Assembly: GCA_002269645.1 (NCBI GenBank) | Contig: NIVC01001502.1 | Coordinates: 1-64,000 of the forward strand | Length of the DNA: 64,000 bases | Direction of reading: 5' to 3' | Source: Macrostomum lignano | Taxonomy: Eukaryota | Shown here: positions 1-64,000 of the stretch, piece after piece | Layout of the letters: each line of letters begins with the position of its first letter | Position numbering within the stretch: the stretch's first letter is position 1 | Notes under the pieces: model-generated | What the model was told of the DNA's origin: nothing | What the model saw: the letters and a program-made list of their open reading frames with translations, nothing else | Databases searched by the model: none | Translations under genes and position numbers: made by a program

Positions 1-2769
1 CTTGAGCAGCGCATCCGCCACCGTAACCGCGTCGATCGCCGCCAGGGCTGCCGTCTCCATCCACTTGGAGAAGGCGTCGCACATGCTCAGGATGTACGCT
101 TTGCCATCAGTCGTACGCGGAAGCGGCCCTTTGATGTCGATCTGCACCAGCCGCCACGGAGCCGTCGGCTGGCACGTCGACTGTAGCGGCGCCTTCTGCG
201 GCTTGGTTGGACTCTTCTTGGCCAGGCAGACCGCACAGCTGGCCACCCAGTTCTCGACGTCCCGTCGCAGACCAGGCCACCAGCAGCGCTCAGACAATCT
301 CGCTCCGGTCTTGTCGACGCCGAGGTGTCCGCTCTGGTCACACGAGTGCGCCTGCTGCAGGAAATGTGGCCGCAGGTGACCGGGAATGACTGGCCGGCCA
401 CCGACCAGCAGGACTCCCGCCGAGCTCACCGAGGCCTCGTCCAGCAGCTCGCGAACCTGCGCCGCCCATGAATCGGACAGGCTGTCAATCCCTTCGGTCA
501 GCGCCTGGAACGCCTTGCTCAGCAGCGGATCTTGCAGTTGCTCCTCGTGCAGGCGGCTGTCGTCCCACCGAGGCTGCAGGCGCGTGCCGGCCACCCGGCT
601 CAGAGCATCCGGCACGACGTTGTCCATGCCAGGCCGGTACAGCAGCTCGAACGAAAACTGCTGCAGCGTAGAAAGCCATCGCGCCAGCCGACCTTCGGGG
701 TCCTTCGTTGCCAGCAGACCTTGCAGTGGCCGGTGGTCCGAGTAGACTCTGAAGCTCGGAACACTCAGCAGGTACGTCCTGAAGTGCTTCAAACTCCAGA
801 CAAGCGCCAGCAGCTCGCGGTCGGTCGCCGAGTAGTTGCGCTCGGCCTTGTTGAGGGTGCGAGAGGCGAACGCCACAGGCAGCTCGGCGTCACCGTGCAG
901 CTGGCTGAGCACCGCGCCGACGGCGAACTGACTGCTGTCGCAGCTGAGCACAAACTGCTTGGTGAAATCTGGCAGTCTCAGCACCGGAGCTGTCGTCAGC
1001 CGGTCCTTCAACTCGCGGAACGCTCGCTCGCAGTCGCTGCTCCACGCGAAGTCCCTCGATTTCACGCTGACGTCGTGCAGGACCCTCGCCGTCTGGCTGA
1101 AGCCTCGGATGAACCGGCGGTAGAAACCCAGCATTCCAAGAAACCGCTTCACCTCCTCGTTCGTCGTTGGGCTGGGCATGCTGCGAATGGCCTCGACCTT
1201 GCCGGGATCCGGTGCGATGCCCTGCTCGCTGATCAGGTGTCCCAGGTACAGCACCCGGCGATGGCCGAACGCGCTCTTGGCCTTGTGCAGCTTGAGTCCC
1301 GCGTCTCGCAGCCGCTTAAAAACTTCCGCCAGCCTCTCTAAGTGCTCGTCGAACGTCCTGCTGAAGACAATGATGTCGTCGATATAAGTCAGCACGGACT
1401 CCCAGGACAGGCCGGACATCACCAGCTCCATGAGCCGCTGGAACGTCGCCGGGGCATTGCACATCCCGAAGCCCATCTTGCAGAATTGCATCAGGCCGCG
1501 CGTCGAATAGAAAGCCGTCTTGTACCGGTCCTCCTCCGCCACCTCCACCTGGTGGTAGCCCTGCCGGCAGTCGATGGTGGAGAACCAGGAGCATCCGACA
1601 AGCGCATCCATGGCCTGCTGCAGGTGCGGCAGCGGGTATGCATCCTTGACCGTGCAGGCGTTGAGCTGCCGCCAGTCCGTGCACAGTCTGATGTCGCCGT
1701 TCTTCTTGCGGACCACCAGCAGGTTGCTGGCCCATGGCGATGTCGACGGTTCGATGATGCCGCTTTCCAGCATCTGACCGATCTTCTTGTCCACCTGGTC
1801 TCGCACAGACAGCGGCAGCCGGCGCTGGACCTGCCGGTGTGGCCGCGCTCCCGGCTCCAGCTCGATTTGGTGCTGCAGCAACGCCGTCGTGCCCAGGTCG
1901 TACTCGTGCCTGGCGAACAGGTCCTCGTTGCTCTCCAACAGCTGTCGCAGCCTCGCAGCATCCGGTTCGGGCAGCTCCGCGTTGATGTTCCAACCGACGG
2001 GGTTCTCCTGGGCCGCCTCCTGGCGACTGTCCCCGTCTGTCATCGCGCCTTCGAACGTGCCGACCGCCTTGTTGGCGTACAGCAGCACGGGCTCCTCTGC
2101 AAGGTTGCACATTTTCACCGGGATGCGGCAGTCGTCCGAGACCGCCAGCACGCGGCCCGGCAGGACGGCAGTGGACTTCACGAAGTCCTCAGACGGCTCA
2201 AAGACTCCCTGCTCGCCGCTGGAATCCACCTTGAGCCACACCAGCTTCTCGCTGCGGGCGGGCAGCTCCGTAGTTGCCGCCACACGCGCCACCAGGACAC
2301 TCGGCACCAGGCGACAATCTGCTCGAGCCGGCTCGCTGCTGAAAGGCACAGCTGTGCCGTCGAACCTGACGACGCCTTCTTTAATGTCAATGGTCATCGC
2401 CTGCGACACCTCGCCAATGAAGTCCATGCCGATGATCAGGCTGGGCTGGATGCCGTCCACGACTGTGAAGCGATGGCGCACGCGGATGGTCTGGCCGATC
2501 GAAACATCCGCTGCTGACAGGCCAAGGCAGCGCAGCCGGGATCCGTCGACAGCCGTCGGCAGCGCACCGATGTCGGTGGAGTCGATCTTGCACTGCAGTC
2601 TGTCGAACAGCGACTTGTCCATCAACGAAACTTGCGCGCCGGTGTCGAGCAGAGCAGGCGCTGACACGCTGCCAAAGTGCACCTTCACGAAGACTGAAGG
2701 CGCTGATCTGAGGGCCCCTTTTGAGCGGGTCGGTGCTGGCCCCAGGCTGCCGACCCTCAGAAGTTTCCC
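1..2769 (-). CDS. Gypsy pol polyprotein (protease, RT, RNase H, integrase), open to the window edge
   Basis: Absent from the ORF track, most likely because it runs off the edge with no stop. Hand translation of one frame gives LLDTGAQVS (2646), TYIDD (~1380), LSCDSSQFAVGAVLSQ (~940), WPGLRRDVENWVASCAVC and QIDIKGPLP...CDAFSKW (integrase, ~70-160). Confidence 0.93.
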
Positions 2770-3935
2770 TGCGGCTGACCAGTTGGTGTCGGGCACACCG
2801 CGGCGGAGTGACCCTTGCCTGAGCACCGGCTGCAGCGGCTGCCGATCGCCTTTGGGCACCGCCTAGCAATGTGACCCGGCTCGCCGCAGCTGAAGCACCT
2901 AATGGGTCCCTTCTGACGCCTGTCTCTTCCGGGTGGTCCCGTTCGCACGCTGGCTGTCAGCTTTCTTTCTTTCTTTTTCGGGTCACGGACATTGTAGCTA
3001 GACGTAGCTAATAGGACCGGGGGCGTAGCCCCATGCAGCCGGGGCGCTGACCCTGCGCGGGCGGCAGTAGACGGCGGAATCCAATTTGCGGCCTGCGGCG
3101 GGTGGCCAGAGAGCGTGGGGACCCGAGTCCCGGTGCGCAGGGCTCCTCCGCAGACCGACTTACGCTGTAAAAACCGCCATCCACCGCCAACCCAACGTTG
3201 GGGACAGCTCTCCCAGGCTGCATACCCGGAGGTGAGACCAATTCGTCACCCGTCGATGGCAGGGACGCACGGAGCTCCTGCCACATTGGCGGGGTGTCCA
3301 GGGGCGCGACGTGGACGCTGGTCTCGTGCCACCCCGGCTGTCAGCTGCTGCATCTGCTGCTCCAGCTGGCTCAGCCGTCTGTCTTCTACCGACACCGCGG
3401 CTGATGAGGCTGTAGTTGCGTGGCTCACCAGCTCAAGCTGCGCAGCTCTGTCGACGATGGCGGCCAGCGAACACGAGTCCGCGTCCTGGTCCTTCAACAG
3501 CGCATCTCTCACGGCAGATGGCAGGAGGCGCATCAGACGAAACTTCACGTCCTTTTCCCGAGCCGCCACGGAGTCGTCCGGGCGGGCCCGAAGGTGGAGA
3601 AGCTTCAGGCTGTAGGCGAGCTCCCTCAGCGACTCGTTGGGCTGTCGCTTTCGCTCTTCAAACTCCTCCATTGCTCTGTAGCAGCTCAGACTGTTGCCGA
3701 AGCACTCGATCAGCTTCTCCTTCAGCCTTTCATAGCTGGCTGACACGTCTGCCGGCTGCTCCCAGACGAAGATTTGCGCTTCTCCTGTCACCAGCAGTCT
3801 CAGCTTCTTTGCCTTCTTCTTGTCGTCCCATTCGCAGTCGTCGGCGAAGTCCTCAAACGTGCTTAGCCACATTCTCACGTTGGAGTCGCCGCTGAACTTT
3901 GGAGGCAATAAACTGGCTTGCTCTGATTTGGCCAT
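2757..3935 (-). CDS. Gypsy gag with two C-terminal CCHC zinc knuckles, interrupted by one in-frame TGA at 3246-3248
   Basis: ORF 3246-3935 (PPKFSGD...W...FE capsid-like). The knuckles CFSCGEPGHIARRC and CSRCSGKGHSAAVC (2757-2948) are in the same frame, and I found no other stop between them. Confidence 0.8.
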
Positions 3936-3941
3936 ACTGAG

Positions 3942-3954
3942 ACCGCTGCCACCA
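3942..3954 (-). promoter_or_regulatory. Primer-binding site complementary to the tRNA-Leu 3' end
   Basis: Minus-strand TGGTGGCAGCGGT (13 nt) matches the ...ACCGCTGCCACCA end of metazoan tRNA-Leu and lies 1 nt from the LTR CA end. Confidence 0.8.
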
Positions 3955-3955
3955 G

Positions 3956-4151
3956 TGTAAGACCGTGGGTTGAATTGCAGAGAATAACAAAACGTGAGGA
4001 GACCTCACTGGCTCACGCCAATATATTTATTGCCAAAGTTGGGGTGGGTGTAACCACCCTAAGCACGCACACGCCGCAGCGCTAAACCCCAACCCCCAAA
4101 CCAGCCAGACGTGCACATCTAAGTGCACGCGCACCAACAAGCCAGACTACA
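3956..4151 (-). repeat. 5' LTR of the gypsy element
   Basis: TG...CA termini, AATAAA on minus at ~4027-4032, adjacent to the PBS. Outer boundary uncertain. Confidence 0.6.
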
Positions 4152-4210
4152 GCTTAAATCCAGCGCTCACACCCAAATATGAAGCATGCTCTAAAGAAGC
4201 AACAACTCAC

Positions 4211-7200
4211 CCAAGAGAGCGCACTTCTCGTCCTCCTGTTTGACCTTCCTCACACATCGACCCAGAGCCTTCACAAACACAAAGTACACTGTGCTCACTG
4301 TCCTGTAGCCCCCTTCCGACACGCGCCCTGATTGACCGTCTTCTCCGGACACTCGTGCTTCAAGTCGACTCCGGGAGTAGACTTCTTCTTTTTCTTCTTG
4401 GCCTTCTCGCCGCACTTCTGATGCATGAAGTCTCTGTGAGCGATACAGCGACCTCGCTTCTCACTGTACTCATAGTGCTCGACGAGCACCTTTCTGGATC
4501 CGTCAATGCACGGTCCGGGCTCCATCACTCGTCGCTTCGGACACTTTTTACCTGGTAACGATTGAAGATTGAGAAGTATTGTAGCTCGACTGTTGTACCG
4601 GAATTGTGGCTAAGTACAGTACGTGCTCGAGATAATTAGTTGGTCTACTCACTCTTTGCAGCTCCTGTAGATCCTGAGGCAGCCTCTCTACACGGTTTTT
4701 CTCTCGCTCTGAACTTCTTCACGCACCGACCCTTGAGCTTGTTCCACTCGAAATAGACTGTGAGCCACCTTTGGATCCGGTCCTCGCAGCCTCCGACCTT
4801 CTTCACTCGCTTTGGAGGGCAGACTGAAATTATCGAAATGGGCAATTCAGTGTTAATCCAGAACTACCTGGAAAAATTCAAACACGTACTGTCGTATTTA
4901 CCTTTGGCTTTCTCATCACTGCAAGTGATTGTGATCTTCTTGGACTTTTTCTCGCATCGACCTTCCAGATCTCTCTTGAATGTGTAGACGATGTTAGTGC
5001 GGTACCCGTTCACGCAGGGTCCGACTTCTTGAGTGACGTCCGCTGGGCAGCTCTTGTTTTTCACTGAATTTTCAATATAAAGTGTATATTATATCATATA
5101 ACTTTGCTTTTTAGCTTCAGAAGTAAACGCCTGCACTTAAAAGAAGCAGACTATGGCGAAAAATCCGTATTTCAGTTTTTACTTCATTACTGTGAGTATT
5201 GTAAACTACTTGCACTTGTTAAAGCCCTGCTTAACGTCATAATTCGATACATACTCGTAATCAATGACGATGTATGAAAAAATTACAGGCCTAAATATGT
5301 AGATGAAATATCCTTTTGTGGACGAATCATTGTTGTTCTAAGAAAAAAAGGCTTGAATGCGTTTAGTAGAAAATCGTAGCTATCCCTCAATTTGTCGCCA
5401 TGCGTTCGGGTATTAAAATTTTTGCGTTATGTTTATACGAGCGTACACAAAAACTTTCACTACATCAAGATCAAAGTACGTGTACATTAGATCCTGATGC
5501 ATACAAGCTATTCAAGCCATGGCGAGAGCTGTTAAGACCAACGACAAATTGCAGGTGCACGAACTTTTAAGCTTTTAAACAGAGCAACGGATAATAATTC
5601 ATTGGATGCTGACCTCAACCCTGCTGCGCATACTAAGATTACATGAAGTAAGTGAAGCGCTATAAGTGTAGTAACGGTGGGCGCAAAAAATGCAATCATT
5701 ACGAGCGTACCTATTTGTTTCAAAAAATACACTTTTGGGCCCACTTCACGCTGCTAACCGACTGTTGAGAGAAACTTTGGTTTCATGTCTGAGCTGCTAA
5801 CTAGCAGAGCCAGCCAGTTAACAGCAAGGTTGTGCCATAGGCAAACATCTACATGTATGTGGGGGCGAATATGGCTCTTTTAAAGCGAGAAGGCTCAAAT
5901 ATTCGGAGCTCGCTGACGTTGGGCCAGTGAAGCGGCATTTCGTGACTTCGAATTCAAATTTGTCACTGTCGATTCAGAAGGCCCATTTGCATCCCAGAGT
6001 ACGTCTGATAGAAACTAATGGGTGCGTAGCATCGCAAAGTGGTCAGCGTTTGCTCACGTGCGCTCAAGCTTCTACTTCTTGGCGCATCGTATTCCAACTT
6101 CGGGCCAAAAGACCCCCGCCAGAAATTGAACGTAATTCTGGGTTCATTCGGAAGCGCTGCTAAAAGTCATCAGCGGCGGCGAAATTCATGCGATCTTTAA
6201 ACTCTCTCGGCAGACGACTATCGACCGGGAGATCAGCTGCTTGAAGCGCGTCGAAAAGTGGAATCTCCATTCTTAGTCGCCTATCAAGGATGCTAAACTT
6301 TAGCTCGTGAAGACAAAAGTTAGCAGGCTGGTAAAAATCTGTTTACAACAGCTAGACTCATAAAACCAAAAGTTCACTAGCAGCTGTGAAATACAGTGTA
6401 ACAGTTAGCAGTGCTTCATGAAATTGGTCCCTGAGGTGTTTAAAAATCCTGCCTTGGTGTGGTGCCACACTCAGACAGAAGAACAGTTCCGGAGACAATC
6501 AAAACATTTATAGTACGTCTTTGCAGCAGTTTCTGCCTTTCTGCCTGACTGAAAATATCAGTCTCGCCATAAAGGTAGAGTACAAGCGGTTAAATGCAGT
6601 AGCTAATACCATTAAGTGCAAGGTAAAACAACATACAAGACAAGATAGAATTACTCGTACTGCATGGTACAGTGGGGATCAAAAAATCATATCGAAAAAT
6701 TATTTTTTGATTAAAATATTGCTAATGTCTTACCCAGCAAGGCGCACTTCTCGTCCTCCTGCTTGACCTTCCTCACACATCGACCCAGAGCCTTCACAAA
6801 CACAAAGTACACTGTGCTCACTGTCCTGTAGCCCCCCTTCCGACACGCGCCCTGGTTGACCGTCTTCTCCGGACACTCGTGCTTCAGGTCGACTCCGGGA
6901 GTAGACTTCTTCTTTTTCTTCTTGGCCTTCTCGCCGCACTTCTGATGCATGAAGTCTCTGTGAGCGATACAGCGACCTCGCTTCTCACTGTACTCATAGT
7001 GCTCGACGAGCACCTTTCTGGATCCGTCAATGCACGGTCCGGGCTCCATCACTCGTCGCTTCGGGCACTTTTTACCTGGAGACGATTGAAGATTGAGAAG
7101 TATTGTAGCTCGACTGTTGTACCGGAATTGTGGCTAAGTACAGTACGTGCTCGAGATAATTAGTTGGTCTACTCACTCTTTGCAGCTCCTGTAGATCCTG

Positions 7201-10200
7201 AGGCAGCCTCTCCACACGGTTTTTCTCTCGCTCTGAACTTCTTCACGCACCGACCCTTGAGCTTGTTCCACTCGAAGTAGACTGTGAGCCACCTTTGGAT
7301 CCGGTCCTCGCAGCCTCCGACCTTTTTCACTCGCTTTGGAGGGCAGACTGAAATTATCGAAATTGGCAATTCATTGTTAATCCAGAACTACCTGGAAAAA
7401 TGCAAATACGTACTCTCGCATTTACCTTTGGCTTTCTCATCACTGCAAGTGATTGTGATCTTCTTGGACTTTTTCTCGCATCGACCTTCCAGATCTCTCT
7501 TGAATGTGTAGACGATGTTAGTGCGGTACCCGTTCACGCAGGGTCCGACTTCTTGAGTGACGTCCGCTGGGCAGCTCTTGTTTTTCACTGAATTTTCAAT
7601 ATAAAGTGTATATTATATCATATAAATTTGCTTTTTAGCTTCACAAGTAAACGCCTGCACTCAAAGAAGCAGACTTTTGCGAAAAATCCGTATTTCAGTT
7701 TTTACTTCATTACTGTGAGTATTGTAAACTACTTGTAGTTGTTAAAGCCCTGCTTAACGTTATAATTCGATACATACTCGTAATCAATGATGATGTATGA
7801 AAAAATTACAGGCCTAAATATGTAGATGAAATATCCTTTTGTGGACGAATCATTGTTCTAAGAAAAAAAGGCTTGAATGCGTTTAGTAGAAAATCGTAGC
7901 TATCCCTCAATTTGTCGCCATGCGTTCGGGTATTAAAATTTTTGCGTTATGTTTATACGAGCGTACACAAAAACTTTCACTACATCAAGATCAAAGTACG
8001 TGTACATTAGATCCTGATGCATACAAGCTATTCAAGCCATGGCGAGAGCTGTTAAGACCAACGACAAATTGCAGGTGCACGAACTTTTAAGCTTTTAAAC
8101 AGAGCAACGGATAATAATTCATTGGATGCTGACCTCAACCCTGCTGCGCATACTAAGATTACATGAAGTAAGTGAAGCGCTATAAGTGTAGTAACGGTGG
8201 GCGCAAAAAATGCAATCATTACGAGCGTACCTATTTGTTTCAAAAAATACACTTTTGGGCCCACTTCACGCTGCTAACCGACTGTTGAGAGAAACTTTGG
8301 TTTCATGTCTGAGCTGCTAACTAGCAGAGCCAGCCAGTTAACAGCAAGGTTGTGCCATAGGCAAACATCTACATGTATGTGGGGGCGAATATGGCTCTTT
8401 TAAAGCGAGAAGGCTCAAATATTCGGAGCTCGCTGACGTTGGGCCAGTGAAGCGGCATTTCGTGACTTCGAATTCAAATTTGTCACTGTCGATTCAGAAG
8501 GCCCATTTGCATCCCAGAGTACGTCTGATAGAAACTAATGGGTGCGTAGCATCGCAAAGTGGTCAGCGTTTGCTCACGTGCGCTCAAGCTTCTACTTCTT
8601 GGCGCATCGTATTCCAACTTCGGGCCAAAAGACCCCCGCCAGAAATTGAACGTAATTCTGGGTTCATTCGGAAGCGCTGCTAAAAGTCATCAGCGGCGGC
8701 GAAATTCATGCGATCTTTAAACTCTCTCGGCAGACGACTATCGACCGGGAGATCAGCTGCTTGAAGCGCGTCGAAAAGTGGAATCTCCATTCTTAGTCGC
8801 CTATCAAGGATGCTAAACTTTAGCTCGTGAAGACAAAAGTTAGCAGGCTGGTAAAAATCTGTTTACAACAGCTAGACTCATAAAACCAAAAGTTCACTAG
8901 CAGCTGTGAAATACAGTGTAACAGTTAGCAGTGCTTCATGAAATTGGTCCCTGAGGTGTTTAAAAATCCTGCCTTGGTGTGGTGCCACACTCAGACAGAA
9001 GAACAGATCCGGAGACAATCAAAATATTTATAGTACGTCTTTGCAGCAGTTTCTGCCTTTCTGACTGACTGAAAATATCAGTCTCGCCATAAAGGCAGAG
9101 TACAAGCGCTAAATGCAGTAGCTAATACCGTTAAGTGCAAGGTAAAACAACATACAAGACAATATAGAATTACTCGTACTGCATGGTACAGTGGGGATCA
9201 AAAAATCATATCGAAAAATTATTTTTTTGATTAAAATATTGCTAATGTCTTACCCAGCAAGGCGCACTTCTCGTCCTCCTGTTTGACCTTCCTCACACAT
9301 CGACCCAGAGCCTTCACAAACACAAAGTACACTGTGTTCACTGTCCTGTAGCCCCCCTTCCGACACGCTCCCTGATTGACCGTCTTCTCCGGACACTCGT
9401 GCTTCAAGTCGACTCCGGGAGTAGACTTCTTCTTTTTCTTCTTGGCCTTCTCGCCGCACTTCTGATGCATGAGTCTCTGTGAGCGATACAGCGACCTCGC
9501 TTCTCACTGTACTCATAATGCTCGACGAGCACCTTTCTGGATCCGTCAATGCACGGTCCGGGCTCCATCACTCGTCGCTTCGGACACTTTTTACCTGGTA
9601 ACGATTGAAGATTGAGAAGTATTGTAGCTCGACTGTTGTACCGGAATTGTGGCTAAGTACAGTACGTGCTCGAGATAATTAGTTGGTCTACTCACTCTTT
9701 GCAGCTCCTGTAGATCCTGAGGCAGCCTCTCTACACGGTTTTTCTCTCGCTCTGAACTTCTTCACGCACCGACCCTTGAGCTTGTTCCACTCGAAGTAGA
9801 CTGTGAGCCACCTTTGGATCCGGTCCTCGCAGCCTCCGACCTTCTTCACTCGCTTTGGAGGGCATTCTGCAATGAGTTTTTGAGCAGCAAAATCACACTC
9901 GTTTGCTACTGTCAGCAGCCAATCTAAACCAGAAACTCACCAGTTGCTTTCTTCGATCTGCAGGGGCTAGTAACCTTCTTCACATTCTTTTGGCAGTGTC
10001 CCTCGGTGTTGCGCGAGTAGTGATAAAGAATGCTGGTGCGGAAACCGCTCTTACAAGGCCCTGTCTCCACGGTGTCGTCAGATGGACAAGCTTCTGTGGC
10101 AACTTTATAAAAAATGGAAAGTAGCTATTAGTTAGAAATTTTTATCATATAAGTAAATCTTTGAGCGGATGCGGAAATTTAGTGTTACCCAACGCGGCGC

Positions 10201-12903
10201 ACTGCTCCCGTTTTAGTGCTACGTGTTTGATGCAGCGTTTCAAATCGGCTGAGTAGGTATAGCTGAAGGTGAACAAGTTTCGATAGCCCATCTTGCACGG
10301 ACCCTGGGAGTAGGCCTTGTCAGGACATTCCTCGGCTTTGGTTGTTTTGTCTTTGGTCTTCTTTGGCTTGTGTTTTCCGCAAGTCTTGACAGTAAAGGTG
10401 CGCTGCTCCTTGCATCGGCCAGTTTTCGGATCGGGTTCGTAGTGCGCCACAAGCACTCGTGTCCGGCCGTCCGTGCATGGACCCGGCTCCAGTACGCGCG
10501 GCTTTGGGCACACGCCCGGTTTGTGCTTGCCGCAGGGCCGATTCTCGATGCTGAATTTGCGAACGCATCGGTTGCCTTCCTTCTTGATGCGCTCGTAGTA
10601 CTGTCGGGTGATGTGCCGCAGGCCGTCAACGCATGGTCCCTGCTTCAGTACGTTTGGCGGACAAGGCTGCTCTTCCGTTTCGCCATCGCCGCAACTCTCT
10701 GTTACGCTGTGCGAGCTTTCGACGCACTTGCCAGCTGGATCTCGTGAGTATTCGGTGCGAATCAACGTCCTGAAGCCGTCTTTGCAGCGGCCTCTCTCGA
10801 CAACTTTCGGCGATGGACAACGTTTCGCTGGATCTGAATTTTGGGAATTAAAGCTCTGAAGCTTGGGAATTGCGAACTTTTGGGTGAAGCAAGAAGCGTA
10901 AATTGTGCTGTGATTGCTGGAAACTTACCAGAAGCGCCGCAAGCCTCCACATTTATAGACGTCTTTTCAATGCATTCGTGTGCAGAACTGCTACCAGGTT
11001 TAGCTTTGCCGCGAATGTAATAAAACTTGAACACCTGTCTGTGCCGACCGGTGCAAGGCTTCTGGTAGTATCGCGGCTCCGGACACCCGTCGGAGTCATC
11101 CTTACCACCCGGCTTCTTTTTCGGACAGTTCGGGTAGGCGAAGTCTTTGTGCAGGACGCAGCCGCCTTTGCCGTCCGGCTCGTAGTGCATCACCAGCGTC
11201 TTCTGCCGATTGTTGCGCCTGTTGCAGGACCCTGGCTCCACCGTTCTCGGCTCCGGGCATACGCCTGAGTGGGGGTATCGAGAATAAGAATTTATTTTTT
11301 TATTAGAGGCAGAAGCTGTGTGCACCCTGACGCTCTTCAAGCGACATTGTCGCATAACCGGCGAGAGGCATTACTGCCCATTTTGTCGACGACGCCTGAG
11401 CAGGCACACAAGTGCGCGGATTTTTCATTCGCACAGGCACACACACGCAGGAGTTTACAGTGAGCCTAATTTTATTTATCGTCAGGCATGCGTACACTTC
11501 ATTTTGCCTTGTGGGTTAGCCCCTACGTCCTGGGCATTGATTAAGACCGTGAGCGTGAGGCACAGTAGATTTCTTAAAGAACTTGCCATTTTCGGGGTTT
11601 ATGCTTGAGTGTTCATTATCATCCGAGGCTCTTTGATAGGTGCGTGCTGTCAGTTGAAGGGCTGTTTTTGGGAAAGCATAGTCATTTTATGGAGGACTAC
11701 AATTAGAGAGACTTTCTTTGGAATGTTGTCGTTATTAGTTAAGGTTATTAGTGTGGTTATTACTTCGTAGTTAAGGGCTGTTAGTTGATTTGATGTAGAT
11801 GGCGTCGAAAGTTCAAGTGGAGCAAGTACTCGTAGACCCGTAGACCTGTTGCACTGCTGGAAACTCCAGATGGCAGGCCACATTATCTGTGTCGGGTTGT
11901 ACTGTTCAAATTTAAACATACGTACATGCTTTCGCAGGAGGGTTCTGGGCACCCTTTCGCAACAACTTCGGCGACATCTTTCAGCAAGCAGTGCTGAGCC
12001 AGTTCTGTCTATTCCACTGATTTCTGGGCACATAAAAATATGGAAACGCAGGCAGGCATGCGTGCACTCAGCTTTTAGTCGACTGCCTGCTAGCTGATGG
12101 CGACGCCGCCCCAGACAGATCAGGCCTACGTTTGCTTCAAAGCCTTGTGACGCTGTTTTCACTTTAATTTTAATTGAGATCTTTGTCAGAGCTTTGTCTT
12201 TGTTTCTTTGTTTGGTAATCGGGCGTAAAGAATATCTGAAAACAGAGTTGAGAATTTCTAGACAATAAAAATCATTTACTCCCACCTTTTTTAGCGCCGG
12301 CTTTGTCGCAAGAGACCTCTTTTAATTGTATGTTCCTCTGGCACCGATTCAAATAGGGATTCCATTTGTAGAGCGTGATCACCACGCTTTGAAGTCCGTC
12401 AGTTCGACAAGCCGACTTAGTCTCCGATCTTGGAGGGCAACCTGCTAGGCCAAGTCGTTTGATTAAATTCTTACGCCATGGTTAAAGTCTATAAATAGTA
12501 AACACTACTGTACAACATATATCTGTCGCTTTGATCGAGAGCTTGTAAGGTTTACTGTCTTCCACGATGTGAAATTTCGATCTTGTGAAAGCAATCCGTA
12601 GTGAATCAACATCAGAAGAATCAGTGAATCAGATACAGAATGCTACAGCATCAATCACAGTTTCCATGCTCACAAAAGAGAAAATTCTCAAATCTCTATA
12701 TTGGCATGGAATGTTTACGCAATTGGCACTGTCTGACAATGAGAAAGTTCGTGCAGTGCAGATGCTACACCTGTGTATCCTACCAGCCTACAGTACCTAC
12801 CATGCTCGGAGCCTGACTTTTTGCACTGTCCGCAGTCCAGCAGCAGCAAAATCAGTGCCAGCAAAAGTAAAATTGGCGGCAATAGCCGCTGCCGCCTCAT
12901 CAC
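4211..12903 (-). CDS. Secreted Lys/Arg-rich protein of tandem 4-Cys modules (12 exons in window, 3' end beyond the gypsy insertion)
   Basis: Signal peptide MMRRQRLLPPILLLLALILLLLDCGQC. Exons, all GT-AG with phase-1 introns: 12903-12801, 11264-10929, 10833-10189, 10093-9941, 9866-9696, 9594-9254, 7587-7426, 7347-7177, 7075-6734, 5063-4902, 4823-4653, 4551-4211. Exons 6 and 12 are each 1 nt short (341 vs 342). Confidence 0.85.
4219..9863. repeat. Near-identical tandem duplication, period ~2520-2524 bp, ~2.2 units
   Basis: Matching ORFs recur at the offset: 5532/8052, 5927/8447, 6734/9254, 4645/7169. Confidence 0.95.
5737..6431. mobile_element. Old MITE-like element (Harbinger-like termini), duplicated at 8257-8951
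   Basis: Imperfect inverted ends: gggcccacttca...ctgctaac versus reverse complement gggaccaatttcatgaagcactgctaac, plus an internal inverted match (gaaactttggtttcatg / gaacttttggttttatg). No clean TSD. Confidence 0.4.
11650..12285 (-). mobile_element. Possible highly decayed non-LTR RT remnant in intron 1 of the Cys-rich gene
   Basis: Weak resemblance to LINE RT motifs in the expected order (SQGFEANVG; SALLAE; YEYL in another frame). No YADD. Confidence 0.25.
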
Positions 12904-15900
12904 GGCTTTTGAAATTGGACGAACAACGATGCGTCAGCGACACGTCAAGGGAGACTGCGGCTTGTTTTTGCTCGAATAGCCAGCTACTGAAATAGTCCTC
13001 TCCCCCAGCAGAGTACTAAGTTTAGTCTCTCGCTGGTCTCAGTCAACTTTAGCCGAGCACAGCAGCGTACAAAGAAATACAAAGAAATGAAATTTCTCCC
13101 CTCAGAGAGGGCGCCAAGGCTCAGCTGGGGTTGGTGACTGGCCCTGCTGGGAGGGCATTACTGGACAGAGCGGAGACAACAGCAGATTCGCCTTTTAGAA
13201 ATTCGCATCGATCGATGAGTGGGAAAGCAAGGAGAAGCAACGAAAAGCCTTCTAGAGGAAGCTCTTCTAGCGATGTCAGGAAGGCAAAGAATCTTCTACC
13301 AGCAGTTTCTACATAGTTGCATGCAGCCAGATATGCAGTTCCAGCGAAGCCTAATACGCTCTCAGTGGGAGCATATAGAAGCGGAATTCAGCTGGATCCA
13401 CACTCACATTGGCAAGTTCTATAGCACACAGCAGCAGTTGTTGACAGTGAGACTTGTCCGCCTGACAATATATAATCCCTTAGCGTAGGCATATTGTTAA
13501 AATATTTGATAATTTAGAATTTTGGATTTTAAACATCAAAGGATGCAAACTGTATGGACAGCCAATGTACAGTTATACTGTTTATAACATATTGTAACAT
13601 CGATTTTTAGAGTTCATATACAGAGCTCTAGAAGACTAATACTCACTTTAAGGTTCTCTATATACATGTATATAGCGGCTAAAATGTATACGTGAATGCA
13701 CATAATTCAAATAACACTACCGCGTGCAATATTTTAACGCGACCCACTCAAGTTCTCTAGCTTTAGAAAAATCATAAATTTAGTAATTTAGCTGATGCTT
13801 CTACTACTTGTACGTCCAGTAATACACTTGGAAGATCGAGCTGAATAAACCCTTTACATGTCAGATATGAACAGCGATGTCGGTGGAAACTTTCACATCA
13901 CCCGACGCTCAGCTGATTGATGGCGTCGACATTCTCCAGAGCAATTTAAAAATTACTTTTTGCACGTGACTTCCTACATGTACGATGTCGGTTACTCCTC
14001 GTCCTCGTACATGTACGTCGGAATGTTCCACGTGACTAGGACTCATTAAAGCTGTTACGTTCTTAACTTGTCCTTGCACGAGACATGAACATGCTCCGCT
14101 GTGCAGTATAGTCGAAAAACTTTATAAATGAACTCTGATAGGAAATACGTACACAAACACTTCGCATCTACTGATACTGTGATATCCTGTACGAAATTTA
14201 AGCTACAGTAGTGTAGTGCCCTCCTTTTTTATAGAAATCTTAGTATAAGCTACATGTACATGTACATGCATCTGAATATATTTCAATGTACAATGTCTAC
14301 ATGTATTTACGCACATGTATTTGATATAACTCGGGATGAATAATTACCTGTTATATTTTAATTCATATGCCCTATTTAGTTGATTTAAATCTCTAGCTCT
14401 AATTAGCGATTGCGAAAAGTTGAGCATGCGTATAGATTATTTGAACGGAACGGCATATTGGGCAATAGGCGTTGGATTTACATGTACAGAATAAAACTGT
14501 GAAATTGAATGCTTGCATGTGCATGTTCATACACAGTACATGTAATTGCATCGGAGCCGATTTCACGCACCTACCAGCTGTCTGCCAAGGACTACTAAAT
14601 AGTAGATTCTTTGACCTATGCATGCATGTACAGTTTAGTATGTGGAATTGTATATAGTATATCTCAGTGTGACCATTTGCATGCGCAGGCTCTTGTAGTT
14701 TTGATCAGATTGCTATAAATTGCTATAAATTGCTATATTAATTGTTTACATGTACAAATGAGCTATGAAAGATCTACAAGCTAGCTGCGCGCAGTCTATT
14801 TAGTCAATTTACATTCCATACAGTGACGCCATTTCACTTGAAAGAAAGCAGTTTAATCAAAGAACTTTGACACTAAGTTATTTGGGGCTGATGATTTTCT
14901 TTGTGGGCACCCATGCAATATCATAATTATATGTAGATGGGCTCTATATCATTAGGGACGAGTCTACAGCACGTACTTTAGAGACCAGTAGAATGGTCGA
15001 TGATCATTAAAGCGACACCGACTGCTGGGGGGGGGGGGTACAGCAAGTAATGGTAGAGTCTTCTGGATTAGTGAATAACCGCACAGTAAGAAATCAAAAA
15101 CGATCGTGATAATCAGGATTGCGAAATCTGCGCTCTGCTTTTATGAGACGTGGCGTACGAGCAAGATCGTAGTCGTAGAAAGATTCAGGTTGTTGCAGTT
15201 TATGTTAAAACATGCATGCAATTTTCATGACATAGAGGTAGCTTAAGTAAATCTAATCATTAGAAAAATAACGGGCAGAATTTCGATTCGCGATATGAAA
15301 ACAACGTATTCTTTCTATACAATCGGTATACTGCCAATGTAGGAAACAACGCGATTTCTCTCACTATGGAACCGAACCAAAACGGTAATATTTTAGAAAC
15401 CCCTTTTTTGGTCCGATATACTATTGGAAGGTAAAGAGAGGGTAGCGGTGAAAGTTGACTGTAGTTTTTAATTTAAAAACTCACAGTGCTCCTAGACCTG
15501 ATTTAAAAATTAACTGAGGGGCAATTAAAGTTTTTTTGGTTTAAATTTTACGTAGAAATTGTCTTATAAATAGAGTTATTAGAATGTAGTATGGAATTCG
15601 CATAGTATTCATTTTTACATTTAGATGATTTAACTGCCTAAGCGTTAATAACGAAACACGAACTTTAAATAAAATATAATTTAATGATCGCGCCAGATTT
15701 TTTAACGTAACAAGTAACAAGTTTGGTAGAAAGAAAGGTACTAAACTTGATAGAAAACCAGAAAACGCCAATTCTACTCATTAAGCATAGTTGTGGTAGT
15801 GGTAGCCTAGCCTTTAGTTAGTATTGCATTTATTAAATAGTTTTTATAAAAGTTTACTGTAGATTGTTATGTCTAATTGAATCTCCGATTTTTGTCAAGT

Positions 15901-15930
15901 AGCTGACATTTTCAGATTTAATCAAGCAAA

Positions 15931-18900
15931 ATGGGTTGTTTTGGTGGAAAAAAGAATTTAGCAACGGAAAAAAGTGAACTTTCGAAAAACATTGAAAGAA
16001 AGCTTGAGAAGGAGAGAAAGGATTACAAGTCAACTCATCGACTTTTACTTCTGGGTATGATAAAAGTTCATATTTGTTTTTTATTTTATAAGGATGAGAA
16101 TGACATTTTTGATGTGCATTTGTCTTAGTTATTTAAAAAATATTTGCTGCCTGAAAGTAAAAAAAAATTGCAGTAAGGTTGTCCATTGTGCTTAGTATCA
16201 ATGTATCATATGGGCCTTAAATAAGTGTTCCTAAATATATTTTTCATCAATTATAATTCTCAGTCATTGTATAAATATATTAATTGATTTTTTTTATTTT
16301 TAAGAAAATGAGTTCTTGTAAATTTTTCAAACTCAAAAGTAACAATTTTAAGCAAAAGGTGATTCAAAGGTAAATGATTTTAGTTAGATACATAGAAGAG
16401 AACTCCTTTGTAATTAGGTAAAGTGGCTCGCTTGATGAAGAGTAGATAAATAAAAGTAAATATCAACATGAAGTTATTTATTTATTTATTTGAGATGAAG
16501 AGTAGATAAATAAAAGTAATTAGCCTGTCTCTCTGAAGTTAGAAATAAATAAATAACTAACTTCATATTGATATTTACTTTTATTTATCAACTCCTTTGT
16601 AAATTTTGATTTTGAAAATAGTAAAAAAGGCATAGAAATAAATATTATTTGCTAAAGTTAATATTCCTAATATATAATAACTAATAGAAATATACCAATT
16701 TTTATTGCAACTCTTATTAATATATCAAGGCTATAGTCTAGATAGATTAAAAATACCTGGCTTGGTTTGTATAGACTATACTTATAGTCAAAAAAAGTTG
16801 GCTTTACTTTTGTTATAGAAAATTCTAGCTAGGGTTTCTATACTTCCTAATCTAACTTGTATTCTTCAATATTTAATTATGGGATATATTTTTACTCTAT
16901 GCTATGGCTAGCCTATAAATATATATTCATACTTAGAAATATTATATAAACAGTGTAGATAACCGGTCGTTTCACCCATAAACCATTTCGGCCATGGACA
17001 TTTCGCCTCTATACCATTTTGCCAATAGACCATTTCGCCCACAGACCATTTCATCCATAGACTGTTTTAGCCATGGACCATTTCTAAACTTTACAGTTTT
17101 AAACTCTGTTCTTAAATTTTCAATTTTGGTGACAAATCTTATTCTTTTAGTATTTCTATCTTTACCTTGCTATAAAACCAAAACCTTTTCTTATCCTCAG
17201 CTGTTCAAATTGGCTTTAATTGTCACACTTTTGAAAGAAATGACTTTTCAAAAACTCATAATAATTTACAATTGTAATAAACAAAGTTGCAATAACACAA
17301 TTATTGTAGCAACTATTCAGATCATAGTTTTTTCATATTAAAACTAAAAATTAGCATTGAAAAAAGAAAGGAAAGATACCTGTATGGCTGTATCTCTAAA
17401 TTACATATTCACCATTTTGGCCAAAATGCATATAGCCAAAATGCAAAACGGACTATGGGCAAATTTGTCTAGGGGCAAAATGTCCATGACCCAAACAGTT
17501 TGGAGGCAAAACAACCAGAATTCATAGTGTATAAAGAGCATATAGTTCATTCCAAAAGTGTATTCTAATGTATAATGTGCTACCTTCTTGAGTATGATAC
17601 AAGAGTTTCTAAAACTGTTACTCTTGTAGTACTAGATAAGCTAATGCTAGATAAGCTTTGGGTTATGCTAAACATTATATTTTCACCTAATTAATATATT
17701 TTCTAATTTTAGTCATTTTAAAAGAAAAAAGATACAAAGATTAATTGCTATAAAGTTATTGATTTATTTTAAATTCTAAATGCAAAAAGAAAATCCAAAT
17801 TCTCAATTAAATAGTTTGTAAATTTTCTATATTTGATAAATTATAAATCCTAACTCTAGGTAGAAAATGGTATTTATTTATTTATTTGATATGATAAAAG
17901 CAATATGGTTTTAATAGCACTATTAATTGCAAGATTTTGGGCACCTTTGTGCAGTATCTTTGGTCATATTATCTCATCATTATTACTTCAACAATTCTGC
18001 TCATTTTGCTCCTGAGCATCTACAAGCATATAATAACTATATGCAGGTGTAAATTGGCCCAACTTTCTAGTTATAAGGCATTTATACTCCCAGTTGATTC
18101 AAAAATTTTGGACCCTATAATTTTTATCAACTTTACTGAAATATTCATACTAGAGTTTAAATGATAAGTCTAATTTATTCTATAACTCTCATTTTTTATT
18201 GTAAACATTTTAGGCGCTGGAGAATCAGGAAAAAGTACAATTGTGAAGCAGATGCGAATCCTGCACATTGACGGCTTCACTCCAGAGTAAGTTTGTTTAT
18301 ATTGACCAATTTTCAATTTCTAAAAAATTGCCCTTTATAAATGGAAGATAAAGAATGAAAAAACATTGAGCTTTTGCTGGATAGTGGAATTGCCTTTTGA
18401 AATAGTTGTTTTAGTTTGAGAATGCATACAGTCAGTACCTATTTTGCAGGCATATGCTCCTTCGGGGTGCTTCAGGGTGTACAGCAGCCTTGACTTTCTA
18501 TATTGTCAGGCGGTGTGTCAGGCTTCACTGTCTGACGCCCAGGCTCACAGGTGCAAAAGCACTGACTTGACTTACTTGACTTAGCTGCAGGGCTGTCCTG
18601 GATGGGACACAGCGGGGAGGGGCGCGAACACCCATTCCACTAATCCCTGAACAGCCGACGGGTCGCTACGCTATGGAGGAAGGGATGGCAACGCCCAGGG
18701 AGGTCCCCTGGTGTCGCCAGCAGGGTCCCTGTCCCTAGACAAGGTTTTATTATCCATAGTTGGCTCGAAGACCATGATAAAGGTTGGTGAGCTACCCTCA
18801 AAGGGGCGTGGTACCCACCCAGCCGCTCCACCTGACCGGGCAGTAGGCCAAAAGAACCCTCAAGGCTGGCCCGACACCAGGAGGGGAACCGCTAGCGACC

Positions 18901-19875
18901 AGACAACTCCCTGGACTTCCAGCCCATCGGCACGGTCGAACACCTTAGGCATTAGAGGGTACGTTGAGCAGTACCACAGCCTGCGGACTGGCGAGCCAGA
19001 GCAGCATACCCAAGTTTGGCAAAAGCCACTGGATGGGTAGCCAGCGCCGGAGCCCAGTCTGTCCGGCAGCCCTAGGGTCCACCTTGAACACTCGCGGGGA
19101 CGGGTACCCTGGGTCGACTTGCGAGACAGCGTGGGGGGGGGTGGTCTGCGGCTGCCAGCGGCAAATAGAGGTTGCAGAACTCCCACCAGCCTTAACCTGC
19201 TGAAGATGGGGGCAGGCGTGAAGCATCGCAGACCGTAGCCCATAGGCCTGTTTTGTCTCATACTTCACTGGCATGTTGAATACACCTTAACGAGCGCAAA
19301 AGCACTGAATTAATGTAAGAATCGAACTCAGTACTTTAGCGTGACAGTCCCAGTTAATCTGTCCTTCCATCTAAATCTTTATCAAGATTGTTTCTGAACT
19401 TTCAAAACCAATTTTTACCTTTAACAGAGAGAAAAAGCAGAAGATTTTGGACATTAAAAAGAACATTCGCGACGCCATCCTGTCCATCACGGGCGCCATG
19501 AGCAATCTGACGCCGCAGATTTCGCTAGAGCACGCCGATTACGAGCCTTACATCGAATACCTGCAGACTGAGGCGCCCAAGCCCGACTTCGACTACCCAG
19601 AGCAGTTCTTTCGCTACACGGCGCTGCTTTGGCAGGACTCGGGCGTCAGGGCCTCCTTTGACCGGTCCAATGAGTACCAGCTGATCGACTGCGCCAAGTA
19701 GTGAGTCTGGAGCTCTGCTTTGGTGGCGAGTTGAGGCTGTCTGTCTGTTTGTCTGCCTGTCTCTCTGTTTGTCTGTCAGCCTGTCCGCCTGTCTGTTTGT
19801 CTATCTGTCTGTCTGTCTGTCTGCCTGCCTGTCTGTCTGTCTGCCTGTCTGTCTGTCTGTCTGTCTGTTTGTCTA

Positions 19876-19930
<55 letters not shown>

Positions 19931-22900
19931 GTCTGTCTGTCTGCATGTCTGTCTGTCAGTCTGTCTGTCTGTCTGTCAGTCTGTGTGTACCTGTCCGTTT
20001 GCCTATTTGCCTGTCTACCTCCCATATCATATCTGCCTGCTTCCTTCTTAAGTGATTGATTCAGTTTGTCAGTCATTCTCAGTCAGGATAGATGCGGGTT
20101 TTTATTTTTATTCCACTCGATAGTCGAGGTTTCCAGCTTTATTTTGTGGCGCATTTTTTATTATAATCTCTTATCTTCACTGTCTAAACATAGAGCCTGT
20201 TCCTCGATATAGAGCAGTCAAGGGCAGCTCGGGGTGTTAGTTTCCTTAAAAGGGAGCACAAGTCTCAACTGCGATCTCTTGTATATTGCATCGAATTTCA
20301 ACATTTTTTTAGCTCAGGCTTCAACTCGCTCTTTCACAGCGTCACCTTTAGCTTTGGGATCTGCTGTATGCGGTGCAGGCCTGTATGCGGTGCAATGGGC
20401 TAAAGTTTAGCGCAATTCTTAGCTATCAATAAAAAACCTCTTTGGAGTGCAAAGCAGCTGTACAGCTTGTGTACGGTGTACTTTTATTTGCTTCCTTTCT
20501 TTAGCGACGGTTGTCCAAGGTTGACGCTAAAATTCCTCTCTGTTTTAATTTATGACCTTAGAGCCTGCGCGCGAAAAAAAGAACTATGAGAGTATCCAAT
20601 GTGTCTCCTCAGTAGCGGTGCCGAAAGTCCTAAATGAAAGTTCTTTAGGCTATTGTATTTTTTCTCTGATTTTTACTGCACGTTGAGTCTTGGCATCTCA
20701 GGAACTCCCCCATTGAGCCATGGCATCTCAGCAACTCCTCCATTTAGCCATGGAATCTCAGCAACTCCCATTGAGCCATGCCATCTCAGAAACTCCCCCA
20801 TTAAGCCATGGCATCTCAGCAACTCCCCCATTGAGCCATGGCATCTCAGAAACTTTCCCATTGAGCCATGGCATCTCAGAAACTCCCCCATTAAGCCATG
20901 GCATCTCAGCAATTCTTCCATTGAGCCATGGCATCTCAGAAACCCCCCCATTGAGCCATGGCATCTCAGAAACTCCCCCATTGAGCCATGGCATCTCAGC
21001 AACCCCCATTGAGCCATGGCATCTCAGAAACTCCCCCATTGAGCCATGGCATCTCAGCAACCCCCATTGAGCCATGGCATCTCAGCAACCCCCATTGAGC
21101 CATGGCATCTCAGAAACTCCCCCATTGAGCCATGGCATCTCAGAAACTCCCCCATTGAGCCATGGCATCTCAGCAACTCCTCCATTTAGCCATGGCATCT
21201 CAGCAACTCCCATTGAGCCATGCCATCTCAGCAACTCCCCCATTGAGCCATGGCATCTCAGCAACTCCTCCATTTAGCCATGGCATCTCAGCAACTCCCA
21301 TTGAGCCAGGCCATCTCAGAAACTCCCCCATTAAGCCATGGCATCTCAGCAACTCCCCATTGAGCCATGGCATCTCAGCAACTCCCCCATTGAGCCATGG
21401 CATCTCAGCAACTCCCCATTGAGCCATGGCATCTCAGCAACTCACCATTGAGCCATGGCATCTCAGCAACTCCCCATTGAGCCATGGCATCTCAGCAACT
21501 CCCCATATTGAGCCATGGCATCTCAACCGGAAGGAGTGATTTATGCTTGAACTTTTTTGCGTGCTTGACTGCTTCAAGGCGGCACTCAAATTTGAAAGCA
21601 GACATCTCACTAGGCGAGTATTTCTTTGCATTGCTCATCGAGCTGATGCCTGTCGATGCGGGCCCTTTATTTTCCCAACTCGGGAGAGTTTCTGTAGTTT
21701 GGAAATACCTGCAATTATAGCCCATCCTGTCCTACATATAGCTAGGTAGAGATAGAGATAGCAAGCCTTCGAGTTGAGCTTAACTAGAGGCCTAGAAAGC
21801 GAGACAGGACATGTTTGACAGGCATCATTTACTTGAGACTTTGTCCCTCTTTCTCTGCTTGATAGCAGATGATTTTTGTATGCTTGCTAAAGTTCTTTTT
21901 TCTTATATTTTTTACTTTAAGTAGTCTAGTATGAGAAAGTTTTTCATTTTTATCTATATGGTATTCAAACATTTCTGAATTCCGAGGATTTAGGGCAGGC
22001 CACAGATACTAAAATAACTAGATGAGCCACTCAGGCATATACTTAGCAAAACAGCTTTCTACTTTCAGTTCAGTAGCAAAAATAAGAATACATAAGCTAT
22101 TTTATAAAAATAAAGGCGGCTGAACTGACTTTGATAAGTTTAGAAGCTCAAAGCTTGCAGGCGTAAACAGCTTGCTAATTGGTTCAGCAATAATGTACAT
22201 TGGCCAGTCCACTGAAATGTACATGGCAGCTTTAGGCTGGAATTCCGAGAAACGCAATCAAAATTGGAGCGGGGCGGGGCCGGGGGGTAGTGGAAAGGCG
22301 CGGTTAGAAAATTATTCTGAAAATTAAAACAAATTGTTTATCATAGAATCGCGCGCAGATTTGACTTTCACAAAAGAACGGTAGAAATAAGTGGAAGGCC
22401 TTCCACATAACCACAAAACGATATTACAGTTGGCTGTAATCCCTGTTTAATTCCCTCTCGTCCCAGCTTCCTAGACAAAGCGGAAGAGGTCGGCCGTCCG
22501 GACTACGAGCCCTCCGAGCAGGACATCCTTCGATGTCGAGTGCTCACGTCTGGCATCTTTGAGACAAAGTTCAGCGTTGACAAAGTGCAGTTTCACATGT
22601 TTGACGTCGGCGGCCAGAGAGAGGAGAGGCGCAAGTGGATCCAGTGCTTCAACGACGTCACGGCTATCATATTTGTCACGGCCTCCTCGTCTTACAACAT
22701 GGTGTTGCGCGAGGATCCAACGCAGAACCGATTGAAAGAGAGTCTGGAGCTGTTCCAGTCCATTTGGACCAATAGGTTGGTTGGATTTTCAACTAGTTTC
22801 AACTAGCCCCTTAAAACAGCCCTGCAAACCTAAAACAGATCTAGAATCTCCCTAAAGCAACTCTAGAATCTGCCTGAAGCAGCCCTAGAATCGCCCCTGA

Positions 22901-25900
22901 AGCAGCTCTAGAATATCCCTGAAGCAGCCCTAGAATCTCCCCGAAGCGACCCTAGAATCGCCTTTGAAGCAGCCCTAACAGCTCCTTGAAGCAGCCCTAG
23001 AATCGCATCTGAAGCAGCCCTAGAATCTCCCGGAAGCAGCCGTAGAATCGCCCGGAAGCAGCTCTAGAACCTCCTTGAAGCAGCCCTAGAATCACCCTGA
23101 AGCAGCTCTAGAACCTCCTTGAAGCAGCCCTAGAATCTCCCTGAAGCAGCTCTAGAACCTCCTTGAAGCAGCTCTAGAATCTCCCTGAAGCAGCTCTAGA
23201 ACCTCCTTGAAGCAGCTCTAGAACCTCCTTGAAGCAGCCCTAGAACCTCCTTGAAGCAGCTCTAGAACCTCATTGAAGCAGCCCTAGAATCTCCCTGAAG
23301 CAGCTCTAGAACCTCCTTGAAGCAGCTCTAGAACCTCCTTGAAGCAGCCCTAGAACCTCCTTGAAGCAGCCCTAGAACCTCCTTGAAGCAGCCCTAGAAC
23401 CTCCCTGATGCAGCTCTAGAACCTCCTTGAAGCAGCCCTAGAACCTCCTTGAAGCAGCCCTAGAACCTCCCTGATGCAGCTCTAGAACCTCCTTGAAGCA
23501 GCCCTAGAACCTCCTTGAAGCAGCCCTAGAACCTCCTTGAAGCAGCTCTAGAACCTCCTTGAAGCAGCCCTAGAACCTTGAATCAGCTCTAGAACCTCCT
23601 TGAAGCAGCCCTAGAATCTCCCTGAAGCAGCTCTAGAACCTCCTTGAAGCAGCCCTAGAACCTCCTTGAAGCAGCTCTAGAACCTCATTGAAGCAGCCCT
23701 AGAATCTCCCTGAAGCAGCTCTAGAACCTCCTTGAAGCAGCTCTAGAACCTCCTTGAAGCAGCCCTAGAACCTCCCTGATGCAGCTCTAGAACCTCCTTG
23801 AAGCAGCCCTAGAACCTCCCTGATGCAGCTCTAGAACCTCCTTGAAGCAGCCCTAGAACCTCCTTGAAGCAGCCCTAGAACCTCCCTGATGCAGCTCTAG
23901 AACCTCCTTGAAGCAGCCCTAGAACCTCCTTGAAGCAGCCCTAGAACCTCCTTGAAGCAGCCCTAGAACCTTGAATCAGCTCTAGAACCTCCTTGAAGCA
24001 GCCCTAGAATCTCCCTGAAGCAGCTCTAGAACCTCCTTGAAGCAGCTCTAGAACCTCCTTGAAGCAGCCCTAGAACCTCCTTGAAGCAGCTCTAGAACCT
24101 CATTGAAGCAGCCCTAGAATCTCCCTGAAGCAGCTCTAGAACCTCCTTGAAGCAGCTCTAGAACCTCCTTGAAGCAGCCCTAGAACCTCCCTGATGCAGC
24201 TCTAGAACCTCCTTGAAGCAGCCCTAGAACCTCCCTGATGCAGCTCTAGAACCTCCTTGAAGCAGCCCTAGAACCTCCTTGAAGCAGCCCTAGAACCTCC
24301 CTGATGCAGCTCTAGAACCTCCTTGAAGCAGCCCTAGAACCTCCTTGAAGCAGCCCTAGAACCTCCTTGAAGCAGCTCTAGAACCTCCTTGAAGCAGCCC
24401 TAGAACCTTGAATCAGCTCTAGAACCTCCTTGAAGCAGCCCTAGAATCTCCCTGAAGCAGCTCTAGAACCTCCTTGAAGCAGCCCTAGAACCTCCTTGAA
24501 GCAGCTCTAGAACCTCATTGAAGCAGCCCTAGAATCTCCCTGAAGCAGCTCTAGAACCTCCTTGAAGCAGCTCTAGAACCTCCTTGAAGCAGCCCTAGAA
24601 CCTCCCTGATGCAGCTCTAGAACCTCCTTGAAGCAGCCCTAGAACCTCCCTGATGCAGCTCTAGAACCTCCTTGAAGCAGCCCTATAACCTCCTTGAAGC
24701 AGCCCTAGAACCTCCCTGATGCAGCTCTAGAACCTCCTTGAAGCAGCCCTAGAACCTCCTTGAAGCAGCCCTAGAACCTCCTTGAAGCAGCCCTAGAACC
24801 TTGAATCAGCTCTAGAACCTCCTTGAAGCAGCCCTAGAATCTCCCTGAAGCAGCTCTAGAACCTCCTTGAAGCAGCTCTAGAACCTCCTTGAATCAGCCC
24901 TAGAATCTCCCTGAAGCAGCTCTAGAACCTCCTTGAAGCAGCCCTAGAATCTCCCTGAAGCAGCTCTAGAACCTCCTTGAATCAGCCCTAGAATCTCCCT
25001 GAAGCAGCTCTAGAACCTCCCTGAAGCAGCTCTAGAACCTCCTTGAATCAGCCCTAGAATCTCCCTGAAGCAGCTCTAGAACCTCCCTGAAGCAGCCCTA
25101 GAACCTCCTTGAAGCAGCCCTAGAATGGCATCTGAAGCAGCCCTAGAATCGCCCATGAAGCAGCCCTATCTATGTTATATAAACACCGATAATGAACGTA
25201 ACAACTGTTTTTTTAACTCAACAGATACCTGAGAACCATATCGGTGATTCTCTTCCTCAACAAGCAAGACTTGCTGGCCGAGAAGATTATGGCTGGAAAG
25301 TCACGACTGGAAGATTACTTTCTTGACTACAAGGACTACTGCCTGCCCACCGAGGGTGGTGAGTCGGAATGTCGGATAAACTTCAGATTTAGAGAGGATT
25401 TTTAGTATATTTGATATTAGAGATTTAGTATAGTTAGATTAGAGATTTAGTATATAGGATTGGGGAGGATTCCAGGGTGGATTAGGGAGTATCCTAGAGG
25501 CGGATTAATGAGTATTCTAGAAGAGGATTAGGCAGTATTCTAAAGGCGGATTAATGAGTATTCTAGAAGAGGATTAGGGAGTATTCTAGAGGCGGATTAA
25601 TGAGTATTCTAGAAGAGGATTAGGCAGTATTCTAGAGGCGGATTAATGAGTATCCTAGAGGCGGTTTAATGAGTATTCTAGAGGCAGATAAGTATCTCTG
25701 AGAACCATATCGGTGATTCTAGAGGCGGATTAATCAGTACTCTAGAAGAGGATTAGGGAGTATTCTAGAGGCGGTTCAAGCAAGATTTATTTTTTTTCAT
25801 TGAAAATCGTTTTTAGTGAGCAATCCAGATTCAGAAGACGCCGAAGTGCTTCGAGCAAAGTACTTTATCAGAGATCAGTTCTTGGTAAGTAAAAAAACTG

Positions 25901-26680
25901 AAATTTCACAGATCCATATTTACGGATCAATGAGCACACTTTTTCTAAGTAGAATAATTTACTAATCTAGCTGTGTACAGAGTAGTGTGTACTAATTCAA
26001 CTGTACAAATACAAGTGTACAAATCCAACAGTGTACAAATCCAAAAGTGTACAAATCCAACAGTGTACAAATCCAACAGTGTACAAATCGAGCAGTGTAC
26101 AAATCCAACAGTGTACAAATCCAACAGTGTACAAATCCAACAGTGTACAAATCCAACAGTGTACAAATCCAACAGTGTACAAATCCAACAGTGTACAAAT
26201 CCAACAGTGTACAAATCCAACAGTGTACAAATCCAACAGTGTACAAAACTAACAGTGTACAAATCCAACAGTGTACAAATCCAACAGTGTACAAATCCAA
26301 CAGTGTACAAAACTAACAGTGTACAAATCCAACAGTGTACAAATCCAACAGTGTACAAATCCAACAGTGTACAAATCCAACAGTGTACAAATCCAATAGT
26401 GTACAAATACAACAGTGTACAAATACAACAGTGTACAAAGTCAAAAGTGTACAAATCCATAATACAGTAAGCAAAAGTACAAACCGATGAGGTGTTTCAC
26501 ACACGACCGCCAATTTTGATTTGCAACACGCAGAAAGTGAGCGCAAACGATGCGGCATCGCAGCACTATTGCTATCCGCACTTCACCTGCGCTGTGGACA
26601 CGGAAAACATTCGTCGGGTGTTCAAAGACTGCCGCGACATCATCCAGCGGATGCACCTGCGCCAGTACGAACTGCTCTGA
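15931..26680 (+). CDS. GNAS: Heterotrimeric G protein alpha subunit, Gs class (375 aa, 7 exons)
   Basis: Exons 15931-16054, 18214-18286, 19428-19700, 22467-22775, 25225-25358, 25817-25884, 26534-26680 join in frame (1128 nt). Motifs: MGC N-terminus, [31 protein letters not shown] and the Gs-type C-terminus [11 protein letters not shown]. Confidence 0.97.
16958..17523. mobile_element. MITE with long imperfect TIRs built of ccattt(c/t)g subrepeats, in Gs-alpha intron 1
   Basis: About 80 bp of inverted similarity (ggtcgtttcacccataaacc...catggacatttcgcc vs rc ggttgttttgcctccaaac...catggacattttgcc). Flanks acagtgta / atagtgta form an 8-bp TSD with 1 mismatch. Confidence 0.65.
18566..19295 (-). 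mobile_element. 730-bp non-coding retroposon (SINE-like, RTE-type tail) in Gs-alpha intron 2
   Basis: Perfect 13-bp TSD gcaaaagcactga (18553-18565, 19296-19308). Minus-strand 3' tail CTAAGTCAAGTAAGTCAAG is preceded by a small stem-loop. No RT ORF. Confidence 0.7.
19738..19985. repeat. (TCTG)n microsatellite, Gs-alpha intron 3
   Basis: Visible tetranucleotide run with variants. Confidence 0.97.
20687..21525. repeat. ~30-bp minisatellite (ctcccccattgagccatggcatctcagaaa), ~28 copies
   Basis: Direct reading; 28-30 bp length variants. Confidence 0.95.
22805..25166. repeat. 22-bp satellite (gaagcagccctagaacctcctt), ~105 copies, filling Gs-alpha intron 4
   Basis: Direct reading; a 19-bp variant marks an 830-bp higher-order repeat. 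Confidence 0.97.
25485..25775. repeat. ~23-bp degenerate minisatellite (ggattagggagtattctagaggc), Gs-alpha intron 5
   Basis: Direct reading. Confidence 0.85.
25975..26470. repeat. 16-bp minisatellite (aatccaacagtgtaca), Gs-alpha intron 6
   Basis: Direct reading; the spurious ORFs show 16-aa periodicity. Confidence 0.97.
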
Positions 26681-27177
26681 GCCAGCTGTCTGCAGTGTGA
26701 CTGGCAACTCTTGCTCTACTGTGCTTGCGCTGTGTCCTAATTCTCTATAATTCTTTTTGATTGTCTTGATGTCCGACACTTTTTTAAATAGCAATATTAT
26801 TTTCATTATAACGCAATTTATCTATGCATATATAGAAGTTCTAATTATAATTATTAGATATTTTTAATAAATGTAATAATTGATTTTTCGTCTCCCTTAA
26901 CTATAAAATATTTTAGAATTTTGTTAATTTTTTTAACTATGCTTTTATTGAATTTGTTAATTACTCGTCCAGTCATGAGGTTTATCAAGCCTCGTTAATA
27001 CTCTCAACTACTGTGCCGTGTTGTTGCTGCCTCTCATCAGTCCAGTCAATATTATGAATGACTGTTTTTTGACTTCTCAATTTTCCCTTCTCTAATTTTT
27101 ATAGGAAAATTCTAATAGGACAATAATTTTTCCTATTTAGGACAAGAAGTACTTTGCAAAATGTGTATATTGGCGTG

Positions 27178-27899
27178 CTGTACACAATATGTACATTGAA
27201 GTACTGTACACAATATGTACATTGAAGTACTGTACCCAATATGTACATTGAAATGCTGCACACAATATGTACATTGAAGTACTGTACACAATATGTACAT
27301 TGAAGTACTGTACCCAATATGTACATTGAAGTACTGTACCCAATATGTACATTGAAGTATTGTACACAATATGTACATTGAAGTACTGTACACAATATGT
27401 ACATTGAAGTATTGTACAAAATATGTACATTGAAGTATTGTACAAAATATGTACATTGAAGTACTGTACCCAATATGTACATTGAAGTACTGTACCCAAT
27501 ATGTACATTGAAGTACTGTACACAATATGTACATTGAAGTATTGTACACAATATGTACATTGAAATGCTGCACACAATATGTACATTGAAGTACTGTACA
27601 CAATATGTACATTGAAGTACTGTACCCAATATGTACATTGAAGTATTGTACAAAATATGTACATTGAAGTACTGTACACAATATGTACATTGAAGTACTG
27701 TACACAATATGTACATTGAAGTACTGTACACAATATGTACATTGAAGTACTGTACCCAATATGTACATTGAAGTACTGTACCCAATATGTACATTGAAGT
27801 ACTGTACCCAATATGTACATTGATGTACTGTACCCAATATGTACATTGAAGTTCTGTACACAATATGTACATTGAAGTACTGTACCCAGTATGTACAGT
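27178..27899. repeat. 26-bp minisatellite (aatatgtacattgaagtactgtacac), ~28 copies
   Basis: Direct reading; the spurious ORFs show 26-aa periodicity. Confidence 0.97.
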
Positions 27900-28413
27900 G
27901 ATGTGATCTACGAAATATTTAGACTGGAGTATATCAATTAAAGTACAAATTGTAAGCAATTTTATTGCTTCACTGTGTACAATTCTACCTGAATCAATTG
28001 AAACTAGTTTATGATTATGCAAATCCATTACATCAGCCCTCTGACGTGACTATATTACTGCAGTTCATTTAGTTGTGCAATCCAAAATTTATATATTTTG
28101 CTTTTTCGAGATTTTATATACAACACAGCTACAAAAGTACATTGTGTACTTGTTTTTTAAAACTTATCACTTTTTTATTCTTCTATTCGCAATCCCTTGC
28201 TATTGGCAATAATACTCGCAGTCAGCTGATCTCTAGTCGCTATGAAAATCATTTATTATTATGGATATAATGCAAGTTTTCATGCACTTTTAATCCATTG
28301 TTTATCTGCACGCCTTGTGTTCTGTCTGTCTTGTCTTTGCATGCCTGTTCTGTCTGTCGTGAGTCTGGGTGGTCAGTGGCACGTGTGGTCAGTCTGGGTT
28401 AATTGTATATTCC

Positions 28414-28526
28414 CAATGATGCTGGACAATTGCCATCCTTCCTAATGATGCTGGACAATTGCCATCCTTCCCAATGATGCTGGACAATTGCAGTCCTTCC
28501 CAAATGATGCTGGACAATTGCCATCC
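28414..28526. repeat. 29-bp tandem repeat, ~4 copies (aatgatgctggacaattgccatccttccc)
   Basis: Direct reading. Confidence 0.9.
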
Positions 28527-29160
28527 TAGCTGTTAGTCAACTTGCTTCACACAAGAATATGGTTTTTCTATACATATCGTACAGGCAGAGCGCGCGCTTG
28601 CATCTGCTTCGAGTCGGTTCTGAAAGAAATATTATTTCAGTCTCTTGGTCGAATGTAATTTTTAAAACGTATTTTTTGCAATACTCTACTAACTTATCTG
28701 TTCAGTAGCGTGTATAGACTTGTATATCTGAAATTGTTTTCTGTTCTAAAAAGTTGCGGGTGTTCGAAACTTTATAAATTTAATGTAAACTTTTCATTTA
28801 TTCTCGTTTTCTGGCCTTTTTATCTTACACAAAAATTGCTATCTCGAGTCTCGTATCTGTCTGCATCTCATTGCTATCGTTTTGTTGTTTGTGTTATTTC
28901 CCGTTGTGTTTTTGCACTGCGACCTGCTGGCCTGGCAATCTCGGAATTAATAGAACAACTGATTCGTGCTTTTCTAACTTGGCTTTTTCCCTTGTTTCGC
29001 TTTTTTACAATATAATTGTTCTGATTATTGCATAGATTAATGCATATATAAATATATATACTGAGTAATGAATATTCATAGATGCAGTACATTAAAAACT
29101 ATCTGTTTTATAAGCTGTTTTGTTATTAAAAACTGTTTTATCTGCGATTCAAGCTACCGA

Positions 29161-32100
29161 GTTGATAAAAAGCCAGTCAAGCTAATAAAAAGCCAGTCAA
29201 GCTAATAAAAAGCCAGTCAAGCTGATAAAAAGCCAGTCAAGTTGATAAAAAGCCAGTCAAGTTGATAAAAAGCCAGTCAAGCTGATAAAAAGCCAGTCAA
29301 GCTAATAAAAACCCAATCAAGCTAATAAAAAGCCAGTCAGGCTGATAAAAAGCCAGTCAAGCTGATGAAAAGCCAGTCAAGCTGATAAAAAGCCAGTCAA
29401 GCTAATAAACAGCCAGTCAAGCTAATAAAAAGCCAGTCAAGCTGATAAAAAGCCAGTCAAGTTGATAAAAAGCCAGTCAAGTTGATAAAAAGCCAGTCAA
29501 GCTGATAAAAAGCCAGTCAAGCTAATAAAAACCCAATCAAGCTAATAAAAAGCCAGTCAGGCTGATAAAAAGCCAGACAAGCTGATGAAAAGCCAGTCAA
29601 GCTGATAAAAAGCCAGTCAAGCTAATAAACAGCCAGTCAAGCTAATAAAAAGCCAGTCAAGCTGATAAAAAGCCAGTCAAGCTGATAAAAAGCCAGTCAA
29701 GCTGATAAACAGCCAGTCAAGCTGATAAACAGCCAGTCAAGCTAATAAAAAGACAGTCAAGCTGATAAAAAACCAGTCAAGCTGATAAACAGCCAGTCAA
29801 GTTGATAAAAAACCAGTCAAGTTGATGAAAAGCCAGTCAAGCTAATAAAAAGCCAGTCAAGCTGATAAAAAGCCAGTCAAGCTGATAAAAAGCCAGTCAA
29901 GTTGATAAAAAGCCAGACAAGCTAATAAAAAGCCAGTCAAGCTGATAAAAAGCCAGTCAAGCTGATAAAAAGCCAGTCAAGCTGATAAAAAGCCAGTCAA
30001 GTTGATGAAAAGCCAGTCAAGCTAATAAAAAGCCAGTCAAGCTGATAAAAAGCCAGTCAAGCTAATAAAAAGCCAGTCAAGCTAATAAAAAGCCAGTCAA
30101 GCTGATAAAAAGCCAGTCAAGCTGATAAAAAGCCAGTCAAGCTGATAAACAGCCAGTCAAGCTGATAAACAGCCAGTCAAGCTAATAAAAAGACAGTCAA
30201 GCTGATAAAAAACCAGTCAAGCTGATAAACAGCCAGTCAAGTTGATAAAAAACCAGTCAAGTTGATGAAAAGCCAGTCAAGCTAATAAAAAGCCAGTCAA
30301 GCTGATAAAAAGCCAGTCAAGCTGATAAACAGCCAGTCAAGCTAATAAAAAGACAGTCAAGCTGATAAAAAACCAGTCAAGCTGATAAACAGCCAGTCAA
30401 GTTGATAAAAAACCAGTCAAGTTGATGAAAAGCCAGTCAAGCTAATAAAAAGCCAGTCAAGCTGATAAAAAGCCAGTCAAGCTGATAAAAAGCCAGTCAA
30501 GTTGATAAAAAGCCAGACAAGCTAATAAAAAGCCAGTCAAGCTGATAAAAAGCCAGTCAAGCTGATAAAAAGCCAGTCAAGCTGATAAAAAGCCAGTCAA
30601 GTTGATGAAAAGCCAGTCAAGCTAATAAAAAGCCAGTCAAGCTGATAAAAAGCCAGTCAAGCTAATAAAAAGCCAGTCAAGCTAATAAAAAGCCAGTCAA
30701 GCTGATAAAAAGCCAGTCAAGCTGATAAAAAGCCAGTCAAGCTGATAAACAGCCAGTCAAGCTGATAAACAGCCAGTCAAGCTAATAAAAAGACAGTCAA
30801 GCTGATAAAAAACCAGTCAAGCTGATAAACAGCCAGTCAAGTTGATAAAAAACCAGTCAAGTTGATGAAAAGCCAGTCAAGCTAATAAAAAGCCAGTCAA
30901 GCTGATAAAAAGCCAGTCAAGCTGATAAAAAGCCAGTCAAGTTGATGAAAAGCCAGTCAAGCTAATAAAAAGCCAGTCAAGCTGATAAAAAGCCAGTCAA
31001 GCTGATAAAAAGCCAGTCAAGTTGATAAAAAGCCAGACAAGCTAATAAAAAGCCAGTCAAGCTACTTCGCCTGTCCGGAAAGTCGTGAGAATGTGTCAGT
31101 CAAGCAAGAAAGCAGCAAGCTGATGACATGGCACACATAAAATTTCAATAATAGACTTATAGATGTCTATGGTGAAATTTCTTGTTATTCTAGCAGCAAA
31201 ATTGGGGGCAGGGGCGAGCTCAGCATAAAGTGCTCAATAACCAATGCAACGCGGTGATCAAGCTTGAAAAATCTAATAGCGAGTTCGTCAAAATGGAAGA
31301 TTTCCAGGCTTATGCCTACGCTAGATACCGTCTTGGAATCTCTGCTATTAGTTGTTATGACGAACTACTTAAAGTTTATGGAGATGCCGCACCAGGTCAG
31401 TCAACGGTTTACAGATGGTACTCAAAGTTCCGTGATGAAGCATTTCCCCTGGCCTCAGCTCCTCGGACTGGCCGGCCACGGTCAACAAGGACAACGGAAC
31501 TGATCGAAACCTGCCGAGCTCTCGTTGAAGAGGATTCAAAAGTTAGTGTCCGAGACCTCGCCGACTTTTTGGAAGTTGGTAAAACAACAGTGCACGAAAT
31601 TTTGATTGAGGATTTGCACCTTCGAAACGTTTCTGCCGTCTGGGTTCCTCATGCTCTATCCGAGGAGAACAAGACTGCTCGCATCAATTGTGCCAAGTAA
31701 ATCCGCAGGCTTTTTTACAACGAGGGGGTGGAAAACTTTTGCGACAAGTACGTGGTGGAAGATGAGACCTGAACAACACTGGCACAAAGCAAAACAACAG
31801 GTGCTGGCTTGGCCAATAGGGATCATCGGCCCCAGGTTGTCAGGCACTCGGTCGGGAATGCAGACAATGCTTCTGGTTGCTTTCACTCCAAGCAAGCGCT
31901 TCTCCATTAAATCCACAGCCCCGAAGCAAACTGTTGATGCAGATGGCATAGTTGAATTCATTCAGCACACGGGAGACCTATGCCTATGGCGTACTCTGAG
32001 GTCAAAGCCAATTCACCTGTCGGATGTTCTTTGGCAGTGGGACAATGCGCGACCTCACGTAGCTCGTTCTGTGCAGCAGTACATTGGAGTCCCGTGGAGT

Positions 32101-32753
32101 TCAGCTGGTGTTTCAGAGTCCTTACAGCCCAGACTTCAATCTGTGCGACCGTTTTTTGTTCAGTTGGATGAAGAATGATTTCTCCAGGCGAGTATTCAGC
32201 GACCACAATGAAGTTCGAGAAGCTGCGTTGCAGTGGGCAAGAGGCCTTGACGAAGATTGCTTAAAAAGAGAGGTTCAGCGACTCGTTGACCATTGCCAAG
32301 CTGTAATCAATGCAAGGGGAGATTACATTACCAACTAGTGCTGTTATCGTGTTTTCTGATAGTTCTGACTGGTTTTTTAAATACATTCTCGCGACTTTCC
32401 GGACAGCCGAAGTAATAAAAAGCCAGTCAAGCTGATAAAAAGCCAGTCAAGTTGATGAAAAGCCAGTCAAGCTAATAAAAAGCCAGTCAAGCTGATAAAA
32501 AGCCAGTCAAGCTAATAAAAAGCCAGTCAAGCTGATAAACAGCCAGTCAAGCTAATAAAAAGCCAGTCAAGCTGATGAAAAGCCAGTCAAGCTAATAAAA
32601 AGCCAGTCAAGCTGATAAAAAGCCAGACAAGCTAATAAAAAGCCAGTCAAGCTGATAAAAAGCCAGACAAGCTGATAAAAAGCCAGTCAAGCTGATGAAA
32701 AGCCAGTCAAGCTAATAAAAAGCCAGTCAAGCTGATGAAAAGCCAGTCAAGCT
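29161..32753. repeat. 20-bp satellite (agccagtcaagctgataaaa), ~112 copies, split by a mariner
   Basis: Arrays at 29161-31064 and 32413-32753; variants recur with a 600-bp period. Confidence 0.97.
31065..32412 (+). mobile_element. Full-length mariner (DD34D), transposase inactivated
   Basis: 30-bp TIRs (cttcgcctgtccggaaagtcgtgagaatgt, 2 mismatches) and TA TSD at 31063-64 and 32413-14. HTH region, VWVPHAL, DET(W to stop), WDNARPH and YSPDFNLCD with 34-residue spacing; stops and frameshifts present. Confidence 0.93.
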
Positions 32754-34198
32754 GGCAGTCAATGCTTTCTCAAGTAGAAGTACGGGAAAATACGTTTCGT
32801 TTCTTGAAAATGATTCGGAGGCAGGTTTTACCTGAAATCTACGAACAATGGAGGTTTTCAATTTTTCAGCACAAAATTTGTAGTTGCTTTCGAGGAAAGA
32901 AACTGCGAGCTGCTTTATTAATTTGTTTTTATCAGCTTGACCTGACAAAAGCAGTGTTATTGTATATTGCTAGAAGGTATAATCATTCGATCCGTAAACT
33001 AAAAGCCAAAATTCTGAACTTTACTCAATTTAGTCCCTAAGTTTGAGTGTTTTCGGCAGATGGGGTGCTTGATGGTAGGGTATAGAAAAGCGTGTTGTTT
33101 AAGTCCGGCCTTGGGAGGGCAGATGCGGTTCAGCACTGGTGCAGCTTTGTGTGTGCGCAAACAAACTCGGGGCGGGGGGTTGCTTCATCTTGAAGGTAAG
33201 ATGAGAGCGATAGAGAACCCCAGGGGTGTCTGGAGAAGTGGATGATGCGAGTTCTATTTGCCCTCCTAATGCCCTAAGGGGTTGCCTGACCGTTCTGCTC
33301 CTGCATTGTTTCTTTAACTGACCTTAGCATTCTGTGTCTATCGCTGGGTTGATGGAACTCCTTCTAGTTGGTCTATACTTTCTTTATTCTATTTTATTGA
33401 CTGCATGGCTTCGCTGCTCTTCCAGAAGTGTTTGCCTGTCCAATGCTTGCAATTGCAGCCTTATATAACTGGAACTCCTAATATTAAAAGGAAATTAATC
33501 ATTTTAAAAGCAAAACCAATATTTTATCAGAAAATTGAATTAAAATGAAAACAATAAATATCTAAAAATTGCGTACTGCTTGTAAAAGATAAAGTGACTC
33601 ATTTTTCTAGTAGAAAAACAGTAAATTGCGAGGCGTTGATGCCTGTGCACCCCCGCCCGCATGACAGCAATTTGTGAGCAGTGAAACATTTTTAGTGTAT
33701 AGGAATTAATTCTTTTACTGCAGCGCGACTCTGTATGCCAAACTAGTGGGGCCTTAGCTATGCAGATGCACGGACCTCGTCCCCTCAGCAGCCCTCCTAA
33801 CCCCTGCCGCTCTCCTGTCTTTTCTCTGTCTCTCTAGTTTAACTACACCTCTTAAACTGCATTTTGTTTAATGCGTAGCGCGCTGAAGGTGCAGCAGCAT
33901 TAGTTAAGGTGCACAGGCAATGCTATTATTGGACAATAGGACGGACTTGAAGCGGTCGCGCCACCATCCACCCCTTGTCCACTGTCCGGCACTGCTCAAA
34001 AAAGGGTCTCAACCGACTCTGTCCCGCCCCGTATTTTAGCTCATCGGCCGGGCCAATTGAAGCGCTACCTGGCGCTGTGGCTGGCCACGGCTTTATATTT
34101 AGAGAAAAATACGAGCAAATGCTTACCGAGTAGAGCGGCCACGTTGGACAGCTCACCTCGGAAGTCGTACAGTTGATCATCTTGGAAGACAAAGGAAA

Positions 34199-37100
34199 AT
34201 GGCAAACTCTCCGCGCTGGTCGACCACCCGCTCGGAGGCCACCTCCCAGGGCGGACGGCTCGGCGCAGCCAGCCGGTTTGCCTCGGTGTCGAACCTGGTG
34301 GATCGGGAGCACCTGGACACCAGCCAGCCGCTGTTCAGCCTCATGAACCGCGGCGACGCCCTCCCGGAGGAGTTGAAGACCCGCAGCGGTTGGTCGCTGA
34401 AAACCGAGCCGCAGCTCAGCCAGCTAATGACGGCCATCATTGAGGACAACTACAACCGCATGCACGAGTTCCTGACGCAGCTGCGCGACCTCAGCACCAG
34501 GCTGTCCGGCTTCAAAATCGAGCTCCACACGCGATCCGGCGTGAAGATCGCCTGCCGCAACATGTTCCTTGGCCACATATTCTGCCTGTGCGCCAGTCCC
34601 CGGGTGCTGCAGCTCCTGCAGACGCACGACATCCTCTCTGTCAGCCTGTTCGCCAAGAAAGTCAATCTGTGCATCGATTTTGCACCGCAATCGGACCTGC
34701 CCGAGGACTCCGTGTTCGCGCTTGAACAGCGAAAATTCAACTGGCGCTCCGTGCCCAGCTACTTCATGGTCACTTTGCGCGACTCCTTCGACTCATTCGA
34801 CTGGCTGGTCAGGCACGGCTTTCTAAGAAAGCTCACCGACACCGACGAGGAAGGGCGAAACCTCCTGCACGCCAGCATTGAGTTGGAGAGTCCGTTTCTG
34901 ATGACCAACCTGCTGACGAAGGATTGCCTCGGCCACGCGACGCTGCAGTCGTTATTGCGTCAGCAGGAGCGCACGGCGCAGAGGCTGACGCCGCTGATGA
35001 AGGCCTGCAGCGTGGACACCACCGCAATGCTGTTCGTGCTGCTGCAAAGCCTACCAAAGCCGTTTCTCACCGGCGAGCTGGACGCGTCAGGCAAGTCGGA
35101 GAACCTCATCTGCGCCATCATCTCGCACGTCAAAGACCCAGCGGTGGCCTCGGAGCTGGTGGCCTTCCTGCTTAGTCGCGGGGCCACCCCTGACACCGCG
35201 TACTTTGACAAGCGCAGCTGCCTGGAAGTGCTCATCGGCAGCGAGCACTTCAGCGGGCACGAACTCTGCCACCTGGTTCAGTCGTTAATTAGAGCCGACG
35301 CCAAGGTTGATCTTAGCGTCATGATCAACTGCCTAAGTTGCACGTTCCGGACCGAACAGGAAATCTTGGAGATTGCCTGCGAGCTGCTCACGGCCTCCGG
35401 TGCCTCGGTGCTCAGCGACCCGCACCAGAGCGAGATGAAGGAACTGGGCGAAGAGTCGCTTGACATGGAGATGAACGTTGTGGTTCAGATGCTGCGCAAT
35501 CCGCAAATCCCCCCAGCGACTGTGAGAACTCTACTCAAGCACTTTTCCAGGCACGTGAGCATCTCCAGCATCTTTCCCAGCGTGCAACAGGTGAGAAAGC
35601 ATATTGCAGGTGGGGAATGACAGGTGCGGGGTATAACTGATGCATAAAAAGTAGAGTAATTGATTGAAAGTATTGACTGCCTGATGATTGAAGTGTAAAA
35701 AGCGTACTTTTCATTTCAAAAAGAAATTGGAGGTTAACAATTATAATTTTCGTTGTGTCAGTTAAGCAGCTTTACTGTACAGTGCAGAGCAGTTTGGGAT
35801 CAGGGTTGGGTTGGGTTTGAGTGACAAATTCTTTCAAGTGAAGTCCTTGATCCGCACTGGGGCCAATGCGGAATTGCCAACTGTAGCACTCGAGCTCTTC
35901 CACAGTGGGCACGTCATTATTGTACTGCGGTCGAAAAGGACTTTTCTTTCTTTATGACAGACTAACGTCTCTAGGTAACGATTATATGGTCGGAAACGAG
36001 TAGCTGTTTGAGGTTGAGATCAACTGTATACACAGTACAAAGAGCGAGCATGAATCCTTCCTTGCTAAAGTTAGTGGCATTTTTATTATAATCAAAAAAG
36101 GTAGAAAACTTTTTAGTTAATCCGAGACGACTTCAAACGACAACAAAGCACATTCTATTTTGTTTAAATTAGGGTTTATCAGCTCCTTTTTATGATAATA
36201 CGATCAATTTCGGCCTGCATGACCATAGTAAAAAAGAGTTTCACATGCGACCAAGTTTCTGTGCATGGACCCCGTGTAGATGCGCTGCCTTCTAACTTAA
36301 TAATTAACCATTGGAACAATAAGCTTGTGTACTGCGTCAGTTGCATGTATTATTAATACCTGGCTTGTAGTGCTGCTACCTGAGCCTATAGGTTGTATAA
36401 GATAGAATCAGCTGCATAGCATTAAATCCCTGCTATTACTAAGACTCGGCAATTTCTGGTTGATGACTCATTTTTCCTATCACTTTTCCTTCTCAGCTGT
36501 CCATGGCGCTGATCCAGGGCGTGCGCTGGGAGCTGAAACTGTCGCCTGTAGTTGACGACGCCAACCAGAGGGCCTCCCTGAGTCCCACCAGCCTGGGCCT
36601 CGTTTTGGAGTCGCTCAGCAGCTTCGCCGCCTCGACCAGCTCCGATTCGATTCGTCGGCAGCGCTACAAGGACAGCCTGTTCCACTGGATGATCCACTTC
36701 CTGTTCAGGGAGACCGACTTCAACGAGTCTCTGCTGCCCAAAGAGAAGCTTTCGCGCCTGCTGCCGGAGTATCTGGATGTAATTGAGGCGGCCCAGTTCG
36801 ATTTGAACGCCGTGGTGTACGGCAAGGTGTCAATATTCGCAGCCTTCGAGCCCAGCTGTCCCGGCTGGCTGTCGCTCAGCCTGCTGCGCAAGATGCCGGA
36901 CAGTTTTCGGTTGAACATTCGCGACAAGAAGTGCTGCAACTTGGCCGTAGTGCTGATGCGGACTTTTAATCAGCGCTACAAGATGCTGCTGGTGGCGCTG
37001 AAGACGCTGAAAGGCAAGGGTTTCAACATGAAATGCCAGGTGATGGGTCGCTACACCTTGCTAATGGCTTTCGTGGAGATCTGCGGCGCGGGTCTCAAGG

Positions 37101-40100
37101 AGATGGAGGCGGACGGCACCCTGGAAGAGGAACGAGTCCGCCAGTTCATGGAAGTCTTCAACTTTCTGCTCAGCGAGGGCATCGATCCTGGTCACAGCTT
37201 CACGCTCAAGGACGTCGATGACCGAGATGTGAGCATCAGTGCGCTGTCACTGGCTCTGTCTTTTGGCGTATCAATTCTGGTGCTGGACCTGATGCGACGG
37301 TTTCCCGCAGTTCTGATGAATGTCAGTTCCTCAACCATATTGGAGAGCATTCAAAAGTTCCCAGAGCTCTTGGAGATGCTCAATTCAAAGACGCCATGCG
37401 AAAGCCACGGCCATCACCACGACAGCCTGGACAATTCGGAACATTTAGCGCCCCCAAACGGGCACGGAGGCGGTCACAGTCATGGTACCCGCGACAACCT
37501 GGCATTTGAGAACAAGGCACATGAGAACGGACACGATTCCAGGGATTCAGTGATCCAGCGGTACTGGCATGAGTATGTCCAACGGCATCACATCGGCCTG
37601 CTCAAGTTGGCAATCGACGACGACGATGCACTTTCGATTCTAGTGCTGGTGTACGACTACTTCCTGACCTGCGACATCATCACGCAGGCGGTGGACGTCG
37701 AGACGGCCGAAGACCAGCCGACTGAGGGAGTCGCTTCGAAGAAGAAAAGCAAGGCCGCTGTAAAAAAGAAGAAACCGAAGCTGATGGTTGAAGCCGTGCG
37801 CATGGAGCAGGGCATTTTCCGCCAGCCCGACGGTGAACCGGATAGGATGAACTCCCGCCTTATGCGCGTCATGGCCGGAAACGCTACGCTGAAAAGTCAC
37901 CCGATGGTTACTCAGTACCTCGAGCGCTTCTACGTCGGCTCCTTCTTTGTCGCCGTGTTTATGAACTTGTTCCACCTGGCCTACCTGGCTCTGCTGGTCG
38001 GCCACCTGACCTGGGTCACCAACAACCCCAGGTCGGAGGCGGCTACTATTCCGGCTTTCATCTGATGCGCACCCCGGAGTCCTACCGGGTCACGGGCTAC
38101 TTCAACTGTCCCTACGCCAAGTGCCCCGAAATCGGCTTCTTCGTTCACCACTCCGCCGACTGCAGGTCTTTCAACTCCAGCTGCGAAGTGTGCAACGGCC
38201 GCCTGTTGGACTCTGCCCATTGCCTGAACGGCAGCGAGCCACGGTTCAATCGCTGCCCCGTGTACGACTGGGACCGCGGCTGGTTCTGGATCACGCCCGC
38301 CCAGTACGTGCTGCTGGCCATCACAGCGGCTTGCATACTCAAAGAGATCTACCAAGCTGTCACTAGTACCCGACAGTACTTCAAGGGCTGGTTCCAGAAT
38401 CTAATTGAGCTTACCATGTACACCCTGATCTTGCTCTCGTGCATCAACGTGTCCGAATGCCCCTGGTCCAGTGGCTTCAGAGAGAACTGGCAATGGAATG
38501 TGTCAGTTGTTGCCGCCTTTCTAGCCTGGAGCATGATGTTCTTCTACCTTTCCCGCTTCCAAGTGTTCAGCACCTACGTCATGATGTTCTACACGTCCGT
38601 GAAGACTGGCATGGGCGTGCTCATCTCTTTTCTTAGCTTCATCATGGCCTTCGTTCAAGTCTTCCACATGCTGCTGTACAATCATTACAACTTCAGAAAT
38701 TACTGGGTGTCGTTTTTCAAAGTTTTCGACATGATGACGGGCGGATTGGATTACAATGACATTTTCAGTGCAATCTACAACAGGGACGATGGAAAGCTCG
38801 ATTTGAAGGATCAGAAGCTGGTGAGTATAGTCTCTTTAGACCACTATTTTGTAATTAAATAGCTCTGGCTTTTTCTGCTAAGGTATTCTAAAAGTTTTGT
38901 GACTGTCTAATTTCATCGCCATAATGTCATTACGCGATTAACTTTGGCCATAATTGCATAGCACATTGCCTGCCGTCGCATTAGACCACTTGAGCTGCGG
39001 AGCTCTCTTATCTGAAATTAATTAGAACTGACTGGTCTGAGAGCTCTAAATGTACGCTCGTATAGTTAGGTGTCTGCCTAGTGGCTCTCGGCTCCCAATT
39101 GCAATGCTTTCAGAGCGCAAGTACAATTGATACCGACCAATTAATTAAAAGCTTCGCATCATATCCATTCATCCCAAACTGACCTACCATTATTCCAATG
39201 ATCTCCCAACACCCGTCTGCAGGTTTATGACGATGTTCTGACTCGGTTCGTGTACTTCTTCTTCGTGGTGACCATGCCGATAGTGCTCATGAATCTGTTC
39301 ATCGGTCTCATTGTTGGCGACGTGCAGCAGATCAATGCGGACGCGGAGGTGAAGACTTGGACGAACTGCGTCGGTTTCATTGACATGACGTGTGAGTCAG
39401 ACTTTTTAGCCAGCCTGCTAATGGATTAGAGACCTTCAATTTTCATCCGTTTTTGCGTCACCCTTTATATATCAGCATTTTTCTATTCGGCTTCGATAAC
39501 AAATTCAGACTCAATGATGCGGTGGAGCACCGTGTGCAAACGAAAGCTGAAGAAGCGTCGCCAGCTGCAGCAGCTGGCAGCCGCCGGATCCACCATGGAG
39601 CAAGGCGACTTCGAGGACGAGGAGAAGCTGGAAATTCGCAGCGTTCGACTGGACTCGATTGGAAAGCACGTGAGCTAAATACGAGGAGGCAGCTTGACTT
39701 GCATTGGCAGTCCCCAGTGTTATGAAGGATCTTTTAGGTTCAGAGAAGGGCTTTCGGTACAGTTGCTTCCGCAGAATTTTAGCATTCAACCATCCACGCT
39801 CTGCTTTAACCACTGTTGGCTCGTAAGTGTCCTTGGCGACTTCATATGATACCCGGTTTAAACTCCTTCCATGAAACCAATCACAAACTGTGTTGACCGT
39901 GATCGGCCAAAGAGATTTATCTACGGCTCGTTCAATGGTTAATGCGAAATCAAGGTTTTTTACGAGGGTACATTTTGCTACCCCTGAACTGCTTCAATAG
40001 TTTCTGGTTCGAATTTAGGGCCTAAACTGCAACCTTCGCCAGCTAGTAACTTTGCAGAGGGCTGTCAAATCAAGATGACCTACGTATTGCTGACCCATGG

Positions 40101-41367
40101 AAAGTGCACGAATTTGAATACATACGCTCGTAGGCGCACGTCACAACCGGCGAGAGGCATTACTGCCCATTCCGCCGACTCCCCTGAGCATGCACACAAC
40201 CGTGCGGATCCGTACGCAGTCATACGCACAGGCACACATCTTCACAGGAGTGAAGATGTACAGCGGCCCTAGCCGTTCCTTCACTGTGCCTTGGGGGTTG
40301 ACAGGGTGTAAAATGAGCCTTACTTTCCATCATCAGGCATGTAACCCTTAAGGAACTGCTGGAAGTTTACCACTGACCGGTTCTCCACACCCCTACCTTA
40401 CCTTTGTTGGTCTCGAATGTTACAGTTACAGCAAGACCAATGGACTCGAAACCGAACCCACAGGTCGTGACCGCCACCCTCCTTGGTCTGGTGAGCGGCC
40501 GGGAGCTCAGCCGTCGCCTGCTGGCTAGCGAGAAGCGCAAATTGAGAATCAAAGCGCTGGCCAAGAGTCTGCACAACCGCCTGCCCTTCCTCTACAACAG
40601 CTTCGATTTGAACGTGCAGTCTGGCGGCACTGACCAGTTCGACTTGGACAACGTGACTGAGTCCGGCGACTGGCATCACCATCATCACCAACACGTGTGC
40701 GACGGCAAGGACGGACAGCCGCTTCGACGGCTGGCTGTGCCGGAGGATGTCAAATCCGATGTGAGTCTCTGTTGTGGATGCCTTAGTGTACACATGTCTG
40801 CCTGTAAGGATGCCTTAGTGTCCACATGTCTGCCTGTAAGGATGCCTTAGTGTCTGAATGTCTGCATGTGAGGGTGTCTTAGTGTCTGTATGTCTCTGTA
40901 AGGATGTCTTAATGTCCGTGTGTCTGTCTATAAGGATGTCTTAGTGTCCGCATGTCTGTCTGTAAGGATGTCTTAGTGTCCTCATGTCTGCATGTAAGGA
41001 TATATTAGTGTCCTCATGTCTGCATGTAAGGGTGTCTTAGTGTCTGAATGTCCGTCTGTAAGGATGTCTTATAGTGTATGCATGTCTGCCTGTAAGGTTG
41101 TATTAGTGTCCGTGTGTCTGCCTGTAAGGATGTCTATTTGCGTGAATGCCTTGGCTTCTATCAGCTCTCTGTCAGTCTGTTCCGTCTGCCGTCTCTCTCT
41201 GGCTGTCCCGTCAGTGCCATCTGAAATCTAAAATAAAAAAGCACGCCAATGGAATGCAGGATCCATTCCTCAGGCAGAGGCGCGAGACAATCATTTTCCC
41301 GAATCGGTTAAACCGGCTGCGACCATCTTATGCGGTGGACTCCGAGGACAGCGAGACGGGCATGTGA
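34199..41367 (+). CDS. TRPA-like ankyrin-repeat cation channel (~1500 aa)
   Basis: Exons 34199-35590, 36497-38820 (1-nt frameshift at ~38027), 39223-39391, 39509-39669, 39718-39822 (tentative), 40464-40760, 41260-41367. Divergent ANK repeats (GRNLLHASIE, LTPLMKAC) and TRPA1-like TM segments: KEIYQ...YF...NLIE, WQWNV..VAAFLAW...LSRF, VFDMMTG, MPIVLMNLFIGLIVGDV. Confidence 0.88.
40790..41130. repeat. Degenerate ~30-bp intronic repeat (tgtctgcctgtaaggatgccttagtgtc)
   Basis: Direct reading. Confidence 0.8.
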
Positions 41368-41519
41368 CTCAATGCTGGACAGTGCAGGCATTAGCATTGG
41401 CTCTACTTGTACAATCACAATAGTCTGTGACCATTAATTACGGATCTCGTGGACATTCGTCCCTCATTTACTGAAAATAAGCCTAAAAACATATTGACTT
41501 TTGAATTACTGTGATTGTG

Positions 41520-41985
41520 ACCCTAAGCTGCTGTGGCTGTAGACTGTGACCATAGACTGTGACCATAGACTGATTATGGACTGTGATCTAAGACTGACCG
41601 GACTGTGACCATAGTCTGTGATCGCAGACTGAGACCAGACTGAGACCAAACTGACTGTGACCACAGACTGACTATAGACTGACCATAGATTGTAAACATA
41701 GACTGACCAGAGACTGACCATAGACTGTGCCCATAGACTGACCATAGACTGTGCCCATAGACTGACCATAGACTGTGACCATTGACTGTGACCACAGACT
41801 GAGACTAGACTGTGACCATAGACTGACCATAGACTGACCATAGACTGTGACCATAGACTGGGACCAGACTGTGATCGCAGACTGAGACCAGACTGAGACC
41901 AGACTGACTGTGACTATAGACTGACCATAGACTGACCATAGGCTGACCATAGACTGACCATAGACTGTGACCATAGAATGTGAAC
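41520..41985. repeat. 11/13-bp minisatellite (tagactgacca / tagactgtgacca)
   Basis: Direct reading. Confidence 0.9.
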
Positions 41986-42393
41986 TCTGATCATCTGACA
42001 GTTATATTGTCATATCAGATCACACAATAATTCACATCAGGTACTCAAATAATACTAGCAGCCATTTAGTTATTTGTATCCTGTTTTTTGCTTTATTCAT
42101 CTATTTTTTCAGCCAGTTTATAGTTTTGTAAATAAAGCGCCTAACTCTTTCTTAATGAGAGCTGAAAATCCTTTGGTTTACTCACTGTTTTACGACGTAA
42201 TGGTGGTAAAAAGTGCTCAAAATTCTAAATTCTGTGGCCTTCATTCCCTGATACAAACAGTGCGTCTACAAAAACCTTAGAAAATAAAATTAATCTTAAA
42301 AGATAATGTTTCTTATCTTAAAATTGGAGTTCTTTATTAAATATTGGTAATTATTTTACTTTATTTACTATTCGCCTCATTAGCACATGACAC

Positions 42394-43030
42394 ACCATTC
42401 ACAATTGATACCATTCACAATTGATACCATTCACAATTGATACCATTCACAATTGATACCATTCACAATTGATACCATTCACAATTGATACCATTCACAA
42501 TTGATACCATTCATAATTGATACCATTCACAATTGATACCATTCACAATTGATACCATTCACAGCTGATACCGTTCACAATTGATACCATTCACAATTGA
42601 TACCATTCACAATTGATACCATTCACAATTGATACCATTCATAATTGATACCATTCACAATTGATACCATTCACAATTGATACCATTCACAGCTGATACC
42701 GTTCACAATTGATACCATTCACAATTGATACCATTCACAATTGATACCATTCACAATTGATACCATTCACAACTGATACCATTCACAATTGATACCATTC
42801 ACAACTGATACCATTCACAATTGATACCATTCACAATTGATACCATTCACAATTGATACCATTCACAACTGATACCATTCACAATTGATACCATTCACAA
42901 TTGATACCATTCACAACTGATACCATTCACAATTGATACCATTCACAATTGATACCATTCACAATTGATGCCATTCACAATTTATACCATTCACAACTGA
43001 TACCATTCACAACTGATACCATTCACAATT
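42394..43030. repeat. 16-bp minisatellite (accattcacaattgat), ~40 copies
   Basis: Direct reading. Confidence 0.97.
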
Positions 43031-43629
43031 CATACCGTTCAAAATACACGCCATTCACAGTTCACGCCCTTCCTCTTTAACACCATTCACAGTTAATACC
43101 CTCCGCCATCATTCACCTCCATTCACTATTCACACTTCACGATTCATTCAATTAACCATTCACAACATTCAAAGCGCATACTATTCACAACTCTCGCCAT
43201 TCAAATTTTTGCGCCATTAATAATTCACGCCATTTACCATTCTCATATTGACAATCTCAATGCAAACTTCATTGGTGAGATTCACCATGCTACCAATATT
43301 TCGCAGCTTAAACCAAGTTTTACTTGCACAGCAGACTGGCTATAATTGTCACCTGTTTTACAGCTTGGCAATAAAATGATAATATTGTAGTTTAAATAAT
43401 TCTTTGCTCCCCTGTACGTTGTGAAATACCATGAGAAATGCGTTCACTTATCAAAATTAGTGGACCCGATTCTACTAGCCTACTGCAAGTAGAAAGTTAA
43501 GCATGTATATATAAAAATGGTTGTTATTTATTTATCTGACAAACGATACGCATGAGTTGCCGTATGTTAAACGGTTGTCACTTTTGTCATTCAGTTTCTA
43601 CACCTAAATTCGTTGTTTCCCCTCCGACG

Positions 43630-45320
43630 TTTCCCCTCCGGCATTTCCCCCTCCGGACGGCAGTAGATTGTCCCTCCGGCATTTCCCCCTCCGGACGGCA
43701 GTAGATTGTCCCTCCGGCATTTCCCCCTCCGGACGGCAGTAGATTGCCCCTCCGGCATTTCCCCCTCCGGACGGCAGTAGATTGTCCCTCCGGCATTTCC
43801 CCCTCCGGACGGCAGTAGATTGCCCCTCCGGCATTTCCCCCTCCGGACGGCAGTAGATTGTCCCTCCGGCATTTCCCCCTCCGGACGGCAGTAGATTGCC
43901 CCTCCGGCATTTCCCCCTCCGGACGGCAGTAGATTGTCCCTCCGGCATTTCCCCCTCCGGACGGCAGTAGATTGCCCCTCCGGCATTTCCCCCTCCGGAC
44001 GGCAGTAGATTGCCCCTCCGGCATTTCCCCCTCCGGACGGCAGTAGATTGTCCCTCCGGCATTTCCCCCTCCGGACGGCAGTAGATTGCCCCTCCGGCAT
44101 TTCCCCCTCCGGACGGCAGTAGATTGCCCCTCCGGCATTTCCCCCTCCGGACGGCAGTAGATTGCCCCTCCGGCATTTCCCCCTCCGGACGGCAGTAGAT
44201 TGTCCCTCCGGCATTTCCCCCTCCGGACGGCAGTAGATTGCCCCTCCGGCATTTCCCCCTCCGGACGGCAGTAGATTGCCCCTCCGGCATTTCCCCCTCC
44301 GGACGGCAGTAGATTGCCCCTCCGGCATTTCCCCCTCCGGACGGCAGTAGATTGCCCCTCCGGCATTTCCCCCTCCGGACGGCAGTAGATTGCCCCTCCG
44401 GCATTTCCCCCTCCGGACGGCAGTAGATTGCCCCTCCGGCATTTCCCCCTCCGGACGGCAGTAGATTGCCCCTCCGGCATTTCCCCCTCCGGACGGCAGT
44501 AGATTGCCCCTCCGGCATTTCCCCCTCCGGACGGCAGTAGATTGTCCCTCCGGCATTTCCCCCTCCGGACGGCAGTAGATTGCCCCTCCGGCATTTCCCC
44601 CTCCGGACGGCAGTAGATTGCCCCTCCGGCATTTCCCCCTCCGGACGGCAGTAGATTGCCCCTCCGGCATTTCCCCCTCCGGACGGCAGTAGATTGCCCC
44701 TCCGGCATTTCCCCCTCCGGACGGCAGTAGATTGTCCCTCCGGCATTTCCCCCTCCGGACGGCAGTAGATTGCCCCTCCGGCATTTCCCCCTCCGGACGG
44801 CAGTAGATTGCCCCTCCGGCATTTCCCCCTCCGGACGGCAGTAGATTGCCCCTCCGGCATTTCCCCCTCCGGACGGCAGTAGATTGCCCCTCCGGCATTT
44901 CCCCCTCCGGACGGCAGTAGATTGCCCCTCCGGCATTTCCCCCTCCGGACGGCAGTAGATTGCCCCTCCGGCATTTCCCCCTCCGAACGGCAGTAGATTG
45001 CCCCTCCGGCATTTCCCCCTCCGGACGGCAGTAGATTGCCCCTCCGGCATTTCCCCCTCCGGACGGCAGTAGATTGCCCCTCCGGCATTTCCCCCTCCGG
45101 ACGGCAGTAGATTGCCCCTCCGGCATTTCCCCCTCCGGACGGCAGTAGATTGCCCCTCCGGCATTTCCCCCTCCGGACGGCAGTAGATTGCCCCTCCGGC
45201 ATTTCCCCCTCCGAACGGCAGTAGATTGCCCCTCCGGCATTTCCCCCTCCGGACGGCAGTAGATTGCCCCTCCGGCATTTCCCCCTCCGAACGGCAGTAG
45301 ATTGTCCCTCCGGCATTCCC
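43630..45320. repeat. 38-bp GC-rich satellite, ~44 highly homogeneous copies
   Basis: Unit tg(c/t)ccctccggcatttccccctccggacggcagtagat; the 38-aa periodic minus-strand ORFs are by-products. Confidence 0.97.
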
Positions 45321-46424
45321 CCCCCCCCGGCGTTTCGATAAAAATTGACATGAAATAGAAGTGGCTGTATGGCTGTGAATGTGGCTGCTGTGTATTGTAA
45401 AAAAATGTAAAAATCTTAAAAGACGTAACAAAGCATTGTCGAACAAATTAGAAGAAAAGTTGTTCAGTTGGTTCAACAGATGATTCAGGCGCAGTCATAG
45501 GCATAGGCAAAACCGCGCAGGTTGGTGAGCAAACTTAGGTGAGGAAATGCCGGAGGGGAACACCGGAGGGGAAATGCCAGAGGGGAAATGTCTGGTAGCC
45601 GTACAAGGAAATTAAAGTTTATACCACGCTTTATTGTGTCCCAGAAATCCCGTCTGCTTGAAATATTGATCTTAACCAAGTACTAAAAAGGCGAAAAGTT
45701 ACGTTTCCATTTAATGCGTATCTCACCGAAAGCAGAGTCTGCTGCTTCAATTTTTAGGGGGGCCAACTCTTGTCGGAACAACGAATTTTGCAGAGAAGTT
45801 CTCCCCCTGTCCACAGTTGGCATGTTGCAGGGATCAAACCTCGATCTGCCGGGCCTGCTGCTCGCTAGGGAGCGTGCAGTACAGTGCGCAGCTGTTGCCA
45901 TCAACTGCTTCTCGATTGACTATTATAATACTAATCTTCTGAATCTCTTTCCCTCCATAATTTGAGTAGCTAGCTGTAGGCTACGCTTGAGACTGAGTAG
46001 GCGTAACGTGGCGCAGCACCTTGAGTCTCCCTTTCTCCTACACTTTTTGGTTTCCAACAAAGTTTTGCCTCAACAGTGCAGGTCTACCGCGCCTTTTAAC
46101 TAAAATCGGCAGAATTTTTTTCGTCTCGCTTTTTCCTCAACAGCGCTATGGGGAGTGGTTGAGTGGGGGTTGCGCAGGAGGAATATTTGGGGATCACTTT
46201 AAGGACGTGGGATTGGAATGGGGATTCCAATATCGATATTAGGCTAGCTACTGCACACGTAGGACTCAAGCTAGTGCAGTGCTTTGGCACGCAAATCTCG
46301 GGATTGTTTGGCGAGAGCTTCAAGTTCCTTTGCTAGACAACGGGTTTGATAGGAGTTTTAAGCAGCACGATCCAAAAACTCGCTCGTTGCCACTGCAGTC
46401 TCTACCAAGCCTCTAGGCAATAGA

Positions 46425-48215
46425 ATGTTTAAAGAGTCATCTGACAGCTCCAACAAACGAGTCACATCCTTGGAAAAGTCTTCGGACGACGAGAAGGCAG
46501 ACTCATCCCGGACATCCGGGTTGCCAGACTATGGCGCAACCAAGTCCACCGACGAAGACTCAAATTCTGGCAAGTTCAACGGACGGCTTATTCGCGAAAA
46601 ACTGCGACCAAAGCGGCGGACGCGCGAAGAGCAGACGCTTTACGAGAACAACATCAAAGATTTCCTGGACGCGCTGCTGTCCAACACCAGCCTACTCGCC
46701 ATCAGCAACATTGTTAAGCGCAGTCATCCGGTGTTCAAAACTCTTTGGGCCATCGCATTCACCGTCTGTCTGATTTTAACAATCCGGCAGCTGTACAGCC
46801 TCAGCAGGACTTACTTCAGCGATCCCAAGTCCACCATTATTCAGCTGTCCTACAAACCCTTCGAGTTCCCGTCGGTCACGGTCTGCAACCACAACCCGCT
46901 CCGCCGCTCGATGGTCAGCCTGTTTGGCCAGCCCGACCTGCAGCGCTTCATCGCCGGCCTAGAAACCAAAAACTACTCGGTGGTGGATAACGGAACTCAA
47001 CTGATGACTCAGCAGGTCGATTGGATGCGCTTCCACAGGCTCATTAGCAACCACACGCCCGAGCAACGCTTGCGCATGGGCTACCAGATGTCCGACCTCA
47101 TTCTGCAGTGCAGCTTTGCCGGCCAGCGGTGCAACACCAAGCACTTCAGCGTTTCCTTGACTAAGACTTACGGCAGTTGCTTCACCTTCAACGGTTGGCA
47201 GTCTGCCATGGCTGGTAGGCCAGTGATTGGCAAGAATGGTCGAGAGCACGGCCTCATCTTGACGCTCTATCTTGAGCTGGAAGAATACCTGCAGAATTTC
47301 ATCCCGAGCTCGGGTATCAAGGTGCACATTCACGAGTTCGGCTCGCTGGCCTTTCCAGAGACTACCGGCTTCTCGGTGCCACCCGGCTTTCAAACTTCAA
47401 TCGGCATGTCGCTGCGCATGATCAACCGCATCAACCGGCCGAAGGGCAGCTGTCACGATGGCGAAGGCTTCCTTCAAAACCACGGCTTCAAGTACACCTA
47501 TAACGCTTGCACCATGCTCTGCCTGTACGATCGCGTGCACAAGCTGTGCGGCTGCTACGACAGGGCCAACGCCGTCTACTACAGCAACCTGAAAGCGCGA
47601 CTTAAGCCGTGCCAGACTGAGGAGCAGTTGTCCTGCCTGATGAACACCGTGTACGCTTCGGACCAGGGTGACCTCAAGTGCGACTGTCAGTTGCCATGCG
47701 AGGAGTCACACTTTACGTTCAAGCAGTCCCTCAGCGAGTGGCCAACCGACAGTTACGAGATGCGCCTGTTTGGGGACCTGGTCGACGTCAAGCCGAAAGT
47801 AGCCGATCTGAAAAACCAGACCAAGCTTGCTGCTCGAAGGAACCTGCTCAATCTGGTCGTGTACGTTGACGGTGTGATGGCCGAGCACATCATTGAGAAG
47901 CAGGCCTACGCTATCGATAACTACTTGTCGGACATCGGTGGCACTCTGGGATTGTTTCTGGGCTTCTCCGTCCTGACCGGCTTCGAACTGCTGGAGGCTT
48001 CGGCGCTCATCATGGCCTACCTGTGCGGCAAGATCGGCTACACCAGCGACGAGGACGACGACCAACCGGCCGCATCGGAAGATAGCGACGAATCTGGAGA
48101 CGCTGATAGGCGACAGTCGATCAGCGCTTCGAACGAGGCGCTCACTGGTCGTCGTGCCAGCCAGATTTTGACGCTGTACGGATCGAATCCGACCATACAT
48201 TTGCACTCCAACTGA
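46425..48215 (+). CDS. DEG/ENaC (ASIC/FaNaC-like) amiloride-sensitive channel subunit, single exon, 596 aa
   Basis: TM1 LWAIAFTVCLIL, FPSVTVCNHNP, YGSCFTFN, Cys-rich thumb, and TM2 LSDIGGTLGLFLGFSVLTGFE with the GxS filter. Confidence 0.95.
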   Translation: MFKESSDSSNKRVTSLEKSSDDEKADSSRTSGLPDYGATKSTDEDSNSGKFNGRLIREKLRPKRRTREEQTLYENNIKDFLDALLSNTSLLAISNIVKRSHPVFKTLWAIAFTVCLILTIRQLYSLSRTYFSDPKSTIIQLSYKPFEFPSVTVCNHNPLRRSMVSLFGQPDLQRFIAGLETKNYSVVDNGTQLMTQQVDWMRFHRLISNHTPEQRLRMGYQMSDLILQCSFAGQRCNTKHFSVSLTKTYGSCFTFNGWQSAMAGRPVIGKNGREHGLILTLYLELEEYLQNFIPSSGIKVHIHEFGSLAFPETTGFSVPPGFQTSIGMSLRMINRINRPKGSCHDGEGFLQNHGFKYTYNACTMLCLYDRVHKLCGCYDRANAVYYSNLKARLKPCQTEEQLSCLMNTVYASDQGDLKCDCQLPCEESHFTFKQSLSEWPTDSYEMRLFGDLVDVKPKVADLKNQTKLAARRNLLNLVVYVDGVMAEHIIEKQAYAIDNYLSDIGGTLGLFLGFSVLTGFELLEASALIMAYLCGKIGYTSDEDDDQPAASEDSDESGDADRRQSISASNEALTGRRASQILTLYGSNPTIHLHSN

Positions 48216-49329
48216 TCCGTTTTTTGGACGGGATAAACTGAGACTTATTGTACGATTAATTTGCTAGTAGTTTGCTTTAGCTGCATGTGGCTACAGAGTG
48301 ACAAAATTAACTCGCTGCATGTATCGAGTGGCATGTATGGAGGCTAAATACAGGCTTTATTTAGCTACATGTAGCTTTTTTGCAACCCTTTTGCTTACAT
48401 TGACCATGATTCATGCTACTACACGCCATATGGTTATTATATTACGGCGTACTTTAACTGTTCCGTTTACATGCATTCGTGCAGAACTGTTGCTGTATAG
48501 CTATAAAATGTCACAATTTTTTTCTATCGGTGACATCCGACTTATTTTCTTCTCGTTAAAGCATAGTTTTGCACAATTAGCTCGTACCAACAGTATATTT
48601 AAAGGTTTCCGATACGCTATATGGTATGCATTGATTTTCTTACACCCTCCTAAATTCCTTGCGTTGTACTCTCCTGGTATGATACCCTCACATCGGACTC
48701 TTCTTGATCCTGCATCCTGTCGTAAAGCCCACCTATAGTTGTAAACAATTTGAAAGTACATTTTCATGCATTAGTATCCCAATAATTTACTGTTTAGTGA
48801 ATGCACTTTAATCCTGCTGTTCATTTGTAATAGATTATTAATCTAATTATTAAACTAGCTATTTAATTTTATCCAATTATCTATTATTTTCCTCAAATTC
48901 TTAAAATCCCACGCATAGGTACATGCAGAGCATGAAAAATAGATAGAGTCTGTCAACTTAAACTAATTACTGCATCATGTAAACTGATTCCTGTGTGGCA
49001 TCTTATGTATGATATTTTCTTTCATGATTTAGTATCTTGACATGTAAAAACACGTACATATAAACTTGGATCCATGTGTGCATGCTTTTTCATATGCATA
49101 CTGTTTAATTTCGCGATATACTCATAGAGCGCAATTATCCACCAGAGAGCAGACTAGTTTTTGCTCTCATTTTCTTTACTTTTATCGAATTGCGCTTGTT
49201 CAGGCGTATATGTATGTCTACATGCGTGTTACGTAATTTTAATAACAGAAGGTTAAATTCTAAATTTAAATATTCAAACAAATCATTTTAGCAAGCAAGT
49301 TTTAAAATCAAAAATTAATTTTAAAACAA

Positions 49330-50035
49330 TGAATAAACAAATCAACTTTGATGCTCAGGATGCTCAGGAACAGCAAGGTCTGGTGGCCAAAAATGAGCGC
49401 CGATGCCGGAGCTGCATCGAGTCGTCCCACAAGCCAACAGTCAGCGCGACGCCCTTGCACCATCCAAAATACCCAAACGCGCCTGGCTGTCGATCGGCGC
49501 CGACCTGCTGGGCCCGCTTCAGAAAAAAATGCTGCTGGTCTGCGTAGACCACTACTCCCGGTACCCGGAGGTTCAAGTCTTGCGGTCCACAACAGCAGAC
49601 GCCATTGTCCCACGGCTGCGCGAGTAATTCTGCAGGTTTGGCATCCCGGAGGAGATCATTACGGATAATGGACCTCCGTTCTCGTCAGGACAGTTTAAGG
49701 ACTTCCTGCCATCACTCCGCTATACCCGGCTGCCAAAGGCTTGACCGAGCGCCTGAACAGATCGATCAACAAGGCCATTCGCGCTGCCATATCGCCGAGA
49801 ACAAAGACTAGCGCGATCGCTCTGACGAGTGGATGCTGGCTTACCAGACGGCGCCCAACGCAACAACGGGCCGAGCGCCGGTGGAGCTGCTGATGGGGCC
49901 GCGATATGAACAACGGCGTTTCCCGGGCGGCGGCCAGGGGGTCCGTGACGCTGGGCTCGTGTTTATGGGGGAAAATCACGTGCGCCAATGCAAGACCCTT
50001 GCCTTCTCTGAGGCAAACCCGAGCGTCAGTTGCTA
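49330..50035 (+). mobile_element. Decayed gypsy integrase fragment
   Basis: Frameshifted pieces: WWPKM...CRSC, IGADLLGP...CVDHYSRYPEV, GIPEEIITDNGPPF, ERLNRSIN, YQTAPNATTGRAPVELLMG. Confidence 0.8.
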
Positions 50036-50711
50036 CCCTAGGGACCCAAAATGGACAAATAATGCATTTTCAGAATCTAATGACAAAATAGTGCATTCTT
50101 GGTGCATTATATGTACGTGCATTTTTAATGCATTTTTAGTAAAAGTTCTATCTACACTATTTAACAAAATAAGCATGAATTTAGTTCAAGATTGGCTTTA
50201 TTGCGCATCTGTGTATTTATAAATTATACTTCCGTTGCTAACTTTGAAGAACAAATAATAAAACGTGGTGCGATAAAAATGCATTATTTTCTGTAACAAT
50301 TATCAAATTACAAATGCATTTTTTATATCCAGCCGTAGCGAATTAGACCATCACAAATTGAAATTAAAATGGCGGTCTAATTGCGTGCTGGATTATTTTG
50401 TTGCTCGAAGCGAAATTCGTAATTAAATTTCTATTTCAGGTTCTTATCTAGCAAACAAACTTACATTCGTACGCAAAAATTGGGTCGCTTTTGTTATTTC
50501 TCTATAACATAGCTTGTTCAATCGATTTTGATTGTCGAAATAAAAGCTTTGTTTTCTTCACTATTTTATGACATCCTCTCAACAATTTAATTGCATTAAT
50601 CAATCTGGTGTGACAATTATTCCAATTTCTAATTATTCCAATTCAGTTAATATATTATTATTATAGGTTTGAATTTATTGACTTCAGACACTAAGAGTTG
50701 GTGGATCTTGA

Positions 50712-53700
50712 ATGGATCTTGCGGCTGGTTCAAGTAGGCGCTCTTCGAATAGAGTAGTGAAACCAGTGCAACGATTGGCAAATTCTGCTGCGTCATTTTA
50801 TGATTCGAAGTACCTACTATTCTTCATTCGAAAGACAAGAACTTATCATAACTTTTCCCGTGGCAGTCTTGCACTTAGCCATAATGAGCCTGATGTGAAA
50901 TTCATTTTTGTAAGTAATTTTTTGCTTACTTACTAGGCCCAGGCCTAATCCTAGTAATTGTTACAAATGCTATTGCATATTGTATACAAAATTCTGCAGG
51001 ATTTGAAAAAATAAATAAATTGCTTGAGTGCATATGGCTTAAAATGAATGTAGTTTTGTGTGCCTAACTATCAAATATCTATTAACTCCTACAAATATAT
51101 TTATTAGGGCCTAAAGTTAAATGAAGCTAAATAGTTTTTTATATTGTTTTACTAGTAGGCTGGGCTTCTATAGCCATATGCCTAGTTTAGGCCATGTAGG
51201 GAGTAGGCCCTGATGCCCAACTATAGAACTAGTTAGGTATTTTTTAGTGAATTAGGCTTATTCTAAGATTTCATCTTTTTATAGTTTTAGTAATACTAGG
51301 CCAAGGCTGTTTAATTTGCAAAAGACTACTTTTTAGTGCTTGAAATAGGCTGTTTAGTTGCTATCAATGTTAGAGTATGATTAGCTAACTCATGCATAAA
51401 GAACTATGGTTGGTTTGGCTAGCTTTCCTTTCTTTTCTATATGTTCTCTATTCTAAGTATAGAGAGAATATATTGGGCTGTTAGGAAAATTCTGTCCGTT
51501 TTGACTAAAATATGTTGGAGCGAGTTTTTATAGGAATGCAGCAGTGTTACTCAGTAAAATAATTGCCATCGCAATCGATGACCCTCTGCCAACGAGAGGG
51601 CAGACTTTGGATGCCAGCTCTGTAGAAATCCTTGGGCTGTGATTCAAAAAAGTTAGTAATGCAGTCCTTGACCCCTTTGTCATCTTCAAACGTTTTCTCT
51701 TTCAGATGATGGTGCAGCGCTCGAAAAAGATGGTAGTCTGTAGGGGCCAGATCGGGGCTGTACGGTGGGTGGGGCAGCACTTCCCAGCCCAGATCCAGCA
51801 GCTTTTGTCGGGTCAAATTGGCGGTGTGCGGCCGAGCGTTGTCATGAAGGAAGCGAACATGCTGACGCCCTGGACGCTGTGTGTGGAGGCAGTCGGCCAC
51901 ATTCTGCAGCTGGTTACAGTAGAGCTCGGCGGTGATGCTGGTGTTGGGCGGCAGCAGCTCGAAGTATACAACTCCTTCACTGTCCTACCAACAGCAGAGC
52001 ATCACCTTCTTAGGGTGCAGTGGGGCCTTTGGCTCTGGCTGTGGCGGTTTGCCGGCATCAACCCACTGGCGCTTGCGGTGTATATTAACGTACATCACCC
52101 ACTTCTCATCGCCAGTGAGTATTGAGGCCAGCCAGTCTGTTGTTCTCTTGTAGGAGAGCAGTGAGGTGCAAATGTCTGCTCGGCTTTGACGGTCCCTGTC
52201 AGTCAGGTCATGGGGGGTCCACTGTCCGAGCTTGCTTTTCTTGCCCATGGCAGCCAGGTGTTCAGCGACTTGCACATGGGAGCACCCAAGAGTGGCTGCC
52301 AGCTCTCGTGTAGTCTGGTGCGGATTGGCCTCCACAAGTGTCCGCAGCAGCTCAGTGTCTATCTCAGATGGGCGTCCAGGGCGAGGTTCGTCAGCAAGGC
52401 TGTAGTCGCCGCTGCGAAAGCGATCAAACCAACGACGGGCTGTGCGGTCAGAGACAGCATCCTGGCCAAATGCACTGCACAGGCGTCGAGTCGATTCGGC
52501 TGCTGTAATACCTGCTAGAAAATCATATAGCATGCACTGCCTTAGAGCGATGCTGTTTAATTCAAAATTTCTGGCCATAATTGGGCGCTGAAAAGCAAAT
52601 GACTTGGTTAGAATGACCACAACTCTGGCTGTATATGCATACACAAGTATTGGATCCAACACAGCTTCATGATCCTCTGCATAGAAAAATAAAAAACGGA
52701 CAGAACTTTCCTAACAACCCAATAGAATTTTGGCCATTTTTAAATGTCTTATTGTCTATTTTTTTAATATATATTTTGTATAATGTATTCATTTTCAAAC
52801 TTGACTGCCTTCATTGATTTTTATAACATTTTATATAGTGGTCTCAGTATGTTTATATATCTATTTATCTATGAGCTATTTTATTCCTATGCTAAGCCTA
52901 AGGTGTTCAATTCATAGGAAGGTCTATTTGCTGATAAGGTAGGCCCTATATTCTATCCAATAGCAAGTTTACTATTTGAACTATTGTCCAGTGCTTTAGT
53001 TTTCTATTTTAATATTTCTTATACTTTTAGTTTTCCTAGTATTTTAATAGGCTATATTTGCCAACTCTATTAAGCTATCTAAAGTTTTATTTTAGTTAAG
53101 TTTGTCTATTTTTCCAATGGATTTATTCTCTTTAGCTTGTCTATCTTTCTAAAGGACTCTTTTGTTTAGTTTGTCTAACTTTCTAATAGGCTATATCTAT
53201 TTTGTTAACTATTCTAAAAAGAATTTTCTATTTAGTTTGTTTATAATTCTTAATTAAAAAATTAATTTGGTCTAATATTAGCTCAAAATCTAATAATGAA
53301 TCACATTTTTATTTTAGGGTGAGGACTACCCACTTGCTCTCAAGGATGGCATTTTCAATGGCATGTTCATTGCAGCTGAACCATGGTCAAAAATGATCTA
53401 CCTTGAGAAGGAGCTTGATGCATTCATAACTGAAAACAAGGAGAACTCCGAGCTCTCTGATCATGTCCAGTCTCATATGAAAGTCTTCATGAGACAACAA
53501 GAAGACTCAAGTGATGAAGATGCAGGTGATATTGACGATTCGGATGATGATGAGACCTGGCAGCCTACTCCGCCTCCTACTCAGGTTTCTTTTGTAAGCC
53601 CAAGTCCAGTTTCGACACCTACAGCTGCTCATTCTCGTGCTAGGAAGCAATCTCAAGGCAGTCTAGCAAACAAGCGGCCAAGGACAGCTGGTACTCATGT

Positions 53701-54861
53701 TGAAGACAGACACCAAAATTCTGAGGCATCATTGGCTTTAATTGCAAGTGAGGAACAGCGTGCCTTACCACCGGAACTACTTCCTCAAGTTCTTCAGGCT
53801 CATGAATCAGCAAAGGCAGCAAGTGCAAACGATCCCACAAATTCCAAGCCTCTCACACTGGCTGAATTTCAGGAAGGAATGGGTAAGGTTTAATTATTTC
53901 TTTCTTGTGCTTTTGTTTTTATGCTTTATTCTCATTATCTCAGTGTAATACAACTTTTTTACTCACAAATCCTGCATTTCGTGCTGCTTATGTAATCACT
54001 ATCAGTATAGTACAAATGTGAAACACCAAATGTTTCAGACAGTTTGAAGCGGTTCATCGCTCACAAACTGAGGAAGATTCGCACTTCATCATCCAGCTTG
54101 CATCAAATGGTATCAGCTGATTTCCTTAAGGAGGTAGGTTTCTCAGTTTCTGTGCAAATTAATTTACTTTCTTTACTAACCATTTACTATAAAATTATTA
54201 TATGCTTTACTTTGCCATTTTACTTTACTGTTTTTCTTATTTTTCGCTCTTCTTCATGTGGCTTGACGTTTTCACATTTCACTGACATTTATCATGACAT
54301 AATCCAAACAATCGGTCCTGAGTACCAATTTTCTTTGTACTTTTTCGTAGGAATTTGAAGGCCACGATGGGCGAGTTTGCAATTTCTCAGATCTGCCTCG
54401 TACAACGACGTCGAAGTTCATCAGGGCATATGCTTCTGCGAGGTATGGCGTCGAGTATGTGCAATCGCATGTTTTCGGAGAGTACAAAGGCACGACACAA
54501 AGGCCAAAGGCTCCAGGAGAAGTGCAAGACCATCTTAAGAGTAAGCGATACAATTTCTTTGCAACTGAATGTTTTTTGGCAACTGACTTAGTATTGTGGG
54601 CATTAGATGGATGCAGGTCATTCTATATAGTCTTTTAAAGCTAAAAATTCAAACTGGCTCACTGTAGCCATTCCATTGTTGGAAAATGTTTGTGTGAATT
54701 TGCTGCTACTATAAAATCTTTCTTAAAAAAAACTAGGCATTCTGAACAAGGCCTTCAATATCCCGAGGGATCAAACGGTTTCTGCGTGGACAGCCGTCAA
54801 AGACTCTCTGAATCGACTTGGTCCAGAGTCAACCTTCCGCAAGCGAAAGGCCGGTGATTAG
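50712..54861 (+). CDS. Transposon accessory protein (390 aa, 5 exons) with a C-terminal BEN-like helical domain
   Basis: Exons 50712-50909, 53318-53882, 54039-54133, 54351-54540, 54737-54861 join in frame with GT-AG sites (1173 nt). C-terminus TSKFIRAYASARYGVEYVQSHVFG...EVQDHLKSILNKAF...AWTAVKDSLNRL; the BEN assignment is by eye. Confidence 0.75.
51473..52722 (-). mobile_element. Full-length mariner (DD34D), 1250 bp, one nonsense mutation
   Basis: ~30-bp TIRs (ttggg(c/t)tgttaggaaa(a/g)ttctgtccgtttt) and TA TSD. CDS 52578-51547 (343 codons) with TGG to TAG at 51985-87; motifs WTPHDL, TGDEKW, HDNARPH, YSPDLAPTD. Confidence 0.95.
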
Positions 54862-55321
54862 ACTGACGGCTAAACGTGTGTCGCAATATTTTAACTGAAG
54901 ATGCAATCACCCAACTGCCATTCGACATGTAACAAACTATAACGTTTTTGAACTGAATCGATCCCTATTTTACGTTATCTGCGCTAAAGTCAAACTCTTA
55001 CTCTGTAGTGTTTTTTTAATATAAAATGAAGCGACTACCTTAATTATTTTTTTAGAATAATAACTGTTGCGTTTGAAAAGTGTTGGCACTCTTTGTATGG
55101 GTAGTTAGGATACCCTTAATGATTTCCGTAGTCGTTCAAAATGTATATATGTGGAAGAATCTAAACTCCTTCAACTTTAACGCCACCGAGCTAATTTATT
55201 CCACTTCATTTCATATTTATCGATAGATGATGGTGCACATTCTTATTTCGATGGCACGGGTACGTAATTTTCTCCAAACTTTTCAGTCTATCCTAACACT
55301 CGTAGAACTGAAGTTGAAATT

Positions 55322-57718
55322 ATGAGTTCGTCGTCGGAAAGTCTGTCCTCTGGGTCGTCGGAAAGTCTGTCCTCTGGGTCGTCGGAAAGTCTGTCCTCTG
55401 GGTCGTCATATGTCTCGATGTCGGTTGATTCAAGTACACATTCGATTGACACATCCATGGGTGAATACAGCGATTCGAGCTCTTCCGCTGCAATTCAAGC
55501 AAACGTCGGCGAGCAACCGACTATTGCAATTCCTGCTGATGACGAGAATGAAGTGCAGGCAGCTGGTCCATCTGATATCGAGCACCCTGAAATATTTTCT
55601 GCGGATGAGGATAGTAACCTTCTTTCTGTCTTTTGTATCCAAGGTATCTCTATGGAGGTCAAATGTGCCCTTCTAATGTTGTGGATGATCTTGTCGAACG
55701 TTTCCAAGAAAGCTGTTAAAAACATGCTTCGCCTCATTTCCATTCTGTCTCCTCGCGCTGCTTTACCTACATCTTACAAAGCAATGGAAGCGGTTCTGCT
55801 TCGTTCATTCATTTTAAAACCGGACTTCGTTGTGAAAGTTTGTTTAGCGTGTCTACTTATAAACTGTAGTGAACATCCAGTCGACTCTTTCGAGGGACTA
55901 TGGCTCTTAAATGTAAACCATCAGGTGGAGCTTACAGTTGAAAGGCATTTAAATGATATTTTATCTTACCAGCGTGAGCTAAGGCGAGGATTTCAAACTG
56001 ACATTCTGAACTCTGCTGTTAGCAATGAACTAGAAACCGGCTCATCTCCTGACATTTTTCACTTGTATTTTCTTCTTTCGGCTGACGGAGCAAACTTCTT
56101 TAAAGTTTCTGAAATGTCTGTGTGGCCTTTCTGTGCACTGTGCCTCAATTTGCCTGTTAGATTACGCCAGAAGTTTGTCAACATTATCACAATCGCTTTG
56201 TTTACCAATCGAGGAAAGCCGAATTTTGAAAAGTTTTTGCCTACTATTTTAAATCGCTTGCCTTCGTGTGTAAAAGTAAGGAATGTGACGTTTTTTCTTC
56301 ACTTCTCGTTTTTTACCTGCGATTTGCCCGCTTTATCTCACCTTTTTGGAATCAAGCAATTCAACGGACAATTTGCTTGTCCCAGATGCATCCTACCTGG
56401 CAAGTCTCTAAAGGTGTCAGAAAAAGGCCAAGTTCGTGTCTTCCCCGCTGTCCATGGAATTCCGCTTCGAACTAATGCCATGCATGCGCAGCATCTCACA
56501 GTTCTCAAGGCTCAAGGGCTTAAGGATTATTTTGGAATCAAACGCGAAACTGCTCTTCTCAAAATCATTCGTTTTCCAGAAAATTTCATTGTTGATTCTA
56601 TGCATTGTCTCTGGGAAGGTCAAGTAAAACACATTCTAGCCTTCTTGACTGATTCTAAGACTAAAAGCTGCAATCCCAATCATTACCGTGTGCTAGGCTC
56701 AGCATCTGTCAATGTAATCGACTCTCAGATTATGCAACTGAAACTTCCCCAAGGTATTAGCAATGTTCCTCCAATTAGTCAGCTCTCACTTTGGAAAGCG
56801 AAAACATACAAGATTTTTGCTCTGTATCTGTTTCCATCAATTCTGCTTCCACGAATCGAAAATCCCGAACTTAGGGGCCTGCTCCTTCTTCTTAATTCTA
56901 TTTATAACTTGCTGTACTCGCAAAATTCTTGTGTTTCAACTTTAAAACGTCTGTGCAATATGTTTCTTAACCTGTGTCCTGAGTTTTTTGGCGAACGTGT
57001 TATGCTTCTTAATTTTCATCTTCTCTATCATCTACCCGACCAGTATGAACGATTTGGTCCTCTGTATTGTGCATCAATGTTTCCCTTTGAGTCAGCTATG
57101 CATGGCTTTAATATGCTTCATTTTGGCAGTCGATTTCATGGAAAGCAAATTTCCGAAAAGTTTTTCTGGCTAAAAGTGCTATTGTATTCACTGCAACCTG
57201 CTGCAGGCTCCAATCCCTCAATTTCTGATGCACTCCTTGTCATCGCTAAGCACTACTGCAATCCTCCTGAGCGCGAAAATCGAACTCTAGGCGCTTCTGG
57301 GGGTAAAATTTTAACAACCACTTCTGCGGATTGCACTTTAAAAACATGTAGTTCGTATGTCCTGGATGTATCAAATTCATATTTTGCTATTAATCATTTT
57401 GCCGATAGCAAAATCTTTGGCTCTTTTCTGACTCCACAATGTCGTTTAATCGACTTACTGTTCAATGCTGTTCCGGATTTTACCAATATTGGTGCTAGTG
57501 CATCTGAACAAGCAATCTTTCTTGCTTTTTTTACATCTGATGTTCCACTCCGAAATATGCTTATCTTTACGAGTCAGGAACCCACTCGGGAAAATTACAA
57601 TTGCATACGTCTCACTGATGTGGCTGCGAGGTGCATTCGAGTCGATGTCAACTTTCCGAACTTGCCATCAGGCAGTTTTTGTCTGGTACCCCTGTTGGAA
57701 GAGTGTGAGCACGATTAG
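55322..57718 (+). CDS. CACTA/EnSpm-type DDE transposase, intact 798-aa ORF
   Basis: SADGANFF...SVWP...NLP, FTCDLPA...NGQFACPRC, VDSMHC, NFHLLYHL..Q..RFGPL...SMFPFES. The N-terminus has a 24-bp (SSESLSSG) repeat in 3 copies. Confidence 0.92.
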   Translation: MSSSSESLSSGSSESLSSGSSESLSSGSSYVSMSVDSSTHSIDTSMGEYSDSSSSAAIQANVGEQPTIAIPADDENEVQAAGPSDIEHPEIFSADEDSNLLSVFCIQGISMEVKCALLMLWMILSNVSKKAVKNMLRLISILSPRAALPTSYKAMEAVLLRSFILKPDFVVKVCLACLLINCSEHPVDSFEGLWLLNVNHQVELTVERHLNDILSYQRELRRGFQTDILNSAVSNELETGSSPDIFHLYFLLSADGANFFKVSEMSVWPFCALCLNLPVRLRQKFVNIITIALFTNRGKPNFEKFLPTILNRLPSCVKVRNVTFFLHFSFFTCDLPALSHLFGIKQFNGQFACPRCILPGKSLKVSEKGQVRVFPAVHGIPLRTNAMHAQHLTVLKAQGLKDYFGIKRETALLKIIRFPENFIVDSMHCLWEGQVKHILAFLTDSKTKSCNPNHYRVLGSASVNVIDSQIMQLKLPQGISNVPPISQLSLWKAKTYKIFALYLFPSILLPRIENPELRGLLLLLNSIYNLLYSQNSCVSTLKRLCNMFLNLCPEFFGERVMLLNFHLLYHLPDQYERFGPLYCASMFPFESAMHGFNMLHFGSRFHGKQISEKFFWLKVLLYSLQPAAGSNPSISDALLVIAKHYCNPPERENRTLGASGGKILTTTSADCTLKTCSSYVLDVSNSYFAINHFADSKIFGSFLTPQCRLIDLLFNAVPDFTNIGASASEQAIFLAFFTSDVPLRNMLIFTSQEPTRENYNCIRLTDVAARCIRVDVNFPNLPSGSFCLVPLLEECEHD

Positions 57719-58732
57719 CTCAGATAACTTCAAACGCGCGTCAGTTTTTCAGGGTCATTGTCTTGTCTCGTTTTCTATTCTGTAAGTAGTCCTGGTTGTC
57801 AATGTAATCATTGCATGAAATTTTTTCTGGTACGTATTCCTGATTTATCTGCTGGGTAGCTATTGTTGTGTAGCTTTTGTCGATGTTAGCCAGCCGATGT
57901 GTGTGTGCTAGGCTTATTCTAAAAGCTCTATTGCTAGGACACAGGAAGAAAATATGACTGGGGAATTAGACGGGACCAAGAAAGAGACACTAACTGGCAA
58001 ACTTTCGGCTAGCAAACGCCGGCTGGCTAACATCGTAGACCCAGTACCATCTAGTACTTGTACTTAAGCAAGCTTTGTTTCTTGTTAGTTTTTCTAAACT
58101 AAAAAGCCCTTTTTCACAAAACATGCGCGCCTAATGCTCAGCTATATTTATCCTACATGTTATGTTTTACGTTTTCTCTCATATGCCGTGCGCTTTGTTT
58201 AGATACACCTAATTCTTTGTCACATTTTTGCAGTTTTTTATGTTTAATTGCTTTTACGTAAAACTCCGGGGACACAAATTTTTTTTTTACATTTGGCTTC
58301 TTTGTTTGGTAATAAATATTACATTTTCGGCTCACTCACTTAGTTGAGACCTGTCTTATACATAAAACTAACCAATTGTGTTATTTTGAGTGTGTCTTAT
58401 TGTGTGTACATCGCCCATGGTTTGGTAAGACAAACCAGAATAGAACTAAGTACGGTTTTAATGAGCCGATTTAAACGAAGGTACGAAGTGCAATGTATTC
58501 ATATATATACGAGTATATATGGCTCGCAAGATGACTAAAAATGCATTATTTCTAATTAATTGCAACCACATTATAAATGCATTTTATATATATAGAATTT
58601 GCATTATAATGGCAATTATAATGCCATTAAGTGGCAATTATAATGCCATTAAGTGGCATTCAATGTCATTATAATGGCCAGTAAAAATGCATTATTTACC
58701 CATTATGGGTCCCTAGGGTAAGCAACAGAGTC

Positions 58733-59690
58733 ATGAAATCTGACGAAATCGGGGTCTTGCGCGCTGTGGTGCAAATGCCTGGTAGGTATCCCACCGCTGC
58801 TTTAAGCGGAAGCTTTCTTGGTTGCGTAGGTAAGTGCTGCCACCAGTCCCTTCGGGTCAAGGACAACTTAAGTACTTAAAGTTACTCAAGTAATCTACTT
58901 AAGTTGTCCTTGTGTTAGCCTCAGAGCAGGTCCAGGTTGAGAACTGAGTCAGGACAATGGAAGTTTATTCAATTAAGGAACTCAATTGGATCTCGTGAGT
59001 CTTCATCCGAGAAGGACATCAAGGACAATGATCTAAGATTTTTTAACTTTTCTATCTTTCACTTTCTTGGAGAACAGTGATACTGACGAGGATTAATTGT
59101 CGGAGGCACCAGGTGATTTTTTTCAAAGCAGAAAGAAGCGAGGAATCAACTACCTCGTACTCTAAGGACCTTCAAGAAGGCGCTGAGTAAAGAAGTGCCG
59201 CTGCCGAAGGAATACACAAATCAGCATCCGCGGTGAGTTAGTGGGTCGATGAAAGTATATGTGACTTTCCCGATGTGTTTGCATGATTGAAAATAATTTG
59301 AATTTCCCTGGTCTTGTTTCCTGCTCCGTTCTAGACTAGAGTTAGCAGAGTGTGCGATCTGGAATCGGAAGGGCATTCAATGAGCATGGCTATTACGGAT
59401 CAAAAGTCCGAGGGCACTGTCCGGCGCTACCTGGCGATGAAACGGGACAGTCCTTGCAAAAATGCAGTGTCGCTTGCTCTGAGCATGGGGAGAAAACGCA
59501 CAGACCCACGCGGTCATGTAACAATGCACCGACATCAGCGCATCCAGAGCTCCATCGCGCAAGAAAAGGTGAAACATGTAATGTGGCTGATGGTCGGGAG
59601 ACGAACGGCCGGAGTATCTTCACAATAAAAATTGTACTCTCAACAATTGCCAACTGTAATAAAGGAGGATGGTACCTGTGACAATTCTGC
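58733..59690 (+). pseudogene. Possible decayed multi-exon gene with a TSP1-like fragment
   Basis: ATG at 58733, consensus donors at 58830, ~58995 and 59233, acceptors at ~58918, 59076 and ~59340. Multiple stops; one frame reads KCSVACSEHGEKTHRPTRSCNN. Confidence 0.25.
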
Positions 59691-61676
59691 TGTACATGGA
59701 GACTAATTTTCACCATTTAATACGAACGAGTATACTATTGTGTTTATTCTTTCTTGTTCGCGTTGTTTCAAGAAAGAATTAACCCATTTTTCTGTTTTAA
59801 AAATAACCCATTGTTATCGCGAGATGAACACCATTATCCAGAGGTTTCAATTAAGTGAAGAAATATATTGAGTGTGGATCAGGTTTGACCATAGACACTT
59901 TCATTATCAGAAAGGCTGATTTTTGACAATGGGAGAAGGGCCATTGCAGAACTGAGAAACTGTATTTACTGGCGAGACAAAACTAAAGCAAAACGAAACG
60001 AACTGTACTGAACTGATTCGAGCTCCTTGACTAAATCAAGGCATGAGGGGGCTCGCATATTATATAGGCAGGAATTAAAACTCTTGTCTAAAGCCATGAT
60101 CCGGTCGAATGTAGCGTATTTGCACTTGTAATACTGTACACAAAGCTAACTCACCTTTTCGCTAGTGATAAACAGTTCATTTTTTGTCAGTTGAATTTAA
60201 CTTTCCATCTAACAGCTTAGTTAATTAATTGATAATAGTTACGAAAATTTTACGTAGGTTAATTTTTTTAAACCACTTTGCCTTATTTGGCAAAAGCTTT
60301 TACGGGAAAATATCCTGTGGACAAATCTTGACGGGCATTTCGTCTTTGGTCAATTCTCATGGACCCCCTTTTTATAAAGATTCTACTATGACGGGTTAAA
60401 ACTTTTTATTCCTTTAACTCATTTTAACAACGTACATTTTTTAAACTTTTAGTTAATGTTTAAAAGCATTATAAACTTAGTTCTGTACAGATATAATTCT
60501 TTGTTTAAAATTACTATTAAACCTTGTCTGAATTGTTTATAAAGTGCTAAATATTTGTCGTTATGAGGCGGCACTGAACCGATCAGGCTGCAGTGGACCT
60601 GCCCTGAGTCGAGTAACATCAGGGCAGGTCTGACCTGGTCAGTCATCAGGTCAGACATGCCAGTTATACCACGAGAAGCACTTGCCTATGGCTATAAGTT
60701 CTAGGGTAACTCTCCTCTCCTCTAAGGCTTGTACTCCAAAATCTCTAAATAGGCATAAGAAACTAGGCAATGCCAATGATACAATGCCCCCAGTTTTTAT
60801 AACAATAATTGGAACTATTGACATTGTACTTTAGGGCCTACAGTCTATTTGTCCTAGGCCTACTAGGCCTAAGGCCTTGCCCTTATTATAGGATAGAGAA
60901 GAGGATGGCCTAGGTCTAGCTAATGGAATAAAATGTGCCATTGTGCCTTAGGCTTAGGCTAGGCCTAACTTGCTAAGGTCTAGTGGCCTAAGACTAAGTC
61001 TTATTGAATTGTTATAGGGCCTATTTTTAGGCCTATCAGTGCCCTACCTAACCTAAGGCTAGGCCTAAGCCAGACCTTTAGGGTTAAGCTTAAGGATTAA
61101 GCTCAACTGCTTAACAGAATAGCAAATAGACCCTAGGCCTAGGGGCCTATGAAAAAATTTTAACATTTTTCTATGCATAGCCTAGCCTAGGCCTATGCCT
61201 ATGTCGGCACTAGTGCAGTTTCATTTGCAAAATTATTTTTCTATTGAATTTGTGCCAGTTCCGATGATTGATAATGTTGATGACATTTTAACTCTTAACA
61301 TCATGGTCATGTCATTCAATGATATTTCACAAAATTATTTTTTATTTGAATTTGTGCCAGTGCTAAGGATTTGAATTGATGATTTGTGTGATAAAGATGC
61401 AGCAAAAAAGTCTACCTTATGACTTAGACCTATCTAGCCTATGGCCCAAAGGTGTGGTGTCTGATAATTGCTAAGTGGGTAAAAGGAATAGCAGAAAGCA
61501 TTTTTTACCATAGTATATTTTCTAAAGCAAAAAGTATATTTGAAATTCAAAGTTATATTTAAAAGTATATTTTACCACTTATAGCCTAAGATTTAAAATT
61601 ACCACTCAAAAAATAAAAAGTATTAGTTTAGCTAAATTCAATAGAAAAATAATTTTGTGCTAGGGGTGTTCCTGTA

Positions 61677-62368
61677 GGCTTCCAGACAGTCCAGTGACAA
61701 GATGAACTGGCAACAGACGATCTGGCAACAGTCAATCCAGTGACAGACAATCCGGCAACAGTCAATCCGGCGACAGTCAATCCGGCGACAAATGATCTGG
61801 CGACAGATATTAAATCAACATATATCAGGATATATATGGATCAGTTAAGCTATTATTTGTAGCTTTTTATTATTTTTTATTAATATTATTATTATTATTA
61901 TATATACTAATATTATCCATGCAGTATTTGTTACTTTAAATGCAGGTTACGTGTACGTGTTAAAAATAACATGTACAAGTTGCTGTGCGAATAGCAATTT
62001 TTTGGTTCTTTGACTCTTGAATATTGTCGCAAATACAATATATACAACAATATTGATCATAGTCATAGAAACTTGCTTTCCAAGCAGATTAAATTGATTG
62101 ATTGTCTTTGAAAATAACATATTGAAAATCAACAGCTATGTAGAGCTCTAAAAATATAACTGCAACAATTATAGTTTAATGTAATTGTTATTTAATTATT
62201 TAAGTATTAATAGGTAATAATAAAAAGCTAAAAATAATAGCTCAACTAATCCATATATATGCTGATATACGTTGATTTAATATCTGTCGCTGGATCGTCT
62301 GTCGCCGGATTGACTGTTGCCGGATCATCTGTCGCTGGATTGTCTTGTTGCCAGATTGACTGGATACC
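61677..62368. mobile_element. MITE with ~170-bp TIRs (GG...CC termini) built of atccggcgacag subrepeats; Merlin/Mutator-like non-autonomous element
   Basis: The left arm ...ggcgacagatattaaatcaacatatatcagg matches the reverse complement of the right arm. Perfect 8-bp flanking duplication ttcctgta (61669-76, 62369-76). Confidence 0.8.
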
Positions 62369-62440
62369 TTCCTGTAGGATACAAAATCCCACTGTTATGC
62401 CACCAAAATTGTAACAGTGGGTTTTCCTATACGATATGAG

Positions 62441-62670
62441 ATCTCACCGCTGCCACCAAGTTGTCAAAGGCCTTTCAGCTCTCTCTAGAAATCTCAACCA
62501 CTGACACTAAAGTTGTCAAAGGCGTAATTGCTCTCACTGAAATTATCCCATTGCTGCAACCAAGTTGTCAAAGGGCTGATTCTTCTGTCTCTTCAAATGA
62601 TTCCACAGCTGTCACTAAAGTTGTTAAAGGGCTAAACTCCTGTTTATAAATGTTGGTAGCTGCCACCAAG
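62441..62670. repeat. Degenerate ~52-56 bp tandem repeat (core aagttgtcaaagg), 4-5 copies
   Basis: Core at 62458, 62510, 62562, 62618. Confidence 0.65.
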
Positions 62671-64000
62671 ACTATTCTATTAATAAATTATGAGTTTATT
62701 AATCTTAGAATAAGTCTAAGAATATTTCTTAGAATAGGTCTGAGTATTTAGTCTGAGTATTATTCTTAGAAAACTATTAGCCCTGAAAGATTTTACTTCT
62801 GTTATTCCGGTAGTGTTTATTGTACTTTTGGCCTGAGTGGTCTATTGGCTATACTGGTATATGTATTCCATGTACTTTGCAAGTCCTTGGGTGTTACTGA
62901 GATCAGAGGGTCACAGCCTCCGGTTATTATTACACATATCACTTCAGATCTACTTCGTATACTCTTACTACTCAATACTACTGCTTCTTAATAGTATCTA
63001 CTGTATACGTTTCAGTCTATTTCACTCTTACTTTGTAAAAGGAATTAACACAGAAAACATTTTTTCAATTCTTATTTTCTCGGAACTCTTACTATTTGCT
63101 ATCAATCACTTATTGCGGAACCGCAATGCGCGAGGTTGGCCTCTCCTCCGCCAAAAACGCTTCTATTTATACTAAAATTTGCTACAGTTTTAAACAAAAA
63201 TGCATTAGCACAAAATATTATAGAAAATATGAGTATTAAAACAAAATATGTTTCTTAGTTTTGGTGTGAATTCAAATTGACTAAACGGTGACTATTTTAT
63301 AAAGAAATCGGGAAGGGCCTTGCACAATTTCATAAAGAAAACTATACTAGTGCCCTTATGTCAAATGGCACCAACCTATATTTATATTTTTCCTATCTAA
63401 AAAGCAGTTTTTTAGACCAAAATCCTAGGGGCTTATATTGTTTTAATTATACTCAACTAAAATAAGGGTAACTAACTAAAAAGGCAAAACCATTTTCAGG
63501 AAAGCATGTCAACCCTTAGTATACTTTTTTACAGCTAGCTTCGGTTCACAATCATTTTAATGGGCAACATACATTTGGGTGATTGTAAACCAAAGGTGAA
63601 ATATAAGGTGCTATGACAATCTTACTATCTTTTGAAATAAACAAAGTCAATTTGCCAACATTTGATTTCATTTCATTGGAAACTATGGATTTTATGTCTT
63701 ACAACTGTTTTTTGTGGTGATTATCACTATTTAAGGTGATTGTCACTGTTTGGGATAATTGTAAACCAAAGGAATGCCAAAATTTCTACCTAAAAGCTTA
63801 AAAATCTGTGTTTCTAACCCCAAGATTAAATCCCAGGATTGGCCAAATTCCAAGATTAAATCCTAGGATCCTGGGATCACAAAAAAATTAGGATTTTTTA
63901 ATCCCTAGTCGCAATGCAAAAAAAGATCATTTATTATTGCAACACTGGCCTAAATTTGAGACTAGGCATATATTCAATAATTTTTTTGATATACATTTGT

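What the first reader, a model, noticed from the sequence alone, without database searches (positions are those of the whole stretch)
4211..12903. Secreted basic protein made of at least 18 copies of an unassigned 4-cysteine module
Seen: after a signal peptide, splicing yields a chain of ~44-aa modules with consensus C-P-x(6-8)-G-x-C-x(2)-G-x-R-x(5-6)-[YF]-x(6-9)-G-x-C-x(10)-C, separated by short Lys-rich linkers (e.g. GEKAKKKKKK). There are 18 modules in the window and the gene continues off the edge. Four subtypes recur in fixed order as a ~225-aa super-repeat, in both old diverged exons (2-6) and young duplicated ones. All introns are phase 1, as established for shuffled extracellular modules. 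Inference: a disulfide-stapled beta-hairpin module, reminiscent of a TSP1 repeat lacking WxxW, in a polycationic secreted scaffold such as an adhesive, mucus/rhabdite, seminal or defensive protein. I cannot match it to a named domain.
Basis: partly seen in the sequence, partly recalled or inferred. Interest (0 to 1): 0.85.

Follow-up and report, generated by a model that had tools for sequence, protein, structure and literature searches.

The report
Flatworm secreted basic four-cysteine repeat protein
This is a real, expressed gene of the flatworm Macrostomum lignano for a secreted, strongly positively charged protein built only from some 20-24 copies of a small four-cysteine beta-sheet module that no domain database names; its function is still unknown.

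Summary
On the minus strand, 12900-4211, there are 13 exons. All have AG/GT borders and all introns are phase 1. They encode a signal peptide followed by 19 modules (not 18) of 43-49 aa with four invariant Cys. The modules fall into four subtypes in fixed order, [bcd][abcd]x4.

The window is the first 64 kb of M. lignano contig NIVC01001502.1. The gene is BOX15_Mlig001823g1 ("hypothetical protein"; transcript RNA815_5324.1). It runs off the contig end inside a Ty3/gypsy retrotransposon that sits in intron 13. Sister contigs supply five more modules and the stop codon.

Two exons (7 and 13) carry 1-nt deletions. These are probably assembly errors.

Two tryptic peptides of the protein appear in published mass spectrometry of worm "footprints", so it is translated.

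Pfam and PDB sequence searches and Foldseek give no significant match. AlphaFold predicts a three-stranded antiparallel sheet (pLDDT 91.5). The only link to thrombospondin type 1 repeats (TSRs) is indirect, through a metagenomic 4-Cys TSP_1-like module.

Relatives are few: another transcriptome, a monogenean flatworm and some metagenome contigs.

Most likely role (inferred): a multivalent binder of polyanions or glycans in a secretion. Moderately interesting as an unnamed, apparently flatworm-restricted domain family.

The parts
12801..12900 (-). Exon 1: start codon and signal-peptide-like N-terminus (MRRQRLLPPILLLLALILLLLDCGQC...), ending in a phase-1 donor G|GTAGGT
   Evidence: P0001 begins identically. 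The homologues P0004 and P0005 also start with hydrophobic leaders. Signal peptide is by inspection; no predictor was run.
12286..12441 (-). Exon 2: one module (subtype b). Contains the MS-detected peptide TDGLQSVVITLYK.
10929..11264 (-). Exon 3: two modules (subtypes c, d)
10189..10833 (-). Exon 4: a complete old super-repeat of four modules (a, b, c, d) with no internal intron
   Evidence: AF2 model of this stretch: pLDDT 70.7, three strands per module.
9941..10102 (-). Exon 5: one module (subtype a)
9696..9866 (-). Exon 6: one module (subtype b). First exon of young tandem unit 1.
9254..9594 (-). Exon 7: two modules (c, d). 341 nt: one base is missing next to 9472 relative to exon 10, which shifts the frame in this assembly.
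   Evidence: The intact equivalent is seen in P0023.
7426..7587 (-). Exon 8: one module (a)
7177..7347 (-). Exon 9: one module (b). Start of young tandem unit 2.
6734..7075 (-). Exon 10: two modules (c, d), intact. Contains the MS-detected peptide TVSTVYFVFVK, which is also present in exon 13.
4902..5063 (-). Exon 11: one module (a)
4653..4823 (-). Exon 12: one module (b). Start of partial young unit 3.
4211..4551 (-). Exon 13: two modules (c, d). 341 nt: one base is missing in the homopolymer at 4309-4313. The GenBank model P0001 stops here (…ACRKGATGQ*). The exon ends in donor G|GTGAGT.
   Evidence: The equivalent exon in L002 is intact.
4211..9866 (-). Young tandem genomic duplication. Units of 2519 and 2524 nt plus a 613-nt partial unit, each holding exons b, c+d, a and a 1.66-kb intron. 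Units are about 98.5% identical in exons and introns alike.
   Evidence: Copy number differs between contigs: L002 and L006 have one unit fewer.
4152..4210 (-). 5' part of intron 13 (59 nt), up to the retrotransposon insertion site (4-bp target-site duplication AAGC)
1..4151 (-). Ty3/gypsy LTR retrotransposon inside intron 13. 5' LTR 4151-3956 (196 bp, TG…CA), PBS-like TGGTGGCAGCGG next to it, gag ORF 3935-3246, pol (protease-RT-RNaseH-integrase) 2862-1, cut by the contig end.

Best explanation
SHOWN.
- Window 12900-4211 (minus strand) is the 5' three-quarters of Macrostomum lignano gene BOX15_Mlig001823g1 (transcript RNA815_5324.1 / RNA1509_20408).
- It encodes a signal-peptide-bearing, strongly basic protein of roughly 1050-1350 aa, depending on copy number.
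- Apart from short linkers, the protein consists only of 20-24 tandem copies of a 43-49-aa module with four invariant cysteines. No database assigns this module.
- The modules come in four subtypes in the fixed order [b c d][a b c d]n[a].
- The gene grew by exon and segment duplication. The latest event is a 2.5-kb tandem genomic unit that varies in number between contigs.
- The coding sequence is under purifying selection, and the protein is translated.

PREDICTED.
- Each module is a three-stranded antiparallel beta-sheet.
- It is presumably stapled at both ends by two disulfides. A C1-C3 / C2-C4 pairing is inferred from strand register only.

INFERRED MECHANISM.
- After secretion the protein acts as an extended, protease-resistant string of rigid, positively charged beads (+2 to +10 per module) joined by Lys-rich linkers.
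- It would bind polyanions multivalently: sulfated or acidic glycans of mucus, glycocalyx, egg or partner surfaces, or microbial surfaces. This would cross-link or condense a secretion.
- Functionally this is analogous to heparin binding by the basic sheet faces of TSR and midkine/pleiotrophin domains, and to the cohesive role proposed for the Lys/Arg-rich regions of Mlig-ap1 in the same animal.
- Which gland makes it is not known.
For: Gene model: all 13 exons have AG/GT borders and all introns are phase 1.

Identity: 100% identity to NIVC01001502.1 and to P0001.

3' end: taken from sister contigs and from models P0003 and P0023.

Expression: peptides TDGLQSVVITLYK and TVSTVYFVFVK are assigned to a 1054-aa, pI 10.0 protein of a complete-CDS transcript, in a footprint-MS dataset whose first sheet is 'footprints_Trypsin_intact_1' (PMC6410801).

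Selection: among young copies, 7 synonymous versus 2 non-synonymous changes (unit 1 vs unit 2). Between window and L002, 6 versus 1.

Fold: single-module AF2 model has pLDDT 91.5 with strands at 6-14, 17-28 and 33-44. The same pattern appears in all four modules of the super-repeat model.

Charge: modules +2 to +10, linkers up to +5, net about +166 for the 24-module form. The basic character is shared by the closest homologues P0004, P0007, P0014 and P0015.

Family reality: full-length four-Cys module matches in P0004 (E 4e-53), the monogenean protein P0005 (6e-38), P0008 (5e-17) and others. Subtype order is conserved in P0004 and P0007.

TSR-like lead: hhalign of the module alignment against the 4-Cys TSP_1-type module of P0016 gives probability 91.6% and score 27.0, versus at most 13.6 in 40 shuffles that keep the Cys columns fixed.

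Polyanion-sensitive adhesion chemistry in this species is documented in PMC6410801.
Against: - No binding, localisation or knock-down data exist for this gene. The function rests on composition and analogy.
- The footprint proteome also contains vitellogenin, ribosomal proteins, VCP and similar, so presence there does not prove secretion or an adhesive role.
- The monogenean homologue is nearly neutral (pI 8.0) and P0008 is N-glycan-rich rather than polycationic. Charge is therefore not a family-wide property.
- This particular genomic copy has two frameshifts and no 3' end.
- The signal peptide was judged by eye.
Confidence: 0.5

Rival explanations
1. Polyprotein precursor. The Lys/Arg-rich linkers would be cut by proprotein convertases or other proteases. 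This would release many cationic ~45-aa disulfide-stabilised peptides acting as antimicrobial or defensive (toxin-like) effectors.
For: Modules are small, cationic and Cys-stabilised. Several linkers contain KK/KR/RR (DPAKR|CP, KSKK|CP, RRVKK|CP, KKKKKK). Copy number expands rapidly.
Against: There is no consistent dibasic site at both ends of each module. Several junctions have none (SCGDGETEEQPCP, CAALVATEACP, CALLVKNKSCP, CKGSTADCL). The fixed a-b-c-d order, conserved in homologues, suggests that the array works as a unit. The MS data give no information on processing.
Confidence: 0.12
2. The same kind of polycationic scaffold, but specifically a reproductive secretion: seminal fluid or prostate, cement or shell gland, or egg-coat protein. 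Repeat number would then evolve fast under sexual selection.
For: Copy-number variation between near-identical contigs. The family has very few and very diverged relatives, as is typical of reproductive proteins. Egg-derived proteins (vitellogenin-like) dominate the footprint sample in which it was found.
Against: The transcript IDs are absent from the held supplements of the seminal-fluid ISH screen, the positional RNA-seq paper and the germline/neoblast lists. These are weak negatives, because the files may be truncated. Synonymous changes predominate, with no sign of positive selection.
Confidence: 0.15
3. This copy is a decaying, non-functional duplicate in a neopolyploid genome. The frameshifts in exons 7 and 13 and the intronic retrotransposon would be real lesions, and only the sister copies are functional.
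For: Two 1-nt deletions break the frame. GenBank model P0001 skips E7-E9 and stops at the E13 shift. At least four genomic copies exist, so redundancy would allow decay.
Against: The sister contig L002 has its own single-base indels at different places (exon 4, and the E7 equivalent at another position) while its E13 equivalent is intact. Such scattered indels, one of them in a homopolymer, are what uncorrected long-read errors would produce (my reading; the assembly method was not checked here). Substitutions remain overwhelmingly synonymous. The retrotransposon is intronic, has a clean 4-bp TSD, and is present in all copies including those with complete ORFs.
Confidence: 0.15
4. A bona fide member of the thrombospondin type 1 repeat / midkine-pleiotrophin superfamily, acting as a heparin-binding signalling or matrix ligand in the manner of those proteins.
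For: An indirect profile link through P0016, whose modules pass Pfam TSP_1. A three-stranded antiparallel sheet is predicted. Exons are phase 1-1. The Cys spacing C-x9-10-C-x20-21-C-x10-C resembles the midkine C-domain spacing C-x9-C-x21-C-x9-C, read from the PDB-verified sequence. Pleiotrophin 2n6f is the only small secreted protein in the Foldseek list, but at E=0.19.
Against: No Pfam hit to TSP_1 or PTN_MK at E<=10 for any family member. hhalign probability is below 1% against canonical TSRs and both midkine domains. There is no Trp ladder, no CSxTCG motif and only four Cys. Foldseek with the high-confidence single-module model returns only generic three-strand fragments at E>0.3.
Confidence: 0.08

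Closest known systems
Thrombospondin type 1 repeat (TSR; Pfam TSP_1, PF00090)
   Same: An extracellular module of about 45-55 aa, typically on a phase 1-1 exon. A long three-stranded antiparallel sheet stapled by disulfides. A 'G-x-C ... G-x-[RQ]-x-R'-like stretch at the start of the second strand. Basic faces that bind sulfated glycans (established knowledge for TSRs). The module family aligns with a metagenomic 4-Cys module that passes Pfam TSP_1.
   Different: No WxxW Trp ladder. Four instead of six Cys, and no CSxTCG or O-fucosylation motif. No Pfam hit even at E<=10. No direct profile-profile signal. Foldseek retrieves no TSR structure.
Midkine / pleiotrophin domains (Pfam PTN_MK_N, PTN_MK_C)
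   Same: Small TSR-like three-stranded sheets with two or three disulfides. Very basic proteins with Lys-rich unstructured tails. The midkine C-domain Cys spacing (C-x9-C-x21-C-x9-C; sequence checked) is close to that of this module. Heparin binding is the mechanistic analogy used here.
   Different: No detectable sequence or profile similarity (hhalign probability <1%). Midkine and pleiotrophin have two domains, not 20-24. They are cytokines of about 13-15 kDa. The Foldseek match to 2n6f is not significant (E=0.19).
Mlig-ap1, the cohesive adhesive protein of M. lignano (Wunderer et al. 2019, PMC6410801)
   Same: Same species. Secreted. Extremely Lys/Arg-rich. Found in footprint mass spectrometry. 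Proposed to act by electrostatic binding to negatively charged glycans, and inhibited by heparin.
   Different: In Mlig-ap1 the charge lies in low-complexity KR regions that flank known domains (C-type lectin, vWD, EGF). Here the charge sits on folded four-Cys modules. No homology was detected: neither Mlig-ap1 nor Mlig-ap2 appears among the hits. No expression or RNAi data link this gene to the adhesive glands.
Unnamed homologues: Logan transcript protein P0004 (SRR26183987), Cichlidogyrus casuarinus KAL3314387.1 (P0005), metagenome proteins P0008, P0011 and P0020
   Same: The same four-Cys module, CP-x7-9-C-x2-4-G-x-[RQ]-x6-[YF]-x5-9-C-x10-C, in tandem arrays behind a signal peptide. P0004 and P0007 keep the a-b-c-d order.
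   Different: Fewer modules (8-9 in P0004 and P0005). The monogenean gene is intronless and its product near-neutral. P0008 is N-glycosylation-rich. P0011 and P0020 have long acidic or Ala/Gln-rich spacers.

Membership tests
Thrombospondin type 1 repeat (Pfam TSP_1 PF00090 / TSP1_spondin) | Match to the family HMM at or above the gathering score | tested here: not met
   No TSP_1 hit at E<=10 for the 637-aa protein, five single modules, or nine homologues.
Thrombospondin type 1 repeat (Pfam TSP_1 PF00090 / TSP1_spondin) | WxxW(xxW) tryptophan ladder on the first strand | tested here: not met
   The alignment of 48 modules shows no conserved Trp between Cys1 and Cys2.
Thrombospondin type 1 repeat (Pfam TSP_1 PF00090 / TSP1_spondin) | Six-cysteine framework including CSxTCG | tested here: not met
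   There are exactly four invariant Cys per module and no CSxTCG motif.
Thrombospondin type 1 repeat (Pfam TSP_1 PF00090 / TSP1_spondin) | Profile-profile similarity to bona fide TSRs | tested here: inconclusive
   Direct hhalign against six TSP1/properdin TSRs gives probability 0.3%. Against the 4-Cys modules of P0016, which pass Pfam TSP_1 at sequence level (31.7 bits, cut-off 21.6), it gives probability 91.6% and score 27.0, versus at most 13.6 in shuffles.
Thrombospondin type 1 repeat (Pfam TSP_1 PF00090 / TSP1_spondin) | Elongated three-stranded antiparallel fold with a layered Trp/Arg core | tested here: inconclusive
   AF2 gives three antiparallel strands at pLDDT 91.5. Foldseek against PDB retrieves no TSR, and the best hits are generic at E>0.3. 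The core and disulfides could not be inspected.
Midkine / pleiotrophin (PTN_MK_N, PTN_MK_C) | HMM or profile similarity to the N- or C-domain | tested here: not met
   No Pfam hit. hhalign probability is 0.4% for the C-domain and 0.8% for the N-domain, using PDB-verified sequences.
Midkine / pleiotrophin (PTN_MK_N, PTN_MK_C) | Two-domain architecture with Lys-rich tails, in a cytokine of about 13-15 kDa | tested here: not met
   There are 19 modules in the window and 24 in the conceptual full protein, and the transcript product is 1054 aa.
Midkine / pleiotrophin (PTN_MK_N, PTN_MK_C) | Heparin / glycosaminoglycan binding | not testable with these tools
   Requires recombinant protein and heparin-affinity or SPR assays.
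SUEL-type (rhamnose-binding) lectin, the UniProt automatic name of P0002, P0026 and P0027 | Match to Gal_Lectin (PF02140), with its YGR / DPC / KYL motifs | tested here: not met
   Pfam scan of P0002 at E<=10 lists no Gal_Lectin. The sequences consist only of the four-Cys modules.
von Willebrand factor type D domain, the UniProt automatic name of P0025 | Presence of a VWD domain | tested here: inconclusive
   By inspection, P0025 is made only of the same modules. Its near-identical cluster mate P0002 shows no VWD hit. P0025 itself was not scanned.
Unnamed flatworm four-Cys module family (defined here) | C-[P]-x7-10-C-x19-27-C-x10-C module in tandem arrays behind a signal peptide, with a significant match to the module HMM | tested here: met
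   In the exhaustive search the M. lignano paralogues or alleles score E 1e-242 to 1e-164, P0004 4e-53, P0005 6e-38, P0007 9e-20 and P0008 5e-17. The matches are full-length module matches.

The most novel reading that the evidence does not exclude
The module founds a previously undescribed domain family, specific to flatworms (Rhabditophora). Its ancient four-subtype super-repeat (a-b-c-d) would predate the split of macrostomids and parasitic Neodermata. In Macrostomum it would have been turned into a giant folded polycation serving as a glycan-cross-linking (cohesive) component of the material the worm deposits on surfaces. That would be a structured counterpart of the disordered Lys/Arg regions of Mlig-ap1, and a candidate part of the temporary-adhesion or mucus chemistry.
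Probability: 0.2. Interest if true: 0.6.

Novelty: new variant of a known kind. Interest (0 to 1): 0.4.

Why it matters
If confirmed, this adds a new small disulfide-rich extracellular domain family that Pfam currently lacks. It also shows that the automatic UniProt names ('SUEL-type lectin', 'VWFD') for this gene are unsupported.

It offers a compact, high-confidence fold that may be a Trp-less, four-Cys offshoot of the TSR-like sheet.

The protein is a folded polycation found in the deposits of an animal whose reversible adhesion is known to depend on charge interactions with glycans. It is therefore a concrete, testable candidate for mucus or adhesive cohesion, and of possible interest for biomimetic glues.

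The locus also illustrates very recent exon-block amplification, copy-number variation and assembly problems in the neopolyploid M. lignano genome.

It is not a fundamentally new kind of system. Secreted tandem arrays of Cys-rich modules on phase-1 exons are a classic metazoan theme.

Tried and rejected
- Pfam on the protein, single modules and homologues. There is no consistent family. The isolated hits are repeat-summed noise (EVH1_PP4R3 at 28 bits in P0002, ARMET_N, Colipase-like).
- PDB sequence search with the protein and with a module profile: 0 hits.
- Foldseek against PDB with the 4-module model and with the single-module model: nothing at E<=0.001. Pleiotrophin appears only at E=0.19, and the single module returns generic three-strand fragments such as ribosomal S17.
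- hhalign against midkine/pleiotrophin N and C domains and canonical TSRs: no signal.
- A word-indexed search with the 46-module alignment found no candidates because the sequences are too short. A search with the monogenean protein found only itself.
- Several low-scoring hits of the exhaustive search were rejected as unrelated hairpin or low-complexity repeats: P0009, P0010, P0012 (cEGF/TNFR-like), P0013 (RHS repeats), P0017 and P0018.
- Relation to the 221/255-aa repeats of Mlig-ap2: not supported. No such protein appears among the hits, but its sequence was not compared directly.
- Literature and supplement look-ups for Mlig001823, Mlig000808, RNA815_5324 and RNA1310_5181 found nothing. 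They covered six sources: full-text search, Grudniewska 2016 and 2018, Arbore 2015, Weber 2018, and a 2026 differential-expression paper. Tissue of expression therefore remains unknown.
- The 1054-aa length of the published transcript product could not be reconciled exactly with any exon combination (902, 1127 or 1352 aa expected). This is probably repeat collapse in the short-read assembly.

Full report
**1. What is in the sequence**

Reading the minus strand of 13000-4200 gives 13 exons: 12900-12801, 12441-12286, 11264-10929, 10833-10189, 10102-9941, 9866-9696, 9594-9254, 7587-7426, 7347-7177, 7075-6734, 5063-4902, 4823-4653 and 4551-4211. Each is bounded by AG and GT. Every intron is phase 1, and every internal exon is a multiple of three bases long except exons 7 and 13, which are 341 nt where exon 10 is 342.

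Exon 1 encodes MRRQRLLPPILLLLALILLLLDCGQC…. By inspection this is a signal peptide; no predictor was available.

The remaining exons encode 1, 2, 4, 1, 1, 2, 1, 1, 2, 1, 1 and 2 modules.

Alignments of 12, 17 and then 48 modules show four invariant Cys and a nearly invariant Pro after Cys1. G-x-C, G-x-[RQ] and an aromatic residue are frequent.

The four subtypes a, b, c and d recur in the order [bcd][abcd][abcd][abcd][abcd]. Aligned super-repeats are 36-42% identical to the first.

The product is very basic: K 14.8%, R 8.6%, pI 9.7. The charge sits on the modules (+2 to +10 each) as well as on linkers such as GEKAKKKKKKSTPG. A few linkers are acidic or neutral.

A loose four-Cys pattern scan over all six frames finds 22 module matches on the minus strand within 12439-4412. 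It also returns five plus-strand matches elsewhere in the window, which are low-complexity or compositionally unlike the module; no further module copy is evident.

**2. Where it comes from, and the 3' end**

The protein search returned only M. lignano proteins. Window 1-22900 is 100% identical to the start of GenBank contig NIVC01001502.1 of assembly GCA_002269645.1. The gene is BOX15_Mlig001823g1, a 'hypothetical protein' (P0001).

That GenBank model skips exons 7-9 and terminates at the exon 13 frameshift.

The gene does not merely leave the window. It leaves the contig.

Downstream of exon 13 there are 59 nt of intron, followed by a Ty3/gypsy LTR retrotransposon. Its features are:
- a 196-bp LTR at 4151-3956;
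- a gag ORF at 3935-3246;
- a protease-RT-RNaseH-integrase ORF at 2862-1.

The sister contig NIVC01000834.1 (L002, 98-99% identical) carries the same element at the same site, with a 4-bp target duplication AAGC. Without the element, the intron would be about 87 nt. L002 then continues with three more exons encoding a-b-c-d-a modules and a stop codon (…ACVEKKVVP*).

Model P0023, from a third contig, gives an uninterrupted ORF with the same three young units as the window. The conceptual full protein for this haplotype is therefore 1352 aa with 24 modules. L002 has one unit fewer, giving 20 modules.

**3. The duplications and the frameshifts**

Exons 6-8, 9-11 and 12-13 belong to tandem genomic units of 2519 and 2524 nt. 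These differ by 1.6% in exons and 1.3% in introns, so the duplication is very recent.

Substitutions are mostly synonymous:
- unit 1 vs unit 2: 7 synonymous, 2 non-synonymous;
- exon 10 vs exon 13: 7 synonymous, 0 non-synonymous;
- window vs L002: 6 synonymous, 1 non-synonymous.

This pattern indicates purifying selection.

The two 1-nt deletions lie next to 9472 and in the homopolymer at 4309-4313. They are not shared with L002's last unit. L002 has its own single-base indels in exon 4 and at a different place in its exon 7 equivalent. I read this scatter as long-read assembly error rather than true decay, but only read mapping can settle it.

**4. Expression**

Tryptic peptides predicted from the protein were searched in the supplements of Wunderer et al. 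2019 (PMC6410801). TDGLQSVVITLYK (exon 2) and TVSTVYFVFVK (subtype d) were found as high-confidence identifications.

They are assigned to transcript RNA1509_20408_2 = RNA815_5324.1 = RNA1310_5181. That transcript is 3164 nt, typed 5UTR_CDS_3UTR, and encodes 1054 aa (119.4 kDa, pI 10.0) with no annotation. The identifications are in Dataset S2, whose first sheet is 'footprints_Trypsin_intact_1'.

The gene is therefore transcribed, spliced into a long ORF and translated. The protein is present in material the worms leave on a surface.

That sample also contains vitellogenin-like, ribosomal and other cellular proteins. The finding is therefore compatible with secretion but is not specific evidence of it.

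The transcript IDs were not found in the held supplements of the seminal-fluid ISH screen, the positional RNA-seq study or the germline/neoblast lists. These are weak negatives.

**5. What the module is**

- Pfam gives no hit at E<=10 for the protein or for single modules, and no consistent hit for nine homologues.
- PDB sequence and profile searches give nothing.
- AlphaFold2 on a single module with a 17-sequence alignment gives pLDDT 91.5 and three antiparallel strands at 6-14, 17-28 and 33-44.
- The four-module model repeats this pattern at pLDDT 70.7, with undefined inter-module geometry (pTM 0.28).
- Foldseek against PDB gives no significant match. Pleiotrophin 2n6f appears at rank 10 (E=0.19) for the long model, and the short model returns only generic three-strand pieces.

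The TSR and midkine idea was tested directly. Sequences were first verified against PDB entries. hhalign of the 48-module alignment against midkine/pleiotrophin N and C domains and against TSP1/properdin TSRs gives probabilities below 1%.

The exhaustive HMM search did pick up a metagenomic protein, P0016 (E=8e-5). It has repeated four-Cys modules of the form CPAPGAWSAWGPCVDGVQTRTRTNYDDLPGC…C. These pass Pfam TSP_1 at sequence level (31.7 bits against a cut-off of 21.6).

hhalign aligns the flatworm family with these modules over 41 columns, including all four Cys. The probability is 91.6% and the score 27.0, against a maximum of 13.6 in 40 shuffles that keep the Cys columns fixed.

This is a genuine sequence resemblance to a TSR-like module, but it is indirect. 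Membership in the TSR superfamily is left as inconclusive.

The automatic UniProt names of older models of this gene ('SUEL-type lectin domain-containing', 'VWFD domain-containing') have no support. Those sequences are nothing but the same modules.

**6. Relatives**

HMMER read all 1.84 billion representative proteins and found 19 hits at E<=0.001. The true full-module matches are:
- M. lignano models;
- P0004, a 502-aa signal-peptide protein from a 1.7-kb transcript contig of run SRR26183987;
- P0005, from the monogenean Cichlidogyrus casuarinus (KAL3314387.1; 426 aa, eight modules, intronless gene);
- short ENA fragments P0007, P0014 and P0015;
- JGI metagenome proteins P0008 (964 aa, many N-x-S/T sites), P0011 and P0020 (modules separated by acidic and Ala/Gln-rich spacers), and P0019.

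Subtype-specific HMMs classify the P0004 modules as c-d-a-b-c-d-a and the P0007 modules as a-b-c, with clear margins. So the a-b-c-d order is conserved there.

In the monogenean protein, four of eight modules have the expected subtype as best match, and all eight have it within the top two. This is suggestive only.

Strong positive charge is shared by the closest relatives but not by the monogenean protein or P0008.

**7. How it most likely works**

Shown: a signal-peptide-bearing, translated, selectively maintained array of 20-24 small Cys-stabilised modules with a large net positive charge.

Predicted: each module is a rigid three-stranded sheet.

Inferred: the protein acts outside the cell as a multivalent polycation that binds and cross-links polyanionic glycans or surfaces. 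The analogy is with the basic sheet faces of TSR and midkine/pleiotrophin domains (established knowledge), and with the charge-based cohesion proposed for Mlig-ap1 in the same animal. In that animal, heparin blocks attachment and free Lys/Arg blocks release (PMC6410801).

I give this about 0.5 overall. That is near-certain for identity and architecture and about 0.4 for the mechanism.

The rivals are:
- a polyprotein precursor of cationic peptides, weakened by the lack of regular cleavage sites;
- a specifically reproductive secretion, which remains open;
- a decaying duplicate, for this copy only;
- a true TSR/midkine-type ligand, for which defining features are missing.

**8. Novelty**

The sequence is already in GenBank and UniProt as an uncharacterised protein, and its transcript sits unremarked in a supplement. 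The searches run here found no description of the module.

It is best called a new variant of a known kind: a new four-Cys extracellular repeat module, possibly a Trp-less TSR-like derivative, in a classic phase-1 exon-shuffled tandem array.

It is of moderate interest to domain curators and flatworm biologists. It would be of higher interest if it proves to be part of the adhesion or mucus chemistry.

Noticed in passing
window 1-4151 (minus strand): An apparently intact Ty3/gypsy LTR retrotransposon. It has a 196-bp LTR, a PBS-like TGGTGGCAGCGG, a gag ORF and an open PR-RT-RNaseH-INT ORF of more than 954 aa. GC is about 63% against about 45% around it. It is inserted with a 4-bp TSD (AAGC) into an ~87-nt intron. 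The 5' LTR is 100% identical to the 3' LTR on L002, suggesting a young element, yet it is shared by all gene copies examined.
   Followed up: partly
L006 = NIVC01001502.1 224491-241570 (the other end of the window's own contig): A second, complete copy of the same gene lies in inverted orientation at the far end of the same 241.6-kb contig. It is 99.4% identical to L002. Its homology to the window begins only about 190 bp upstream of the ATG. This is either a real segmental duplication or an assembly chimera of the neopolyploid genome.
   Followed up: partly
UniProt entries A0A1I8JML5, A0A1I8JKC7, A0A1I8JLU0, A0A1I8I7P7 (P0002, P0026, P0027, P0025): Older gene models of this locus are auto-named 'SUEL-type lectin domain-containing' or 'VWFD domain-containing'. 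They contain only the four-Cys modules, and Pfam finds neither domain. These are likely false profile hits on Cys-rich repeats.
   Followed up: yes
L002 exon 4 and exon 7 equivalents; window 9472 and 4309-4313: Different near-identical copies of the gene carry single-base indels at different coding positions. This suggests residual long-read errors in assembly GCA_002269645.1 that truncate or distort the deposited gene models (P0001, P0003, P0024).
   Followed up: partly
window 19737-45323: A dense set of satellite and minisatellite arrays, for example 22 bp x 106 (22841-25168), 20 bp x 95 (29163-31063), 30 bp x 29 (20683-21525), 16 bp x 41 (42394-43045) and 38 bp x 44 (43633-45323). The last of these creates spurious long ORFs at 43587-45476.
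   Followed up: no
window 46425-48215 (+), 51985-52662 (-), 38065-38862 (+), 55322-57718 (+), about 15900-22900: Other coding features. There is an intronless-looking amiloride-sensitive sodium channel (ASC, E=6e-81), a mariner-type transposase remnant (HTH_48 / Transposase_1), an Ion_trans fragment and a DUF1258 ORF. A G-alpha gene lies upstream of the repeat-protein gene, per the GenBank gene calls on L005.
   Followed up: no
P0016 (JGI metagenome protein, 597 aa): A protein that combines an N-terminal PASTA domain, long YSFTP repeats and four 4-Cys TSP_1-like modules retaining WSAW. It is an unusual, probably bacterial, TSR-like architecture, and it is the only bridge between the flatworm module and TSRs.
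   Followed up: partly
P0006 (UniProt A0A1I8JCP9): A model that joins exon 1 to a point inside exon 2, through an alternative donor (…CAAAAA|GTCAGG) and an internal acceptor, and is translated out of frame upstream. It is either a non-productive splice variant or a prediction artefact. It does reproduce the exon 2-exon 3 junction.
   Followed up: no
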